Shown: positions 1 to 64,000 of the stretch, in pieces
How the letters are laid out: the number at the start of each line of letters is the position of its first letter
Numbering within the stretch: position 1 is the first letter of the stretch
Origin: an uncultured Acidobacteriota bacterium
GTDB taxonomy: Bacteria; Acidobacteriota; Thermoanaerobaculia; Multivoradales; UBA5704
Length of the DNA: 64,000 nucleotides
Assembly: GCA_963770895.1 (NCBI GenBank)
Contig: CAVYRF010000002.1
Coordinates: forward strand, 2,208,001-2,272,000
Direction of reading: 5' to 3'
The notes under the pieces: generated by a model
Told to the model about the DNA's origin: nothing
The model's input: the letters and a program-made list of their open reading frames with translations, nothing else
The model's database searches: none
Made by a program: the position numbers and the translations under genes

Positions 1-1474
1 CGAGGAGGTGCCGACGATCTCCTCCTTCCACGCCGACCGCGCGACACCGGCGCCGCTGTCGTTCGCGCAGGAGCGCTACTGGGGCGGGCGCCACTTCGAG
101 GCGCGCACGGTGGCCTCGACCATTCCGATGCTGATGCATCTGACCGGCCCGCTCGACCACGCCTGCCTGCGGCGGGCGATCGCGGCGGTGGTCGATCGCC
201 ACGAGCTGCTGCGCACCAGCTTCGCGGACAGCCCGCGGGGGCCGATCCAGATCGTCCACGCGGCGGTGCCGCTGGCCCTCCCCGAGATCGACCTCGAGCG
301 GCTCGGCGCCGCCGAGCGCATGGCGGAGGTGCGGCGGCTGAGCATCCTCGACGGCCGGCTGCATTTCGACTACGAGCGCCCGCCGCTCTTCCGCTCGACG
401 CTCTTCCGCTGGGCGGCGGACGAGCACATCCTGCTCTTCACCATCCATCACGTGGCGTCGGACTGGTGGTCGGGGTCGGTGCTGCAGGCGGAGGTCGCGG
501 CGCTCTACCTCGCCCTCCATACCGGCCAGCCCTCGCCGCTGCCGCCGCTCGCCGCGCAGTTCCAGGATTTCGCCCGCTGGCAGCGGCGGCTCTCCGCCGA
601 GGAGGCGCAGGCGAGCCAGGTGACCTTCTGGCGCGAGCACCTGACCGGGGCGGTGCCGGTCGACCTCGCCGCCGGCAGGCCGCGGCCCGCCGCGCGCACC
701 TTTGCCGCCGGCGTCGAGCCGATCCGGGTGCCGGACGATCTCGAACGGGAGCTCGACGCCTTCTCGGCGCGGCACGGCGTCACCCTGTTCATGACCCTCC
801 TCGCCGCCTTCGAGGTGCTGCTGCACCACGAGACGGGGAGCGACGATCTGGTGGTGCCGTGCAGCTTCGCCAACCGCAACCAGATCGAGACCGAGGCGCT
901 GATCGGCAACTTCGCCACCGCGTTGCCGCTGCGCACGCGGCTGTCGGGGGCGAGCACCTTCCTCGATCTGCTGGGTCGGGTGCGGGACGTGACGCTCCAG
1001 GCGCACGAGCACCCCGATATCTTCTGGAAGCCGGTCATGGAGGGCGCGAGCTTCCTGGAAGAGGGGGATCAGGGCGGCATCACCACCTTCCGGATCCTGT
1101 TCCAGGTGGTCAAGGTGGCGGCGCCGGCGGAGGAGGAGCCCGCCTCTGGCCTGCGCATCTCTCATCTGCCGGTCGACACCGGCAGGATGCGCCTCGACCT
1201 CAGCCTCTTCTTCTCCCAGACCGGGCGGCTCTCCGGACGCTTCCGCTTCAACCGCGACGTCTTCGACGAGGCGCGGATCGCCGGCATGCGCGACCGGCTG
1301 CTGCGCATCCTCGCCGCCGTCGTCGCCGACCCCGAGCGCCCGCTCGCCGACCTGGCGGCGGATGACGGAGCGGCGCGTCCCCTAGCGGTCGGCGGGGGTG
1401 ACGCGGAGGTTTGTGAAGTAGCCGTCGCTGTCGGCGTCGACGAAGAGCCCGAGCGGGCCGTGCACGGGGCCTAG
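1..1474 (+). CDS. NRPS C-terminal condensation domain (probably 5'-truncated by the window edge)
   Basis: C1 motif LSFAQER, RHELLRTSF, active-site-like HHVASDWWS, GVTLFMTLLAAF, LIGNFATALPLR; frame is open to the window start. Confidence 0.85.
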   Translation, partial: EEVPTISSFHADRATPAPLSFAQERYWGGRHFEARTVASTIPMLMHLTGPLDHACLRRAIAAVVDRHELLRTSFADSPRGPIQIVHAAVPLALPEIDLERLGAAERMAEVRRLSILDGRLHFDYERPPLFRSTLFRWAADEHILLFTIHHVASDWWSGSVLQAEVAALYLALHTGQPSPLPPLAAQFQDFARWQRRLSAEEAQASQVTFWREHLTGAVPVDLAAGRPRPAARTFAAGVEPIRVPDDLERELDAFSARHGVTLFMTLLAAFEVLLHHETGSDDLVVPCSFANRNQIETEALIGNFATALPLRTRLSGASTFLDLLGRVRDVTLQAHEHPDIFWKPVMEGASFLEEGDQGGITTFRILFQVVKVAAPAEEEPASGLRISHLPVDTGRMRLDLSLFFSQTGRLSGRFRFNRDVFDEARIAGMRDRLLRILAAVVADPERPLADLAADDGAARPLAVGGGDAEVCEVAVAVGVDEEPERAVHGA

Positions 1475-2110
1475 CTTGAGGCCATCGACGGTGAGCGCCG
1501 GCCGGGCGGCGTCGCGCAGATAGAAGCGTGCCTGGCTGCCGGCGACGACGATCCGCACGTGGGTCCAGACACCGGGCTCGACGTCGCCCGGCTTCTCATA
1601 GACGCCGGGGCTCTCCTTGCGCAGGCGATCGAAATAGAAAGCCGGATAGGAGATGTACTGCACCACGTGGCTGCGGCGCACCGGGTCGTCGGCGTGCCCG
1701 TTGGTCATGCGCAGATAGATGCATTCGAAGCGCAGAGGGTCCTGCTGCACGTGGAAGGCGAGGCCGATGAAGCCGCGCGCATCGTCGGGCGCGCCGGGGA
1801 CCGGCGCGGCGGCGACGTCGAGGGTGACGGTGCCGTTCGCGAAGTCGGTGCCCTTGAGGATGGCGAGGGTGCGGCCGCCGCTGCCGCCGTGCGGCTCGTC
1901 GACCAGATGGATGGCCCGCCGGCCGCGGTAGTCGACCACCTCGCCCTTGACGCGGACCAGATCGAGGGCGGCCAGGGAGTCGAGCGGGACCGCACCCGAA
2001 GAGACCGGATGCGGTCCGCTGACGGCCATGAAGGCCAGGGCCGCCGCCGCCAGCGCCGCGAGCAGCAGCGGCGCGGGCGACGGCGGCGAGGGGATGCTCT
2101 TGCGGCTCAC
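1382..2110 (-). CDS. Secreted DUF1080-like (3-keto-disaccharide hydrolase / concanavalin-like) protein
   Basis: 3' part of ORF 1382..3484; GTG at 2110 next to upstream stop; signal peptide LLLAALAAAALAF; DFANGTVTLDV, GFIGLAF, YFTNLRV. Confidence 0.65.
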   Translation of the reverse strand: MSRKSIPSPPSPAPLLLAALAAAALAFMAVSGPHPVSSGAVPLDSLAALDLVRVKGEVVDYRGRRAIHLVDEPHGGSGGRTLAILKGTDFANGTVTLDVAAAPVPGAPDDARGFIGLAFHVQQDPLRFECIYLRMTNGHADDPVRRSHVVQYISYPAFYFDRLRKESPGVYEKPGDVEPGVWTHVRIVVAGSQARFYLRDAARPALTVDGLKLGPVHGPLGLFVDADSDGYFTNLRVTPADR

Positions 2111-2115
2111 GCGGG

Positions 2116-3744
2116 CTAGTTCGACTCCGACGCGGCAAAGAAGATGTCGGGATAGCCGGTGCGGCTGTCGGTCCAGGCGGAGAAGATGCTGGTGCCCAGC
2201 GTATTGAAGCCGATGTAGTCGCCGAAGTTGGAGAGCAGGCCGTTGCCGAACGTGTAGGTGGCCTTGCACCAGTTGCTGGTCGCCGACGAAATCTTGATCG
2301 GCTTGCCGAAGCTCTCGCCGCCGTTGGTCGACTGCACCATGTAGGTGTTGACCAGCGACACCGCCGGGCCGCTGCGGGTGGCCGCCGGACCGATGCCGAC
2401 GTTGCACTCGACCACCGTCGGATCGGGGTTCAGCTGGACCTCCTGGCTTTCGAGATATTCGACGTCGACCTCGTTGTTGTCGCCGATCGCGATCGTCGGC
2501 CAGAAGCGCTTGAGGCCGGTGGGCGGCACCGGCGGCCCGATCGGCACCGGCGCGCTCCAGGTCACGCCGCCGTTGTCCGAGAAGATGATGAAGCTTTCGA
2601 TCGAGACCAGCGACTGCTTCGTCACCGGGCTCATCACCGGCTGCACGGGCTGGTAGTAGGAGAGATAGACGCGGCCCCAGTGGCGGCCGGAGGTGAGGAC
2701 CGCGAGGCGCGGCTGGTCGTTCAACCGGTTCTTGCCGTAGCCCACCGGCGGATCCTGATAGTTGGAGTTGATCAGCGCCGCCGGCGCCGGCGAAGAGAAG
2801 GTCTCGCCGCCGTCGACGGAGCGCGAGAAGTAGATGGCCGCGTTGGTGTTGAACGTGCCGTCGAGATTGATGTGCGGGCCGTACTGCCAGGCGACGTAGA
2901 CCTCGCCGCGCGGGCCGACGGTGACCGTGGAGGCGACCTGGAGGTTGCCGGAGGCGCCGCAGTTGGGATTGTTCGGATTCTGGTTGTCGGCGCCCTCCGG
3001 GCTCACGATCGCCGGCCCGAGCCAGGTGTCGCCGCCGTCGTGGGTGCGCCAGACCTCGATCTGTCCGGCGCCGGCGTTCGGCACGTCGCAGATGCCGATG
3101 GCGTCGTCCTCGACGACGTAGGCGGTGCGGCTGCCGTCCTTGGCCGTGGCGATCGACATGCGGGTGAAGGAGGCGTTGACGCTCGGCGGGGCCAGGTTGG
3201 TCGCGTCGTCCCAGCTGAACGAGTGACCGCTGAAGTGGCCGCGGTAGACGGCGAGGCCGCGCGGCGTGCCCTTGGTCGAGTCCCACAGGCGGGAGACCTC
3301 GAAGTAGGTCTCGTCGCTGGGGTTGTGATCGGAGGACTTGGCGGGCGGCATCACGTCGACCCAGGAGTGGCCGGCGGTCGACTCGTTGCCGATCGGAGCG
3401 AGCGCGCCGCCGTCGGTCCAGCTGTGCCCGCCGTCGGTCGAGAAGGCGAAGCTGCCGACCCCCGAGGGATCGGTCGGCGTACATGCCTTGCCGGAGGGTG
3501 GGCCGCAGAGCCCCTGCAAGCTGTCGAAGCCGATGAGCAGATTGCGGCCAGAGGCGCTGGGCGCGATGGTGGGCGAGCTGCGGCCGGTGAAGTTATCGGG
3601 GAACGGCTGTTGTGGGGCGTCGACCTGGACGTTTCTCCCCACTTCAACCTCGTTGCCGGCGGCGTACGCCGGAGCGGTGAATCCCGTGGCCAGAGCCAGC
3701 GCGCACAACCCGGCTCCAACCGCAGCTCTCCTCAACTCGAACAT
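2116..3744 (-). CDS. Secreted BNR/Asp-box repeat (sialidase-like beta-propeller) protein
   Basis: AAGGAGG RBS before ATG 3744; signal peptide; Asp-boxes STDGGHSW, THDGGDTW, SVDGGETF, SDNGGVTW, STNGGESF; GDYIG. Confidence 0.8.
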   Translation of the reverse strand: MFELRRAAVGAGLCALALATGFTAPAYAAGNEVEVGRNVQVDAPQQPFPDNFTGRSSPTIAPSASGRNLLIGFDSLQGLCGPPSGKACTPTDPSGVGSFAFSTDGGHSWTDGGALAPIGNESTAGHSWVDVMPPAKSSDHNPSDETYFEVSRLWDSTKGTPRGLAVYRGHFSGHSFSWDDATNLAPPSVNASFTRMSIATAKDGSRTAYVVEDDAIGICDVPNAGAGQIEVWRTHDGGDTWLGPAIVSPEGADNQNPNNPNCGASGNLQVASTVTVGPRGEVYVAWQYGPHINLDGTFNTNAAIYFSRSVDGGETFSSPAPAALINSNYQDPPVGYGKNRLNDQPRLAVLTSGRHWGRVYLSYYQPVQPVMSPVTKQSLVSIESFIIFSDNGGVTWSAPVPIGPPVPPTGLKRFWPTIAIGDNNEVDVEYLESQEVQLNPDPTVVECNVGIGPAATRSGPAVSLVNTYMVQSTNGGESFGKPIKISSATSNWCKATYTFGNGLLSNFGDYIGFNTLGTSIFSAWTDSRTGYPDIFFAASESN

Positions 3745-4052
3745 GCCGACCTCCTTATGAGAAGGGGCGCAACAGTACGGCCCTTGGGTACCTTGATGCA
3801 TCGATTATACGCAATCGCATACCTCAAGACCACGACCTGTTATTTCTCCGGTAGAAGACGATGATGCGCATAGGTGGGGGGAGTTTGGCGGCGCGGTTGC
3901 TGCGCTGGACACTGTGCGAAGCTCGTGCTTTACTAGCTTTAAGTGAAAGTCAATAGTTCCCTCGCCGCGACCTTAACTTTAAAATACATTCATTGTTGAG
4001 CTGTCTCTGCAGAGCCGGGCGTCCCCCGGCGCGTAGAGGAAAGGTTTCCGCC

Positions 4053-5153
4053 ATGGATTTCGGCCTGATGTTTTTCGCCAGCGACAAGATCGGCCAGAGC
4101 GGCAAAGGCGCCGAGCGCTATGCGCTGCTGCTTGCGGCGTCGCGCTTTGCCGACCAGCACGGCTTCAGCGCCATCTGGACCCCCGAGCGTCACTTCCATT
4201 CCTTCGGCGGCATCTTCCCGAATCCGGCGGTCACCAGCGCCGCGCTCGCGGTGACGACCGAGCGGCTGGAGATCCGGGCGGGTAGCCTGATCTCGCCGCT
4301 GCACGATCCGATCCGCATCGCCGAGGAGTGGGCGGTGGTCGACAACCTGTCCAACGGCCGCGTCGCGATCTCCTTCGGCTCGGGATGGAACATTAACGAT
4401 TTCATTTTCTTTCCCGAGCGCTATAACACTCGCCAAGCGGTGATGCACGAGCAGATTCGCGAAGTCAAGGAAATCTGGAAAACGGGTGTGGCGAAGCGCA
4501 CCAACAGCCGCGGCGAGCCGGTCGAAATTGCGATCTATCCGCGGCCGATCCAGGCCGAGCTGCCGGTGTGGATCACCTCCTCCGGCAACGTCGACACCTT
4601 CGTCAGCGCCGGCCGCGCCGGCGCCAATCTGCTCACCCATCTGATCGGCCAGGACCTGCCGACCCTGGCGACCAAAATCGCCAGCTACCGCGCGGCGCGG
4701 CGCGAGGCGGGGCACGACCCGGCCGCCGGGCGCGTGGCCCTCATGCTCCACACCTTCCTCGGCAACGACATCGACGCCGTCAAGGAGACGGTGCGCAAGC
4801 CGTTCACCGCCTACATCGCCTCCGCCATCCGGCTGGAAGAAAAGGCCGCGAGCGCCGGCGGCGTGATGAGCGGCGGCCGCCTCATGGACCCCAGCGGCGT
4901 GCCGAGCGAAGTCTTCGACGAGCTGCTCGAGCTGACCTTCGAGCGCTACTTCCACACCGCGGCCCTCATGGGCACGCCGGCCTCCTGCCGCCAGTTCGTC
5001 GGCGAGGTGGCGCGGGCGGGCGTCGACGAAGCGGCCTGCCTCATCGACTTCCTCGGCGACGAAGACGCCATTCTCGGCGGCCTCGACCTGCTCGATCGTC
5101 TGCGCCAGGACTGCGCCGCCGACAAAACTCTTTCGCAAGGGGGAAAAACGTGA
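4053..5153 (+). CDS. MupA/Atu3671-type luciferase-like flavin-dependent monooxygenase
   Basis: MDFGLMFF, WTPERHFHSFGGIFPNP, PLHDPIRIAEEWAVVDNLSNGRV, GANLLTHLIGQ. Confidence 0.9.
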   Translation: MDFGLMFFASDKIGQSGKGAERYALLLAASRFADQHGFSAIWTPERHFHSFGGIFPNPAVTSAALAVTTERLEIRAGSLISPLHDPIRIAEEWAVVDNLSNGRVAISFGSGWNINDFIFFPERYNTRQAVMHEQIREVKEIWKTGVAKRTNSRGEPVEIAIYPRPIQAELPVWITSSGNVDTFVSAGRAGANLLTHLIGQDLPTLATKIASYRAARREAGHDPAAGRVALMLHTFLGNDIDAVKETVRKPFTAYIASAIRLEEKAASAGGVMSGGRLMDPSGVPSEVFDELLELTFERYFHTAALMGTPASCRQFVGEVARAGVDEAACLIDFLGDEDAILGGLDLLDRLRQDCAADKTLSQGGKT

Positions 5154-6445
5154 CCATGACTGCCGATTACAGCTCCGCCGTCCCGGCGTTTCCGGGCAGC
5201 TTCGTCTTCTCGCTGCCCTGCACCGGCTCCACCCTCCTGCGCCTGATCCTCGATACCCACCCCGAGATCTACTGCCCGGACGAGGTGCGGCTGGGCAACG
5301 TCGTGCGCGCGCTCCACCACACGACCGAAGGTCTTTACGAGGTCGTCGCCGCGCCGGCGGGCGGCCCCGCTGCCGCCGGCGGCGCCCCCGAAAGCGCCGC
5401 CGTCGTCGAGACCCGGCGCATCGTCTGCGACCTCATGGGCCAGGCCGCGGCGCGCAAGGGCAAGAGCCGCTGGTGCGACAAGTCGCCCAGCAATCTCGGC
5501 AGCATGAGATTGATCGCAAGGGTTTTGCCCGCGGCCCGCAACATCCTCCTGCACCGCCACTGCCTCGACATGACCCAGTCGTGCCTCAAGCGCTCGACCT
5601 TCGGCTTCTACCTCGCCATCGTCGAGGACTACGTGCGCAAGAATCACCGCGATTTCCTCACCGCCACCATCCTTGCCTGGGTCGAGCAGACCGAGGAGCT
5701 CCTGCGCTTCGAAGCCGATCACGCGGGCCTCTGCCACCGCCTGCGCTACGAAGACCTGGTCGGCTCCCCCGACGCCGCCGTGGAGAGCCTCTTTGGCTTT
5801 CTGCAGGTGCCCTTCACGCCTGCCATCCTCGCCGGCGTCTTCGCCTCCCCGCGCTTCCAGCGCCAGGGCTGCGGCGACGCCGCCGTGCGCTACTCGCAAG
5901 CCATCGTCGACACGAGCGTCGGCAGCGGCGCCGATCTCGCCCCGGCCCTCGGCCGCGTCCCGCGCGATCTCTTCCAGCGCATGAACGACCTCCTCGTCCG
6001 CCTCGGCTACCTCGCGGTCGACCGCACCGCCGAAGGCTTCGACACCCATCTCGCCCGCCGCCAGCCTCCGGCCCAGGCCGGTGACACCGCGCCCGCCGCC
6101 GCCGCCGCTCCCTCCCTCTCCCTCGCCGACGTCTTCACCGGCCTCACCGAGCGCCTCCGTCTCGACCCCACCTTCGCCCCCAAGGTCGGCCAATCCTTTC
6201 AATTCGACCTCACCGGCCCCGGCGGCGGCGTCTGGGTCCTCGACCTCACCGCCGCGCCCGGCGCCGTCCACACCGGCCCCGCCCCCTCCGACGTCCAGCT
6301 GACCCTCCCGGCCGCCGACTTCGCCGCCGTCCTGACCGGCGCCCTCAACCCCATCACCGCCATCAAGCAAGGCCGCCTCCAACTCGCAGGCAACGTCGAC
6401 GAGCGCGCCCTGCAACAGCTCTTCGCCGGCCTCTTCAGCGGCTGA
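5150..6445 (+). CDS. Sulfotransferase fused to a C-terminal SCP2 sterol/lipid-binding domain
   Basis: PCTGSTLLRLILDTHPEI (PAPS loop), WCDKSP, LRYEDLV; C-terminal QFDLTGPGGGVW...LNPITAIKQGRLQLAGN; GTGA overlap with LLM stop. Confidence 0.8.
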   Translation: MTMTADYSSAVPAFPGSFVFSLPCTGSTLLRLILDTHPEIYCPDEVRLGNVVRALHHTTEGLYEVVAAPAGGPAAAGGAPESAAVVETRRIVCDLMGQAAARKGKSRWCDKSPSNLGSMRLIARVLPAARNILLHRHCLDMTQSCLKRSTFGFYLAIVEDYVRKNHRDFLTATILAWVEQTEELLRFEADHAGLCHRLRYEDLVGSPDAAVESLFGFLQVPFTPAILAGVFASPRFQRQGCGDAAVRYSQAIVDTSVGSGADLAPALGRVPRDLFQRMNDLLVRLGYLAVDRTAEGFDTHLARRQPPAQAGDTAPAAAAAPSLSLADVFTGLTERLRLDPTFAPKVGQSFQFDLTGPGGGVWVLDLTAAPGAVHTGPAPSDVQLTLPAADFAAVLTGALNPITAIKQGRLQLAGNVDERALQQLFAGLFSG

Positions 6446-6520
6446 CCTCGGGCCGGAGGCGGACGGCCGCTTCCCTGTGCGCGGCGGCTCGGCGCCCCAT
6501 CGCGTGATACGGTCGAGGGC

Positions 6521-8887
6521 ATGAGCGCTACGCCGGCGCCGCGCTCTGTGCGCCCTCGTTCTTCGCGGACAGCGCGCGGCAGGCCGCTCGCCGAGCTGCT
6601 GGCGACCTGCCTGGAAGCGCCGCGCCGGATCGACCGGCGGGTGGTGGCGCGGCTGGTGCGCGAGCTGGCGCCGGGCGGCGCCGATCCGCGGCTCGCCCTG
6701 GTGCTGCTGGCTGCATTGGTCTATGCCCGGCCCGGTCTGCTGCGCGCCGGCGACACCGCGCTGCTCGACCGCCTGCAGGCGCTGTGGCACGAAGCCCTGA
6801 CAACCGACCTCGCGGCACCGCTGGGCGCCGCCGTGCGGGCGGTGGCACAGACCGCCCTCGGCCCGGCGCTGGCCGCCCGCCTGCTGTTGCCCGCGCCTGG
6901 CCCGGGTGCCTCCGGCGCCCCTGGTGGCGCGGCGGCGCCGCTCGCCGGCGAGCGGCTGGACTGGCTGCGCTTCTTGGTGACGCGGTATCCCGACTGGATC
7001 GACCTCGATGCGCTCATCCGCTGCTGCGGCGTCGCCGCCGGCATGGTCGACAGCGAACGGGTGCTGGGAGAGCTGGTCGAACCGCTTCTCCACCATGCGC
7101 CCGAATCCTTCACGCCGGCGCGCCTGGACGCGCTGCGCGCGGCGTTCGGTGCGACCGAGCGCTGGCGCTACTTCGCGGCCTTTCTTGCCACGGAGCCGGC
7201 GGCGCCGTCCGCCACCCGGCACCGCGCCGCGGCGGCGCTTGCCGGGCAGCTGCCACGGTGCGGCGAGGCGAGGCGGCTGCGCGGCGGGCCGATGCGCTTG
7301 GCGGTGGTGCAGAACGTCGTCTTCGGCCAGGGCGACGAGCTGATCCGCCTGGCGCCGCTGCTGCAGGCGTTGCTCGACGGCCTGCCGCGGCTCGCCATCA
7401 CCCTGCTGACGCCGCGCCCCTACCTGTACGACCACCCGCGCGTGCGGGTGCTGCCGATCGGCGACTCGGCCGGCGCCGCGGCGCTGGACGGCGACTTCGA
7501 CGGGCTGATCGAGCTCTGGGAGCCCGAGGTCGCCGAGCTGAACGTCGTACCGGCGCTGCACGAGCGGGCCCGGCTGCTGGCGGCGCGACGGCCGCTCCGC
7601 CTGGAGATCGCCTGCAACCTCGGCGTCAATCACTTCGCCTTCCAGAAGGTCGCCCTCGACGGCGTCGACATCGCCGCCCGCCTGGGGCTGGACCGCCGGA
7701 CGGCACGGCAGGTCTACGATCCGGTCCGCCGCTTGCTCGTCGAGCTGGGCCTGCCTTTGCGCCGCGAACACGCGCCGCCGGCGCGCTCGCTGCTGGTCGG
7801 CATTCCGTCGCCCGAGGCGGAGGCGGCCTGGCGCGCCTTGGCTCCGGCGGGCCGTCCGGTGGCGCTCGTCAGCCCATTCGGCGGCACCCGAGAGATCAAG
7901 GGATACGCCACCGACAGACTGGACATCCTGGCGGGTGAGCTGCGCCAGCTGGTGCGTCAGGGCTATCGCGTGGTGGTGCTGCCCAACGGCCAGCCCTGGG
8001 TGACGCCCGACGTCATGGCCGCCCTGGTGACGCGGCTGCCGGTCGCCGAGCGCCGCCACCTGGCGGTGGCTCCCGATCCGGCAGGCCCGCTTCGGGCACC
8101 GTTACCCGGCGTGGACGGCGAGCGGCCCGACCTGCGGCGGCCGGCCGACCGCGTCATGCGTTGGTTCAAGTACTTCGCCGCGCGTGCCGACCTGGTGGTG
8201 AGCGTCGAGGGCTGGCTGTCCCACCTCGGCTGGCAGCTCGGTCGGCCGCTGCGAGTGGTGCTGGCGGCGCAGTCGTACGACGAGGCGTGGTACCCGCCGG
8301 CGCGCGACCGCGCGCAGCGGATCGTGGACCGGATTGCAAGCTGCCCGCCGCAGCGCGGCCGAGGGCGGGCGCCCGATTTGCTTGGCGACGGCGACCGGCC
8401 GCCGCTTCCCGGCCGCGACCGCAAGCAGCTGCTGGTCGCCGCCCTCGCCGGGCTGGGCGCCGCGGGGGGAGCCGCGGTGGAGCCGCTGCTGCTGCGGGCC
8501 GCCGGCAGCGCCGACGAGGATGTGCGAGCCGCGGCGCTCGCCGCCCTGGGCAGGCTGCCGCAGCACGAGGGCATCCGCCGGACGCTGCTGGCGGCGCTGG
8601 GCGCAGCGGACCCCGAGGTGCGGGGAGCGGCGGCGGAAGGGCTCCTGGCAAGCGGGTTCGACTGCGCGCCGGAGCTTGGCGAACGCTATCGTGACGTGCT
8701 CACCGCGCACGTGGCGATCGCCGCGCGTGCCTGGGTGAGCGTCGACGATCTCGGCGCCCCGGCCATCCCGGCGCTGGCGGTCGCCGCCGCCGGGCGGGAC
8801 GACTTCATGCGCCGTGAGGCGCGCTGGCTCCTGGGCAGGCTGCTGCGGCGGCAGGTCAGGCCGTCGCGGCAGGCGGGCGGCCGGTGA
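6521..8887 (+). CDS. Glycosyltransferase family 9-like protein with C-terminal HEAT repeats
   Basis: GQGDELIRLAPLLQAL and ADLVVSVEGWLSHLGWQLGRP resemble GT9 motifs; DEDVRAAALAALG and DPEVRGAAAEGL are HEAT-like. Confidence 0.65.
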   Translation: MSATPAPRSVRPRSSRTARGRPLAELLATCLEAPRRIDRRVVARLVRELAPGGADPRLALVLLAALVYARPGLLRAGDTALLDRLQALWHEALTTDLAAPLGAAVRAVAQTALGPALAARLLLPAPGPGASGAPGGAAAPLAGERLDWLRFLVTRYPDWIDLDALIRCCGVAAGMVDSERVLGELVEPLLHHAPESFTPARLDALRAAFGATERWRYFAAFLATEPAAPSATRHRAAAALAGQLPRCGEARRLRGGPMRLAVVQNVVFGQGDELIRLAPLLQALLDGLPRLAITLLTPRPYLYDHPRVRVLPIGDSAGAAALDGDFDGLIELWEPEVAELNVVPALHERARLLAARRPLRLEIACNLGVNHFAFQKVALDGVDIAARLGLDRRTARQVYDPVRRLLVELGLPLRREHAPPARSLLVGIPSPEAEAAWRALAPAGRPVALVSPFGGTREIKGYATDRLDILAGELRQLVRQGYRVVVLPNGQPWVTPDVMAALVTRLPVAERRHLAVAPDPAGPLRAPLPGVDGERPDLRRPADRVMRWFKYFAARADLVVSVEGWLSHLGWQLGRPLRVVLAAQSYDEAWYPPARDRAQRIVDRIASCPPQRGRGRAPDLLGDGDRPPLPGRDRKQLLVAALAGLGAAGGAAVEPLLLRAAGSADEDVRAAALAALGRLPQHEGIRRTLLAALGAADPEVRGAAAEGLLASGFDCAPELGERYRDVLTAHVAIAARAWVSVDDLGAPAIPALAVAAAGRDDFMRREARWLLGRLLRRQVRPSRQAGGR

Positions 8888-10013
8888 GAAAGCGGCTGGC
8901 GGCCGGCGCACCCCCGGCCTGCGCCTCGGCCAGCTGGCGCTTGGTGCGGAACTCCAGCTCGCGGCCGCCGCCGCACGCCTCGGCGCGCCCGTAGCATGCG
9001 GCGCTCTCGGCGAAGCGCCCCAGGCGGAAGTTGCACAGCCCGGCGGCGTCCCAGGCGAGCACGCCGAAGATCCGCTCGTCGTGCGCCAGCTGCCCGGCGC
9101 AGAGCGCCGCCGGATCGACGGCGGTGAGGCGGGACAGCAGCGGCAGCGCCGCCTCCGGGCAGCCGCCGGCGAGCAGGTGGCGCGCCCGCAACCAGACCAG
9201 CGTCCACTGGTCGGGAAACGCCGCCGCGGCTTCGGCCAGCAGGCCGTCCACCGGCTCGCCCAGCTCCATCAGCACCTGCAGCATGCCGACGTAGACCAGA
9301 CTGTCGGTCGCCGCCGGCGCCCGGGCGGCGCGCACCACGGCGAGGCCGCTCTGGTAGGCGGTACGCGCCGCCTCCAGATCGCCGATGCCATGCAGCGTGC
9401 TGCCGAGGTGCCACCAGGCATAGACGTGCTCGGGCTCGGCGCGCAGCCGCGCCTCGAGCAGCGGCCGGTTGCGCCGGTGCTTGGCCGCCATGTCGCCGTC
9501 GTAGCCCAGGTGGTCGATCGCCAGGTCGCTCTCGCCGATGGTGCCGCCGCCCTGGCGCAGCAGCTCGCCGAGCGCCGGCAGGTGGCTCTCGTGGATGACG
9601 CCGCGGAAGCGCAGGCGCGGGTCGTTGCGGAACAGACGGTGCTCGCGGTAGCGGGTGAAGCCGCGCGCCGGCCGGAAGCGCACCGTGCAGGCCAGCAGGC
9701 GAGGATCGGCGAGCTGCTCGGCGAGGCGGGAGCGGCCGGCCTCGCACACCCGCTCGTCGGCATCGATGTAGAGGACCCACCTGCCGCGCACCGCGTCCAG
9801 CGCTGCGTTGCGTGCCGCGGCAAAATCCTGCCGCCACGGGAAGTCGACGACGCGGGCGCCATGGCGATGGGCGATCTCGCGGCTGCGGTCGACGGAGCCG
9901 GTGTCGGCGATCACCACCTCATCGGCGACGCCATGGAGCGACTCCAGGCAGCCGTCCAGGAAGCGCTCCTCGTCGCGCACGATCATCGCGGCGCTGAGCA
10001 GCAGCGAGCTCAC
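8856..10013 (-). CDS. Glycosyltransferase family 2 with TPR repeats (SunS-like architecture)
   Basis: MIVRDEERFLDGCL, DTGSVDRS, DFAAARN, IDADE, IHE, HLGY, followed by TPR-like helices; start approximate. Confidence 0.88.
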   Translation of the reverse strand: MSSLLLSAAMIVRDEERFLDGCLESLHGVADEVVIADTGSVDRSREIAHRHGARVVDFPWRQDFAAARNAALDAVRGRWVLYIDADERVCEAGRSRLAEQLADPRLLACTVRFRPARGFTRYREHRLFRNDPRLRFRGVIHESHLPALGELLRQGGGTIGESDLAIDHLGYDGDMAAKHRRNRPLLEARLRAEPEHVYAWWHLGSTLHGIGDLEAARTAYQSGLAVVRAARAPAATDSLVYVGMLQVLMELGEPVDGLLAEAAAAFPDQWTLVWLRARHLLAGGCPEAALPLLSRLTAVDPAALCAGQLAHDERIFGVLAWDAAGLCNFRLGRFAESAACYGRAEACGGGRELEFRTKRQLAEAQAGGAPAASRFLTGRPPAATA

Positions 10014-10041
10014 CGGCGTTTCGGGGGCAGCGTGCCTGCCA

Positions 10042-10518
10042 CTAGTACGGCACGACGTAGACGACGATCTGGAAGACCGCGCTGTCACCGCCCAGCAGGT
10101 TGGCGATGCTGGCCTGCACCGTGCCGCCGCTGCCCACCGGCGGCGTCACCAGCGACCATGCCGGATCGCCGCTCAGCTTGGACGCCGAGACAAAGGTGGT
10201 CCCGGCCGGCAGGGGATCGACGAGCGAGACCGCCGGCGCCAAGCTGCCGGTGCAGTTCTGCACCGTGATGGTGTAGGTGAGGTTGTTGCCGGCGGTCACC
10301 TCGGCGGCGGAGACGGTCTTCTGGACGTCCACCAGCGGGCCGATGTTGGCGGCGCAGAGGTTCGATCCCTGGCCGAGGGCCTGCTCGGCGAGCAGGCCGC
10401 CGAGCGTGAAGGAGGCGACGAGCGGCGTCGCCCAGGCCCCTGCCAGCATGCGCAGGATGAACTGCCGCCGATCGGGGTCGACGTGCGGGAGGATCTGGGT
10501 CAGCTCTTCGGGCGCCAT
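10042..10518 (-). CDS. Tat-signal protein with C-terminally truncated DUF11 domain (paralog B; retains Lys and Asp)
   Basis: GGAGG RBS; DRRQFI; VDVQKT...LTYTITVQN...VDPLPAGTTFVSA; ends at AVFQIVVYVVPY. Confidence 0.8.
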   Translation of the reverse strand: MAPEELTQILPHVDPDRRQFILRMLAGAWATPLVASFTLGGLLAEQALGQGSNLCAANIGPLVDVQKTVSAAEVTAGNNLTYTITVQNCTGSLAPAVSLVDPLPAGTTFVSASKLSGDPAWSLVTPPVGSGGTVQASIANLLGGDSAVFQIVVYVVPY

Positions 10519-10916
10519 GGGCGTCTGCCTCCAGAGAGTCGAGTGGCGTGCGGCGGGCGGCGCAGGTACGCCAGCGCCGTCGCGGCCAGCAGCAGGCAGG
10601 AGATGACGAGCCCCGCCGGCGACAGCGCCGGCACCTGGGCGATCGGACCGCGATCGACCTGGGTGGTCGCGGTCGCCGTGCGGTGCACGGTGACGGTCGC
10701 CTGCGCCTGGTTGTTGCCGGTCTGCGGGTCGCTCTCCGAGGCGGTGACGCCCGCCGCGGCATCGATCAGGTAGTCGAGCGTCACCGTGTTGGTGATCTCG
10801 ACCGCGGCCCTGGCGCTGGGTGCGCCCAGGGTCCACAGCACCGCCAGGCAGAGCGCTGCCGCCGAGCGCGGCAGCAGGCGGCGAAGCGGCAAACCGGCGC
10901 CTTGCGGGTCCGCCAT
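10500..10916 (-). CDS. Small Sec-exported protein with DUF11 terminal strands and IPTL-CTERM-like sorting signal
   Basis: ATG overlaps upstream TGA (TGATG); signal peptide ending ARA; ITNTVT; SESDPQTGNNQAQATVTV; VPALSPAGLVISCLLLAATALAYLRR. Confidence 0.75.
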   Translation of the reverse strand: MADPQGAGLPLRRLLPRSAAALCLAVLWTLGAPSARAAVEITNTVTLDYLIDAAAGVTASESDPQTGNNQAQATVTVHRTATATTQVDRGPIAQVPALSPAGLVISCLLLAATALAYLRRPPHATRLSGGRRPWRPKS

Positions 10917-11410
10917 CAGAGCACCGTCGCCTTGATCGCGAAGGTCGCGCTGGCGCCCTTCGCCAGGCTGTCGAAGACGCCCGCCACGGTACCGGCGAAA
11001 CCCACGGGAGGCGTGGACAGGTCGGTGACGGGGGGCCCGGTGAGCTGCGTGGCGGAAACGAAGGCGGCGCCCACGGGCACCTTCTGGTCGAAATTCACGT
11101 TGGTGGCCGTGCAGGGTCCGCAGTTGGTCACCGTCAGAGTGTAGGTGATGGTGTCGCCCGGCGACGCGGTCTGCGGCGACGCCGCCACTCCCACCGCGAC
11201 GTCGGCCATGGCCGGATTGCCGCAGATAGCGCCGGTGTTGGCGCACAGGTTGGATGCCTGCGCCCGCGCCGGTTCGACCAGCAGCCCGTCGAGCGAGAAC
11301 GAGGCGACGATCGGCGCCGCGTAGGCGGCACCCAGGAGCAGCCTGGAGAGGAACTGACGGCGGTCCGGAGCGAGCCCATCGAACCGTTGCGGTTTTGCGT
11401 CTGGCGCCAT
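10916..11410 (-). CDS. Tat-signal protein with C-terminally truncated DUF11 domain (paralog A; lacks strand-A Lys)
   Basis: DRRQFL; ADVAVGVAASP...GDTITYTLTVTNCGPCTATNV...VPVGAAFVSA; ends at ASATFAIKATVL. Confidence 0.8.
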   Translation of the reverse strand: MAPDAKPQRFDGLAPDRRQFLSRLLLGAAYAAPIVASFSLDGLLVEPARAQASNLCANTGAICGNPAMADVAVGVAASPQTASPGDTITYTLTVTNCGPCTATNVNFDQKVPVGAAFVSATQLTGPPVTDLSTPPVGFAGTVAGVFDSLAKGASATFAIKATVL

Positions 11411-11561
11411 GGATCGATCCTTTATTTCATGATCTGCGTGTCGCGAAAGGTCCAGAAATCCCTTGTTTTCTTCGCTTCCGCAGTGCCTTTGGCACAGTGC
11501 GCCGAACTTTGTGCATGGAACTTGTGCATGGTAAATATGCGGGCAATGGGGTGTCAAGCTT

Positions 11562-12305
11562 TTGCCGTACCTTAGAGCGGGCAGCTGGGATGACGCCATC
11601 TGGCGCTCGGTGGCGGACGATTATCCGGCGGTGCCTGCCCGCTTCGCGGCCGGCGACGTGGTGCTCGACCTGGGCGCGCACATCGGCGCCTTCGCCGCTC
11701 TCGCCGCCGCCCGCGGCGCACGCGTGGTGGCCTACGAAGCCAGCTGGCACAACCTGGCGCTGGCGCGTCTCAACACCGCCTCGCTGGCAGGGGTTGAAGT
11801 GCGGTGGGGCGCGGTCTGGCGCTCCGACCTGCCGCCGGCGCCCCGCTGGTACACGCCGGCGCCCAACGCCGCCAACACCGGCGGCGGCTCGGTGCTCTTC
11901 GCCGGTGCCATGGCGGTGAGCGCCGATGCCGGCGTCGACCCGTGGGGCGCCGGCACTGGCCGAGATGCCGAAGTTGAGGTGGCGCCGCGGGCGCACGCGG
12001 TGCCGGCGGTGCCGCTCGACGACATCCTGTGCGAGCTCGGCGCGGTGCGCCTGCTCAAGCTCGACGTCGAAGGTTCCGAGGTGCCGATCCTGGCCACCTC
12101 GCGCCAGCTCGCCAGGGTGGTGCAGATCACCGGCGAGGCACACGACCTGAGCGTCGGGCAGCAGGGCCGTCTGGCGCCCGACGCGCAGGTCGCGGGCGTA
12201 TCCTGCGATGCGAGCGGCCTTGCCGCAGTCCTCGGCGGCGCCGGCTTCACGGTGGCGATGACCGGTGCCGGGCCGCTGCGGCTGTTCAATGCCTGGCGGG
12301 CCTGA
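11562..12305 (+). CDS. FkbM family methyltransferase
   Basis: VLDLGAHIG SAM motif, VVAYEA, LLKLDVEGSE; TTG start uncertain. Confidence 0.85.
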   Translation: MPYLRAGSWDDAIWRSVADDYPAVPARFAAGDVVLDLGAHIGAFAALAAARGARVVAYEASWHNLALARLNTASLAGVEVRWGAVWRSDLPPAPRWYTPAPNAANTGGGSVLFAGAMAVSADAGVDPWGAGTGRDAEVEVAPRAHAVPAVPLDDILCELGAVRLLKLDVEGSEVPILATSRQLARVVQITGEAHDLSVGQQGRLAPDAQVAGVSCDASGLAAVLGGAGFTVAMTGAGPLRLFNAWRA

Positions 12306-12343
12306 CCGGCGCGCCGCCCGCCACCCGCTGCCCGCCACCCGCA

Positions 12344-13261
12344 ATGAGCACGCCCGTCATCTGCCTCTACAACCGCTTCTTCGAGCGCTGGCCGGTCGCC
12401 GCCGAGATCGGCGCCGAGATCGCTTTCCGGTTTGGCGCCGAGACTCTTGCCGGCGCCGACGCCGTGGTCTTCCATCTGCCGACGCTGGGTGTGCTTCCCG
12501 AGCGCCCCAGAGCTGCGGCGGGCGCCGGCGCCCCGCCGCAGCTCTGGGTGGCCTGGTGTCTGGAAAGCGCCGTCGTCTGTCCGCGGCTCGCCGACCCGCG
12601 GGCGATGGGGCGTTTCGATCTGACCATGACCTACCAACGATCGAGCGATGTCTGGTGGCCTTACTTCGGGCCCGGCACGGTGCCGCACCTGCTGGCGCCG
12701 CCGGGCGTCAAGGGTCCTGGCGCGCCGGTCGTGCACCTGCAATCCAACCCCTTCGATCGCAGCGGGCGCAACCGCTTCGCCGCCGGGCTGATGCGGCGCA
12801 TCAAGGTGGACTCCTACGGCACCGTCCTGCGCAACCGGACCGAGGTCGTGGCGCCCAGCTATGCGGGTCGCACCGCGGTCATGGCCCGCTACAAGTTCAC
12901 CCTGGCGCTCGAGAACTCCATCGCGCACGACTATGTGACCGACAAGTTCTTCGACGCGTTGGCGGCAGGCTCGGTGCCCGTCTACCGCGGCACCCGCGAG
13001 GTGGCCGATCTCGCGCCCGCGCCCGGCTGCTACATCGATGCGGCCGACTTCGCCTCGCCAAGCGAGCTCGCCGCGCACCTCGACCGCCTAGACCGCGACG
13101 ACGCCGCCTATGCCGCCCATCACGCCTGGCGCCATGGAGGCTTCTCGGAAGCTTTTCTCCAGCACCTCCGCCGCCTCGAACGGCCGCCCTTTGCCCGGCT
13201 GGCCGAGCACGTCCAGGACTGGATCGCGGCCGGCCGCCCGCCGCGGCAACGATCGGACTAG
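12344..13261 (+). CDS. Glycosyltransferase family 10 (alpha-1,3-fucosyltransferase-like)
   Basis: YKFTLALENSIAHDYVTDKFFDAL...VPVYRG; ADAVVFH; LTMTYQRSSDV. Confidence 0.9.
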   Translation: MSTPVICLYNRFFERWPVAAEIGAEIAFRFGAETLAGADAVVFHLPTLGVLPERPRAAAGAGAPPQLWVAWCLESAVVCPRLADPRAMGRFDLTMTYQRSSDVWWPYFGPGTVPHLLAPPGVKGPGAPVVHLQSNPFDRSGRNRFAAGLMRRIKVDSYGTVLRNRTEVVAPSYAGRTAVMARYKFTLALENSIAHDYVTDKFFDALAAGSVPVYRGTREVADLAPAPGCYIDAADFASPSELAAHLDRLDRDDAAYAAHHAWRHGGFSEAFLQHLRRLERPPFARLAEHVQDWIAAGRPPRQRSD

Positions 13262-13336
13262 CCTTCACCGCCTGCCACACTCCCACCGCTGGCGAGGCCG
13301 CCGCCCGTCCCGCGCGGAGTGCGGTGCAGACCGCTG

Positions 13337-13696
13337 TCAAGCCTGAGGCGCGATGCCAGAGCCGCCGGCGCCGTCGGCGGATGGCGGCGCCGCCTCGTCG
13401 ACTCCTTCGATCAATCCTTCCGCGAGGAACTGCGCCAGACATTCCGCCACCTCGTCGCGCGGCGGCTCGGGAAGATGGAAGCTCCGCGCCAGGAAGGACG
13501 GCAGGGCGGCAGCGGGCGTTGCGCCATCGCACAGCGTGAGCAAAAGAGCCGCGGTCCGGTTCAAGTAATGCACGCGGTCCCGCTCCGGGTGATAGGCGAC
13601 GAACCCGTCGGTCACCTCGCTGAGCTCGACACCTGCGGCCAGCCGCAGCCGCATCTGCCAATCGACCGCGGCGCCCCGCTCCACCGTCTCTCCCAT
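13337..13696 (-). CDS. Stand-alone PqqD-family protein / RiPP recognition element (RRE)
   Basis: About 119 aa; VHYLNRTAALLLTLCDG...EVAECLAQFLAEGLIE; AGGAG RBS. Confidence 0.85.
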   Translation of the reverse strand: MGETVERGAAVDWQMRLRLAAGVELSEVTDGFVAYHPERDRVHYLNRTAALLLTLCDGATPAAALPSFLARSFHLPEPPRDEVAECLAQFLAEGLIEGVDEAAPPSADGAGGSGIAPQA

Positions 13697-13871
13697 GCTC
13701 CCTAGTATCGGCGCCACACCGAGGCCCGTCAATCGCCGTCCATGGCCCACCGTCGGGCGCGCCGGCGCGACCTGCCGTCGCCCCGGTTTTCCCGCCTTGC
13801 CAGTGTATACTTGAAGAGGAAGGAAGCCCCAGCTAGCTTCCGGCCATGACCAACGCCTTTCAGAGTCAGAA

Positions 13872-14675
13872 ATGAGTCGACTCACTCTCCGATGGTTCAA
13901 TCTCACTCAGCGCGATGGGCAGGACCTATGTCTGAAGATCCCAATTTGCAACGTTTATGCTCCGATAATCGATCGGGCTTTTCCTGAAGTGACGCACATC
14001 GAGTGGAGGCAGGGCACGCAAGGCACCTGCTTCACCTATCTCAAGCATATAACCTCCGAAGACTTTGACTCCCTCAACGACTTCCTCCAGCTTCTCGGCG
14101 AGATTCGCTGTCTAACGCTGACCGATCACCTCGCTCCGCACTTTCAAGCCGAACTGGACGAAGCATATGCGCTAGACTTCAATTTTCAGACAGATCTCTT
14201 CCCTCTTGCCTACACGGAAATGGGCAGTCTCGAACACATTGCGAAGGAGCAACAGAATCGCGCCGCCATAGCTCAACTCAACATCCGGCTTGCCGAAGTC
14301 ATCCGCCGCCACCCCTCACTTTCCCGCGTTGAGTTCGTTGCGCCAATGCCGCCGCGCCCCTCAAAGAATTTTCATCTCCCTGTTGAAATGGCTAAGGGCA
14401 TAGGTGCGATCTTGGGGTGCCCAGTCGACCTGAGTCTCACCAAGGCGGAGCATCCGAAACTTCGAACGCTTCCCATTAGGCAGAAGGTCTCCGCGCTTGA
14501 GGAAGCCTTCTCGATTGGAGGCTCGGTTGAAGGTAAAGCCATTCTAATCGTTGACGACCTTTACCAGTCTGGCGCAAGTCTTTGGTCGCTCGCCAGGTTT
14601 TTGAAGTCCCGCGGAGCCCGACTAGTCTATGGACTGGCATGCGTCAAGTCGTGGAGTGATACCGACAACCAATGA
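13872..14675 (+). CDS. Phosphoribosyltransferase-domain protein (ShosT/ComF-like)
   Basis: PRPP-binding motif ILIVDDLYQSGASL; visibly lower GC than flanks. Confidence 0.8.
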   Translation: MSRLTLRWFNLTQRDGQDLCLKIPICNVYAPIIDRAFPEVTHIEWRQGTQGTCFTYLKHITSEDFDSLNDFLQLLGEIRCLTLTDHLAPHFQAELDEAYALDFNFQTDLFPLAYTEMGSLEHIAKEQQNRAAIAQLNIRLAEVIRRHPSLSRVEFVAPMPPRPSKNFHLPVEMAKGIGAILGCPVDLSLTKAEHPKLRTLPIRQKVSALEEAFSIGGSVEGKAILIVDDLYQSGASLWSLARFLKSRGARLVYGLACVKSWSDTDNQ

Positions 14676-15646
14676 TGCAGCAAACTCAGTCCATTGAGTT
14701 CGTAGCTTTCTGTCTTCAGGCTGCGCCTGGAGTAGGCGCATCCACGCTTCGCATGGTTCTGAAACGCCTCGCTCAAGAACGGCTCGCACCAGAAGCCCTC
14801 TTCCAACTCGACGACCACGACTTGCTGTTGCGCTTCGGGCTCAAGCCCTCCGCTGTCGCTGCGCTCCGAGAGCCTTGCGACGAAACGCTGGAAACCTGGC
14901 AACGCCTCAAAGCGGAATCTGTGAAGATCCTTGTTTGGGGCCAGGCTGCCTACCCAACGCGGCTCTATACCCTCCTTCGCGACACTGCCCCTCCCTTGCT
15001 TTTTCTCGTCGGCGGGCTAGACAGTTTCGGACGTCCAGCAGTGGGCTTCTGCGGCTCCAGGAGGGCGTCTGAAAAGGGGTTGCGAGTAGCGCGCGATTGT
15101 GCGCATCTGCTGGCGAAACAACAAATCAATGTCGTCAGTGGTTACGCTCATGGCGTTGATCTCGCCGCGCATCGCGCAGCTTTGGAGGCGGGAGGTACTA
15201 CGACCGTCGTGTTGCCCGAGGGTATTCTTCACTTCCGGGTCAAGAGCGAAATTCGCGACTTGCTGAGCGCAGGAGACTTTTCGCGCATCGCCGTTGTGTC
15301 CGAGTTCCCTCCTGGCTTGCCGTGGCGGGCTCACAATGCAATGGCACGCAATCGTACGATCTGTGGCCTTTCACACGCGTTGGTCGTAATAGAATCAGGT
15401 CCGGATGGAGGCACATTCGAAGCAGGCAAAGCCGCACTTAAACTCGGTGAGCCTCTGTTCTGTATCGAATATGCCGAGACACCTCCAGAAGCGGCAGGTA
15501 ATCCGTACTTCTTGAAACATGGAGCCTTCAGTCTGAGGCGCGCGCCGAATGGCGAGCCTAACCTCTCCAGGCTCATGTCTGTCGTACGTGAGGGCGGCAG
15601 GAACTTTGGACAACCGCACCAGCAGGAGCTACTCCTGCACGAGTAA
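14672..15646 (+). CDS. DprA/Smf (SLOG) family protein (ShosA-like)
   Basis: YPTRL...PPLLF, GFCGSRRAS, VVSGYAHGVDLAAH, SEFPP, ARNRTI; ATGA overlap with the PRTase stop. Confidence 0.88.
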   Translation: MMQQTQSIEFVAFCLQAAPGVGASTLRMVLKRLAQERLAPEALFQLDDHDLLLRFGLKPSAVAALREPCDETLETWQRLKAESVKILVWGQAAYPTRLYTLLRDTAPPLLFLVGGLDSFGRPAVGFCGSRRASEKGLRVARDCAHLLAKQQINVVSGYAHGVDLAAHRAALEAGGTTTVVLPEGILHFRVKSEIRDLLSAGDFSRIAVVSEFPPGLPWRAHNAMARNRTICGLSHALVVIESGPDGGTFEAGKAALKLGEPLFCIEYAETPPEAAGNPYFLKHGAFSLRRAPNGEPNLSRLMSVVREGGRNFGQPHQQELLLHE

Positions 15647-15833
15647 TCAGGCTATTTCTGTAAATACCGCAATAAATTAAAACAGCTGATTCTGCGTGGC
15701 GGGGATCCGGCCGAGCTGCGCCTCTGGTTCCTCCCTTGAAGGCGCTTCATGCTCCAACGGCCCCAAAGTAAAGCGCGGCTCACGGGCTGTGCTTGGCCCG
15801 TCTGTATAAACTACGTAATCTGTGGTGTTTAGA

Positions 15834-15910
15834 TGGTGCGCCCAAGAGGATTCGAACCTCTGACCTACAGCTCCGGAGGCTGTCGCTCTATCCAGCTGAG
15901 CTATGGGCGC
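15834..15910 (-). tRNA. tRNA-Arg(CCG)
   Basis: Reverse complement GCGCCCATAGCTCAG...ACAGC CTCCGGA GCTGT...GGTTCGAATCC...GGGCGCACCA. Confidence 0.97.
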
Positions 15911-15933
15911 GGGGGGTGGGTTTTCAAGGGAGG

Positions 15934-16009
15934 TGGCCTGCCTGGAGGGATTCGAACCCCCGACCCGCGGCTTAGAAGGCCGCCGCTCTATCCACTGAGC
16001 TACAGGCAG
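15934..16009 (-). tRNA. tRNA-Arg(TCT)
   Basis: Reverse complement CTGCCTGTAGCTCAG...GCGGC CTTCTAA GCCGC...GGTTCGAATCC...CAGGCAGGCCA. Confidence 0.97.
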
Positions 16010-16065
16010 CGGTTGCGGCCCGTCTTCCGCTTGGCCAGGGAGCTACCTCGGGTCAGCCGTCGGTA

Positions 16066-16139
16066 TCGGGGCGCCCAGATTTGAACTGGGGACCCCCTGC
16101 GCCCAAGGCAGGTGCGCTACCAGGCTGCGCTACGCCCCG
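16066..16139 (-). tRNA. tRNA-Pro(TGG), CCA not encoded
   Basis: Reverse complement CGGGGCGTAGCGCAGCCTGGTAGCGCA CCTGC CTTGGGC GCAGG...GTTCAAATC...CGCCCCGA. Confidence 0.95.
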
Positions 16140-16298
16140 ACGGAAACGCTTGGTGAGTCTAAGCTAGCGCGCGGAAAGGTGTCAAACGCGGCCGCCGGCG
16201 GTCCTCAAGGGCAGGACCCCGCCGGTGGTGCGCCGGCGCGGTCGGCAGCCGGTGGTGGCGGCAGCGGTCGACAGCCAAAGGGCGGCTGGTGGCGGCGG

Positions 16299-17726
16299 TC
16301 AGCCGTCGGCGGCTTCGGCGGTTCCGGCTGCGGTGGCGTTGGCGGCGGGGTCGGGGCGCTCGATGCGGAGGGTGGCGGCTTTTTGGTGGAGGTAGGTGCG
16401 CTGGATGCCGAGGAGGCGGGCGGCGGCGGAGAAGTTCCAGTTGGTGCGGCGGAGGACGGCTTCGAGGTATTCGCGCTCGCAGGCGGTCTTGAAGTCGCGG
16501 AGGGGGAGAACGGGGCGGTTTTCGACCAGGCGGACCAGGCCGGTTTCGGGGGCGACGGCGGTGTCGAGCAGGCTGATGGGGAGCTGGTCGACGGTCAGGG
16601 GGTCGGTGCCGAAGACGGCGAGGCGCTCGCAGAGGTTGCGCAGCTCGCGGACGTTGCCGGGCCAGGGGTAGCGTTTGAGGGCGGCGGGGACGGCAGGGTC
16701 GACGGTCTGGCGGCGAACGCGATGGAGGCGGGCGAAGTGATCCAGGAAGTGGGCGACCAGGAGGGGGATGTCCTGGGTGCGGTCGCGCAGCGGCGGGACC
16801 TCGATGGGGAGGTGGGCGAGGCGGAAGTAGAGGTCCTGGCGGAAGCGGCCGGCGGCGATGGCGCGGTCGAGGTCGCGGTGGGTGGCGGCGATGACGCGGA
16901 CGTCGACCTGGCGGTCGCGAGTCTCGCCGATGCGGCGGATGTGGCCGTCTTCGAGGACGCGGAGGAGGCGGGCCTGGAGGCCCAGGTCCATGTCGCCGAT
17001 CTCGTCGAGGAAGAGGGTGCCGCGGTCGGCTTCTTCGAACAGGCCGGGTTTGGCGGTGCGGGCGTCGGTGAAGGCGCCGCGGGCGTGGCCGAAGAGCTCG
17101 TCCTCGACGAGGTGGGCGGGGATGGCGGCGCAGTTGATCTTGACGAAGGGGCCGTCGCGGCGGGAGCTCTGGCGGTGGAGGGTGCCGGCGACCAGCTCTT
17201 TGCCGGTGCCCGTGGCGCCACTGATGAGGACGCGGCCGTCGGTGGCGGCGACGCGCGCGATGACCTGGCGGAGGCGGTCGGCGGCGGGGGAGGCGCCCAG
17301 GATGTCGGGTTCCTGGAGGAGCTTCGACTCCAGGACCGAGACCTTGCGGCGCAGGGCGGCGTTCTCCAGGGTGTTGGCGATGGCGCGCAGCAGTCTTTCG
17401 CGGCTGAACGGTTTCTCGATGACGTCGTGGACGCCGAGCTTGAGGGCTTCGACGGTCTCGCTGATCGAGGCTTCTCCCGAGATGATCACGGTCGGCGGCA
17501 GGCGCTGGCGCGGGGCCAGCTGGCGCAGCAGGTCGACGCCGCTCATCCGGCGCAGGCGCACGTCGAGGAGCAACAGGTCGGGGTGCGGCTCGGCGCTGCT
17601 TTCGAGCGCCGCCAGGGCTTCTTCGGCGCAGGTCATGGCGCGTACGGCGAAGCCTTCTTCGCGCAGCTGGGCAAAGAGGCTGGCGCGGATCTTGTCGTCG
17701 TCTTCGACCAGCAGGATGGCGGTCAC
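16299..17726 (-). CDS. Sigma-54-type response regulator (REC-AAA-HTH, NtrC/NtrX-like)
   Basis: ILLVEDD, LLDV, GATGTGKE, GAFTDA, LFLDEIGD, WPGNVREL, C-terminal Fis HTH. Confidence 0.95.
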   Translation of the reverse strand: MTAILLVEDDDKIRASLFAQLREEGFAVRAMTCAEEALAALESSAEPHPDLLLLDVRLRRMSGVDLLRQLAPRQRLPPTVIISGEASISETVEALKLGVHDVIEKPFSRERLLRAIANTLENAALRRKVSVLESKLLQEPDILGASPAADRLRQVIARVAATDGRVLISGATGTGKELVAGTLHRQSSRRDGPFVKINCAAIPAHLVEDELFGHARGAFTDARTAKPGLFEEADRGTLFLDEIGDMDLGLQARLLRVLEDGHIRRIGETRDRQVDVRVIAATHRDLDRAIAAGRFRQDLYFRLAHLPIEVPPLRDRTQDIPLLVAHFLDHFARLHRVRRQTVDPAVPAALKRYPWPGNVRELRNLCERLAVFGTDPLTVDQLPISLLDTAVAPETGLVRLVENRPVLPLRDFKTACEREYLEAVLRRTNWNFSAAARLLGIQRTYLHQKAATLRIERPDPAANATAAGTAEAADG

Positions 17727-18967
17727 GGCAGCGGCCTCCCTTCGCCCGCGCCCGGCGGCAGCAGCAGGCGGAAGACAGTTCCCGCCGCGGAGGTGGCGGC
17801 GAGCTCGAGGTCGCCGCCATGGTCGAGCAGGATCTTGCGCGAGATGGCCAGACCCAGGCCCATGCCTTCGCCGACGCGCCGGGTGGTGGCATAGGGCTCG
17901 AAGAGCCGCCCCCGCACCTGGGGGGCGACGCCCGGGCCGTCGTCGGCGACGTTGAGCACGACCCATTCCGCGCCGGCGGCCCAGCTGAACCGCACGGTGT
18001 TGCCGCCGGCGCTGGCGCTGTTGTCACAGAGGTTGACCAGCACCTGGCGGAGCAGGTCGCGGTCGAACGCCGCCCTGGTCACGGCCGGCGCGGAGGGCGG
18101 CACCCCCGCCGCCTCGCTCGCCGCGGCGCCGTCGATCCGCAGGACCAGGCCGGGCCAGGCGCCGGCGAAGCACAGGGCGAAGTCGCGCACGAAGTCGCCC
18201 AGGTCGCTGTCTTCGAGGCGCGGTCGCGGCAACCGGCCGAAGGATGCAAACTGCTTGGTGAAGCGCGCCAGGCGGTCGACCTCCTGCACGACGCTCGCGG
18301 CGAGCTGCCGCTCCTGGTGGCTCCCCGCGGCTTCCAGGAGGCGGTCGAGCCGGTCGAGCTCGAGGCGCGCCGCGGTGAGCGGCGTGCGCATCTCGTGGGC
18401 GTGCCGGCGCGCCGCTTCCTGCCAGGCGGCCAGGTTTTCCAGCGACGCCAGGCGCCGCCGGTCGCGCGCCATGGTGTGCGAGGCTTCTTCGATCATGTCG
18501 GCCAGGCGCCCCAGGAGGTCGCGCCGCCGCGGCTCTCCCACGCCGATGTCGGTGTCCCCCGCGGCCAGGCGCGCGAGGGCGGCGCGCAGCCGGGCGAGCC
18601 GCGCCTGCTCGCGCGCCTTGGCGATCAGGTAGGCCGCGACCCCCGCCCCCGCCAGGGCGGCGAAGACGACCAGCAGCGCCGTCCGGTACCGTCCGGCGAT
18701 CTCCTCGCGGTTGTACTGCAGGATATGCAGCCGGCCGACCAGCGCCTCGATGCGATCGAAGTGCCGGCGGTAGGCGGCGGCGTGCGCCGGATCGGCTGCC
18801 GCGAGCCGCTTCTGATCGCCCAGGGCGAGCTCCAGCTGGGTCATGACTTCGGGGTGGGTGCCGAACGCGAGCCAGCCCCCGGTGAGCTGGCGCACCGCCA
18901 TCTCGAAGAGCAGCACGGCGCCGCACAGGAGCACGCCGACCACGGCCATCGCGCGCCCGAGGCTCAC
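17723..18967 (-). CDS. Membrane sensor histidine kinase (HAMP, NtrY-like)
   Basis: Two TM segments; AHEMRTPL, NLCDNS, DDGPG, GMGLGL. Confidence 0.92.
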   Translation of the reverse strand: MSLGRAMAVVGVLLCGAVLLFEMAVRQLTGGWLAFGTHPEVMTQLELALGDQKRLAAADPAHAAAYRRHFDRIEALVGRLHILQYNREEIAGRYRTALLVVFAALAGAGVAAYLIAKAREQARLARLRAALARLAAGDTDIGVGEPRRRDLLGRLADMIEEASHTMARDRRRLASLENLAAWQEAARRHAHEMRTPLTAARLELDRLDRLLEAAGSHQERQLAASVVQEVDRLARFTKQFASFGRLPRPRLEDSDLGDFVRDFALCFAGAWPGLVLRIDGAAASEAAGVPPSAPAVTRAAFDRDLLRQVLVNLCDNSASAGGNTVRFSWAAGAEWVVLNVADDGPGVAPQVRGRLFEPYATTRRVGEGMGLGLAISRKILLDHGGDLELAATSAAGTVFRLLLPPGAGEGRPLP

Positions 18968-19704
18968 GGCGGCGCACCTCCGGCCGGCGCCGGCGCCGGA
19001 GCGGCCCCGGCGGCGACGTCGGCGTGCCAGTCGAAGCTGACCACGCTTCGCCGCTTGATCGAGGTGGCGACCAGCATGTCGAGCACACCGCCGACCGGGC
19101 CGGTCGTCACGGTCTCCTCGCTCCGCGTGTCCGCCGCCGGCGCGCCGGCGACCGAACGCGACACCCAGTCCTGGGTCTGCGCCTGCTCACCGCGCGAGAA
19201 AGGGCTCACGGCGAGGTGGGCGACGATGTGCCAGGGTCCCGGCGCGAACGCTCGCCCGGCCGCCAGCACGGGGAGCCGCAGCGCCTGCCACCAGGCGATC
19301 AGGCGGTCGAGCGTCGGCAGGCTGGCCTGCATCCGGCGCCCGTCGCTGCCCACGGCGGTGGCCAGGAAGACTTCGTCCCAGAGCTCGTATCGCACCTCGA
19401 CCAGGCCGCCGCCGCGCGCCTTCTTCCCCTGGGCGTCGGTGGCGGTGACCGAGAGCGCCAGGCTGGTGGTGAGCCCCGAGGTCAAGCGGGGCTTGACCTC
19501 GGAGTGGGACAGGACGTACGCCGGCAGCGCCGCGAACAGCACGCGATCGGCGCCGACCTCGAAAGCCGGCCGCGCCGCAGGCGCGGCAGCCGTGGCAGGC
19601 GCGCCGGCCGGCCCGGCCGCCGGTGGGGCGGTCTGAGGTCCCGGTGCGGCCGCCCCGCGGGCGCCCCGCGCCGCCAGCGTCAGCGCCAGCGCCGCCACGG
19701 TCAC
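18964..19704 (-). CDS. Exported hypothetical protein (DUF4390-like)
   Basis: Signal peptide; VRYELWDEVF; coupled to the kinase gene by a GTGA overlap. Confidence 0.55.
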   Translation of the reverse strand: MTVAALALTLAARGARGAAAPGPQTAPPAAGPAGAPATAAAPAARPAFEVGADRVLFAALPAYVLSHSEVKPRLTSGLTTSLALSVTATDAQGKKARGGGLVEVRYELWDEVFLATAVGSDGRRMQASLPTLDRLIAWWQALRLPVLAAGRAFAPGPWHIVAHLAVSPFSRGEQAQTQDWVSRSVAGAPAADTRSEETVTTGPVGGVLDMLVATSIKRRSVVSFDWHADVAAGAAPAPAPAGGAPP

Positions 19705-19745
19705 GGCTCCTTTCCAATGGGACGGGCCCGCCGCTCGCGCGGCGG

Positions 19746-21005
19746 TCAAGGCGCCACCTGACCCGCATAGGTGAAGGTCAGACGCACCAGGCCCCACTGG
19801 TTGCGGTACACGGCGCCGATGCTGGCCGCGACCTGCGTGAAATACAGCCTGGGGCCGTTGGCAACCACCGGAAAGCCGTGCAGCAGGCTCTTGCCGAGAC
19901 TCGCTTCGAAGCGCAGGTCGCCCAGCCGGCGGCTGGTGGCGTCGTCCCACAGGCTTGCCGAGTAGAGCAGGGCGGCGCTGCCGCCTTCGCCCGAGCCAGG
20001 GTTGAAGTAGAACAGGTAGGTCCCCTGCTCGCGCAGGCCAAACCCCTGGAGATTGACACCCACGGATTGGCGAGAGGTGAGCGGCCAGTAGTTGGTGGCG
20101 CTCAGGTTCAGCTGCTCGACCTGTGCGTAGCCTTTGAAGTTGCCGTAGCCGAAGATCTCGTCGAAATTGGTGTACGAGCCGAGCGCGGTGGCCTCGATGT
20201 CGGCGCCGCGGGTGGGGATGATGGGATCGTCGGTGGTGCGGTAGATCACGCCGACGCTTGTCGCGTAGTCGTTGCTGACCGCGGCGAGGCCGTCGATCGT
20301 GACCTTGGTCCATTGCGGCGAAATGACCAGGGTGAGGTTGGCGCTGAGCGGGATGCCGACAGTGCCGGACAGGTTGGGCACCGACGAAAGGTGCGGGTCC
20401 CAGGACTCGGCGGCTTCCAGCGTCGCATAGCTGCCGTTGCCGAACAGGTTGTACTGCGTGTACCCCACCGACACGGTCTTGGCATCGCCGGCGCCGTAGC
20501 CGACCGATTCGAAGGCGAAGCCGCCGGCGCCGACGAACTGGCGCAGCGACACGGTCTCCTGGCTCGCCCAGTGGAGGCCGGAGATGTTGGTCGGATAGTA
20601 AGGCGGTTGCTGGTAGGTGGCGGTCGGCGTGGCCTCGACGAACAGCGGCCGCGTCTCCTCGACGATCACCACCAGCTCGTAGCTGCCGCGCACCGATCCC
20701 TTGCGCAGCGTGAGGTCGGCTTCGACGACAAAGGGCAGCCGTTTGACGCGGTAGACGGCCTCCTGCAGCTCGCGCTCGGTGTAGCTTTGCCCGGTCTTGA
20801 GGTAGGACTGCGAGATGACGATGGCCTGGGCGCTGCTGCTGTTGACGCCCTCGACCTTGATCGATTCGATGAGGAATCGCGGCGCCTGCGCCGCCGCCGG
20901 CCGGGTTGCCGCCGCGGCAAGCCAGGATGCGAGCGCCATTGCCACGACCGCCGCGAGCCGCGGCAGCTTGAACCTGGGTGAAGCCAAAGAAGCGGAGCGC
21001 CACAT
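19746..21005 (-). CDS. POTRA + beta-barrel outer-membrane protein (BamA/TamA-like)
   Basis: Signal peptide; IESIKVEGV...LKTGQSY...LVVIVEE; DDPIIPTRG; amphipathic strands. Confidence 0.7.
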   Translation of the reverse strand: MWRSASLASPRFKLPRLAAVVAMALASWLAAAATRPAAAQAPRFLIESIKVEGVNSSSAQAIVISQSYLKTGQSYTERELQEAVYRVKRLPFVVEADLTLRKGSVRGSYELVVIVEETRPLFVEATPTATYQQPPYYPTNISGLHWASQETVSLRQFVGAGGFAFESVGYGAGDAKTVSVGYTQYNLFGNGSYATLEAAESWDPHLSSVPNLSGTVGIPLSANLTLVISPQWTKVTIDGLAAVSNDYATSVGVIYRTTDDPIIPTRGADIEATALGSYTNFDEIFGYGNFKGYAQVEQLNLSATNYWPLTSRQSVGVNLQGFGLREQGTYLFYFNPGSGEGGSAALLYSASLWDDATSRRLGDLRFEASLGKSLLHGFPVVANGPRLYFTQVAASIGAVYRNQWGLVRLTFTYAGQVAP

Positions 21006-21209
21006 CGTCGAGTCTCCTTGCTCGGGCCAAGGCCCGTGTTCACTACGACGTGGTGGTCCAGGGCAAGGCGGCTGCCAGTCCGGTCAGGCTCCCGGCACGG
21101 TCCATGGCTCCAGGTTCAAACCCTTCGATCTTCAGCTGCTTACCCCTCCCGCACCGAGACACGGCGGGGATTGCGTGCGCCTTCGCATGCGCAAGTATAC
21201 GCAGACACC

Positions 21210-21227
21210 TGTATGAAGATTCATACA
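21210..21227. promoter_or_regulatory. Inverted repeat TGTATGAA-GA-TTCATACA, candidate operator
   Basis: Perfect 8-bp arms, AT-rich, intergenic, about 200 bp upstream of the BamA-like operon. Confidence 0.45.
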
Positions 21228-21328
21228 CCTGCGGTGGCGCCTCCGGGCGGGTCCGGCGGGCGGTGTCTGGCGGGTCCGGCGGGGTCGGGCGGGGTTGTCG
21301 CTGGCCGGCCCGCCGCCGGGTGGCTGCG

Positions 21329-23167
21329 CTACTCGCCGGCCCAGAGGGCGGGGACGTCGCCGTGGCGGGTTTCGATGGCGATGGAGAGGGGGGCGCCGCT
21401 GGCGGGGAGGTTGACGTGGAGGTGCTGGATGGCGCTGGTGCGCACGTCGAAGGTGCCGAAGCGGATGGATTGGGGGGCGGTGGCGGGACCGGTGATGTGC
21501 TCGGGCAGGTAGAGATAGCCGACGGGGTGGTCGGGGAAACGGACGGTTTCGGCGGTGGGGCCGGTCCAGCGGTATTGGGCCAGCCGGTCGCCGTGCTGGA
21601 AGGTGAGGCGGGCGTAGGTGTAGGGGTAGCCGCCGATCGAGGTGGAGCCCAGGATCTTGCCGCCGGTCCAGGGGCCCAGGAGGTGCTCGAACAGGCGGAT
21701 GGTGGCCTGGAAAGGCTTTGCGACCTGGGGGGCGGGGAGTCCGAAGAGCGTCGCCAGCGGCTCGTAGTCGGCGTGCTGGGCTCCTTCGATGGCGTCCTGG
21801 ACCTTTTGCGAGCGCATCTTCATCAGGTCCTGCTCTTCTTCGTCCTGGCCTTCGAGGAGGAGGGTCAGGCCTTCCTGGCCTTCGGCCCAGACTTGCAGGC
21901 CAAGGCCTGCCAGGGTCAGGCGCAGCTGCTCGCCCGAGGGGAGGGCGAAGCGGCCGGCGCAGCGGCGGAGCTGGGCGGCGTCCAGGCGGATCGCCTGCGG
22001 GGGCTGCGGGTCGGGTTCGTGGAAGTAGCGGCTTTCCAGGTGCGGGCCCATGGAGACGGCGGAGAAGTCGGCTTTGTTGGAGCTGGCGACGAGGACGACC
22101 TGGTCGTCGATATAGCGGCGGACGTCGGTTTCGAAGACGCCGTTGCCGCCGGTGTGCGAAGCCAGCCGCGAGCCGGTGGGGCCGTGAATCATCGACCAGC
22201 CGTAGCCGTAGCGGGAGGGGGTGTTGGGGCCTTCGCGGACGTAGGGGGTGAGGATCTTGCGCCGCTCGTCGGCCGGCAGGACGGTGTTGCCGGCCAGGGC
22301 CAGGTGCCAAAGGTAGAGATCTCCGGTGGTGGAGAGCACGCCGCCGTTGCCGCGCAGGTTCCAGTAGGGGCCGTCGGGGGCCCAGCGGTGGTCGAGCGGG
22401 GTACCCCAGGGGCCGTCCAGACCATAGCCGTGGGCGAGGGTCCAGCGGTCGCGGGCGGGGAGGCGAAAGCCGGTGTGGCGCATGCCGGCGGGCAGGAAGA
22501 GCTGCTGCCGCATGAAGTCGCCCAGGGGCTGGCCGGAGGCGATTTCGACCACGGCGGCGAGCAGGCTGTAGCCGGCGTTCGAGTAGCGGAAACGCTTGCC
22601 CGGCGCGCCCAGCAGGCGGGTCGCGAACAGGCGGCGCACCATTTCGTCGCGCCCCAGCGGCTCGTATTCGGCGCCCAGGACGTCGACGAAGCCGGCGGTG
22701 TGGGTCAGGACCTGGTGGAGGGTGATCGCGGCCTTGTCGGGCGGCGCCGCGGGAAAGAAGCGCGACAGCGGGTCTTCGACGTGGAGCTTGCCTTGCTGTT
22801 CGAGCTTGAGGAGGGCGGCGGCGGTGAACTGCTTGGAGACGGAGGCGATATCGAACAGAGTCCCAGCGGTGTAGGGGGTGCCCGCGTCCTGGTCGGCCCA
22901 GCCGTAGCCCTTGTTGAGCAGGACCTGGCCGTGGCTGGCGACCAGGACCGATCCCGAAAAACCGAAGGCTTCCAGCCGGCGCAGGTAGTCGTCGAAAGCG
23001 GCGCCCACCGGCCCCCGTACGCCGCCGCGGGTGGTGCTCTGCCAGAGAGTGCGGCCGGGATGGTGGCCGGCGAAGACCAGCAGGAGAGCCCCCAGGAGGC
23101 AGGCTGCAGCGGCCCGCGGTGCCGGCCTCGGGCGCGTGCGGCGCGACGAGGAGGGGGCTTCGCCCAT
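21329..23167 (-). CDS. Serine hydrolase, beta-lactamase/AmpC family
   Basis: FDIASVSK (SxxK), LTHTAG, YSNAGY, HTGG. Confidence 0.9.
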   Translation of the reverse strand: MGEAPSSSRRTRPRPAPRAAAACLLGALLLVFAGHHPGRTLWQSTTRGGVRGPVGAAFDDYLRRLEAFGFSGSVLVASHGQVLLNKGYGWADQDAGTPYTAGTLFDIASVSKQFTAAALLKLEQQGKLHVEDPLSRFFPAAPPDKAAITLHQVLTHTAGFVDVLGAEYEPLGRDEMVRRLFATRLLGAPGKRFRYSNAGYSLLAAVVEIASGQPLGDFMRQQLFLPAGMRHTGFRLPARDRWTLAHGYGLDGPWGTPLDHRWAPDGPYWNLRGNGGVLSTTGDLYLWHLALAGNTVLPADERRKILTPYVREGPNTPSRYGYGWSMIHGPTGSRLASHTGGNGVFETDVRRYIDDQVVLVASSNKADFSAVSMGPHLESRYFHEPDPQPPQAIRLDAAQLRRCAGRFALPSGEQLRLTLAGLGLQVWAEGQEGLTLLLEGQDEEEQDLMKMRSQKVQDAIEGAQHADYEPLATLFGLPAPQVAKPFQATIRLFEHLLGPWTGGKILGSTSIGGYPYTYARLTFQHGDRLAQYRWTGPTAETVRFPDHPVGYLYLPEHITGPATAPQSIRFGTFDVRTSAIQHLHVNLPASGAPLSIAIETRHGDVPALWAGE

Positions 23168-23532
23168 GGGTCCGGTTCAGGCCCGGCCCGGCTGTCCGGC
23201 CGCCGGGTTGGGGAGCGGCAGGGGCAGGGCACTCATGCGGTGAGGGGCGGTCGAGATCGGCAAGGTCTGCGCAGTGCCGGCGCATCCCGGCCCGCCGGGT
23301 GCGCGAAGCGCCAGGGAGCCTATCACCACGTGTGCCGCCTTGCCGCCGTCGCATGGCCGGGAGCCTGCCGTTGCAGAAAAGCATCGGAGCCCATGAAAAC
23401 GGCGCGATGGCCTCATCCCTGGAGGGGGGCGGGGGCTGAGGGCGGAACGCCCTCAGCCCAAACACGACCGACCGCTGTCTCGGCACATCTCCATTGCGGG
23501 GAGGATGCGCTGCGAGGGATCAGACCTCAGCC

Positions 23533-24090
23533 TTACGGTTTCGACGCGGCGAGGCTCCTGTCGAACTCGTCCGGGGTGATGAACCCGTTGTGGTCGGTGT
23601 CCATCTGATCGAACTCATATTTCAAGACGGCTGCTTCGTTGGCCTTGGTGGCCTTCATGCCGGCCGGCAGCGAGGTCTTGTCCACGTGGCTCAGCCAGGG
23701 CTTCTTCTGCTTGTGCGCCCAGGCCGACATCTCCTCGTGAGAGATCTTGCCGTCATGATTGGTGTCGATCTCGTCGAACCTCGCCTTGGCCACCTGCTTG
23801 GCCGCGTCACTTTCGCAAGGCGTCGAGAAGTAACACTTGTTGTTCGTATTGTAGGTGTTCATGCCGCATGGCAGGTTGCAGTTGCAGGCAAAGACATTGC
23901 ATACCGGCTCCTGCGCGCCGCATACGCAATTGCTGCTGCCGCTAATGCAGAATTCACAAAGCGTCGAGGTGCAACATGCGGCAGCCGGCGAGGGCGACAG
24001 CATCATGCCGAGCATGAACAGACAGGTCGCAATGCCCAGGGTGACCGCGGTGACGTGACCCTCCCTTGAAAGACAGGAATTCATAGCCAC
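23533..24090 (-). CDS. Secreted Cys-rich protein with two EF-hands
   Basis: Signal peptide; 12 Cys including CNVFACNC; loops DTNHDGKISHEE and DTDHNGFITPDE; GGAG RBS. Confidence 0.8.
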   Translation of the reverse strand: MAMNSCLSREGHVTAVTLGIATCLFMLGMMLSPSPAAACCTSTLCEFCISGSSNCVCGAQEPVCNVFACNCNLPCGMNTYNTNNKCYFSTPCESDAAKQVAKARFDEIDTNHDGKISHEEMSAWAHKQKKPWLSHVDKTSLPAGMKATKANEAAVLKYEFDQMDTDHNGFITPDEFDRSLAASKP

Positions 24091-24447
24091 TTTCTCCTTT
24101 CCGGTCGTGATTCGATCGGGCCATCGTTACGATGAAAGAAGTTGAAGCACAAGCTCGTGAACACATTGTAATAAGACGATGATTGCCGGCCTGGCGCCGA
24201 TCTCGATTACCAGCCGCGCCCCGTCCACCGCCCTGCCGCCCTGCGGCCTTGCCGTCGTGCCCAAGCTCCTGCCGCGGTCATGCCCGGCTCCCGCGGTTCC
24301 CGGGCTCAACGGGGTTCCCGGCGTTCCCGCCCCGGCCTGGTAGACGACACACCTGTCTGCTAGCATCCCAGCGCCGATCCTCTTGATGTCGTGACGGATG
24401 ATGATGGGGACCCCGGACCCGCAGCGCATTCCCAGGAAGGGACGAAC

Positions 24448-25743
24448 ATGCCAGGCAGCCCGCTTCGTGCCGACGCCGTGCCAGCCACCCCTACCACCGT
24501 CCCTCGGCAGTGCACGCACGCACTTCGGGGCGGGCAGCGCCGCCAGCGGTTGGCCGCGGGCCTGTCTGGCCTGGGCCTGATCGCGGTCCTTGCATGCGGC
24601 GCGCTGGCGCTCGCCGTGGCGGCGCCGTCGCCGGCGCTGGCCGATGGCTCCGCGTCCGCAGCCGCGTCCGACGCGGTGGTCGGCCAGGTCCTGCAGATGC
24701 TGCAGGGCGGCGTGACCTCGCCGGTCATCCTGGCCTGGCTGCAAAAGACGGGCAAGCGGCCGGCGGCGATCGAAAGCGCCGACCTGGTAGCGCTGCACAA
24801 GGCGGGCGGCAGCGACCAGCTGCTGGCCAAGCTGATCGACCTGGCGCAGCCGCCGGCGTCGGGGGGGCCGACTTCGCCAGACGCCGGCTCCGCCGCTGCC
24901 GCCGCTCCTCCTCCGGCCCCGCCGGCCGCCGCCGCACCGCGGTCCGCGCCAGCCTCGGCGGCGGCGGCGCGGCCGGCCGCGATCCCGGCGCCTCCGGTGG
25001 CGCCGCCGCCCCCTTCGCCGGCGGCCATCCCGGTGGCGCCTCCGGCACCCCCGTCGGCCGCCGCGATCGCCGCGCCGCCGTCCTCGCCGCCGCCGGCGCC
25101 TGCCGCGCCCCCGGTTGGCGCCGCCGCCGCGGCGGCGGGCGGACCGGTGAACGTGCAGGTTGCGGTCACCTACCGGCCGGTGTTTGCCGAATACGAGGAG
25201 CCCTGGTCGCTGTACGTGTACGTGGACGGCCGGCTGCTCACGGTGGTCGATCCGGGGCCTGCGATGCTGCCGCTGCCCGCCAAGAAGTTCGAGCGGCTGC
25301 TGGAGCCCGGCAAGCACGTGCTGCGCGTGACGCAGGAGCGCCACCGCCGCTACAACCGGATCGTCGGCTATCTCACCCCCTCGCGCGTCGACCCGAACGA
25401 CTTCGCCTTCGAGCTGGTGGCGGGGACGCCGGCGCAGATCCGCATCCACTTCGGCGAAAAGAGCTTCCGCCATCCGGGCCCGGTGTCCGTGCGCATCGAG
25501 CAGGGCGGGCGGGAAATCGTCAACTCGGAGCCGGCGGCGGGCAACGAGGAGACCTGGCAGGCGCTGTGCGAAGACGTCACGGCCAGCATGCCGGCCGACC
25601 AGCCCTTGCGCGGTGCGGCGCGCAAGGACAAGGACCGTTGCGTGGCCTGGCCGGCGCTGTGGCCTTCGGTCGCCGCGGTGCCGTCGCGCGACGAGGTGCG
25701 GGCCGAGATCGATCGCCAGCGCCACGCGCAGGACTCCAAGTAG
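24448..25743 (+). CDS. Exported Pro/Ala-rich hypothetical protein
   Basis: Signal/TM segment, small helical domain, P/A linker, beta-rich C-terminal domain. Confidence 0.65.
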   Translation: MPGSPLRADAVPATPTTVPRQCTHALRGGQRRQRLAAGLSGLGLIAVLACGALALAVAAPSPALADGSASAAASDAVVGQVLQMLQGGVTSPVILAWLQKTGKRPAAIESADLVALHKAGGSDQLLAKLIDLAQPPASGGPTSPDAGSAAAAAPPPAPPAAAAPRSAPASAAAARPAAIPAPPVAPPPPSPAAIPVAPPAPPSAAAIAAPPSSPPPAPAAPPVGAAAAAAGGPVNVQVAVTYRPVFAEYEEPWSLYVYVDGRLLTVVDPGPAMLPLPAKKFERLLEPGKHVLRVTQERHRRYNRIVGYLTPSRVDPNDFAFELVAGTPAQIRIHFGEKSFRHPGPVSVRIEQGGREIVNSEPAAGNEETWQALCEDVTASMPADQPLRGAARKDKDRCVAWPALWPSVAAVPSRDEVRAEIDRQRHAQDSK

Positions 25744-25771
25744 CGCCGCCCCGGCCTCGGTCGATCGGTCC

Positions 25772-28156
25772 ATGAACCGGCCTGGGAAGCCTCGTCGCCT
25801 GCTGGTCGCCGCCGGCTGCACCGCCGGGCTCGCGGCGGCGCTGTGGCTGGTCTCGACTGCGCCCATGTTGTCGCAGCCGCGATCGGCTCGCGATCCACGG
25901 CCGTCGCCGGCGTCGACCGAGCCGCCGCTGCCGGCGTCCTCGGCATCGCAGGCGGCCCTGCCGTCCGCTTCACCGCCCGACCCTGCCCCCGGCTTTTTGG
26001 ACCAGTACTCCGCCTCCCAGCGCTTCACGCTCGGGGCGCCGCAGTCGATCCAGATCGCGCCCGGCGGCGCGGCGGTGGTCTTCCTGCGCTCGGCGCCGCG
26101 CTCGCCGGTGACCGACCTGTACGAACTCGACCCGGCGACGGGCCAGGAGCGCCTGCTGGCGAGCGCCGAGCGGCTGCTGGGCGGCGGTGAAGAGCACCTG
26201 TCGGCCGAGGAGAGGGCGCGGCGCGAGCGCTCGCGGACGGCGACGCGCGGCATCACGTCCTACGATCTGTCGCAGGACGGCACCCGCGTGCTGGTGCCGC
26301 TGTCGGGTCGTCTGTTCGTCGTCGAGCGGCGCTCCGGGGTGGTGCGTGAGCTGCCGTCCGCGGGCGGCTTTCCGCTCGACCCCCGCCTGTCGCCGGACGG
26401 TTCCCGCGTCGCCTGCGTGCGCGACGGCGATCTGCACGTCATGGACGTCGCGACGGGAACGGACCGCCGGCTGACCACCGGCGCCGGCGCCACGCTCAGC
26501 CACGGCCTTGCCGAGTTCGTGGCGCAGGAGGAGATGGGGCGCCGCGAAGGCTACTGGTGGTCGCCGGACGGCGGCACGATCGCCTTCGAGGAGTCGGACA
26601 CCAGCCAGGTCGAGGTGTTCCACATCGCCGACCCGATGCACCCCGATCGGCCCGCCGAGGCGTCGTCCTACCCGCGGCCCGGCCGCAACAACGCGGTGGT
26701 GCGCCTCGGCCTGGTGAGCGCCGCCGGCGGCGCGGTGACGTGGGTCGATTGGGACCGCCAGACGTTCCCGTACCTGGCCGCCGCCACCTGGACGCAGGGC
26801 GGCCCGCTGACGCTGCTGGTGCAGAACCGCGAGCAGACCGAAGAGCGCCTGCTGGCGGTGGCTCCCGGCGGCGGCACCCGCACGCTGCTTGCCGAAAGCG
26901 ATGCGGCGTGGCTCGACATCAACCATTCGGTGCCGCGGTGGCTCCCCGACGGCAGCGGCTTCCTGTGGCTGAGCGAGCGCACCGGCGAAGCGCGCCTGGA
27001 GCTGCGCGCGGCCGACGGCACGCCGCGCCGGCTGTTGACGCCGCCTGGGTTCGGCTTGCAGACGCTGGCCGGCCTGGACCCTGCCGCCGCGGGCGGCGGC
27101 TCGCTGGTGGTGGTGGCGAGCACCGACCCCACGCAGCCGCGGCTGTGGCGCCTGCCGCTCGATGTCGGAGTCGGCGGAGTCGGCGGAGTCGGCGCCGGCG
27201 CCGGTGCCGCCGCGGCGCCGGTCCTGCTCACTCCCGCGCCGGGGGTCTACGGGGCGGTCGTCGCGCGCGACGGGGGCGCCTCGGTCTGGTCGGAGGCGCT
27301 GCTTTCGGGTGAGCGCACCTGGAGCGTGCGGCGGCGCGACGGCAGCGAGGCGGGGCGGCTGCGCTCGGTCCTGGAAGCGGCGCCCTTTTCGCCGCGGCTG
27401 GAGCTGACGACGCTCGGTCCGCTGGGTTTTCACGCCGCCCTGGTGCGCCCGCGCACGTTCACGGCGGGGCACAAGTATCCGGTGCTGGTGCGCGTCTACG
27501 CCGGCCCCGGCGTGCGTCTGACCGAGGCCGCGCCGCGCACCTACCTGCTGGATCAGTGGATGGCCGACCACGGCTTCATCGTGTTCAGCATGGACGGGCG
27601 CGGCACGCCCGGGCGCGGCCGGGATTGGGAGCGCGTGATCAAGGGCAGCTTGATCGAGGTGCAGCTGGCCGACCAGGTGGCCGGTCTGCAGGCGGCGGGG
27701 GCGAAATATCCCGAGATGGACCTGTCGCGGGTGGGGATCGTCGGCTGGTCGTTCGGCGGCTATTTTTCCGCCATGGCGGCGATGCGGCGCCCCGACGTGT
27801 ACCGGGCGGCGGTCGCCGGCGCTCCGGTCTGCGACTGGCACGACTACGACACCCACTACACGGAGCGCTACCTGGGCCTGCCGCAGACCAACCCGACAGG
27901 GTACCGCGACAGCTCGGTGCTGACCTATTGTCCCAACCTGCGGGTGCCGCTGCTGGTGGTGCATGGCACCGCCGACGACAACGTGTATTTCATGCACAGC
28001 CTCAAGCTGACCGACGGCCTGTTTCGCGCCGGCCGGCCCTACGACTTTCTGGTGCTGCCGGGCTTCACCCACATGGTCCCGGACGCCGCGGTGCAGCGCG
28101 CCCTGCAGGATCGCATCATGAGCTTCTTCGTCGCCCACTTGGGCGTCGCCAGCTGA
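25772..28156 (+). CDS. S9B dipeptidyl peptidase IV family protein
   Basis: AEFVAQEEM, GWSFGG, YDTHYTERY, HGTADDNV, catalytic His in FTHM. Confidence 0.95.
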   Translation: MNRPGKPRRLLVAAGCTAGLAAALWLVSTAPMLSQPRSARDPRPSPASTEPPLPASSASQAALPSASPPDPAPGFLDQYSASQRFTLGAPQSIQIAPGGAAVVFLRSAPRSPVTDLYELDPATGQERLLASAERLLGGGEEHLSAEERARRERSRTATRGITSYDLSQDGTRVLVPLSGRLFVVERRSGVVRELPSAGGFPLDPRLSPDGSRVACVRDGDLHVMDVATGTDRRLTTGAGATLSHGLAEFVAQEEMGRREGYWWSPDGGTIAFEESDTSQVEVFHIADPMHPDRPAEASSYPRPGRNNAVVRLGLVSAAGGAVTWVDWDRQTFPYLAAATWTQGGPLTLLVQNREQTEERLLAVAPGGGTRTLLAESDAAWLDINHSVPRWLPDGSGFLWLSERTGEARLELRAADGTPRRLLTPPGFGLQTLAGLDPAAAGGGSLVVVASTDPTQPRLWRLPLDVGVGGVGGVGAGAGAAAAPVLLTPAPGVYGAVVARDGGASVWSEALLSGERTWSVRRRDGSEAGRLRSVLEAAPFSPRLELTTLGPLGFHAALVRPRTFTAGHKYPVLVRVYAGPGVRLTEAAPRTYLLDQWMADHGFIVFSMDGRGTPGRGRDWERVIKGSLIEVQLADQVAGLQAAGAKYPEMDLSRVGIVGWSFGGYFSAMAAMRRPDVYRAAVAGAPVCDWHDYDTHYTERYLGLPQTNPTGYRDSSVLTYCPNLRVPLLVVHGTADDNVYFMHSLKLTDGLFRAGRPYDFLVLPGFTHMVPDAAVQRALQDRIMSFFVAHLGVAS

Positions 28157-28187
28157 CCGCGCAACCCCCGCAAGCCTGCCGTCGTCG

Positions 28188-28775
28188 TCAATGCCGGGCC
28201 AGCGCGGCCTCGATGGCGGCGACCACCTCGGGTGCGTCGGGGGAGACCGGCGGTCCGAAGCGGGCCGTGATCTGGCCGTCGCGCCCGACCAGGAACTTGG
28301 TGAAGTTCCAGAAGATCTGGCCGCCAAACTTGGGGTCGGTCCTGTCGTCGGTGAGGAACTGGTACAGCGGCGCCTTGTCGCTGCCCCGCACCGAGATCTT
28401 GGCGAACATGTCGAAGGTGACGCCGTAGTTCTTCTGGCAGAAGGTGCCGATCTCGGCGTTGGTGCCTGGCTCCTGCCACAGGAAGTTGTTGGCCGGGAAG
28501 CCCAGGATGACAAATCCCTGCGGATGGTATTTCTGGTAGAGCTCTTCCAGCGCCTTGTATTGCGGTGTGAAGCCGCAGCGGCTGGCGGTGTTGACGATCA
28601 TCGCCACCTGGCCCTGATAGCGCGCCAGATCGACCGCCTGGCCGGTGAGGCTGGGCATGGTGAAGCGCCACACCGGCGCGGCTTGCGAGGGCGACGCGCC
28701 GCGCGCCGGCGGCGCGGTCACGGCGAGCGGTCCCACGATCAGGGCGACGGCGACGAACAAGATCAGGCGCACCAT
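28188..28775 (-). CDS. Exported glutathione peroxidase family protein (Cys type)
   Basis: VNTASRCGFTPQY, LGFPANNF..QEPG, WNFTKFLV. Confidence 0.95.
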   Translation of the reverse strand: MVRLILFVAVALIVGPLAVTAPPARGASPSQAAPVWRFTMPSLTGQAVDLARYQGQVAMIVNTASRCGFTPQYKALEELYQKYHPQGFVILGFPANNFLWQEPGTNAEIGTFCQKNYGVTFDMFAKISVRGSDKAPLYQFLTDDRTDPKFGGQIFWNFTKFLVGRDGQITARFGPPVSPDAPEVVAAIEAALARH

Positions 28776-28964
28776 GTCTGGCTCCTTCTTTTCAGCCTTC
28801 AGCGTCATCTTACCCTGGCGCTCGCCGCGCCGGCGCTGGTGCCGGCGCCAGTACACCCCGCCTCCGGCAGATGCAACTTGCCGGCTGCGCCGGCGTATTG
28901 ATCACGGAGACCCGTACCCATTTCCGCAGCACAAACCGTGCGATGTGCGATGAGGAGACCCATA

Positions 28965-30515
28965 GTGAACAGAGCTCTTGTATGGCTGCTGGCCGCCGCG
29001 ACGGTTGCGGGCGGCGTCGCAGCCCGCGCCCAGGAACGGCCGGACGGTGCCGGCGCCGGCGCTGACGCCAAAAAGGCGCCGCATGAGGCGCCGAAGCCCG
29101 AACAGTCCGCAACGCAGCACAGCATCGTCGTCGGCGGCAAGACCGTCAACTACACCGCCACCGCCGGCACGCTGATCCTGCGCAACGACAAGGACGAGCC
29201 CACGGCCGCCGTCGGCTACGTGGCCTACACCCAGCGCGACGTATCCGACCTGTCGCACCGCCCGATCACCTTTGCCTACAACGGCGGCCCCGGTTCGGCG
29301 TCGCTGTGGCTGCACATGGGCGCCCTGGGGCCGCGCCGCATCGTCACCAGCGATGCCTCTCCCACGCCGCCGCCGCCCTACCGGGTGGTGGACAACGCGT
29401 ACAGCATCATCGACAAGACCGACCTGGTGATGATCGATCCCGTCGGCACCGGCCTGAGCCGTGCGGTCGGCGATCACAAGGACAGGGAGTTCTGGGGCAC
29501 CGACCCCGACATCGAATCGGTGAGCCGCTTCATCACCCAATACGTGTCCGACAACCTGCGCTGGAACTCGCCCAAGTACCTGCTCGGCGAGAGCTACGGC
29601 ACGACCCGTTCGGCAGGGGTGGTGGAGTACCTGCAGTCGCGTGAAAACATGGCGTTCAACGGCGTCATCCTGGTGTCGGTGGCGATGGATATCGAATCGA
29701 TCTTCGAGTGGCCGGGCAACGAGCGGCCCTTCGTGCTCTACCTGCCGACGTATGCCGCCGTGTCGTACTACCACCACGCCTTGCCGCACCAGCCGCCGGC
29801 GCTGGTGCCGTTCCTGGACGAAGTGCGCAAGTTTGCTCTCGGCGAATACGCCTCGGCCCTGCTCAAGGGCGACTCGCTGAGCGAGCAGGAGCGCGACGCC
29901 GTCGCCGCCAAGATGCACGAATACACCGGCCTGTCGATCGAGTACCTGAAGCTGGCCAACCTGCGGGTGCGGGAGTCGCAGTTCACCCAGGAGCTGCTGC
30001 GCGGACATCGCGAGACGGTGGGACGGCTGGACGCGCGCTTCCTGGGCGTGTCGTTCGATCACCTCTCGGAGGACGCGGACTACGACCCGCAGTCTGCCGC
30101 CATCAGCGCGCCGTTCACCGCCGCGTTCCTCAACTATCTGCACGGCGAGCTGAAGTTCGGCCAGGGCAAGACCTATAACACCAGCGCCGAAGTGTTCCCG
30201 TTCTGGAAGTTTGAGCACAAGCCGCCCGGCTTCCCCTTCCCGCTGCCGGTGGCCGACACCGCTCTCGACCTGGCCCACGCCCTGGGTTACAACCCGGGCC
30301 TGCGGGTGCTGGTGCTCAACGGCTACTACGACCTGGCGACGCCGTTCCTGGGCACCGAATCGACGTTCGACCACCTCGGCCTGGAAAAGGAGCTGCGCGA
30401 TCACGTGCAGATGAAGTACTACGAGGCGGGGCACATGATGTACGTCAACGAGCCGGCGCTCAAGCAGTTCAAGAGCGACATCGCCGGCTTCTACGACGCC
30501 ACCACGCACCAGTAG
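28965..30515 (+). CDS. S10 serine carboxypeptidase
   Basis: NGGPGSAS, DPVGTG, GESYG, GYYDLATP, AGHMMY; GAGGAG RBS before GTG. Confidence 0.93.
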   Translation: MNRALVWLLAAATVAGGVAARAQERPDGAGAGADAKKAPHEAPKPEQSATQHSIVVGGKTVNYTATAGTLILRNDKDEPTAAVGYVAYTQRDVSDLSHRPITFAYNGGPGSASLWLHMGALGPRRIVTSDASPTPPPPYRVVDNAYSIIDKTDLVMIDPVGTGLSRAVGDHKDREFWGTDPDIESVSRFITQYVSDNLRWNSPKYLLGESYGTTRSAGVVEYLQSRENMAFNGVILVSVAMDIESIFEWPGNERPFVLYLPTYAAVSYYHHALPHQPPALVPFLDEVRKFALGEYASALLKGDSLSEQERDAVAAKMHEYTGLSIEYLKLANLRVRESQFTQELLRGHRETVGRLDARFLGVSFDHLSEDADYDPQSAAISAPFTAAFLNYLHGELKFGQGKTYNTSAEVFPFWKFEHKPPGFPFPLPVADTALDLAHALGYNPGLRVLVLNGYYDLATPFLGTESTFDHLGLEKELRDHVQMKYYEAGHMMYVNEPALKQFKSDIAGFYDATTHQ

Positions 30516-30704
30516 GGGGCCGTAGACGGTCGTGGGGGGGTGCGGGGGGCTGTGGGTGGGGGGCCGTCAGGACGCCGCTACGACCGCACGGTTGTGTGTC
30601 GGGCGGCGGCGGCCCCTGTCCTGCCCCCGCCGTCCCCACCCCGGCCTGCAAAGCGTGTTATCATGCCAACTTGAGTAGCGCCGGGTTCCTGTAGGAGGTC
30701 CTAG

Positions 30705-31361
30705 ATGCTGCGCAAGACGACGCAATCCACGCACCTGCCGGCCGCCGCCCCCGCGGTCGCGGCTCCTCTCCGGCGTTCGCCGCGCGCGGCGCTGGCGACG
30801 CTTGGCTCGTTAAGCATGCTGGCTGTCCTGGCGTTCGCCGTCGCCGTCCCGGCGCAGGCCGAGGTCTTCCACGTGAAGCTGCGCAACGGCACCGTGGTCG
30901 ACACCGCCTACCAGCCGCAGCAGGCGCCCTGGGATGCCAGCCTGGTGGTGTTCCTGGACGAATCCGGCAACTGGATCGGCCTGCCGCAGAAGGACATCGA
31001 AACGGTACAGTCCGAATCGCAGCTGCGCGGCTTCGGCGTCTCCCTCAACTTCAACACCGTGGCGATCGGCTGGGCGCCCAACGACGCCATCGACCCGGCG
31101 ACGGCCAAGACCGACCCCAACGCGGCAACCATGCAGGCGCTGCAAAACATCTACAGCCAGCAGCAGGAGCAGGCGCACTACTCGGTGCAGCAGTTCGTCA
31201 ACGCCGAGCAGACCACCTCGACGTCGGGCATCCCGTCGGCCTTCATCGGCGGCGGCCGCGTGCCGCAGGTGACGCCGCCGCCGGCACCGCCGCCGGTGGT
31301 GTTGCAGGCCGCTCCTGCGGGTGGTGCCGGTCCCAGCGGTGGGGCCGCGCCTCCCAGCTAG
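30705..31361 (+). CDS. Exported hypothetical protein
   Basis: AGGAGG RBS; signal peptide ending AQA; typical codon usage. Confidence 0.65.
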   Translation: MLRKTTQSTHLPAAAPAVAAPLRRSPRAALATLGSLSMLAVLAFAVAVPAQAEVFHVKLRNGTVVDTAYQPQQAPWDASLVVFLDESGNWIGLPQKDIETVQSESQLRGFGVSLNFNTVAIGWAPNDAIDPATAKTDPNAATMQALQNIYSQQQEQAHYSVQQFVNAEQTTSTSGIPSAFIGGGRVPQVTPPPAPPPVVLQAAPAGGAGPSGGAAPPS

Positions 31362-31477
31362 CGGCCCCCCTCCGCTTCCTGCCCGCCGGTTCCGGCTCCT
31401 GCTATCATCGCCGGCGATCGTTCCGTCGTTCTGAACGTCGCCGGCCCTCCGCCGTGGAGGGTTCTATTTGAAAAATC

Positions 31478-31707
31478 GACGGTGAGGTGACGGCACGGCT
31501 GTGTGCAAGCAGCCGTGCCGCCAACGCCTGCGGGCAAAACCGCGGGCAAGAGGGAAGCCGGTGCAAAACCGGCGCGGCCCCCGCCACTGTAACCGGGTAC
31601 GAAACCGGAGATGCCACTGCGTGCGGCGGATCCCCCCAGGGGGGTTGCTCACGCGGGAAGGTCCGGGAGTAGGAAGATCCGGGAGCCAGGAGACCTGCCT
31701 CACCGTC
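31478..31707 (+). promoter_or_regulatory. Cobalamin riboswitch
   Basis: AGGGAAGCCGGTGCAAAACCGGCGCGG-CCCCGCCACTGTAA, GCCACTG, GGGAAGG, GAGCCAGGAGACCTGCC; P1 GACGGTGAGG/CCTCACCGTC; upstream of a TonB receptor. Confidence 0.96.
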
Positions 31708-31808
31708 CGACGCCACCCGCGGGGCGCGGGGATGGGTTGCGTGCTCCGGTGTGCGCGCGCCTCCTCTCTCGGCTAGTCGCGAGGCGTCGCATTTGCGAAG
31801 GAGCACGC

Positions 31809-33695
31809 ATGCGTCAAATCCTTCTCGCCGCCGGTCTCCTCGGGGGGGTGATGCCGGCACTGTGGGGGCAAGCACCCCCCAGCGCCACGGCACCCACCCC
31901 CAATCCCGGCCTGTCGGCTGTCGCCAACGCGCCGAGTCCCAGTTTTTCCGACAGCGTCGTGGTCACCACGTCCCCCGACCGGGAGCCTGAATCCCGCGAC
32001 CAGACCCCTGCCACGGTCACCGTGCTGGACAGCCAGGACATCGCCGCGCGCCAGGCGCGCACTCTGGCCGACCTGCTGTGGAGCGTGCCCGGCCTGAGCG
32101 TCGCCGTAGCGGGGCCTCCCGGCCAGCAGACCTCGGTCTTCACCCGCGGCGCCAATTCCAACCAGACCCTGCTGCTGTGGAACGGCATTCCGCTCAACGA
32201 TCCCGAATTTGGCGACATCAACTGGCAGTTCGTCCCCACCGAAGGCGTCGAACGCGTGGAGGTGGTGCGCGGCCCCTTCAGCTCGCTGTACGGCAGCGAG
32301 GCGATGGCGGGCGTGGTGCAGGTGATCACCGGCGCCCACCAGGGTCTGATGGTCGACCTGGAGGGCGGCCAGCACGGCTACGTGCAGGGGCAGCTCGCCG
32401 GCGGCGTCAACCTGGGACCGCTGCGCCTGGACGCCACCGGCCACGCCCAGCGCAGCGACGACACCCAGCCGGGAGTCAACGACTACTTCGACGGCGAAGA
32501 GGGTGTGCTGCGCGCCCTGTGGGGTTTCCAGCCCGGCGCCACGGTGGGAGCGCTGCTGCGCGCCAACGATTCCGACACCGGCGTGCCGTTTTCGTCCGGC
32601 GTCCTGACGCCAGAAACCACCATCTCGTGGCAGGAGCGGGAGGTGGCGGTGCCGTTCAACGCCACCGGCGGCCGCTGGGCGGTGGATGCGCAGCTCTCCG
32701 ATACCCACTTTGCCAACGACTTCCGCAGCCCTGACGACCCGTTCGGCGCCTACGACGAAGACAGCCATTCGCAGACCTTCGACGGCCGCGCGGTCGGTTC
32801 GTATCACCTGCTGCAGCAGCCGGACCAGGACCTGCAGCTGTCTTTGGGCACCGAAGCCGAGCACTTCCAGGTCAGCGACGTGGACAGCTTCGGCAGCAAC
32901 CTCGACCGCGCCCACCAGCTCACCTGGGCGGGCTTCGGGCAGCTGAGCTACGGCACCGGCCCGGTGCACCTCGACGCCGGGTTGCGGCGCGACAGCAACG
33001 ACGTGTACGGCGGCCAGACCAGCCTGCGCGCCGGCGGCGTCGTGCGCCTGGCCGACCACACCCTGCTGCGCGCCAGCTACGGCCAGGCGTTCCGCGCCCC
33101 GACGCTGGGCGAGCTGTACTTCCCCTTCAGCGGCAACCCCGCCCTGCGCCCCGAAACCAGCACCAGCTACGAAGCCGGCATCGAGCAGGGCATCGGCCCC
33201 TGGCGCCTGGTGGCGACGGCGTTCGAAAACCGCCAGCGCAACCTCATCGTCTACGACAACTTTACCGGCCAGAACAACAACGTCGGGCGGGCGCGCAGCC
33301 GCGGCGTCGAAGGCGAGGTCGGCTACCGTCACGGCATCTTCCGCGCCGACCTCAACGGTACCTACCTGGAGGCGGTGGACCTGGACACCGACGCCGAGCT
33401 GCTGCGGCGCCCCAGGTGGAGCGGCAACCTGGTGCTCACCGCCCACCCCGGCGACTGGACTTTCAACGCCGCGGCGCGCTACGTCGGCGACCGCGCCGAC
33501 ATCGATCCGGTGACCGACGCCACGGTCGGCAACCCCAGCTACTTCCGGCTCGACCTGGCGGCGGCCTGGCAGGCGCTCTCGTGGCTGGCACCGTTCGTGC
33601 GCCTTGAGAACGCCACCAATCACATCTACGACGACGTGCTGGGCTACCCCAGCCAGGGGCGCACCCTGATCGGCGGCGTGGCGGTCCAGTTGTGA
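31809..33695 (+). CDS. btuB: TonB-dependent cobalamin receptor
   Basis: DSVVVT TonB box, plug TRGANSNQT, VERVEVVRGPFSSLYGSEA, FRAPT; under a B12 riboswitch. Confidence 0.88.
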   Translation: MRQILLAAGLLGGVMPALWGQAPPSATAPTPNPGLSAVANAPSPSFSDSVVVTTSPDREPESRDQTPATVTVLDSQDIAARQARTLADLLWSVPGLSVAVAGPPGQQTSVFTRGANSNQTLLLWNGIPLNDPEFGDINWQFVPTEGVERVEVVRGPFSSLYGSEAMAGVVQVITGAHQGLMVDLEGGQHGYVQGQLAGGVNLGPLRLDATGHAQRSDDTQPGVNDYFDGEEGVLRALWGFQPGATVGALLRANDSDTGVPFSSGVLTPETTISWQEREVAVPFNATGGRWAVDAQLSDTHFANDFRSPDDPFGAYDEDSHSQTFDGRAVGSYHLLQQPDQDLQLSLGTEAEHFQVSDVDSFGSNLDRAHQLTWAGFGQLSYGTGPVHLDAGLRRDSNDVYGGQTSLRAGGVVRLADHTLLRASYGQAFRAPTLGELYFPFSGNPALRPETSTSYEAGIEQGIGPWRLVATAFENRQRNLIVYDNFTGQNNNVGRARSRGVEGEVGYRHGIFRADLNGTYLEAVDLDTDAELLRRPRWSGNLVLTAHPGDWTFNAAARYVGDRADIDPVTDATVGNPSYFRLDLAAAWQALSWLAPFVRLENATNHIYDDVLGYPSQGRTLIGGVAVQL

Positions 33696-34402
33696 CGTCC
33701 TCGCGCCGCCGCGGCAGGGCGCAGCCGCGGCGGCGCGAGCCAGTGCTGATCTCCTGGAGCGGCGGCAAGGACAGCATGTTGACGCTGCAGGTCCTGGCCG
33801 GCGACGCGGCCTGCGAGCCGGCCGGCCTGCTCACCACCTTTACCGAACCCGGCGACCGGGTGGCGACGCACCAGGTGCGCCGCGACCTGCTGGAGGCCCA
33901 GGCCGCCGCGCTCGGGCTGCCGCTCCATCCGGTGCTGCTGCCGGCCGATCCGCCCAACCGCGTCTACGAGGAGCGGCTGGCGGCGGCGCTGGCGCCGCTC
34001 GCCGCGCGGGGGCTGCGGCGCATCGCGTTCGGGGACCTGTTCCTGGCCGACCTGCGCGCCTGGCGCGAGCGCCAGATGGCGGCCCTGGGCCTGTCGCCGG
34101 TCTTCCCCCTGTGGGGCCGTGACACCGCCCAGCTGGCCCGCGGTTTTGTCGCCGCCGGGTTTGCCGCCACCCTGGTCTGTGTCGATACCGCCGTGCTGCC
34201 GGCGGACTTTGCCGGCCGCGCCTACGATGCGGCGCTGCTCGCCGACCTGCCGCCGGGCGTCGACGCCTGCGGCGAAAACGGCGAGTTTCACACCTTCGTC
34301 CACGGCGGACCGCTCCTGTCGGGGCCGCTGCCCGTCGTCGCCGGCCGCCGCGAGACCCGCGGGCGCTTCAGCTACTGCGAGCTGACGGCCGCTGCAGGCT
34401 AG
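33692..34402 (+). CDS. PP-loop ATP pyrophosphatase (Dph6/diphthine-ammonia ligase-like)
   Basis: SWSGGKDS, FGDLFL, FPLW, DACGENGEFHTFV. Confidence 0.9.
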   Translation: MTSSRRRGRAQPRRREPVLISWSGGKDSMLTLQVLAGDAACEPAGLLTTFTEPGDRVATHQVRRDLLEAQAAALGLPLHPVLLPADPPNRVYEERLAAALAPLAARGLRRIAFGDLFLADLRAWRERQMAALGLSPVFPLWGRDTAQLARGFVAAGFAATLVCVDTAVLPADFAGRAYDAALLADLPPGVDACGENGEFHTFVHGGPLLSGPLPVVAGRRETRGRFSYCELTAAAG

Positions 34403-34487
34403 TGCGTGACCGCCGCGGCACGCTAGTGCGTGGCGACCGCGGCGGGCTGGTGCGTGCGACCGGGGGACTGGTACTAAGATACAGCGC

Positions 34488-35282
34488 ATGCTCCTCTACA
34501 GAATCGGACCCGACGGGCTGTATGCGGTGGGCGACGACCTCGACGCCGGCGACGGCGCTTCCCGCCGGCCGCTGCGCGTCCTGCACTCGGACCCTTTCGA
34601 AACGCTGCCCGGCGGCTGGCAGCTGGGACGAACCCTGGACGAAGAGCCGAGCGGTCTGCTGGCGCCGGTCCTGCCGGGCAAGATCGTCGGCATCGGCCGC
34701 AACTACGCCGAGCACGCGCGCGAGATGGACAACCCGGTGCCCAGCGAACCGCTGCTGTTCCTCAAGGCCCCGTCGGCGCTGATCGGGCCGCAGGCGCCGG
34801 TGGTGCTGCCGCTGGAAAGCCAGCGGGTGGAGTACGAAGGCGAGATCGCCGTCGTGCTGCGCCGCCGCCTGCGGCGGGCGAGCGCCGATGAGGCAGCGCA
34901 GGCCGTCCTGGGCGTGACCTGCGCCTGCGACGTCACCGCCCGCGACCTGCAGCGCAAGGACGCCACCTTCGCCCGCGCCAAGTCGTTCGACACCTTCTGC
35001 CCCCTGGGCCCGGCGATCTGGGTCGGCGCGCCGCTCGACGACCTGTCGGTGGTGACGCGGCTCAACGGCGCCGAAGTCCAGCGCGGCCACACCCGCGAAA
35101 TGGTGTTCGGTATCGTCGACCTGCTGGTCTACATCTCGCGCATGATGACGCTCGAGCCGCGCGACGTCGTGTTGACCGGCACTCCCGGCGGCGTCGGCCC
35201 GCTGACCAGCGGCGATCGCGTCGAAGTGGAAGTTTCGGGCGCCGGCGTGCTCTCCAACCCGGTGGAGATCCTGCGCGGCTAG
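34488..35282 (+). CDS. Fumarylacetoacetate hydrolase family protein
   Basis: GIGRNYAEH, FLKAPS, YEGE, DVTARD, KSFDTFCPLGP, LTGTP. Confidence 0.95.
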   Translation: MLLYRIGPDGLYAVGDDLDAGDGASRRPLRVLHSDPFETLPGGWQLGRTLDEEPSGLLAPVLPGKIVGIGRNYAEHAREMDNPVPSEPLLFLKAPSALIGPQAPVVLPLESQRVEYEGEIAVVLRRRLRRASADEAAQAVLGVTCACDVTARDLQRKDATFARAKSFDTFCPLGPAIWVGAPLDDLSVVTRLNGAEVQRGHTREMVFGIVDLLVYISRMMTLEPRDVVLTGTPGGVGPLTSGDRVEVEVSGAGVLSNPVEILRG

Positions 35283-35292
35283 TGAAGGCAGG

Positions 35293-35526
35293 CTAGCTTC
35301 CGCCGTCCATCCCCGCGTCCCGCTCTGCTTCCGGCTGCTCCTGCCAGGCGGGCGGCGGCAGGGCCCGCCAGGGGAACAGCACCAGGGCGCCCAGCAGCAG
35401 CAGGTGCAGGGCGCCGCCCAGCAGGACGCCGGCGAAGAGCAATCCCATCCAGCTCGAAAACAGCAGGAGCGCGCAGGCGGCGCGCACGCCGGGGCTCGTG
35501 GCGGACACTGTCCGGCACCGTATCAC
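35293..35526 (-). CDS. Small membrane protein
   Basis: Two hydrophobic segments; fills the intergenic gap; start uncertain. Confidence 0.45.
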   Translation of the reverse strand: MIRCRTVSATSPGVRAACALLLFSSWMGLLFAGVLLGGALHLLLLGALVLFPWRALPPPAWQEQPEAERDAGMDGGS

Positions 35527-35585
35527 AGGGGCGGCGTTGCGGCTTTGCCGCCGCTTCGGGGCCCGGCGGGAGTATCCTGGGCTGC

Positions 35586-36425
35586 ATGATCCAGGCGATC
35601 ACCTTCGACGTCACCCGCACCCTGATCCACTGCCCACGGATGGGGGAGATCTATGCCGAGGTCCTGGGCCGCCACGGTATTCAGGTGGCGCCTGCCGAGG
35701 CGGTGCGGCTGATCGACGTGGTGTGGCGCGAGCTGGCCTGCTCGGCCGACCCGGCGCGCGATCGCTGGACCGCCCACCCCGAGGGGGCGCGCGGCTGGTG
35801 GCAGCGCTTTCTGGAGCGCTTCTGCGAGCACCTCGATTCGGCGCCGCCGTCGCGCTTCGCCGCCGCCGAGCTGTTCCACCGCTTCGGCAGCGGCGAAACG
35901 TGGGAGGTCTACCCCGAGGTCTTCGAGGTGCTGGACGCGCTGCGCGCCCGGCGGCTGCGGCTGGGGGTCATCAGCAACTGGGATACCCGCCTCCCCGAAG
36001 TGCTGCGCCAGCTGGATCTGGCCCGGCGCTTCGACGCCGTGGTCTACTCTTCGGCGGTCGGCGTCGAAAAGCCCGATCCGCGCATCTTCCGCCGCGCCCT
36101 GCGCGAGCTGGGGGTGGAGCCGCAGATGGCGCTGCACATCGGCGATTCGCGGCTGGAAGACGTCGAAGGCGCCGCCGCGTCCGGCATGCAGTCGCTGCTG
36201 CTGGCGCGCCACGGCGCGGAGCCGGCGGCCGAGCTGCGGCAGCCGCCTGCCCGCCGGGCGCCCGCGAGCGCCGGCCGCCAGGCCGCGATGCGGTCCAGCC
36301 TGCCCCGGCTGCAGTCGCTGCAGAAGGCGCCTGCCGCCAATGCCGCCGCGCTGCCGGACCTGGCCGACCTGGCGCGGCTCCCTGCGCTGCTCGGTGGCGG
36401 AACCCCTGGGGGTCATCTCCTGTGA
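35586..36425 (+). CDS. HAD-IA family hydrolase
   Basis: FDVTRT, ISNWD, EKPD, HIGDS..ED. Confidence 0.9.
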   Translation: MIQAITFDVTRTLIHCPRMGEIYAEVLGRHGIQVAPAEAVRLIDVVWRELACSADPARDRWTAHPEGARGWWQRFLERFCEHLDSAPPSRFAAAELFHRFGSGETWEVYPEVFEVLDALRARRLRLGVISNWDTRLPEVLRQLDLARRFDAVVYSSAVGVEKPDPRIFRRALRELGVEPQMALHIGDSRLEDVEGAAASGMQSLLLARHGAEPAAELRQPPARRAPASAGRQAAMRSSLPRLQSLQKAPAANAAALPDLADLARLPALLGGGTPGGHLL

Positions 36426-36441
36426 TAAAGTAACCGAAGAG

Positions 36442-37029
36442 ATGAAGATTTCGACCAAAGGCGAATACGGCATGCGGGCGATGCTCCACATCGCCATGCA
36501 CGGTGAGCACGGGCCGGTCACCAGCCATGAAATCGCTCGTCACCAGGGCATCCCGGAACCGTACCTGCGCCAGATCCTGGCCCAGCTGTCGCGCGACGGC
36601 CTGATCCACTCCAACCGCGGCCCGCAGGGTGGGCACGTGCTGGGGCGGCCCGCGGCGAGGATCACCTTCCAGCACATCCTGATGACGCTCGAAGGCCAGA
36701 CCACCTCGGTCGACCAGATCCTGGCGCTGCCGTGCCACATCGAGATCGGCTCGCAGTTCTGCGTCATCCGGGAAGTCTTCCTGGAGGTCAAGGCGGCGGT
36801 CGAGCGGATCCTCTCTTCCACCACGCTCGAACAGATGGTGGCGCGCCAGCGGCAGATTCTGTCGCAGGGCATCTCGGTGCCGCACGCCCTGCCGTCGAGC
36901 GCCTCGGCCCTGCTGCCGATCCTGTCCGACGCCGCGGAGCTGGCAGCGGCGACCGCGGCCGCGGCGGCGACCGCGGCCAGCAGCGCACTCGACGCCAATC
37001 GTTCCCACGGCGCCCGCGCCCGCTCTTGA
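36442..37029 (+). CDS. Rrf2 family transcriptional regulator
   Basis: MKISTKGEYG, IPEPYLRQIL, RGPQGG; two Cys. Confidence 0.92.
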   Translation: MKISTKGEYGMRAMLHIAMHGEHGPVTSHEIARHQGIPEPYLRQILAQLSRDGLIHSNRGPQGGHVLGRPAARITFQHILMTLEGQTTSVDQILALPCHIEIGSQFCVIREVFLEVKAAVERILSSTTLEQMVARQRQILSQGISVPHALPSSASALLPILSDAAELAAATAAAAATAASSALDANRSHGARARS

Positions 37030-37090
37030 ACGGGCGCAATGAAGTTGCTACACTCCGCGCCGCGAGGCGGGGGGAGGGCGGGAGTCTGGG

Positions 37091-37315
37091 ATGCCTGGCA
37101 AGCAGACGCAGCGCGGAGAAGCAGCCCGTGCATACAGCCTTGGCTTCGAGCTGGTCTGCGCCGTAGCAGGCTTCACGCTGGTCGGCATTTGGATCGATAG
37201 GCACTTCAGCTGTGGGCCGTGGGGCACCCTGATCGGCCTCTTGCTTGGGGCCGTTGGCGGCTTCTACAACTTGTTCCGCGGAACGTTGCGCACGCGTCAC
37301 ACCGATCGCGAATGA
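37091..37315 (+). CDS. AtpZ/AtpI-family ATP synthase accessory protein
   Basis: GIWIDRHF..PWG..IGLLLG..GGFYNL; first gene before atpB. Confidence 0.8.
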   Translation: MPGKQTQRGEAARAYSLGFELVCAVAGFTLVGIWIDRHFSCGPWGTLIGLLLGAVGGFYNLFRGTLRTRHTDRE

Positions 37316-37749
37316 TCGTCGATTCGCCGAGCGCCGCGGCAGGCTATGCGCGGTTCGTCGGGTGGGCGGTTGCGGTGGCCGCCGCTGTAGCGGTCGTCGG
37401 CTACGTGCCGGCGGTCCACTTCGGCGGCATGGTCGCGGTGCCGGCGCTCCTTGCGGGCTGCGGCATCGCGGCGGTCGCTTCGGCGCTCGGCGGCGTGCCG
37501 ATCGCGCTGGCCGGCGCTGACCCGGTGCGGCGCCCGCAGTCGGTGCTGCTGTCCCTGGCGTTACGCCTGGCGGCGGTGCTGGCCCTGGGAGTGGCGGCGG
37601 TCGAAACCGGGCGCTTCGCCAGCCGGCAGCTGGTGGTCTGGACGGCGATCGCGTACGCGGCGCAGCTGGTGGTCGACAGCCGCTACGCCATGCAGTCGCC
37701 GCGGAGCGGCATGAGCAACACGAGCGACGACGGAGATTCGAAACGTTGA
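37312..37749 (+). CDS. atpI: ATP synthase subunit I-like membrane protein
   Basis: Four TM segments; position between atpZ-like gene and atpB. Confidence 0.6.
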   Translation: MIVDSPSAAAGYARFVGWAVAVAAAVAVVGYVPAVHFGGMVAVPALLAGCGIAAVASALGGVPIALAGADPVRRPQSVLLSLALRLAAVLALGVAAVETGRFASRQLVVWTAIAYAAQLVVDSRYAMQSPRSGMSNTSDDGDSKR

Positions 37750-38645
37750 TGACGACATCGGCGCCGGCACCGCCCACCAACTTTCTGGAGCACATCGTCC
37801 AGCATCCGCTGATCACGCGTCCGGCGGATCTGGGGTTTTTGACGCCGCACCAGCACATCACCATCCTGAGCAACCACATCGTGATGATGATCACGACCGG
37901 CGTGCTGCTCATGCTGCTGCTGCCGATGTTCCTGCGCCAGCGCCGCGCCGCGTCGGCGTCGCGCGACGAGGTGGGGCACCTGGTGCCCGGCGGTCCCGGC
38001 AACTTCCTCGAAGCGATCTGCGAATACCTGCGCAAAGAGGTTGCCGAGCCGGCGCTCGAACAGCACACCGACCGCTTCATCAAGTACATCTGGACGCTGT
38101 TCTTCTTCGTCCTGGTCAACAACCTCCTGGGCCTCATCCCGTTTTCGACCGTGACGCCGCTCATGGGCATCCACCTGGGCGGCACGGCCACCGGCAACGT
38201 CTGGGTCACCGGCACGCTGGCGGCGATGACCTTCGTCATGATGGTGTTCAACGGCGTGCGCCTGGGCGGCCGCCACTACTTCGCCCACTTCTGCCCCGGC
38301 CCTCTGTGGCTGGCGCCGCTTTTGGTGCCGATCGAAATCCTCGGCCAGTTCGCCAAGACGTTCGCGCTGGCCATCCGTCTGTTCGCCAACATGCTCGCCG
38401 GGCACATCATGCTCGCCGTGCTGGTCAGCTTCATCCTGGGGGCGGGCACCGCGATGGGCACCGGCGTCGGCCTGGCGGTGGCGGTGCCGGTCATCGCGGG
38501 ATCCATCGCCATCACGCTGTTGGAGCTGTTTGTCGCCTTTCTGCAGGCGTACATCTTCGCCTTCCTGACCGCGCTGTTCATCGGCCAGGCGGTGGTGTTC
38601 CACCAGGACCATGGGGACGGGCACCACGAAGAAGCGACGATCTGA
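37749..38645 (+). CDS. atpB: ATP synthase Fo subunit a
   Basis: NLLGLIP, LAIRLFANMLAGH, LQAYIF. Confidence 0.96.
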   Translation: MTTSAPAPPTNFLEHIVQHPLITRPADLGFLTPHQHITILSNHIVMMITTGVLLMLLLPMFLRQRRAASASRDEVGHLVPGGPGNFLEAICEYLRKEVAEPALEQHTDRFIKYIWTLFFFVLVNNLLGLIPFSTVTPLMGIHLGGTATGNVWVTGTLAAMTFVMMVFNGVRLGGRHYFAHFCPGPLWLAPLLVPIEILGQFAKTFALAIRLFANMLAGHIMLAVLVSFILGAGTAMGTGVGLAVAVPVIAGSIAITLLELFVAFLQAYIFAFLTALFIGQAVVFHQDHGDGHHEEATI

Positions 38646-38780
38646 TCCGCAATGTCAATTTCGCCATGCCCGGATAGTCGCGGGGCACCGCGGGCCGTGA
38701 GGCGTACTGCGATGGCGTTTTCGAGGAGAGATGGCCGGCCCCGCACGGCCGCACAGGAAACGACGAAAGGACTTCATCCG

Positions 38781-39131
38781 ATGAGCAAGAGAGCCGCAAA
38801 GTTCGCTCTGATGTCGATCGTGGGCGGTATCGTCCTGATGTTCGCCACCACCACCCCCGCGCACGCCCAGGCTGGCGCCAGCGCGGCAGGAGAGCGTGGC
38901 AGCGGTATGACCACCGACGGCGCGCGTAAGCTCGGCGCCGGGTTGGGCGTCGGCCTGGTCGCCATCGGCACCGGCATCGGTATCGGTCGCATCGGCGGCA
39001 GCGCCACCGAAGCCATCGCCCGGCAGCCGGAATCCGCGGGTCAGATCAGCAACGCGATGATCATCACCGCGGCGCTGATCGAAGGCGTCGCGCTGTTCGG
39101 ACTGGTCATCGACTTTCTGGTGCAGCAGTAG
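38781..39131 (+). CDS. atpE: ATP synthase Fo subunit c with N-terminal extension
   Basis: GxGxGxG, ARQPE, ALIEG. Confidence 0.95.
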   Translation: MSKRAAKFALMSIVGGIVLMFATTTPAHAQAGASAAGERGSGMTTDGARKLGAGLGVGLVAIGTGIGIGRIGGSATEAIARQPESAGQISNAMIITAALIEGVALFGLVIDFLVQQ

Positions 39132-39327
39132 AGCGGCGGCGGTGCCTGGCCGCGTCCCCCGCCCGCTTGTCAGCGTGGCCGGGGCACGCCTCCTGGTGCC
39201 GCGCGACCGGCCGGCGCCCTGTGCGGCGCCGGCTTGCCGGCAGGTTGGTGCCTGCCGCCGCCCCACGAACCCAAGCCCCTTCTCACCGCCGGTGGGCGGG
39301 GCCGTTGACTCGGCGAGTGCTTTCACC

Positions 39328-39912
39328 ATGACGCGGAAAACGAAAGCTTTTCTTTTCATGTTGGCGGCGGCGTTGGCGGCCGCCCCGGCTGCCTACGCCG
39401 CGCCGGCCGAAGGCGGCGACGTGTTCGCCGGTGACGTCGGCAACGCGGTATGGACGGTGGTCATCTTCCTGCTGGTGCTGGTGGTGCTCGGCAAGTTCGC
39501 CTGGGGGCCGCTGCTCAAGGGCCTGCAGGCGCGCGAAGCCTACATCCGGGAATCCCTGGAAACCGCCCGCCGCGATCGCACGGACGCCGAAGCCCGGCTG
39601 CGCGAATACCAGGAAAAGCTGGCGGCGGCGCGCTCGGAAGCGACGGCGATCATCGAGCAGGGGCGCCGCGACGCCGAAGCCGCCAAGCGCAGGATCGAGG
39701 AGCAGGCCAAGCACGAAACCGACAAGATGATCGAGCGCGCGCAGCGCGAGATCCAGTCGGCGACCGTCGAGGCGACGCGGCAGCTGTACTCGCTGTCGGC
39801 AAGCCTGGCGACCGAGCTGGCGTCGCGCATCCTGGGCCGCGAGCTGAACGCGCAGGATCACGAGCGGTTGATCGCCGAATCGATCAGCGACCTGTCGGCG
39901 CGGCACAATTGA
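39328..39912 (+). CDS. atpF: ATP synthase Fo subunit b
   Basis: WTVVIFLLVLVVLGKFAWGPL..L..RE followed by coiled coil. Confidence 0.93.
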   Translation: MTRKTKAFLFMLAAALAAAPAAYAAPAEGGDVFAGDVGNAVWTVVIFLLVLVVLGKFAWGPLLKGLQAREAYIRESLETARRDRTDAEARLREYQEKLAAARSEATAIIEQGRRDAEAAKRRIEEQAKHETDKMIERAQREIQSATVEATRQLYSLSASLATELASRILGRELNAQDHERLIAESISDLSARHN

Positions 39913-39964
39913 TCGCGTTGGGGCGGAGCCGCAACCGTGCGTAATCAGATGGAGAACGCGACCC

Positions 39965-40615
39965 ATGGCGAATGAAGCCGCCGCCACCCCAGCCGGCGGG
40001 CGCGCCGATGGCGAAGATCTGCGCGACCTCAGGCTGCCGCGGGTCTACGCCAAGGCGATGCTCGACCTTGCGGTGGCGCAGAACCAGGCGGACGACCTGC
40101 TGGGCGAGCTGAGCGACCTGGCGCGCACGGTCGCCGGCGACCCTGGCCTGGCGACGTTTCTGGCCAGCCCGCTGGTCACCCAGCGGCAGCGCGGCCAGGT
40201 ACTGGAAAAGGTTTTTCGCGGTCGCGGCAGCGACCTGCTGGTGGATTCGCTGGAGGTGATCAATCAGAAGGGCCGCCTGGCCCTGCTGGTGGAGATCGCC
40301 GAAGCCTACCGTCGCGAGTACCGCGAGCTGCGCGGCCTGGTCGACGCGCGGGTGACCACCGCCGTGCCGCTGGCGGCGGCCCAGCGCCAGGACCTGGTGG
40401 CGGCGATCGCCGGGTTCACCGGCAAGCGGCCCGACCTGATCGAGCGGGTGGATCCGGCGATCCTGGGCGGCATCGTGATCGAGGTCGCCGGCGAAAAGAT
40501 CGACAGCAGCCTGGCCACCCGTCTGCAGGACGTCGGAGCGCTGCTGGCGGCGCGCGCCGCCAAGGAGATTCACGGCGGCGCTTCCATGGTCGAGGGGACG
40601 GGTACGGGCGGGTGA
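39965..40615 (+). CDS. atpH: ATP synthase F1 subunit delta
   Basis: YAKA, TTAVPL, VDPAILGG..IDSS. Confidence 0.95.
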   Translation: MANEAAATPAGGRADGEDLRDLRLPRVYAKAMLDLAVAQNQADDLLGELSDLARTVAGDPGLATFLASPLVTQRQRGQVLEKVFRGRGSDLLVDSLEVINQKGRLALLVEIAEAYRREYRELRGLVDARVTTAVPLAAAQRQDLVAAIAGFTGKRPDLIERVDPAILGGIVIEVAGEKIDSSLATRLQDVGALLAARAAKEIHGGASMVEGTGTGG

Positions 40616-40691
40616 CGCTCTATCTAAACGGAAACGCGACGGCCGCGACAGCTGGCGCGGCGTCTGACCATCAGGCGAGCGAGGAGCAGGC

Positions 40692-42404
<1,713 letters not shown>

Positions 42405-42438
42405 GCTGGGCGCGGCTCGTTTTGCGGGGACGGAACGG

Positions 42439-44902
<2,464 letters not shown>

Positions 44903-44923
44903 GCCGGGCGCGGGACCTGAACC

Positions 44924-45322
44924 ATGGCAAACACCTTCCACCTGAGCGTCATCACGCCGGAGCGGGCCGTTCTGGACACCGAGGCCACCTTTGCCGCCGT
45001 CCCCGCCCACGACGGCGAGATCGGCATCCTGGTCAACCGTGCGCCGATGCTCTACCGCCTGGGCGCCGGCCTGCTGCGCGCCGACACCGCCGAGGGCAAA
45101 ACCGCCCTCTTCGTCGCCGGCGGCTTCGTCCAGATGGTGGACAACCGGCTCACCGTCCTCACCGAAACCGCCAAGGAGATGAGCAAGATCGACCGCGCCT
45201 CGGCGGAGCGCGCCCTGGCCGACGCCGAAGCCTTGAAGGGCGTCACCGAATCCGAATTCAACACCCGCCAGCGCATGCTCGCCAGCGCCCGCGCCCAGCT
45301 GCGCCTGGCCCAGCACATCTGA
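44924..45322 (+). CDS. atpC: ATP synthase F1 subunit epsilon
   Basis: VITPE, GEIGIL, VAGGF. Confidence 0.95.
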   Translation: MANTFHLSVITPERAVLDTEATFAAVPAHDGEIGILVNRAPMLYRLGAGLLRADTAEGKTALFVAGGFVQMVDNRLTVLTETAKEMSKIDRASAERALADAEALKGVTESEFNTRQRMLASARAQLRLAQHI

Positions 45323-45391
45323 TCCAGCGCCCCTGATCCAGATCCGCCAGGCTCGGCAAGGGCCTGGCGGCAGCTCCCACGCGGGGCGCCG

Positions 45392-46060
45392 GTGCAATAC
45401 AGTGCACGGGTGCCCGCACACTCCGAATACGAGCCGCTGTTCGCCGACCAGCGCCCGGCGCTCGACGACCTGGCCGCCGTCCAGGACCTCTTTCGCGCCG
45501 CGGGAGGCCCCTACCTGCGCTCCTGGTGGTCGTGGGTGGTCTGGGCCTGCGTGCTGCCGGCGGCGGCGCTGGCAACCGGCCCGGCGATGGCCCGCTCCGG
45601 CCCGTCCGGAGTGCTCTTCACCTGGTCCCTGGCCATCCTCTTCGCCGGCGCCATCGAAATCGCCGCCATCCGCCGCGGCCGCCGGCGCGACGCCCAAGCC
45701 GCCGGCGAAGGCGCCGGGCCGGCGGCCGGCCGGTCCCTGCTGGCCGCCTGGGCCCTGCGCACCCAGGGCAACCTCTCCCTGGTAGCCCTGGCCCTTTCGG
45801 TCCTGCTCATCTGGCAAGACCTGGCCTGGGCCCTCCCCGGCCTATGGCTGCTGCTCCTGGGCCACTCCTTCTTCATGCTGGGAGGCATCGCCTTCCCCCC
45901 CTTCAAACGCTACGGCCTCGCCTACCAGCTGGGCGGCATCGCCGCCCTCTGGCCCAACGGCACACCCCTCACCGCCTTCGCCCTAACCACCGCCGCCGCC
46001 AACCTCTGGATGGGCTGGGCCGTCTGGCGCGAAGCCCACGCCGCGGACGGTGGTCGATAA
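45392..46060 (+). CDS. Multi-pass membrane hypothetical protein
   Basis: About six hydrophobic segments; start uncertain. Confidence 0.65.
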   Translation: MQYSARVPAHSEYEPLFADQRPALDDLAAVQDLFRAAGGPYLRSWWSWVVWACVLPAAALATGPAMARSGPSGVLFTWSLAILFAGAIEIAAIRRGRRRDAQAAGEGAGPAAGRSLLAAWALRTQGNLSLVALALSVLLIWQDLAWALPGLWLLLLGHSFFMLGGIAFPPFKRYGLAYQLGGIAALWPNGTPLTAFALTTAAANLWMGWAVWREAHAADGGR

Positions 46061-46143
46061 CGCATCCGTCCCCTCGGCGAAAGACGGCCCCGAGCGCATA
46101 CTACCTACGCGGGCAACCTTGTATGGAGGGAGGGCTCGACCTG

Positions 46144-46968
46144 ATGAGATACGTCTCCGTCGCAGCCGCGACTGTTCTCTTCCCCTTGCTACTTCTTACC
46201 CCGGCGCAGCCAGCAGCTGGCCAAGGGCGCTCCTCTGCGGTTCCAGTGGACGCACCTGATGTAGTTCCGGGTTCTGGGATGGCTCTCTGGGTTTCGGCGA
46301 AGGCGGCGGCCGATCCTGACACGGTGATCAAGTGGAGCCTTTTCGGCGAGCATGCTGAGGCGCTGCAGGCCGACGTTCGAGCCCAGGATGAACCTGGTGA
46401 GCGTCCGAAGAAGCGCGGGAGCACCGAGGCCGTGGAAATCCCGGAGAAGGACTGCTCGACCCACACAATCTGCTCAGACTTCAGTGAGGCTCCCGATCCC
46501 TCTTTGACCCTTCCGCGACTGATCGCCAGGTCAACCGGCGGGATCTACGCCGGCACCGTCATCGCCGTGACGCCGGGTTTCTATCTGCAGGCGCCTGCCG
46601 AGCTTCTTACGGTCAGCGTTGACGAGGTTCTGCACGCCGCGTCAGCTCATCCGCAGGCGCCGCCGCAGCTCTACCTCCTCTACGGGGTCGCTCATTTCCG
46701 GATCGGGGCCTACAGCTTCTGCGGCCAATGGAGCGATCGATGGGGAGAGCCGGTGGCCGGCAATCGAATTCTCATCTTTGCCGACGAGTCGGTTCAACCT
46801 GACAGGGGGTTCATCCTGCCTTCTGCCGAGAACCAGCTGCTCATGGAAACCAAGAGCGGTCTCTACGTGCCGGCCGCTTTGCGGCGCCCGGGTGCGCCGC
46901 TCGAGGTGACTACGTTTGGCGAAGCCGTGGCGGTCGTCCGGCAAGCCGTTGCCGCGGCAGAGCCATGA
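46144..46968 (+). CDS. Secreted hypothetical protein
   Basis: GGAGGG RBS, signal peptide, somewhat lower GC. Confidence 0.6.
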   Translation: MRYVSVAAATVLFPLLLLTPAQPAAGQGRSSAVPVDAPDVVPGSGMALWVSAKAAADPDTVIKWSLFGEHAEALQADVRAQDEPGERPKKRGSTEAVEIPEKDCSTHTICSDFSEAPDPSLTLPRLIARSTGGIYAGTVIAVTPGFYLQAPAELLTVSVDEVLHAASAHPQAPPQLYLLYGVAHFRIGAYSFCGQWSDRWGEPVAGNRILIFADESVQPDRGFILPSAENQLLMETKSGLYVPAALRRPGAPLEVTTFGEAVAVVRQAVAAAEP

Positions 46969-47055
46969 CTTGCGGCCCTGCGAGCTGCCCTGCCGACCTG
47001 TCGCAATGGCAGGCAGTGCGTTCGTGCACGGAGGGTGCGCGGGCTGGCCGCGGGA

Positions 47056-47814
47056 TCAGCGGGCGGCGGGAGCGGTGAGGGAGGTGTGGGAGCCGCTGAG
47101 GCGGTCGGCCAGGGAGCGGCCGGTGAGGGCTAGGAGGGTGGGGAGGCCCAGGGTGGCGAGGGTGAGGAGGGCGCCCAGCCAGCGGCGGGCGGTCTGGTCG
47201 AAGCTGAGGGGCTCGCCGTCGGTGCTTTGGGAGGTGAGGCCGGCCCAGGTCATGCCCAGGGTGTGGCCCCAGAAGGCCAGGGGTATGACGGTGTAGAGGA
47301 AGGAGAAGGCCACCAGGAAGACGACTCCGGCGGGCCAGTCGTGGGCGATGGGGAAGACGCCCAGGTAGCGGCAGGCGACAAAGGTCAGGATGCCGACGGC
47401 GGCGTGAACCAGCAGGTCGGCGGCTCCGGCGGCCAGGCGGCGGCCGACGCCGGCGCGGGGGTCGGCGGGTGCGGGTGCCGCGGCGGTGGTCAGGGCGCGG
47501 CCGGCCGCTTGCTGGGTCTGGTTACGGGCGGGCGCGGTCTGAGTGCTGCCGGCGCGGCCCTTGGCACCAGAGGCACGATCGCTGGCGTAGGTGCGGTCGG
47601 CACGGCCGGCGCGATCCATGTGGTCGGCGGGATCGGACAGGTCGGCGGTGTCGCGCTGGCCGCGAGCGGCGGCTCGGTCGCCGCGCGGCTCGCGCTTGCG
47701 CTGGGTGTCGCGGGCTTGCCGGGGGTCCTGGGGGTCGTCTTCGGCCTGGTCGTCGCGGGCCGGCCGGTCGAGCGGCAGGTCGAAGAGCAGGGGTTCCTGG
47801 TCGGAGCGGCGCAT
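47056..47814 (-). CDS. RDD family membrane protein
   Basis: RRLAAGAAD, GHTLGM, RSLADRLSGS; TGATG overlap with upstream gene. Confidence 0.85.
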   Translation of the reverse strand: MRRSDQEPLLFDLPLDRPARDDQAEDDPQDPRQARDTQRKREPRGDRAAARGQRDTADLSDPADHMDRAGRADRTYASDRASGAKGRAGSTQTAPARNQTQQAAGRALTTAAAPAPADPRAGVGRRLAAGAADLLVHAAVGILTFVACRYLGVFPIAHDWPAGVVFLVAFSFLYTVIPLAFWGHTLGMTWAGLTSQSTDGEPLSFDQTARRWLGALLTLATLGLPTLLALTGRSLADRLSGSHTSLTAPAAR

Positions 47815-50246
47815 CAGCGAATCGGGAGGTACTTCACGTAGATACGATAGAGCATATCGGTGCTGTGCTCCAGATAGGTCTGGGCGAACAGCAGCTGGCG
47901 ATTGAGATCCGGGTCGTCGGGCGCCAGGGTTTTGGCTTCGCCGAACTTCTTGACCGCGTCGGCGGCGTCGTTGTGCTGGAGGTCGCGGACGCCCAGGTCG
48001 TAGTAGCTGTCGACGATCATGCGGGTGACGTCTTTGTTGGCCGGATTGGCTTCGTGGAGCTGCCATAGCTGCGGCAGGGCGAACTCCCAGTCGTGGCCGC
48101 GGAAGAGCGCCAGCGGTCGCTCGATCGGCTGCAGCTTGGCCTTGGCGTCGGCCAGCTGGAAGGCGTCGGTGGCGTCCAGCTTGGCCAGGCGGTCGGCGGC
48201 TTCGAAACGCTCGGCGGCGAGCAGGAAAGTGCCGTTCTGGTAGGCCCTTCGGCCTTCGGCGATGAGCTGTTGGCGGCGGTCGACGTCGGTGCCAAGGGCG
48301 CCAGGGGCGCCGGCGGTGACGGTACCGGGGGCGCCGGGCGCTCCTGCTGCCTGGTCCGCGCCGGGCGCGGCTCCCGCCGGCTGGGATTCTTCCTGCAGCC
48401 ACTTGGCGATCAGCGCCTGCGCCTCTTTGTAGTGCGGGTCGCCCGCCGGCACGCGGCGCAGCTGCGCCAGGGCCATGGAGGTCTTGCCCGCCGCATGAAG
48501 CTTGGTGGCGCGCGGCACCGGGTTGGGCGCGGCGGCAACCGCTGCCGGCTCGTCGGGGCGGGAGTTGGGGAACCACTGTTCACGCTTCTGGTAGATAAAC
48601 CAACCCACCGCCAGGACCAGCAACAGCACGGCGCCGCCGAAGCCGATAAACCGCAGCCGCGCGTGATGTTCCTGCCCCGGCGCGGCGCTCATCGAGCGCA
48701 CCTCGCGGCGCGACTCGGAGCTGCCGTGCGGGCCGACTTCGGGTGGGACCAGGATCTCTTCCTTGAGATCCTGACCTGCGCCGGCAGCGCCGGCGAGGGA
48801 CGCATCGCCCGCCATGGCATCCGCCGGATGGCCGAAGCTGCCGTCCACGGCGCCGGGCGCCGGGCCCGTGGATGGTGGCGCGTAGAGGCCGGGCGGCGGC
48901 GCCGGCGAGGCGCCGAGCGGGCTCATCCCCGGCATGCCCACTCCAGCCTGCCGCGACGCTGCGCCGGAGGCGACCGCGGGCGGCACGCCAGGCATTGCGC
49001 CGCCGGCGCGCCCCGCGGGCGCCGGCCGGCCGGGGGGCGGCGTGGCGCGGAAGTTGAGGTTGCCGTCGGCCAGCTGCTGGAGGTATTCGCGCGCCTGCAC
49101 GTGGCCGGGATTGAGCTCGACCACGCGCTGAAAGGAGCGCTGCGCCGCTGCGGCGTCGCCGGCTTCGAGGTGGGCCAGGCCGTCGTGGAAGGATTCTTCC
49201 ACCTGGCGGTCGCGCTCGGCCTTGATGCGTCGCGCGGCTTCGATGCGGTGGGCTGCCTCCTGGTGGTCGATGTCGATCAGGAAGATCCGCGACCAGGCGT
49301 CCACGGCCGCCTGCGGGTCGCCGCCGTCGAGCGCGGCCTGACCTTCGTCGAGCAGCTGCTGGATGCGGCGCTCGCTCTCGGAGTCGCCGGTGCGCTGTGG
49401 CGCGAACAGAGTTGAAGCCGCCGGCGGGAACGCCGTCGCGCCTGACGGCGCCGCGGGCGGTGCGTCCAGGTTGAAGCCGGCGCTCGCCGCCGGCTGGAAC
49501 GCCGGCGCCGCGGTGGCGGTGGCTGCGGCAGGCGGTGCGGCGATCGTCGGCCGGCCGGTGGTGGCGCCTGCCGGTTTGGCGGCGGCTCTGCCCCCGCCCG
49601 ACAGCTCGGCAATGCCGGGGTGGGTGGGGTCGAGCGACCGCGCCTTTTCGATCAGACGGCCCGCTTCGGCGGCGTTGCCGCTGCGCATCGCGTCGCGCGC
49701 CGAGGTCAGGAAGCGGTTGACGTAAGGCGCCGCCTCCTGCCGCTCATGCGCCAGCGCTACGAGCCGCTGCAACGCCTGGTCGTGCGCGGCCTCGGGCCCG
49801 GCCTGGGCGGCGCGCATCTGGACCTCCTGGAACTTGCGCTCGGCGAGCAGGGTTTCCAGGTCATCGTACAGGCCGGCGCTGACGCCGGTCGGGTGTTCAG
49901 GCAGGTCGGGGAGATCGAGCGACAGCCCTTCGAAGTCAGCCCAGGGAGCGGCTCCCGGCGCCACTTCCAGCGGTTCCAGCAGGCGGCCCTGGGGTACCGG
50001 CGCCGGGGCGGCGCCGCTCTCGAAGTTGCGCAGGTCTTCGACGGCGACAGGGCCGATGGCGCCCTCCAGCCGCTCCTGCAGCCGGCGCGCCGGCTCGAAG
50101 AGCGGGTCCATGCGGAGCACGAAATCGCAGCCCAGCAGCGCTTCCTGCCGGCTGCCCTTTTCTGCCAGCCCGAGCGTATGTTCGAAAGTACTACGGATGC
50201 GCGTCTGGACGTCTGAGGGCAGCGAGGAGTTCCCTGGATAAGTCAT
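47814..50246 (-). CDS. Large TPR-containing single-pass membrane protein
   Basis: TPR-like helices, P/A/G-rich linkers, TM segment FIGFGGAVLLLVLAVGWFIY. Confidence 0.75.
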   Translation of the reverse strand: MTYPGNSSLPSDVQTRIRSTFEHTLGLAEKGSRQEALLGCDFVLRMDPLFEPARRLQERLEGAIGPVAVEDLRNFESGAAPAPVPQGRLLEPLEVAPGAAPWADFEGLSLDLPDLPEHPTGVSAGLYDDLETLLAERKFQEVQMRAAQAGPEAAHDQALQRLVALAHERQEAAPYVNRFLTSARDAMRSGNAAEAGRLIEKARSLDPTHPGIAELSGGGRAAAKPAGATTGRPTIAAPPAAATATAAPAFQPAASAGFNLDAPPAAPSGATAFPPAASTLFAPQRTGDSESERRIQQLLDEGQAALDGGDPQAAVDAWSRIFLIDIDHQEAAHRIEAARRIKAERDRQVEESFHDGLAHLEAGDAAAAQRSFQRVVELNPGHVQAREYLQQLADGNLNFRATPPPGRPAPAGRAGGAMPGVPPAVASGAASRQAGVGMPGMSPLGASPAPPPGLYAPPSTGPAPGAVDGSFGHPADAMAGDASLAGAAGAGQDLKEEILVPPEVGPHGSSESRREVRSMSAAPGQEHHARLRFIGFGGAVLLLVLAVGWFIYQKREQWFPNSRPDEPAAVAAAPNPVPRATKLHAAGKTSMALAQLRRVPAGDPHYKEAQALIAKWLQEESQPAGAAPGADQAAGAPGAPGTVTAGAPGALGTDVDRRQQLIAEGRRAYQNGTFLLAAERFEAADRLAKLDATDAFQLADAKAKLQPIERPLALFRGHDWEFALPQLWQLHEANPANKDVTRMIVDSYYDLGVRDLQHNDAADAVKKFGEAKTLAPDDPDLNRQLLFAQTYLEHSTDMLYRIYVKYLPIR

Positions 50247-50328
50247 CTTCTTGGCAAAGGCGGCACGGACCGGGCGTATGGTACCAGGACGGCTATGCCC
50301 GCACAACGCGGGATAAACTCCTGCCACC

Positions 50329-51231
50329 GTGGCGCCGCTCGAATGTGTCCCCAACCTGAGCGAAGGTCGGCGGACGGAGGTCGTGGCGCGGCTGGCCGCG
50401 GCGGCCGCCGGCCCCGGCGTCCGGCTGCTCGACGTCAACTCCGATCCCGACCACAACCGCACGGTGCTGACCCTGGCCGGCGAGCCCGACGCGCTCATCG
50501 CCGGCGTCCTCGCCCTCTACGAGGCGGCGTTGCGCGACATCGACCTGCGCCAACACCAGGGGGTGCATCCGCGCGTCGGCGCCGTGGACGTGGTGCCGTT
50601 CGTGCCGCTCGACGGCACGCCGATGGCGGTGGCGGTCAACGCCGCCCATCGCCTGGGGCGGGAGGTGGCGCGCCGCTTCGACCTGCCGGTCTTCCTGTAC
50701 GAGGAGGCGGCCGCGCTGCCGCACCGCCGGGCCCTGGCAACGATCCGGCGCGGCGGCCCCCAGGGCCTGGCCGCCAGGCTGAGCGACCCCCAGTGGTCCC
50801 CCGACTACGGCCCGGCGCGGCTGCACCCCAGCGCCGGCGCCACGGTGGTCGGCGCCCGCTTCTTCCTGATCGCCTGCAACGCGCTGCTGGATACTGCCGA
50901 CGTGGCGGTGGCGCGCGCCGTCGCGGCGGCCGTCCGCGAATCGGGCGGCGGCCTGCCGGCGGTGCGGGCGCTGGGGTTCTACCTGCCCAGCCGCGGCTGC
51001 GCCCAGGTGAGCATGAACCTGGTCGACTTCCGCCGCACCTCCCTGGCCGTGCTGCTGGCGCGCGTCCGCCAGGAGGCGGCGGCGCGCGGCGCGCGAGTCA
51101 CCGCCGGCGAGCTGGTGGGTCTGCTGCCGCGGCAGGCGGCGCTCGACGTGGTGCGCGACGCCCTGCAGCTGCCGGACCTGGCGCCCGACCGCCTGCTCGA
51201 AGAGCGCCTGCTAGCTGCCGCCGGCGCCTGA
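50329..51231 (+). CDS. ftcD: Glutamate formiminotransferase
   Basis: ECVPNLSEGR, DPDHNRTV, HQGVHPRVGAVDVVPFVP, QVSMNL. Confidence 0.95.
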   Translation: MAPLECVPNLSEGRRTEVVARLAAAAAGPGVRLLDVNSDPDHNRTVLTLAGEPDALIAGVLALYEAALRDIDLRQHQGVHPRVGAVDVVPFVPLDGTPMAVAVNAAHRLGREVARRFDLPVFLYEEAAALPHRRALATIRRGGPQGLAARLSDPQWSPDYGPARLHPSAGATVVGARFFLIACNALLDTADVAVARAVAAAVRESGGGLPAVRALGFYLPSRGCAQVSMNLVDFRRTSLAVLLARVRQEAAARGARVTAGELVGLLPRQAALDVVRDALQLPDLAPDRLLEERLLAAAGA

Positions 51232-52683
51232 GGCCTGCTGGGGCGGCGCGGCGGCGGGGCGATCGCCGGCGGGCTCGGCCGCCAGCGCCGCGAGGAGCCG
51301 CCGCGGCATGCCGTCGAAGGCTCCGGACGACATGGTGACCAGCACGTCGCCGGGACGGCTGGCGGCCACCGCCGCGGCGAGCAGGGCACCGGTGTCGGCG
51401 GCGGCGTGCGCCGGCACGGCGTCCGCGGTGAGCGCCGCGGTGAGCGCGGCCAGGTCGAGCTGCTCTTCCGGGCGCAGGCGGCTGCTGTAGTAGGCGGGCG
51501 CGAACAGCACCAGCCCGGCGCCGGCAAAGGCCTGCCGGTAGGCGTCGAAAAACATGGCGCGGCCGGCGGTCAGGCTGCGCGGCTCGAAGATCGCCACCAG
51601 CCGGCGGCCGGGGTAGCGCTGGGCGAGCGCCGCCAGGGTCTTGCCGACCGCGGTCGGGTGGTGGGCAAAGTCGTCGACCACGGTGACGCCGCGAGCGGTG
51701 CCGAGCTCTTCGAGCCGCCGCTTGACGCCGTGGAACGTCCCCATCGCCGCCGCCACCGCCGCGGCGGGCAGCCCGTCGCGCCGCGCCGCCGCCCACACCG
51801 CCAGGGCGTTGGCGACGTTGTGGCCGCCGGCCAGCGGCAGCTCGACCTGGACCTCTCCCCCTGCGCCGTCCCCCAGGGCGAAGCGGCAGCCGCCGGGCAG
51901 CGCGGCAAAACCGTCGAGAGGCCGCAGATCGTTGCCCGGCTCGAGGCCGTAGAGCAGCACCGGGCAGGGCGCCTGCCGCGCCAAATGGCGCACGTCGTCG
52001 CTGTCGCCACACGCCACCAGCAGGCCGCTCGGCGGCAGCTGCGCGATGGCGCGCGCGTAGGCATCGCGCAGCGCCGCCGGGCTGGGGTAGAGGTCGGCGT
52101 GGTCGTATTCGACGCTGGTGACGATCAGGGTTTCGGCCTGGTAGTGCAGGAACTTGGCGCCGCGGTCGAAATAGGCGGCGTTGTACTCGTCCCCTTCGAC
52201 GATGAAGCGGTCGCCGCTGCCGGCCGCGAAGCTCCCGTCCAGGTCGTGAGGGGCGCCGCCGATCAGATAGCCCGGCGCCGCGCCGCACCGGCTGTACACC
52301 CATGCCGCGAGCGCCGTGGTGGTGGTCTTGCCGTGGGTGCCGGCGACCACCAGGGAGCGGCGCCCGGTCAGGAAGAAGCGGGCGAGCGCCTGGGGCATCG
52401 AAACCAGCGGCAGGCCCAGCCCCTCCGCCGCCACGGCTTCGGGGTTGTCGCGGCGCACCGCGTTGCCCACCACCACCAGGTCGGGCGGCGGGTCCAGGTG
52501 GGCAGCGTCAAAGCCGACGTGGGGGCGGATGCCGGCGCGATCGAGCAGCGCGCTCATCGGCGGGTACAACGGCCCATCCGAACCTGAGACCCGATGGCCT
52601 TGCTCTTGCAGCAGGCAGGCCAGGGGCGCCATGCCCGTGCCGCCAATCGCGATCATGTAGATGTCCAGCCGGTCCGTCTGCAT
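51211..52683 (-). CDS. mpl: Murein tripeptide ligase (Mpl/MurC family)
   Basis: IGGTGM, YPPMS, GTHGKTTT, EGDEY..AYFD, DDFAHHPT, FEPRS. Confidence 0.88.
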   Translation of the reverse strand: MQTDRLDIYMIAIGGTGMAPLACLLQEQGHRVSGSDGPLYPPMSALLDRAGIRPHVGFDAAHLDPPPDLVVVGNAVRRDNPEAVAAEGLGLPLVSMPQALARFFLTGRRSLVVAGTHGKTTTTALAAWVYSRCGAAPGYLIGGAPHDLDGSFAAGSGDRFIVEGDEYNAAYFDRGAKFLHYQAETLIVTSVEYDHADLYPSPAALRDAYARAIAQLPPSGLLVACGDSDDVRHLARQAPCPVLLYGLEPGNDLRPLDGFAALPGGCRFALGDGAGGEVQVELPLAGGHNVANALAVWAAARRDGLPAAAVAAAMGTFHGVKRRLEELGTARGVTVVDDFAHHPTAVGKTLAALAQRYPGRRLVAIFEPRSLTAGRAMFFDAYRQAFAGAGLVLFAPAYYSSRLRPEEQLDLAALTAALTADAVPAHAAADTGALLAAAVAASRPGDVLVTMSSGAFDGMPRRLLAALAAEPAGDRPAAAPPQQASGAGGS

Positions 52684-52852
52684 CGGCCTTTGGCCTCCGG
52701 GTCCAGGGGCGGATCGCTTGGCGGCGGCTGGCTGCGCAGGCGGCAGTCGCTTGCGCCGGGGGACTTTCCGCTGGCGGGCGCCGAGTGTAGCATCGGTGCT
52801 TGGTGTACCGATGTGGACCGCAGATCGCTTTCGAGCAAGGAGCTGGCCTGTC

Positions 52853-53938
52853 ATGAAGCGTCATCCCAAGCCTGTCATTTTGGCACTCGTCGCCCTGTTG
52901 CCGGTGGGGCTCGTCGCCGCCGCGGCGTTCGTCACCGTCGCGGTCCCCTCCCAGGCGACACCGGCCGCCGCCGTGGCAGCCCCCGGCAATGCCGGCGGTC
53001 TGCACGGCAAGGCCGTCGCGATCGAACCGATCAAGGACGTCGGGTCCGTCGCCAAGGGCGACAAGGTGACGCAGGACTTCGAGATCCGCAATGACGGCAC
53101 GGTGCCGCTCAAGATCGTCGACGTCAAGCCCGCCTGCGGCTGCACGGTCGCCAGCTTCGACAAGACGATCGCGCCCGGCAAGACCGGCAAGGTGCACGTG
53201 GTGGTCGACACGGTGAGCTTCAACGGCCCCATCTCCAAGGGGGTCACCGTCTACACCGACGACCCCACCAATGCCGAGATCGATCTCACCGTGAGGGTCA
53301 AGGTGGAGCCCTTCATCGTGGTGCAGCCGGGCTACGCCCGCTACGTCACGGTGCGCGGCGAATCCAAGGAAGGCACCATCGTCCAGACGCTGTGGGCCCC
53401 CGACGGGCTGCCGATGGACGTGGTCAAGGTGGACTCGCCGTTCCCCTACCTGACGGTGAGCTTCCGCGAGGCGCAGGAGGGCGAGCGGGTCAAGGACGTG
53501 AAGGTCAAGCAGTGGCGCGTCGAATCCCTGCTGTCCAACGAAGCGCCGGTCGGCCCGCTGGCCGGCATGGTGGTGGTCCATACCACCCATCCCAAGCAGA
53601 AAGAGGTGGACATCCCGATCACCGGCTTCGTGCGGCCGATCATCGCGGTGACCCCGCCCAAGGGCGACTTCGGCCAGATCGAGGTCAAGGAGCCGCTGCG
53701 CCGGGTGCTCGAGGTGAAGACCTTCTCGACCGAACCGATCAAGCTGCTGGGCATCGACCCGATCGGCAAGGGAATCGAAGCCAAGCTGGAACCGGTGGAA
53801 GAAGGCCGGCGCTACGAAGTGCGGCTGACCCTCAACCCCGACATGCCCAAGGGGCCGTTCCACGACAAGCTCACCATCCACACCGACAGCGCCAAGTCGC
53901 CGGTGGTCGAAGTGGAGCTGTCCGGCACCGTCCTGTAG
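52853..53938 (+). CDS. DUF1573 domain Ig-like exported protein
   Basis: Signal peptide; FEIRNDG...VKPACGCT...IAPGKTG. Confidence 0.85.
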   Translation: MKRHPKPVILALVALLPVGLVAAAAFVTVAVPSQATPAAAVAAPGNAGGLHGKAVAIEPIKDVGSVAKGDKVTQDFEIRNDGTVPLKIVDVKPACGCTVASFDKTIAPGKTGKVHVVVDTVSFNGPISKGVTVYTDDPTNAEIDLTVRVKVEPFIVVQPGYARYVTVRGESKEGTIVQTLWAPDGLPMDVVKVDSPFPYLTVSFREAQEGERVKDVKVKQWRVESLLSNEAPVGPLAGMVVVHTTHPKQKEVDIPITGFVRPIIAVTPPKGDFGQIEVKEPLRRVLEVKTFSTEPIKLLGIDPIGKGIEAKLEPVEEGRRYEVRLTLNPDMPKGPFHDKLTIHTDSAKSPVVEVELSGTVL

Positions 53939-54024
53939 CAGCGCCCTTTTCCACCCTGAGAGCAGACTGCCCGCCGGCGCCGGTGCCTTTTACCGCGCGC
54001 CGGCGCCGCTGCGCCGTCGACGGA

Positions 54025-54852
54025 CTACGGCGGGCCCCACAGCTCGCTTTCCCGCTTGGGCGGCGCCTGCCGCCGCTGGCCGCGGGCGCGCACCTCCGCC
54101 ACCGCCGCCATGGTCGGTTGCAGCGCGGCGCGCTGCACCGCCACCAGCTGCGCGATGCCGCCGAACGCCAGGTCGAGCAGGGAGTCCATCTCCTGGCGCT
54201 GGAAGCTGCGCCGCTCGCCGGTTCCCTGCACCTCCACCAGCGCGCCGCCGGCGGTCGCCACGACGTTCATGTCGACTTCGGCTTCGCGGTCCTCTTCGTA
54301 TTCCAGGTCGAGCGCCGCGGCGCCGCCCACGATGCCGACCGAAACCGCCGCCAGCTCGTCGGTCAGCGGCCAGCTCTTGATGTCGTCCGCCAGCAGCATG
54401 CGGCCGCAGGCGATCGCCAGGGCGACATAGGCGCCGGTGATCGCCGCGGTGCGGGTGCCGCCGTCGGCTTGCAGCACGTCGCAGTCCAGGGTGATGGTGC
54501 GGTCGGCGATGGCGGCGCCGTCGACCACCGAGCGCAAGCTGCGCCCGATCAGGCGCTGGATCTCGGCGGTGCGGCCGGAGGGACGTCCCTGGGTGACCTC
54601 GCGCGCCGTCCTGGTGTGGGTGGCGCGCGGCAGCATCGAGTATTCGGCGGTGACCCAGCCGCGGCCGGATTCCTTGAGAAACGCGGGCACGCGGTTGTCG
54701 ACGCTGGCCGCGACCAGCACGCGGGTCTGGCCGAGCTCGATCAGCGCCGATCCTTCGGCAAACTGGAGCACGTCGATGGTGATGCTGCATGGGCGCAGGG
54801 CGTCGAAGGCGCGGCCGTTGCCGCGGCGAAGTGGCGTTGTCGGCGAAGTCAT
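54025..54852 (-). CDS. rph: Ribonuclease PH
   Basis: GWVTAEYSMLPRAT, EIQRLIGRSLR, CDVLQADGGTRTA, VEVQGT. Confidence 0.97.
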   Translation of the reverse strand: MTSPTTPLRRGNGRAFDALRPCSITIDVLQFAEGSALIELGQTRVLVAASVDNRVPAFLKESGRGWVTAEYSMLPRATHTRTAREVTQGRPSGRTAEIQRLIGRSLRSVVDGAAIADRTITLDCDVLQADGGTRTAAITGAYVALAIACGRMLLADDIKSWPLTDELAAVSVGIVGGAAALDLEYEEDREAEVDMNVVATAGGALVEVQGTGERRSFQRQEMDSLLDLAFGGIAQLVAVQRAALQPTMAAVAEVRARGQRRQAPPKRESELWGPP

Positions 54853-54901
54853 GGGCGCATTGTAGCGGACCGGCTGCCACCTGTCCGTCGCACCGCACGA
54901 C

Positions 54902-54928
54902 TCATCCGAATCCGCGGCGACCCACGTA
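54902..54928 (+). promoter_or_regulatory. Candidate ECF (SigK-like) promoter TCATCC-N17-CGTA
   Basis: Lies about 35 bp before the DUF4331 start; resembles CATCC/CG(A/T)A ECF elements; cognate sigma candidate is downstream. Confidence 0.4.
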
Positions 54929-54963
54929 CAGTGGATGGACAGATGAGAGAGGAGACCTAAAAC

Positions 54964-56478
54964 ATGCAGCGCACGATGCGAGCAACCCTGCTGGCCGTTA
55001 CGGCCGCCGCCACCATCCTGGTGGGGGTGCCGGCCCAGGCATCCAGCCACCGCGAAGCGCCGGGTATTACCAAGATGCCCAAGGTGGATGGCACCGACTT
55101 TTACATGTTCAACAGCTACGAGGCGGGCCGGCAAGGCTATGTCACGTTCCTTGCCAACTACGTGCCGCTGCAGGATTCGTACGGCGGCCCCAACTTCTTC
55201 ACCCTGGACCCTGACGCGCTGTATCGCATTCACATCGACAACACCGGCACCGGCGTCGAATCGCTCACGTTCGAATTCCGCGTCAACCAGGCGTTCAACA
55301 ACATTTCACTGCCGGTCGGCGGCCAGACGGTTTCGGTGCCGTTCGTCAACGTCGGCCAGATCAGCGCCGGGCCCGGCGGCACCGCCGCGCAAAACGTTCA
55401 GGAAACCTATACGGTCAAGGTGATCACCGGCCCGATCTCCGCCCCGACATCGATCAAGTATGCGACCGATGGCGCCACCGGCTCGACGCGCTTCGTCAAG
55501 CCGATCGACAACATTGGCAACAAGTCGGTCCCCAACTACCACGATTACGCCGCCAGCTTCATCCGCACGATCAACATCCCGGGCTGCTCCAGCGCCGGCC
55601 GCGTCTTTGTCGGCCAGCGTCACGACGGCTTCGCCGTCAACCTGGGCGAAGTGTTCGACCTGGTCAACATCGCCAATCCCCTGGGCGCCCGCGATGCCGA
55701 GCCCAATAGCCTGGTCGACAAGAACGTCACCACCTTTGCGTTGGAGGTGCCGGCGAGCTGCCTGGTCAGCAAGTCCAGCGCGATCATCGGCGCCTGGACC
55801 ACGGCCTGGCTGCCGCGCGACCGCGTGCTGGTGGAAGCCCCTGATTTCCGCGATGCCAACCAGACCGGTCCTTACATTCAGGTGTCGCGCTTGAGCGCGC
55901 CGCTGGTCAACGAGCTGGTCATCGGCCTGGCCGACAAGAACAAGTTCAACGGCAGCTCGCCCAACAACGACGCGCAGTTTGCCACCTACGTCACCAATCC
56001 GACGCTGCCCGCGGTCTTGCAGCTGCTGTTCGGCGCGGCCGGCGTGCAGGCGCCCACCAACTTCCCGCGCACCGACCTGGTGGCGGCGTTCCTGACCGGC
56101 ATCACCGGCCTCAACCAGCTCGGCGGACCGAGCGAGGAGATGCGGCTCAACACCTCGATCCCCGCCACCGCCGCCGCGTCGCAGAACAACCTGGGCGCCT
56201 TGGGCGGCGACAACGCCGGCTTCCCCAACGGCCGTCGCCCCGGTGACGACGTGGTCGACAGCGAGCTGCGGGTCGCCATGGGCGCTCTGTGCGTCGCCTT
56301 CCCCGGCGTCTATTGCAAGCCTGCCGACGCTCCCTCGGGAGCCCTGCCGTTCACCGACGGGACGCTCAACGACGTGAGCCAGTTCGACACCACGTTCCCG
56401 TACTTGACCGACCCGTTCCCGGGCTCTCCGAACGGTCCTTTGGGGCCCAACGGCAACGGGCTGCAGAACCCCAACTAA
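54964..56478 (+). CDS. DUF4331 family secreted protein
   Basis: ASSHREAP, D.TDFYMF, QVSRL..PLVNE, GFPNGRRPGDDVVD, FPYL. Confidence 0.92.
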   Translation: MQRTMRATLLAVTAAATILVGVPAQASSHREAPGITKMPKVDGTDFYMFNSYEAGRQGYVTFLANYVPLQDSYGGPNFFTLDPDALYRIHIDNTGTGVESLTFEFRVNQAFNNISLPVGGQTVSVPFVNVGQISAGPGGTAAQNVQETYTVKVITGPISAPTSIKYATDGATGSTRFVKPIDNIGNKSVPNYHDYAASFIRTINIPGCSSAGRVFVGQRHDGFAVNLGEVFDLVNIANPLGARDAEPNSLVDKNVTTFALEVPASCLVSKSSAIIGAWTTAWLPRDRVLVEAPDFRDANQTGPYIQVSRLSAPLVNELVIGLADKNKFNGSSPNNDAQFATYVTNPTLPAVLQLLFGAAGVQAPTNFPRTDLVAAFLTGITGLNQLGGPSEEMRLNTSIPATAAASQNNLGALGGDNAGFPNGRRPGDDVVDSELRVAMGALCVAFPGVYCKPADAPSGALPFTDGTLNDVSQFDTTFPYLTDPFPGSPNGPLGPNGNGLQNPN

Positions 56479-56589
56479 AGCGCCGGTCCATCGCCTTGCG
56501 CGTATGCTCCAAGTGTGTACGCGCAAGGTTGCAGATTGCCGGGGGCGCGCTTGCGATGAGCGCGCTCCCCGGCCGCTTCGGGAGATGAG

Positions 56590-57405
56590 ATGAAACGAAC
56601 CGTGACCCGCCTGGCTCTGGGGCTGGCCCTGCTGTCCACCGCCGGCGCCGCGGCCCACGACCTGTGGATCGAGCCTTCTTCCTTTCAGCCCGCTCCTGCC
56701 ACACGCGTCGGGGTGCGCCTGTTCATCGGCCAGCTTTTTCGCGGCGACACCTTTCCGCGCGACCCCCAATACATGCTGCGTTTTGCGGTGATCGGCGGCG
56801 GCGGCGAAACGGCGATTCCGGGCGTTCCCGATACCGATCCGGCCGGCTTCCTGATCGCCGGCAAGCCGGGTCTGTACGAATTGGTCTATACCAGCCGCCA
56901 CGGATCGGTGCAGCTGGAGGGCGAAAAATTCGAAAAGTACCTGGCCGAAGAGGGCCTGGAACCGATCAGTGCGGAGCGCGCGCGGCGCGGCCAGACTCGC
57001 TCAATCGCTAAAGAGATATACTCCCGGTGGGCAAAGTCGTTGATCGTGGTGGGCGGCAACGCCGGCACCGGCTACGACCGGGTGCTGGGACTGAAGCTCG
57101 AGGTGGTTCCCGAGCGCAATCCCTACGCTCTCGCCGCCGGCCAGCAGCTGCCGGTTCGCCTGCTGTACGAAGGTGCGCCGCTTGCCATGGCGAAGGTCGT
57201 GGCGCTGTCGAAGGACGACCCCTCGCGGCAGGTGTCGGCGCGAACCGACAAGCAGGGGCGCGTCCGCCTGACGCTCGATCGGCCCGGTGTGTGGATGGTG
57301 AAGGCGGTGCACATGATCGCGGCGCCCGCAGCTTCCGGCGCCGATTGGGAAAGTTTCTGGGCGTCGATCACCTTCGCGCTGCCGGCGCGGCCCATGCCGG
57401 CGTGA
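56590..57405 (+). CDS. DUF4198 family exported protein
   Basis: AHDLWIEP, LEVVPERNPY, RTDKQG, G.WMVKAVHM, WESFWASITF. Confidence 0.88.
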   Translation: MKRTVTRLALGLALLSTAGAAAHDLWIEPSSFQPAPATRVGVRLFIGQLFRGDTFPRDPQYMLRFAVIGGGGETAIPGVPDTDPAGFLIAGKPGLYELVYTSRHGSVQLEGEKFEKYLAEEGLEPISAERARRGQTRSIAKEIYSRWAKSLIVVGGNAGTGYDRVLGLKLEVVPERNPYALAAGQQLPVRLLYEGAPLAMAKVVALSKDDPSRQVSARTDKQGRVRLTLDRPGVWMVKAVHMIAAPAASGADWESFWASITFALPARPMPA

Positions 57406-57532
57406 TGCCTGTGGGCTGCGCACCGGCGCGCGTGGTGCGGCGGCAGCGCTCGGCAAGACGCCAGGCTTTGGGATGCGGCAGTTGCATTTTGTTTCAGGTG
57501 CAGCCAAGCTTGCAGTGATGGAGGCGTGAGAT

Positions 57533-58132
57533 TTGAAGCTTCCGAAAGAACCGGTGAAAGGCGACGCGGCCGAGGTCGAGGCGCAGGAGCGCGAAGAATC
57601 CTACCTGATCGGTAGGATCAGCGCCGGCGATCCGGACGCCTTTGCGCGGTTTTTCGATCGCCATTCGCAGGCTGTGCTCGGTCTGCTCTTCCGCGTTCTC
57701 GGCGCTCGCGGCGAAGCCGAAGAGGTATTGCAGGAAGTTTTCCTGCAAGTCTGGCGACAGGCCGACCGCTATCAACCGGACCGCTCGACTCCACGTGGAT
57801 GGGTGCTGATGTTGGCGCGCTCGCGGGCGCTCGACCGTCTGCGCCGGCGGGAAGCGCGCTCGCGGCGCGAACAGGAAGCGGCCGCCGAAGCGTCGTTCCC
57901 GCGCGTGGTGACGCCGACCGGCACGGATCGTCTCGAATCAGTCGAACGCAGTCATCAAATCAGCTCGGCACTTAATCTGTTGTCGCCCGAGCAACGTAAA
58001 TGTATTGAGCTGGCGTTCTTCGAAGGTCTGACCCACATACAGATCGCCGCGCGATTGGAAGCGCCGTTAGGTACGGTGAAGTCCCGAATTTTGTTGGGCA
58101 TGAATAAACTGAGACAAGCGCTGAGCACTTAG
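57533..58132 (+). CDS. ECF sigma-70 factor (SigK-like)
   Basis: AEEVLQEVFLQVW, ARSRALDRLR, LAFFEGLTH, PLGTVKSRI. Confidence 0.93.
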   Translation: MKLPKEPVKGDAAEVEAQEREESYLIGRISAGDPDAFARFFDRHSQAVLGLLFRVLGARGEAEEVLQEVFLQVWRQADRYQPDRSTPRGWVLMLARSRALDRLRRREARSRREQEAAAEASFPRVVTPTGTDRLESVERSHQISSALNLLSPEQRKCIELAFFEGLTHIQIAARLEAPLGTVKSRILLGMNKLRQALST

Positions 58133-58138
58133 AAACCA

Positions 58139-59314
58139 ATGGCCGCCAACCACACTCCCCGCCACGATGAGCTGCTGCCGGCGTACGCGCTGGGCGCTCT
58201 GGATGGGGACGATCTGCGCGAGCTCGAAGCTCACCTGTTTGCTGGTGGCTCGGCGTCTGCGGCGACGGCGGCAACAGCGGTCATCGCCTGTCCTGTTTGC
58301 CGCGCTGAGCTGCGGCAGCTTGCCAGCGACCTGGAGGGGCTTGCTCTGTTGGCCGCGTGGCCGCTTGCCGGCTCGACGCCGGCGGACACGCGGCAACCGG
58401 GTGCGGCGCTGGCGGCGCCAGCTGCGCCGGTCGCGCCAACGACGCAAGTGACGCCGGCAGCGGCGGTGACCGCGACGGCTCCGGCGGCTTCGGCGGTGCC
58501 AGCTCCGGCGGTCCCGCTGGCTTCCGACCTTGCCGCCACTCCCGCCACTCCCTCCACTCCCTCCACTCCCGCCACTCCCGCCACTCCCGCCACTCCCGCC
58601 AATACCACCATGGGTCCGGTGCCGTCCGCCGGCGATCTGGCCGCTTCGCTGGGCGATCTGCGCAGCCGGCTCCTGGCCCAGGTTGCCGCCGAGCCGCGGC
58701 CGCTCTCCTTTGCTTCGGCCGCGGGTCGGCGGCAGCAGCCCGCAGCCGCGGCGGCGCGGCCGGCGGGCCGTTCCGGCGCGATGCGCTTCCTGCAGGTTGC
58801 CGCCGGCGTGCTGTTGGTGGTCGGCACCTGGGGCATCGTGCGCCAGGCCAACATGGGTTCCGAGATCGAGCGCCTGCGCGGCGAGCGCGATCAGCTGGCC
58901 GTGCGCGCCTCGGCCCTGCAGCAGCGGATGGCCCAGGTGCAGGCGGAATCCGAGCGCCTGGCCAGCAGCATCTCGATCGTCACCGCGCCGGGCGTGCAGC
59001 AGGTCAGCCTGTCCGGCATGGGGACGGCGCAAAAAGCCACCGGCCGCACCTTTGTCAGCGAAGCCGAACACAAGGCGGTCTTCTATGCCTACCACCTGCC
59101 TCCCCTGGCAGCCAACAAGTCGTACCAGCTGTGGGTGATCGACAACGACGAACGGAAAATCTCCGTCGGCGTCATGCAGGTCGATCCCCGCGGCGAGGGC
59201 AGCGTCGTGGTCGACAAGCTGCTGCCCGTCGACAACATCCAGGGGTGGGTGGTGACCGTCGAGCCGCGCGGCGGCGTGCCGCAACCCACCGGCCCCATCG
59301 CCCTGGCAGGCTAA
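58139..59314 (+). CDS. RskA-family anti-sigma factor
   Basis: AYALGALD, HL...CPVC, TM segment, YQLWVI, VTVEPRGGVPQPTGP. Confidence 0.9.
   Translation: MAANHTPRHDELLPAYALGALDGDDLRELEAHLFAGGSASAATAATAVIACPVCRAELRQLASDLEGLALLAAWPLAGSTPADTRQPGAALAAPAAPVAPTTQVTPAAAVTATAPAASAVPAPAVPLASDLAATPATPSTPSTPATPATPATPANTTMGPVPSAGDLAASLGDLRSRLLAQVAAEPRPLSFASAAGRRQQPAAAAARPAGRSGAMRFLQVAAGVLLVVGTWGIVRQANMGSEIERLRGERDQLAVRASALQQRMAQVQAESERLASSISIVTAPGVQQVSLSGMGTAQKATGRTFVSEAEHKAVFYAYHLPPLAANKSYQLWVIDNDERKISVGVMQVDPRGEGSVVVDKLLPVDNIQGWVVTVEPRGGVPQPTGPIALAG
58535..58597 (+). repeat. Seven tandem copies of a 9-bp unit (G/T)CCACTCCC encoding (A/S)TP
   Basis: Read directly from the sequence; in frame within the anti-sigma gene. 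Confidence 0.9.
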
Positions 59315-59382
59315 CCTCACGGTGCAACGTCGCCCCCGCCGTCGAGGGCAAGCCAGGCGCTTTCGATGCGAACAGGACAGGC

Positions 59383-59589
59383 CACTGTGTCCCGGTCGGT
59401 TCATTCGCATACTATTCGGCTGTCTTCCGGTCCCTGGCTGTGTAACGACCTGCCGGAAGAGCCGGGACAGGCGATAGCCCCGGCCGCCTCCTCGGCATAG
59501 GTTGCGAGGATGCCTGCGTTGGCGCGCCTTGCCAGAGGACTGGATTGCAGCGCGACGACCATGCGAATTCATCGACCGGACCACCAGTG
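59383..59589. ncRNA. Candidate structured RNA (family unknown)
   Basis: Closing stem 59392-59410 with 59561-59579, enclosing three internal hairpins. Confidence 0.4.
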
Positions 59590-60681
59590 ACCTCCGGGGC
59601 GCGGCCGCCGGACCCTCCGCATCCGGGGAGCGCCTGGATCCCACCGGAGACCCCTTCTTCGTCGCCTTTACAGGCCTGGCCGTCGGCGCCGCCGTCCCTG
59701 CCGCCTCTGATTGCGGGGTTGCGGGCGCGCGCGCAGGGTTCGCTGGCAACCATCGCCCTGGCGGAGGGTGGCGATCCTCGGGTTGTCGCGGCGGCTGAGC
59801 GCGCGGCGGCGCTTGGCGTGTGCCGTCCCTGCCTGATCGGCACGCGGGAGGTGGCGGCGCGCGCCGCGGCGGCGGCCGGGGTCGCCCTGACGGTGCCGGT
59901 CGTGGCGCCCGTGCCGGACGCTGCCGAGCTGGAGTTCCTCAATCGGCGGCTGGCCCGCTTCTCGGTCGACCCGGCGTCGTATGCGCGCCTGGGGGCCGAC
60001 CCCTTGTACTATGCCGCCATGCTGGTCGCCATGGGGAAGCTGGACGGGGCGGTGATGGGCGCCGAAGTGACCACCGCGGAAACGCTGCGCGCGGCGCTGC
60101 GGGTGGTGGGGCCGCGGCCGGGTTTGCGGCTGGTGTCGTCATGCTTCCTGATGGCGCTGCCGGACGGCCGCTCCCTGGTGTACAGCGACTGCGCGGTGGT
60201 GCCGGACCCGACGCCCGAGCAGCTGGCGGACATCGCCCAAGCTGCCGCGGCCAGCTGCCGCGCGCTGCTCGGGGTGCCGCCGCGGGTGGCGCTGCTGTCG
60301 TTTTCGACGCACGGCAGCGCCCACCACCCGCGGGTCGAAAAGGTGCGGCGGGCGCTGGCGGTGCTGGCCGAGCGCCAGGTCGACTTCGCGGTGGACGGCG
60401 AGCTGCAGGCGGACGCCGCCCTGGTGCCGGAGGTTGCCGCCCGCAAGGCGCCGGGCAGCGCCGTGGCGGGCAACGCCAACGTCCTTGTCTTCCCGGACCT
60501 CGACTCGGGCAACATCTCTTATAAGCTGACCGAGCGGCTGGCCGGGGCGCGGGCGGTGGGGCCCTTGCTGCAGGGCCTCGACCGGCCCATTCACGACCTG
60601 TCGCGAGGCGCTTCGGTGGAGGACATCGTGGACGTGATGGCGGTGGCGGCGATCATGGCGCAAGACCGGAAGGCGGAATGA
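59587..60681 (+). CDS. pta: Phosphate acetyl/butyryltransferase
   Basis: [50 protein letters not shown]; start uncertain. Confidence 0.9.
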
Positions 60682-60721
60682 CGGTGCTGTCGAAAGAGCG
60701 GCAGGCGGAATGACGGTGCTG
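60671..60721 (+). repeat. 19-bp direct repeat AGGCGGAATGACGGTGCTG (two copies)
   Basis: Copies at 60671-60689 and 60703-60721, spanning the pta stop. Confidence 0.85.
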
Positions 60722-60741
60722 CCGGCAGGACGGAGGCCGGG

Positions 60742-62028
60742 ATGAAGGTGCTGGTGGTGGGGGCGGGCGCCCGCGAGCACGCACTGTGCTGGAAGCTGCG
60801 GCAGAGCCCGCTGCTCAAGGACCTGTACTGTGCTCCGGGCAACCCCGGCATCGCGCAGCTGGCGGACCTGGTGCCGGTGGCGGCGGAGGAGGTGCACCGC
60901 CTGGCCGATTTTGCATCGGAGCTGCGCATCGACCTGACCGTCGTCGGGCCCGAGCTGCCGCTGACGCTCGGCATCGCCGACGAGTTTTCCGGCCGCGGGC
61001 TGCCGATCTTCGCGCCGACCCAGCGGGCGGCTGAGATCGAGGGCAGCAAGGTGTTCGCCAAACAGTTCATGGAGCGCCACGGCCTGCCCACCGCGGCCTT
61101 CCAGGTGGCGCACACCGCGGTGGCGGCCCGCACCGCGGCGGCCGACTTCGGCTGGCCGGTGGTGCTGAAAGCCGATGGGCTGGCCGGCGGCAAAGGGGTG
61201 ACGATCGCCGCCGACCAGGCGGAGCTGGATGCGGCGCTGCGAGCGATCTTCGAGGAGCGCCGTTTTGGCGCCGGCGGCGATCGCGTGGTGGTCGAGCAGT
61301 TCCTGATCGGCGAAGAGGTCTCGTTCATGGCGCTGTGCGACGGCACCCGCCTGCTGCCGCTCGCTGTTGCCAAGGATTACAAGCGCCTGGGGGACGGCGA
61401 CAGCGGCCCCAACACCGGCGGCATGGGGAGCCACAGTCCCGGCGGCCTGCCGTCGGGAGAGGCCGCGGCGGACATCGTCGAAACCGTCATGCGCACCACG
61501 ATCAGCAGCCTGGCCGACGAAGGGCGCCCCTTTGTCGGCGTGCTGTACGCCGGCATGATCCTCACCGACGACGGCCCCAAGGTGCTGGAGTTCAACGCCC
61601 GGTTTGGCGATCCCGAGGCGCAGGTGCTGCTGCTGCGGCTGGAGGACGACCTGCTGCCGATCCTCGCCGCGGCCGCCGCCGGCGACTTCGACCAGTTTCG
61701 CCGCCTGCATTTCCGCAAGGAGGCCGCGGCCTGCATCGTCCTGGCCAGCCAGGGCTACCCCGGCCGCCCGGTGAGCGGCGAACCGCTGCTCGGCCTGGAG
61801 CGCGCCGCGGAGCTGGGAGCCGAAGTCTTCCACGGCGCCACCCGCAGCGGCCCGCGCGGCGAGCTGCTGAGCGCCGGCGGCAGGGTGCTGTCGGTCTGCG
61901 CCCTGGCGCCCGACCTGCTGGACGCCCTGCGCCGGGCCTACACCGCGGCCGCGGAAATCCACTGGCCGGCCAAAGTCTTCCGCCGCGACATCGGCCGCCG
62001 CGTCCTCGACCTGCCTGCGGCCTCGTAG
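60742..62028 (+). CDS. purD: Phosphoribosylamine-glycine ligase
   Basis: GAGAREHA, APGNPG, VVGPE, KADGLAGGKGV, GPNTGGMG, EFNARFGDPE. Confidence 0.97.
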   Translation: MKVLVVGAGAREHALCWKLRQSPLLKDLYCAPGNPGIAQLADLVPVAAEEVHRLADFASELRIDLTVVGPELPLTLGIADEFSGRGLPIFAPTQRAAEIEGSKVFAKQFMERHGLPTAAFQVAHTAVAARTAAADFGWPVVLKADGLAGGKGVTIAADQAELDAALRAIFEERRFGAGGDRVVVEQFLIGEEVSFMALCDGTRLLPLAVAKDYKRLGDGDSGPNTGGMGSHSPGGLPSGEAAADIVETVMRTTISSLADEGRPFVGVLYAGMILTDDGPKVLEFNARFGDPEAQVLLLRLEDDLLPILAAAAAGDFDQFRRLHFRKEAAACIVLASQGYPGRPVSGEPLLGLERAAELGAEVFHGATRSGPRGELLSAGGRVLSVCALAPDLLDALRRAYTAAAEIHWPAKVFRRDIGRRVLDLPAAS

Positions 62029-62328
62029 CCCGAGTCAGCCGTCCGGGCGAATCGCTCAGCCGCCTGGCCGGCTGGAGCCGGCGGAGCCGCCGCTACCTGT
62101 GGCAATCCGGTTCGACGGGTTCCGCGAAGCAAGGGCGGCGCGCCTGGCAAGGTCGGTCGTGGGAAAAAAAGAAACACCTGGGGGGTGCTGTGGGCGGTTG
62201 TGTCTTGTGCCCCGCGGTGGGCGGGTCGGGGCCGGCAGGTGCGGGGGTGGGGGCGTGATAACGTTTGGCTTGGTACTCATCCTGCATAGGCAGCTTTTGC
62301 CGTTATGGATGGAATGGACTAGCCAACT

Positions 62329-63105
62329 ATGGGTGGATGCACAGGTTGCGCGTTCAAGGGGATGTCGACGGCGGTGGAGGACACCTACGTCGGGGTCCGC
62401 TTTCGCGAGGAAACCAACGTCACGCTGTGCGCTACTGCCGGCCAGATCTACGGTTTTGGCGATCAGGTGGTGGTCGAGCTGGAATCGGGGCCGACGCTGG
62501 GGCGGGTGGAGCGATCGCCGATGCCGGTCTTCAAGCCGTGCCAGAAGTCGAGCGCGCGGCCGATCCTGCGGTTGGCGGATGATGCCGATACGGCAGCTCA
62601 CGACCGCCAGCGGCAGAACGAGATGTCGGCCAAGCTGTTCGCGCAGGAGCGCGCGCGGGGCCTGGCGCTCGACATGAAGGTGTCGCTGGTGGAGTTTTCG
62701 CTGAGCGGCAAGAAGGCGACGATCTACTTCACCTCGGACGGCAGGGTGGATTTCCGCCAGCTGGTGCGCGACCTCTCCAGCCGTTTCGCGGTGCGCATCA
62801 AGATGGTGCAGGTCGGCGCGCGCGACGAAGCGGGGCTGGTGGGGGGGGTCGGGGTGTGCGGCCGCACCCTGTGCTGCTCGACGTGGCTCAAGGACTTCCG
62901 CCCGATCTCCATCCAGATGGCGAAGCGGCAGAACCTGTCGCTCAACCCCTCCAAGATCTCGGGCCAGTGCGGGCGCCTGCTGTGCTGCCTGGCCTACGAA
63001 GACGATCAGTACAAGACCAGAGACCCCGAAGGCAGCGCGCCGGATTCACCGGCCCGCTCGGGACCGGCGCGGCAACTGCCAACGATTCCGCCAGAGGTTG
63101 GATAA
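62329..63105 (+). CDS. ricT: PSP1/RicT (YaaT) Fe-S regulatory protein
   Basis: YFTSDGRVDFRQLV, GVCGRTLCC, KISGQCGRLLCCLAYE. Confidence 0.92.
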   Translation: MGGCTGCAFKGMSTAVEDTYVGVRFREETNVTLCATAGQIYGFGDQVVVELESGPTLGRVERSPMPVFKPCQKSSARPILRLADDADTAAHDRQRQNEMSAKLFAQERARGLALDMKVSLVEFSLSGKKATIYFTSDGRVDFRQLVRDLSSRFAVRIKMVQVGARDEAGLVGGVGVCGRTLCCSTWLKDFRPISIQMAKRQNLSLNPSKISGQCGRLLCCLAYEDDQYKTRDPEGSAPDSPARSGPARQLPTIPPEVG

Positions 63106-63120
63106 AGATTGAAAGCTGAC

Positions 63121-63456
63121 ATGCCCAACCGCAAACTGATTCGTCCAGACATGAACGAGCTCAAGAAAGACTTCCCTTCGCGCAGCCTCCGCCGCAAGCA
63201 GACGCCGCCGGAGCAGACCAATGCCGAGGAGTTCTACTACCTCAAGCAGATGGCGGCCAAGACGCCGATGGTGCTGGTGTTGACCGACGGCGAAGAGCTG
63301 CGCGGCTGGATCGAGTGGTACGACAAGGGATCGCTGAAGCTGAACCGGAGTGAGGGTCCCAACCTGCTGATCCAGAAGCACAGCATCCGCTACCTGTTCA
63401 AGGAGGAGGAGCTCCGGCGCCGGGCGCGCCGCGCCGGCGAGCCCTCCGAATCTTGA
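63121..63456 (+). CDS. Hfq-like (LSm fold) RNA chaperone
   Basis: [29 protein letters not shown]...LLIQKHSI parallels the Hfq Sm1/Sm2 motifs. Confidence 0.7.
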
Positions 63457-64000
63457 ACGGGGCTCCCCGCCGGCCGCACCGACTGGCGCTGACTCAGGGT
63501 GACCCCGCCGGGATCGGGCCGGAAATCCTCCTCAAGCTGCTGTCGTCGCCCCCTGCGGTGGTCGCGGGGGGCGGCGCGGTGGCAGGCGTGGATGGCGCCG
63601 GCGCTGGGCCAGGCGGCGCCGGCGGTGACGTCGCGCGGGCTGGCGCTGCCGGCGGCGACGTTGCAAGGAATGGCGCTGCCGGTGGCGCGGGGCAGGCCGC
63701 CTGGCTGCCGCTGGTGGTTGCCGAGCGGGCGGCGCTCGAGGCGCTGCGCGGGTCGCTGCCGCAGGCTCCCTGGGAGCGGCTGCACTACCTTGCCGGGATG
63801 CCGGCAGCGGCGGACCTGGACGACCTGCCGGCCGGGGTGATCCCGGTGCTGGATCCGGTGGGGGACAGCCGTCAGGTGGGGCTCGGCACCTCGGGGCCGG
63901 CCGATGCGGCGGGTGCCATGGCGGCGCTCGATGCCGGCATCGCGGCGGTGCGCGCCGGGGTGGCCGACGCGCTGGTCACCGCGCCGGTGAGCAAGGAATC
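63453..64000 (+). CDS. pdxA: 4-hydroxythreonine-4-phosphate dehydrogenase (3'-truncated by the window edge)
   Basis: Not in the ORF track; my translation gives [16 protein letters not shown]...[10 protein letters not shown]; TTG overlaps the upstream stop. Confidence 0.9.

Follow-up and report, generated by a model that had tools for sequence, protein, structure and literature searches.

The window analysed here is a 64,000-nucleotide stretch of the genome of a soil bacterium, an uncultured member of the Acidobacteriota (GCA_963770895.1, contig CAVYRF010000002.1, positions 2,208,001 to 2,272,000), in which three translationally coupled minus-strand genes encode the front and the back of one surface-protein domain as separate polypeptides, each with its own start and putative export signal. 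The two front pieces are referred to below as catchers A and B, and the short back piece, which carries a putative membrane anchor, as the tag. These genes and their neighbors are as follows:

10916..11410, minus strand: catcher A (164 aa), with an RRxFL leader (R17 R18), an AxA site and the SNLC motif, then the front seven strands of a DUF11/CLIPPER domain that lacks the first-strand Lys (Val) and the Asp (Gln).
10500..10916, minus strand: tag (138 aa), with a hydrophobic Sec-type signal, a mature N-terminus at the strand VEITNTVTL (invariant Asn43, codon 10788-10790), a loop with SDPQTGNN, the last strand QATVTV, a linker, the VPALS motif, a TM helix and an Arg-rich tail (IPTL-CTERM-like).
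10042..10518, minus strand: catcher B (158 aa), with the same leader and SNLC motif and the front seven strands of DUF11/CLIPPER, including Lys67 (codon 10318-10320) and Asp101 (codon 10216-10218).
8856..10088, minus strand: GT2 glycosyltransferase with a TPR C-terminal half, given as the listed ORF, although comparison with homologues suggests that the start is the in-frame GTG at 10013; last gene of the likely A-tag-B-GT operon.
11528..11557, minus strand: the only sigma-70-like promoter match in 8600-11800 (TTGACA-18-TACCAT, 10 of 12), 118 nt upstream of the ATG of A; a consensus match only, with 1 found against 0.1 expected in shuffles.
11562..12305, plus strand: FkbM-family methyltransferase, divergent from A, and also divergent from the catcher in the locus of the G029 genome.
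12029..13261, plus strand: GT10 (fucosyltransferase-family) glycosyltransferase, given as the listed ORF, the true start probably being later.
13337..13906, minus strand: PqqD-family peptide-chaperone-like protein (RRE type), given as the listed ORF, although comparison with homologues suggests that the start is Met71 at 13696.

The TGA of A shares one base with the ATG of the tag, while the tag and B overlap by 19 nt, with a GGAGG 9 nt before the ATG of B. Catcher A ends in ASATFAIKATVL and catcher B in DSAVFQIVVYVVPY, whereas the tag contains EITNTVTLDY and SESDPQTGNNQAQATVTV. In Pfam profile searches, A matches PF01345 at positions 1-84 of 114 (E 1e-14, 55.3 bits) and B at positions 3-84 of 114 (E 5.8e-13, 49.6 bits), both above the cut-off of 24.6 bits, and the two proteins score 51.7 and 55.6 bits against TIGR01451, which has a cut-off of 24. 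The tag matches positions 65-114 of 114, though only weakly (E 6.9e-4, 20.4 bits, below the cut-off). A profile-profile comparison (hhalign) with 11 intact repeats from relatives shows the same division, with the catchers covering columns 1-94 of 136 (E 1.6e-28) and the tags covering columns 93-122 (E 0.0017, probability only 15%). Neither catcher therefore holds the whole domain of seven to nine strands, as the Asn-bearing strand and the last strand lie on the tag, whose motif (I/V)TNTATVTA is nearly the same as the LSNTATVTS of intact repeats. The observation in the original prediction, that the front and back of a DUF11 domain are encoded here by separate genes, is confirmed, and the sequences it quotes and its residue coordinates for the Lys, the Asp and the Asn are correct.

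The split is conserved. In 7 of 7 loci where both genes can be read (the window, L002, L036, L037, L038, L039 and L046), which apart from the window comprise a paralogous locus in the same genome, four Acidobacteriota MAGs and a metagenome contig, a catcher is followed directly by a tag and the run of genes ends with GT2-TPR. The usual layout is one catcher to one tag, found in 5 of 7 loci, while two catchers with one tag occur in the window and in L046. Of 22 aligned catcher rows, 18 end 1-4 residues after strand 7. Of the other four, three are incomplete (the catcher of a further locus, L047, is cut by its contig end, the row P0006 breaks off earlier, and the A copy of L046 lacks its N-terminus but ends the same way), and the row P0007 ends five residues after the strand. 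The Asn is kept in 7 of 7 aligned tags, which are only 30-41% identical to the tag of the window, and in 11 of 11 database tag clusters, some of which may be the same genes as the loci. At 12 loci the same leader sits on other cargo, and no tag was seen in the ORF lists that were read for these loci, without a formal search.

An assembly error can also be set aside, a possibility that the original prediction had named as one that would refute it. A 10.3-kb contig from a third study spans the locus at about 95% identity, and its only two indels lie outside the reading frames of the three genes. Contigs from a second study match at 99% or more, although they cover the stretch only in pieces and their gaps carry no meaning. 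The region evolves fast: among the 40 of 74 differences that were listed for the 95% relative, 9, 12 and 5 change residues in B, the tag and A, respectively, and one of these is N53D, in the otherwise invariant Asn of B.

The N-terminus of the catchers was described in the original prediction as a Tat signal. It fits the RRxFL motif, with DRRQF(L/I) invariant in 21 of 21 rows that have the column, and ARA, ALG or AMA precede Q-x-SN. Its h-region is moderately hydrophobic, with Kyte-Doolittle scores of 1.87-2.08 (n=7) against 2.29-3.40 (n=6) for the Sec-type signals of the tags, and TatC is present in the genome. The curated Tat-signal model TIGR01409, however, does not recognize the leaders, as none of its 26 matches at E up to 10 in the genome lies in the three catcher genes and a search of the proteins at E up to 10 gave no hit. 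The leader is nearly invariant and is shared with 57-62 aa peptides that sit next to PqqD-like and SunS-like GT2-TPR genes in other phyla, which suggests that it is more than a signal peptide and is probably also a recognition leader for a modification system not noticed in the original prediction. Counterparts of the PqqD-family gene lie directly upstream of the catcher in L002, L037, L038, L039 and L047. The window's PqqD-like protein scores 29.4 bits against PF05402 (cut-off 23.4) but falls short of the narrower TIGR04353 HPr-rel-A type (28.4 against 35). The GT2-TPR enzyme has the SunS peptide S-glycosyltransferase family (TIGR04195) as its nearest NCBIfam, but at 57.6 bits against a cut-off of 350 and over the GT-A half only, while Pfam finds Glycos_transf_2 plus TPR, such that it works like SunS at most and is not a member of that family.

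The putative anchor of the window's tag consists of VPALS, a TM helix (residues 100-119 in the AF2 model) and RR. It scores 17.8 bits against the IPTL-CTERM model (TIGR04174) on the protein, below the cut-off of 20.5, and 20.9 bits in a six-frame search of the genome, just over it, while the L037 tag scores 27 bits and PF18203 is precomputed on 9 of 11 tag clusters. In all, 12 IPTL-CTERM matches in the genome are over the cut-off, including both tags.

The tag ectodomain (residues 35-94) has pLDDT below 50 and no strands when modelled alone. Residues 61-158 of catcher B are predicted to fold as seven strands with pLDDT 84-93, and the best PDB match of this model by Foldseek is the CLIPPER domain 9IFR (E 1.2e-4, TM 0.62 by target length, 99 of 123 columns), in agreement with a CnaA-like fold. 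AF2 folds truncated domains confidently as well, so this result cannot tell whether a seven-strand form is stable on its own. Complex prediction of B(51-158) with tag(37-95) gave ipSAE values of 0.59, 0.60 and 0.58 against 0.00 for the best of 3 controls, with runs agreeing in at least 83% of contacts and a partner pLDDT of at least 68. In the same prediction the pLDDT of the tag was 36 beside an unrelated chain, against 68-70 beside B. This amounts to weak support only: the mark was reached by 58 of 80 solved complexes and 2 of 110 mismatched pairs, but at 0.60 or under by only 7 of those 80 and by both mismatches that passed, and halves of a split domain can also pass through likeness to intact solved Ig-like domains. 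The prediction returned no interface, and thus neither strand insertion nor Lys/Asp/Asn geometry was seen.

DUF11, now CLIPPER, is an experimentally demonstrated Lys/Asp/Asn isopeptide domain, the bond being present in the crystal structure 9IFR (PMC12617251). B and the tag together carry the whole triad, and B, its counterpart in L046 (B'), the L002 catcher (C) and the L036 catcher keep Lys and Asp at the columns that carry them in intact repeats. In the profile alignment, the Lys column of the catchers pairs with a Lys of 9IFR and the Asp column with an Asp of 9IFR, though the residue count is one off from the Asp748 of the paper and the exact equivalence of the Asp is thus only putative. 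Across the family, the Lys is present in 15 of 22 catcher rows, with Ser or Ala in five and Val in two, and the Asp in 19 of 21, being absent in both A-type catchers. The rows without the Lys include five single-catcher relatives.

Taken together, these data are best read as a conserved two-part surface-display module built from a naturally split CLIPPER domain, a reading held to be somewhat more likely than not. What the sequences themselves establish is that each catcher carries strands 1-7 of the domain and stops in the loop before the Asn-bearing strand, and that the tag gene that follows encodes a Sec-type signal, after whose cleavage the mature N-terminus starts 2-12 residues before that strand (3-4 residues in four of the seven aligned tags, the window's included), then the last strand, a linker and an IPTL-CTERM-like membrane anchor. 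The remainder, including binding, covalency, export, modification and, in the absence of any RNA run found for the locus, expression, is inferred. In this view, after separate export the two strands of the tag would insert into the open sandwich of a catcher, as donor-strand complementation by a hairpin, and thereby tether the catcher to the envelope. Where the catcher keeps the first-strand Lys and the Asp, as in B, a spontaneous Lys67-Asn43 isopeptide may lock the pair, whereas where they are missing, as in A, the link can only be non-covalent. Before export, the catchers would be handled in the cytoplasm: their RRxFL...AP(F/L)VASF leader is probably bound by the PqqD-like chaperone, and the SunS-like GT2-TPR enzyme probably modifies the catchers, perhaps at the conserved Asn-x-Cys just after the leader, while the FkbM and GT10 enzymes may extend the glycan. 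The leader would then double as a Tat-type export signal, which would explain why the cargo and its Sec-inserted anchor are made as separate polypeptides. Tat export usually demands a folded substrate, however, which sits awkwardly with an incomplete fold, and the model leaves unexplained how one tag serves two catchers. The possibility that the tags of two-catcher loci hold two sets of strands was considered and dropped, as ectodomain length does not track catcher number and L036, with one catcher, has the longest.

The interpretation in the original prediction, that the fold is completed in trans by a SpyTag/SpyCatcher-like pair of Tat-exported catchers and an anchored tag, possibly with a covalent link for B, is thus only partly supported. 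Its claims of a clean split at the loop before the Asn-bearing strand, of separate starts and export signals, of missing strands plus an IPTL-CTERM-like anchor on the tag and of a layout that is not a frameshifted pseudogene hold. A bond through Lys67 of B, Asn43 of the tag and Asp101, fixing B irreversibly to the anchor, remains possible but doubtful. It cannot form with A, and catchers without the Lys or the Asp still keep their tags, so a covalent link cannot be the conserved mechanism of the family. The Asn, moreover, is invariant in intact repeats for structural reasons as well. The fullest version of this idea is likewise unlikely on present evidence: a natural SpyTag/SpyCatcher in which a cytoplasmically modified catcher, exported by its twin-arginine-like leader, is captured in the envelope by the Sec-exported, IPTL-CTERM-anchored tag, whose hairpin completes the fold, and, in the Lys/Asp-bearing catchers, joined by an autocatalytic intermolecular isopeptide, with the leader, read by a PqqD-like RRE and a SunS-like GT2-TPR enzyme, defining an undescribed leader-guided protein and peptide glycosylation system spanning Acidobacteriota and Alphaproteobacteria.

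About as tentative is the alternative that an ancestral DUF11-IPTL-CTERM gene split without reunion, leaving a self-sufficient, exported and possibly glycosylated seven-strand catcher and an independent small anchored peptide that share an operon only by descent. This is favored by the confident model of the catcher alone, by the weak complex support, by the existence of compact seven-strand relatives (DUF7507; PMC12617251) and by another small IPTL-CTERM protein in the genome that is unrelated to DUF11. Those seven-strand relatives still contain their own Asn strand, though, and the short tags have only about 30-45 mature residues before the anchor, with no predicted fold, and yet keep the strand motif and its Asn, stay adjacent to a catcher in 7 of 7 loci and were not seen, in the ORF lists that were read, with the non-DUF11 cargo carrying the same leader. 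A filament in which catchers polymerize by donor-strand exchange on the anchored tag as base subunit, resembling the LPxTG base ElrB of the enterococcal Elr pilus or the archaeal threads, is very unlikely. Two catchers do sit with one tag in the window and in L046, the mature catchers have a 12-17 residue N-terminal extension that is beta-prone in the C-type (…FTSNVTVPNTS…), and there are precedents for anchored base subunits and for donor-strand complementation combined with isopeptides and glycans (10.64898/2026.10.17.759780; PMC9715654). The missing piece, however, is a two-strand hairpin of about 35 residues that this extension is too short to supply, the SN motif of the extension is shared with short peptides that have no DUF11 partner and so belongs to the leader system, five of 7 loci have a single catcher, and no chaperone or usher candidate was seen, without a dedicated search. 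A frameshifted or mis-assembled single gene is refuted for practical purposes: although the three pieces add up to familiar parts of DUF11-IPTL-CTERM proteins of the same clade, a roughly 37-residue signal peptide lies between the two halves, so no frameshift could join them, and the layout recurs in the loci and contigs described above.

Among described systems, the intramolecular isopeptide domain of 9IFR (PMC12617251) is of the same fold family, with the Lys and Asp in the front half and the Asn in the penultimate strand, and relatives of the same clade carry tandem intact copies ending in IPTL-CTERM. There all strands and the whole triad lie in one chain, whereas here the last two strands and the Asn are on a second polypeptide and some catchers have lost the Lys or the Asp. 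SpyTag/SpyCatcher is an engineered split of the CnaB2 domain of FbaB, in which a large piece with the Lys and the acidic residue is completed by a short peptide with the reactive Asn or Asp. That pair is man-made, CnaB-type and splits off one strand, while the present split is natural, CnaA-like by prediction and removes a two-strand hairpin, with a putative export signal on each part and a sorting anchor on the tag, any covalency being unproven. In chaperone-usher pili, archaeal threads (PMC9715654) and the Elr pilus (10.64898/2026.10.17.759780), an incomplete Ig-like fold is completed by one or more strands from another polypeptide; threads add intermolecular isopeptides and heavy glycosylation, and Elr has a sorting-signal-bearing base subunit. 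Those systems build polymers from one N-terminal donor strand and need chaperones, whereas here the donor would be a C-terminally anchored mini-protein giving two strands, no polymer, chaperone or usher is evident, and the fold family is different. SunS-type glycocin maturation and RRE (PqqD)-guided RiPP pathways share a GT2 enzyme with a TPR half whose best NCBIfam match is SunS and a PqqD-family protein next to a substrate with a strongly conserved leader, and sister cassettes in other phyla have 57-62 aa precursor-like peptides and HprK-like kinases. The scores here are far below the SunS and HPr-rel-A equivalog cut-offs, the substrate would be a 158-164 aa domain, the leader looks like a twin-arginine signal and modification is only inferred.

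Literature searches on natural splitting, isopeptides and strand complementation, and on DUF11 with isopeptides, gave no report of a natural split CLIPPER, supplementary material such as Table S2 of PMC12617251, on DUF11 copies without the triad, lying outside their reach. Searches on SunS, PqqD and twin-arginine signals, and on HPr kinase, PqqD, glycosyltransferases and leader peptides, gave nothing on this cassette, and the term IPTL-CTERM occurs in one paper of the literature searched. A natural, conserved split of an isopeptide domain into separately exported genes would show that cells use the trick devised by engineers to fasten a cargo to an anchor after export. It would also give new orthogonal tag/catcher pairs from the CnaA-like fold, with a two-strand tag and in both covalent and non-covalent natural variants, and give the orphan IPTL-CTERM sorting signal a defined small client. 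The shared leader, PqqD-like protein and GT2-TPR enzyme point to a leader-guided modification route that acts on whole domains as well as on short peptides.

Unsplit forms were also sought. Searches of representative proteins with the catcher profile gave at least 150 giant multi-repeat DUF11 proteins and say nothing about unsplit leader-bearing forms. A search for longer homologous proteins gave 429 hits, of which at least 120 are multi-repeat proteins that mostly cover only the DUF11 part of the query (34-69%), while 15 cover 72-91%; outside these 15, no fused leader-DUF11-tag form was recognized, which is weak evidence of absence. Of the IPTL-CTERM frames in the genome itself, the two shortest were examined for an unsplit single-domain form and neither is DUF11. 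Across the class, leader-bearing catchers were found in 2 of 301 genomes sampled (the genome of the window and G029), the other 8 genomes with hits, including one unpublished genome on which no claim rests, matching on DUF11 only. In the protein databases, tag clusters (11) and full-length catcher clusters (about 13) are similarly rare.

The minus strand of 10042-11410 holds three overlapping genes, as the original prediction had described, followed by a fourth:
10916-11410, minus strand: catcher A, 164 aa.
10500-10916, minus strand: the tag, 138 aa.
10042-10518, minus strand: catcher B, 158 aa.
Downstream of B after about 28 nt, minus strand: a GT2-TPR gene, whose start is probably the GTG at 10013, as inferred from homologues.

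The TGA of A shares one base with the ATG of the tag, while the tag and B overlap by 19 nt, with a GGAGG located 9 nt before the ATG of B. The only sigma-70-like match in 8600-11800 lies 118 nt upstream of A (1 found against 0.1 expected), though this is a consensus match only, and the four genes look like one operon. A Pfam search places A on DUF11 positions 1-84 of 114 (E 1e-14) and B on positions 3-84 (E 5.8e-13), whereas the tag is placed on positions 65-114 with an E value of 6.9e-4, below the cut-off. The Lys, Asp and Asn codons lie where the original prediction had placed them, and its observation of a domain divided among these genes is upheld.

Relatives of the same class carry long proteins with tandem intact DUF11 repeats of about 130 residues, one of which (at locus L019) ends in an IPTL-CTERM motif. 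When compared with an alignment of 11 such repeats, the catcher family (14 sequences) matches columns 1-94 of 136 (E 1.6e-28) and the tag family (7 sequences) matches columns 93-122 (E 0.0017, probability 15%). The tags therefore cover the complementary stretch, although the statistics are weak because the piece is short. By eye, the (I/V)TNTATVTA of the tags is almost the LSNTATVTS of the intact repeats. The catchers end 1-4 residues after the strand ...FQLVVHV, and, following the predicted AxA cleavage, the mature tags begin 2-12 residues before the Asn strand, a distance that is 3-4 residues in four of the seven aligned tags, including that of the window. The split thus lies at a loop. Two tags, L036 4501-4884 (from genome G029) and P0308, carry a 30-40 residue insertion between the Asn strand and the last strand, showing that the tag loop tolerates large additions. 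AF2 predicts seven strands for B residues 61-158 (pLDDT 84-93), and the best PDB match to this model is the CLIPPER domain 9IFR (E 1.2e-4, 99 of 123 columns).

The arrangement is conserved, and is neither a pseudogene nor an assembly error. The same genome has a second, paralogous locus on another contig (L002, G000:C1:1121555-1125031), where positions 959-3415 encode a PqqD-like protein, catcher C (159 aa, with the Lys and the Asp), an 88-aa tag that passes the IPTL-CTERM cut-off (26.1 bits), and a GT2-TPR enzyme. The same order is found in genome G029 (locus L036, identical to L017), in three further Acidobacteriota or Thermoanaerobaculia MAGs (L037-L039), and in a metagenome contig (L046) that has A', tag', B' and GT2-TPR, with B' 80% identical to B. 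Together with the window, these amount to 7 of 7 loci in which both genes can be read; one further locus, L047, is cut by its contig end inside the catcher. A 10.3-kb contig from a different study (X5) also spans the locus at about 95% identity, and its only two indels lie just outside the frames. The family is nevertheless rare, with about 13 full-length catcher clusters and 11 tag clusters among 5.8 billion proteins. Leader-bearing catchers were found in 2 of 301 genomes sampled from the class, a count that includes one unpublished genome, G204, which had a DUF11-only match.

Several lines of evidence suggest that the tag completes the catcher in trans. The short tags have only about 30-45 mature residues before the anchor, and AF2 gives the ectodomain of the window's tag (35-94) a pLDDT below 50 and no strands, with only the signal helix and the TM helix being confident. 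Even so, the strand motif with its Asn is kept in 7 of 7 aligned tags and in 11 of 11 database clusters. The tag occurs next to DUF11-type cargo, and was not seen, on reading by eye, in the 12 loci where the same leader sits on other cargo. Prediction of a complex between B(51-158) and tag(37-95), the one pairing modelled, gave ipSAE scores of 0.59, 0.60 and 0.58, against 0.00 for the best of three controls, which the method ranks as weak support. The mark was reached by 58 of 80 solved complexes and by 2 of 110 mismatched pairs, but at 0.60 or under it was reached by only 7 of those 80 and by both mismatches that passed. The runs agree in at least 83% of contacts with a partner pLDDT of at least 68, while in the controls the pLDDT of the tag fell to 36 beside an unrelated chain. 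These scores came without an interface, and the two halves of a split domain can also pass by likeness to intact solved Ig-like domains. Likewise, the confident AF2 model of the catcher alone does not show that a seven-strand form is stable. On balance, trans completion, whether non-covalent or covalent, is considered somewhat more likely than not, though the presence of one tag beside two catchers in the window and in L046 is not explained by it.

DUF11 has been renamed CLIPPER and shown by crystallography to hold a Lys715-Asp748-Asn806 isopeptide (PMC12617251), and the original prediction proposed that an equivalent bond might link catcher B and the tag. Among 22 catcher rows, of which some are near-duplicates and three are incomplete, the Lys column holds K in 15, S or A in 5 and V in 2, while the Asp column holds D in 19 of 21 and Q in the two A-type catchers. 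B, B', C and the L036 catcher have the full set, whereas A and A' have neither residue, and the catchers of L037-L039, P0014 and P0015 lack the Lys but keep their tags. A covalent bond is therefore possible for B, though it remains a doubtful proposition on present evidence, is impossible for A, and is not the conserved core of the system. The residue count in a profile alignment to 9IFR fits Lys715 and Asn806 but is one off for Asp748, leaving the equivalence of the Asp tentative. The interpretation offered in the original prediction is thus only partly supported.

The first ~50 residues of the catchers are far more conserved than an ordinary signal peptide. R17, R18, F20, P32, V34, A35, S36 and F37 are invariant in the 14 aligned catchers, as are N53 and C55 after the AxA site and a second Cys at C89. 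In the X5 contig, however, the otherwise invariant Asn53 of the SNLC motif of B (window position 10362) reads Asp, and, among 40 of the 74 differences, most of those in A, the tag and B change residues. The genes thus change fast between close strains, as many surface proteins do. The motif DRRQF(L/I) fits the twin-arginine consensus, the h-region is less hydrophobic than the signals of the tags, and TatC is present in the genome, but the TIGR01409 Tat-signal model does not find these leaders.

The same leader heads other cargo in other phyla. In a Geminicoccaceae MAG (L044), it is found on a 279-aa non-DUF11 protein with no Pfam or NCBIfam match (3851-4690, plus strand), which lies between a PqqD-like gene and a GT2-TPR gene with no tag gene. 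In 11 alphaproteobacteria-like loci from metagenome and MAG contigs (L045, L049/L050, L052, L055-L060, L062), the leader (KRQF...APLVASFAM) heads one to three tandem 57-62 aa peptides (…KRQFIGKLIGTTAFVAPLVASFAM…), followed by an S/T/N-rich tail with SN. The leader system therefore serves several cargo types. Where the contig reaches far enough, these loci also hold a PqqD-like gene, a GT2-TPR gene and often HprK-like P-loop kinases. NCBIfam has no model for the short peptides, and their protein atlas clusters (65-73 members) are unnamed; the nearest named clusters are Tat-signal proteins at 0.86-0.88, which is a lead only.

In the window, the best NCBIfam match of the GT2-TPR enzyme is the SunS peptide S-glycosyltransferase family (E 1e-15), although its 57.6 bits fall far below the cut-off of 350. 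The PqqD-like protein passes the PqqD cut-off of Pfam, and an FkbM methyltransferase and a GT10 glycosyltransferase are encoded between the two. These neighbours lead to the hypothesis that the leader is a recognition sequence for the PqqD-like chaperone and that the catchers are modified in the cytoplasm, probably by glycosylation. The leader may also serve for Tat-type export, which would explain why the cargo and its Sec-inserted IPTL-CTERM anchor are separate polypeptides. The analysis thus establishes a split architecture that is solid and surprising, while binding of the tag, and above all the covalent bond, as well as leader recognition, modification and the export route, are inferences.

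The proposed assembly would work like donor-strand complementation, as in chaperone-usher pili, in archaeal threads with added isopeptides and glycans (PMC9715654), and in the Elr pilus with its anchored base subunit (bioRxiv 10.64898/2026.10.17.759780). It would also work like the SpyTag/SpyCatcher pair, which is an engineered one. It differs from the systems named here in that the fold is CnaA-like CLIPPER, the presumed donor is a two-strand hairpin, this donor is a mini-protein with a C-terminal sorting anchor, each part has its own export signal, and the module is embedded in a leader, PqqD-like and GT2-TPR cassette. Literature searches, which did not extend to subscription journals or supplements, found no report of a natural split CLIPPER or of this cassette.

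The genome has 12 IPTL-CTERM matches over the cut-off, including both tags, and most of these are on very large proteins; the tag of the window is only just over the cut-off of 20.5 in this six-frame search (20.9 bits) and below it when searched as a protein (17.8 bits). No sorting enzyme is known for this signal, and the term occurs in one paper of the literature searched. A 143-aa Cys-rich protein with an IPTL-CTERM end and no DUF11 part is encoded about 49 kb before the window (L075 597-1028, minus strand, on contig G000:C2), indicating that small clients of this sorting signal exist beside the giant ones.

Two further features lie near these genes in the window:
6521-8887, plus strand: a 788-aa protein convergent with the GT2-TPR gene, in which only HEAT repeats were recognised, near its C-terminus.
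13872-15646, plus strand: a low-GC island (55-62% against 69-79% around it, in a GC profile of 13600-16000) with a phosphoribosyltransferase-like gene (13872-14675) overlapping a DprA/SLOG-family gene (14672-15646).

The low-GC island sits between the PqqD-like gene and an NtrC-type regulator and may be an inserted two-gene module.

Follow-up and report, generated by a model that had tools for sequence, protein, structure and literature searches.

A DUF11/CLIPPER module is divided among three overlapping genes of an uncultured Acidobacteriota bacterium, and we consider it probable that one long hairpin of the middle gene product, the tag, completes two truncated domains: catcher B at the hairpin base with an isopeptide bond, and catcher A at the hairpin tip non-covalently. 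Catchers A and B would each provide the first seven strands of one domain and the tag would provide the last two strands of both, with the base (residues 40-49 and 79-88) completing B and the tip (residues 50-77) completing A, so that A would stack on B. The tag would be exported by Sec and the catchers by twin-arginine-like leaders, and the C-terminal IPTL-CTERM-like signal of the tag would hold the whole module at the envelope, presumably at the surface. Under the influence of Asp101, Lys67 of catcher B would react with Asn43 of the tag to form a spontaneous Lys-Asn bond.

Three overlapping genes encode two catchers and a tag

The window, by which we mean the whole 64,000-nt stretch of DNA analysed, carries the three genes on the minus strand in the order catcher A, tag, catcher B (Table 1). 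The stop codon of catcher A overlaps the tag ATG by 1 nt and the end of the tag gene overlaps the start of catcher B by 19 nt. GC3 reaches 0.87 in catcher A, 0.89 in the tag and 0.94 in catcher B within a window of 70% GC, and because of this high GC3 and the overlapping gene ends all three open reading frames look coding. Minus-strand translation of 10500-10916 confirms that the 50-residue peptide behind the original prediction of two nested strand pairs is real and equals tag residues 38-87 exactly; counted from the start codon at 10916 it spans 10656-10805, so that the coordinates first proposed, 10654-10803, were off by 2 nt.

Table 1. Genes and tag segments at the catcher-tag locus of the window
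Feature	Coordinates	Strand	Description
Catcher A (P0002, 164 aa)	10916..11410	-	Translation; twin-arginine-like leader; DUF11/CLIPPER profile 1-84 of 114
Tag gene (P0001, 138 aa)	10500..10916	-	Signal peptide, four strand-like segments, linker, IPTL-CTERM-like anchor, basic tail
Signal peptide, tag residues 1-37	10806..10916	-	Sec-type; cleavage after residue 37 judged by eye; layout in 10/10 tags of alignment A4
Outer first strand, tag residues 40-49	10770..10799	-	Invariant Asn43, codon 10788-10790
Inner hairpin, tag residues 50-77	10686..10769	-	Aligns with canonical last two DUF11 strands; Asp52, codon 10761-10763
Outer second strand, tag residues 79-88	10653..10682	-	Best conserved mature segment
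IPTL-CTERM-like sorting signal, tag residues 95-121	10554..10634	-	Motif, hydrophobic helix, Arg pair; below curated cut-offs
Catcher B (P0003, 158 aa)	10042..10518	-	Translation; twin-arginine-like leader; DUF11/CLIPPER profile 3-84 of 114
Family 2 glycosyltransferase with TPR repeats	8856..10088	-	Directly downstream of catcher B; true start probably after the listed GTG
FkbM-family methyltransferase	11562..12305	+	Between PqqD-like gene and catcher A
Family 10 glycosyltransferase	12344..13261	+	Between PqqD-like gene and catcher A; recurs in L012 and L013
PqqD-like small protein (peptide-chaperone family)	13337..13690	-	Also before the catcher in L009 and L011-L013

The catchers are DUF11/CLIPPER domains that end after the seventh strand

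Both catchers exceed the Pfam gathering score for DUF11 (PF01345; 55.3 bits for A and 49.6 bits for B, cut-off 24.6), whereas the tag alone falls below it (20.4 bits, profile positions 65-114), and the NCBIfam match of A and B is TIGR01451. DUF11 was recently renamed CLIPPER, and its domains form an intramolecular Lys-Asn isopeptide bond with a catalytic Asp according to the available text of the describing paper (PMC12617251). Folded alone with AlphaFold2 from a 50-row alignment, catcher B forms a block of seven strands with a pLDDT of 88-98 over residues 61-158. The top Foldseek match of this model is the CLIPPER domain 9IFR (E 4.3e-5, TM 0.64 on the target, rmsd 2.6 over 99 columns, 25% identity), in agreement with a CnaA-like Ig fold. 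Set against a full DUF11 domain from the same genome, the catchers end precisely where the seventh strand does and lack the strand with the Asn, the Asp-Pro...Asn-Asn loop and the final strand. The domain is not contained in one polypeptide: its last two strands are encoded by another gene, whose product has a signal peptide of its own, and the bond would therefore be intermolecular.

Catchers A and B are paralogues that share 44-49% identity depending on the alignment. In the catchers an Arg-Arg-x-Phe motif and the hydrophobic stretch behind it are invariant, and the NCBIfam matches with E up to 1 included no Tat signal model. The catchers also have in common a Ser-Asn-Leu-Cys motif and an invariant leader. 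Two cysteines are invariant in all 50-56 catchers of alignments A3 and A5 (Cys55 and Cys89 in B), and this sequence pattern suggests a disulfide between the N-terminal piece and the turn that follows strand two; the A-types have an additional second Cys pair. A disulfide is an odd fit with a twin-arginine-type leader.

The tag carries two nested strand pairs

Aligned with seven single tags, the window tag corresponds to a single tag enlarged by two blocks of 10 residues that flank the loop symmetrically, one after the Asn-bearing strand and one before the last strand, and a relative 95-96% identical to it has the same blocks. A profile of 16 DUF11 domains from the same genome matches the window tag (full-sequence E 7.9e-9, best domain 1.3e-8) and aligns residues 50-77 with the last hairpin of the canonical domain, where Asp52 takes the place of the reactive Asn; it puts the Asn of the Thr-Asn-Thr motif of single tags L040 and L041 at that same position. 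These alignments together identify the inner hairpin, at the tip, as a canonical DUF11 end without Asn and the outer pair, at the base, as the part homologous to single tags that retains Asn43. The two lines of comparison thus agree on the nested arrangement initially proposed from the sequence. A simpler layout, with a single canonical strand pair in the tag and a linker in place of the outer second strand, was dropped in view of the block alignment, the DUF11 profile, the structural model and the conservation.

The C terminus of the tag resembles IPTL-CTERM sorting signals (TIGR04174, PF18203) in its motif, hydrophobic helix and Arg cluster, and differs from them in being degenerate (17.8 bits over residues 95-121 against an NCBIfam cut-off of 20.5) and in the 17-residue basic tail that follows. 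The window tag is not among the 11 PF18203 matches of its own genome; paralogous tag C passes with 26.3 bits. PF18203 is carried by nine of the 16 proteins found with a tag profile, eight of them short single-type tags.

A three-chain model seats both catchers at once

We modeled residues 39-164 of catcher A, 38-158 of catcher B and 38-95 of the tag, with the tag as partner, our own alignment for each chain and the 1:1:1 ratio given as input. The three-chain prediction seats both catchers simultaneously, the outer pair in B and the inner hairpin in A, as anticipated, with ipSAE values of 0.91, 0.91 and 0.90, a tag pLDDT of 88-89 and at least 98% of contacts common to the runs. Replacing the tag by unrelated proteins gave 0.00 and 0.00 and replacing catcher A gave 0.52, with 219 confident contacts in the real complex and 92 after replacement of A. 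In calibration the mark was reached by 58 of 80 solved complexes and by 2 of 110 mismatched pairs, counts that hold only roughly here because own alignments and three chains were supplied. The top contacts on the B side set B residues 97-101 antiparallel to tag residues 45-49 and Lys67 against tag residue 81; those on the A side join A residues 105-108 to tag residues 55-59 and A residues 77, 81, 82 and 88 to tag residues 75-77. A and B use equivalent surfaces, their first and third strands. As the model rebuilds a fold with a solved structure (9IFR), the score may partly reflect likeness to that known fold.

The reactive triad is present for catcher B and absent for catcher A

The presumed reactive residues of catcher B are Lys67 (codon 10318-10320) and Asp101 (codon 10216-10218), and the Lys expected in this paralogue is thus present. 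They align with a Lys and an Asp of 9IFR that, from the alignment, we take to be Lys715 and Asp748, where the Lys-to-Asp spacing is 34 as counted in the alignment against 33 by the published numbering. The 9IFR triad is Lys715, Asp748 and Asn806 in the text available to us (PMC12617251). Tag Asn43 aligns with the profile Asn via single tags; a PDB search with a full DUF11 pair from the same genome, aimed at placing the 9IFR Asn, returned nothing useful. In catcher A the Lys position is taken by Val75 and that of the catalytic Asp by Gln109. No Lys occurs in the first strand of A (residues 69-77), as predicted, and the inner hairpin opposite has Asp52. The triad is therefore present for B with the outer strand and absent for A with the inner hairpin.

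This division extends beyond the window. All five B-type rows of alignment A5 keep both Lys and the catalytic Asp, and Asn43 is invariant in the tags (10/10 in A4, 8/8 double tags in A6), which bears out the assignment of the outer pair to B. Among the A-types all eight rows, from three clusters, show Val or Ile in the column of the Lys and Gln in that of the Asp; the inner strand has Asp at its reactive position, replaced by Glu in lineage 2, in keeping with the assignment of the inner pair to A. Single-type catchers have the Lys in 34 of 43 cases (absent in 9/43) and the Asp in 42 of 43. The B-type/outer and A-type/inner pattern follows the covariation of Lys and Asn expected across homologous loci. 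Some single tags retain Asn where their catcher lacks Lys (L011-L013 and the P0018/P0139 pair). A conserved Asn beside a Lys-less catcher means that the Asn alone does not show a bond, and we rejected it as a bond marker. With Lys67, Asp101 and Asn43 all kept, B is probably locked covalently to the tag; with all three lost, A would be held non-covalently.

The single-type catcher P0037 has Asn at both the Lys and the catalytic Asp columns; this double loss resembles that of the A-types but arose separately.

Double tags occur in three lineages and appear to share contigs with catchers

Searching all 1.84 billion representatives with phmmer gave four proteins with an E value no higher than 0.001. 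P0125 matches the window tag at 95-96% identity, P0150 at 52% and P0151 at 48%, the latter two being double tags of two further lineages; P0152, a repetitive protein of 548 aa that matches query residues 18-62 only and lacks the anchor, was set aside as unrelated. A word-index search found P0125 only when run with the tag alone, and no second-lineage double tag when run with the tag alignment. Eight double tags from the three lineages align without gaps over residues 38-100 (alignment A6), and because the four-segment layout is kept gap-free across them it is not due to chance. Within these tags six of the nine positions 80-88, in the outer second strand, are invariant and none in the inner loop. 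The inner reactive position is Asp in lineage 1, Glu in lineage 2 and Pro in lineage 3, where the inner strand holds an Asn-Thr-Ala motif, like the outer strand, one residue off the Asp52 column. P0133 has a Pro at residue 50, exactly the junction of outer and inner strands.

The distance from the Asn to the anchor Pro is 53 in all seven parsed double tags, with the same spacing in P0133 by alignment A6, compared with 29-33 in 13 single-tag rows (two pairs of which are the same protein twice) and 55 in L052. L012 and P0137 were mis-parsed and P0133 and P0144 were not parsed.

We judged co-location of tags and catchers indirectly, by the equal size of their recorded source contigs; that such sizes agree by chance is very unlikely. 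By this measure both an A-type and a B-type catcher share contigs with a double tag in two lineages, and no A-type was linked in lineage 3 (Table 2).

Table 2. Double tags and catchers linked by equal contig size
Contig	Tag	A-type catcher	B-type catcher	Basis
29630 bases	P0150	P0129	P0044	Equal contig size
66010 bases	P0153	P0127	P0131	Equal contig size
27885 bases	P0125	P0126 (fragment)	P0038	Equal contig size
2697 bases	P0133	P0040	P0134	Equal contig size
2777 bases	P0155	None linked	P0132	Equal contig size
2060 bases	P0151	None linked	P0050	Equal contig size

The split family is small and occurs in uncultured soil Acidobacteriota

Of 8000 candidates scored with a profile built from six catchers, 123 proteins matched with an E value of 1e-10 or lower. 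About 55 of these are 154-177 residues long and cover nearly the whole query, and more than 20 tags are known from many metagenomes. At the one-catcher loci L009, L011-L013, L040 and L041 one catcher is directly followed by one tag of 88-101 residues, each with a signal peptide, one strand pair and an IPTL-type anchor; L050, which is cut within the catcher, has the same layout. L009 is a second catcher-tag locus of the window genome on another contig. Beyond the window genome itself, 3 of the other 91 genomes in its family encode small full-length catchers, and the genomes L052-L055, which encode full-length catchers, are Acidobacteriota or Thermoanaerobaculia MAGs. Among 400 further genomes taken as a sample of the phylum, none gave an A-type match with an E value of 1e-22 or lower. 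Locus scans of metagenomes and genomes returned only one-catcher loci and unsplit DUF11 proteins; double-tag loci are missing from these scans because the chosen patterns did not fit the B-types. The split family is small and so far confined to uncultured soil Acidobacteriota.

Unsplit proteins that end in DUF11 and an IPTL-type anchor are present in relatives (L051) and in the window genome, where several of the 11 PF18203 matches end multi-DUF11 proteins. A third class of tags, of 127 residues in L052 (tag locus 4001-4381) and 119 in P0144, has an insert between the two strands that does not resemble DUF11. The L052 tag has E 0.34 against the DUF11 profile in the locus scan, and E 0.024, below the inclusion threshold, with the own-genome profile; only one catcher was found at this locus and in 3.1 Mb of that genome.

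Two further proteins share parts with the family. P0145 (231 aa) carries an orphan Asn-bearing strand pair after the signal peptide, followed by a complete DUF11 domain and an IPTL-type anchor, and the orphan hairpin could be a strand donor to a catcher encoded elsewhere. A short protein of L064 (3213-3773, from a Casimicrobiaceae MAG) has the catcher-type leader, with Arg-Arg and then a Val-Ala-Ser-Phe stretch, but lacks DUF11 altogether: immediately behind the leader come a small segment rich in Pro and a hydrophobic anchor bearing clustered Arg residues. The leader family therefore seems wider than the catchers, reaching another phylum.

Competition, insertion and decay as alternative readings

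The nested arrangement has to be weighed against readings that give the tag fewer functions. Catchers A and B, paralogues at 44-49% identity, present equivalent interface residues in the model, and the Pfam and own-genome profiles align only one hairpin (about residues 50-77) with the canonical last strands, as might be expected if the tag had a single functional pair, the inner hairpin, to which A and B bind alternatively. The outer segments would then be linker, and two kinds of anchored one-domain proteins would result. The conservation of the outer second strand (6/9 invariant at 80-88) is unlike that of a linker, and it is the outer strands that are homologous to single tags. The sole reactive-position Asn sits on the outer strand, Lys and Asp occur only in B, and the model seats the catchers on different segments with ipSAE falling from 0.91 to 0.52 once A is replaced, all of which makes competition quite unlikely in our view. 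An alternative that keeps the outer pair for B and treats the inner hairpin as a decorative insertion in the last loop, with A completed otherwise or working alone, is unlikely as well. It gains from the L052 and P0144 tags, which are as long (distance 55 in L052) with one catcher in the locus and in 3.1 Mb, and from the 0.52 and 92 confident contacts that the model retains with A replaced. The window inner hairpin, however, matches the DUF11 profile at E 7.9e-9 and the L052 insert does not (E 0.34 and 0.024). A-types co-occur with double tags on four contigs as judged by equal contig sizes, catcher A overlaps the tag start codon, contacts between A and the inner hairpin are among the most confident pairs of the model, and an own-genome search gave no other tag-like partner for A.

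It is scarcely credible that the locus is a decay product or annotation artefact, in which a fused DUF11 and IPTL-CTERM gene has broken into pieces that do not cooperate. Unsplit proteins of that composition do exist in relatives (L051) and in the genome itself, yet every piece here starts at a separate start codon, carries a separate signal sequence and is high in GC3, the split is kept in about 55 catchers and more than 20 tags from many metagenomes, and the break always falls at the same strand boundary. Completion of B by the hairpin base and of A by the hairpin tip thus remains our preferred reading.

Comparison with known isopeptide and strand-donation systems

The catchers and tag share with the CLIPPER domain 9IFR the Pfam family, the fold, the Lys/Asp/Asn triad, and an association with surface proteins and C-terminal sorting signals, as far as the available text of PMC12617251 describes them. 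The domains described there lie in one polypeptide with an intramolecular bond, whereas here the domain is split and one tag is nested for two domains; that text makes no mention of split forms. SpyTag/SpyCatcher and its relatives are engineered tag/catcher pairs from split isopeptide domains. Such engineered split pairs, among them welding parts derived from RrgA (PMC5333627; see also a CnaB survey, PMC5487036), resemble the proposed system in that an Ig-like isopeptide domain, as the large piece, and a short peptide reassemble and lock covalently. Those pairs are man-made, mostly with a one-strand tag, whereas the present one is natural, encoded in an operon and built around a two-strand hairpin with two nested tags of different chemistry, one with the triad and one without.

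Completion of an incomplete Ig-like fold by a strand of another polypeptide also occurs in chaperone-usher pili and, in the portion of the report available (PMC9715654), in the archaeal thread of Sulfolobus, which combines strand donation with a proposed intermolecular isopeptide-type link and heavy glycosylation. In those systems identical subunits polymerize head to tail with one donor strand, whereas here a small anchored protein would donate hairpins to two different catchers and nothing points to a filament. Strand completion in trans is seen here in the model (ipSAE 0.91 against 0.52 in the best control), and no chaperone or usher genes were found among the scanned neighboring genes.

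In the literature searched we found no description of either a naturally split isopeptide domain or a nested double tag; spontaneous isopeptide domains appear there as cross-links within one chain or in split pairs made by engineering. If true, a natural split version would mean that cells use isopeptide chemistry to join separate proteins after export, and would give a reason for building surface modules piecewise, such as different export or modification routes for body and anchor. Adhesion and glycan display are candidate biological roles of the split family. The nested double tag, if true, would be a ready-made design that holds three chains in fixed order through one covalent and one reversible joint, with direct use for protein engineers.

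Neighboring genes and further observations

The TPR glycosyltransferase downstream of catcher B has as its best NCBIfam match the SunS peptide S-glycosyltransferase (57.6 bits, cut-off 350), and such a gene also follows the tag in L009, L011-L013 and L052. PqqD-like and SunS-like TPR glycosyltransferase genes recur beside catcher-tag genes at each of the loci read (window 8856-13690, L009 3514-5970, L011-L013, and L052 4359-5531). The cassette looks like one for leader-guided protein glycosylation, of which a catcher may be the substrate, which is a guess. A fuller version of our preferred reading, which we advance tentatively, is a natural tag/catcher system in which one anchored 58-residue peptide holds two nested orthogonal tags, B is joined covalently and A bond-free in an A-tag-B module at the surface, and the catchers are perhaps pre-glycosylated by this PqqD-like/SunS-like cassette.

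Beside these genes, the stretch 13872-15800 has a GC content of 0.55-0.59 against about 0.72 around it and encodes a DprA/SLOG-type protein and a protein with a phosphoribosyltransferase domain; this stretch may be a small island of foreign DNA adjoining the glycosylation genes. The genome has a single exosortase-family match (39 bits), roughly 1 kb away from an open frame of 817 codons that weakly matches the C-terminal part of the tag (E 0.2; the pair is at G000 C2:5158691-5159122 and C2:5160185-5160379), and this match might be a sorting enzyme adjacent to one of its substrates. Within the window, 6521-8887 encodes a protein of 788 residues whose only family match is to HEAT repeats at its C terminus; its gene converges on that of the TPR glycosyltransferase.
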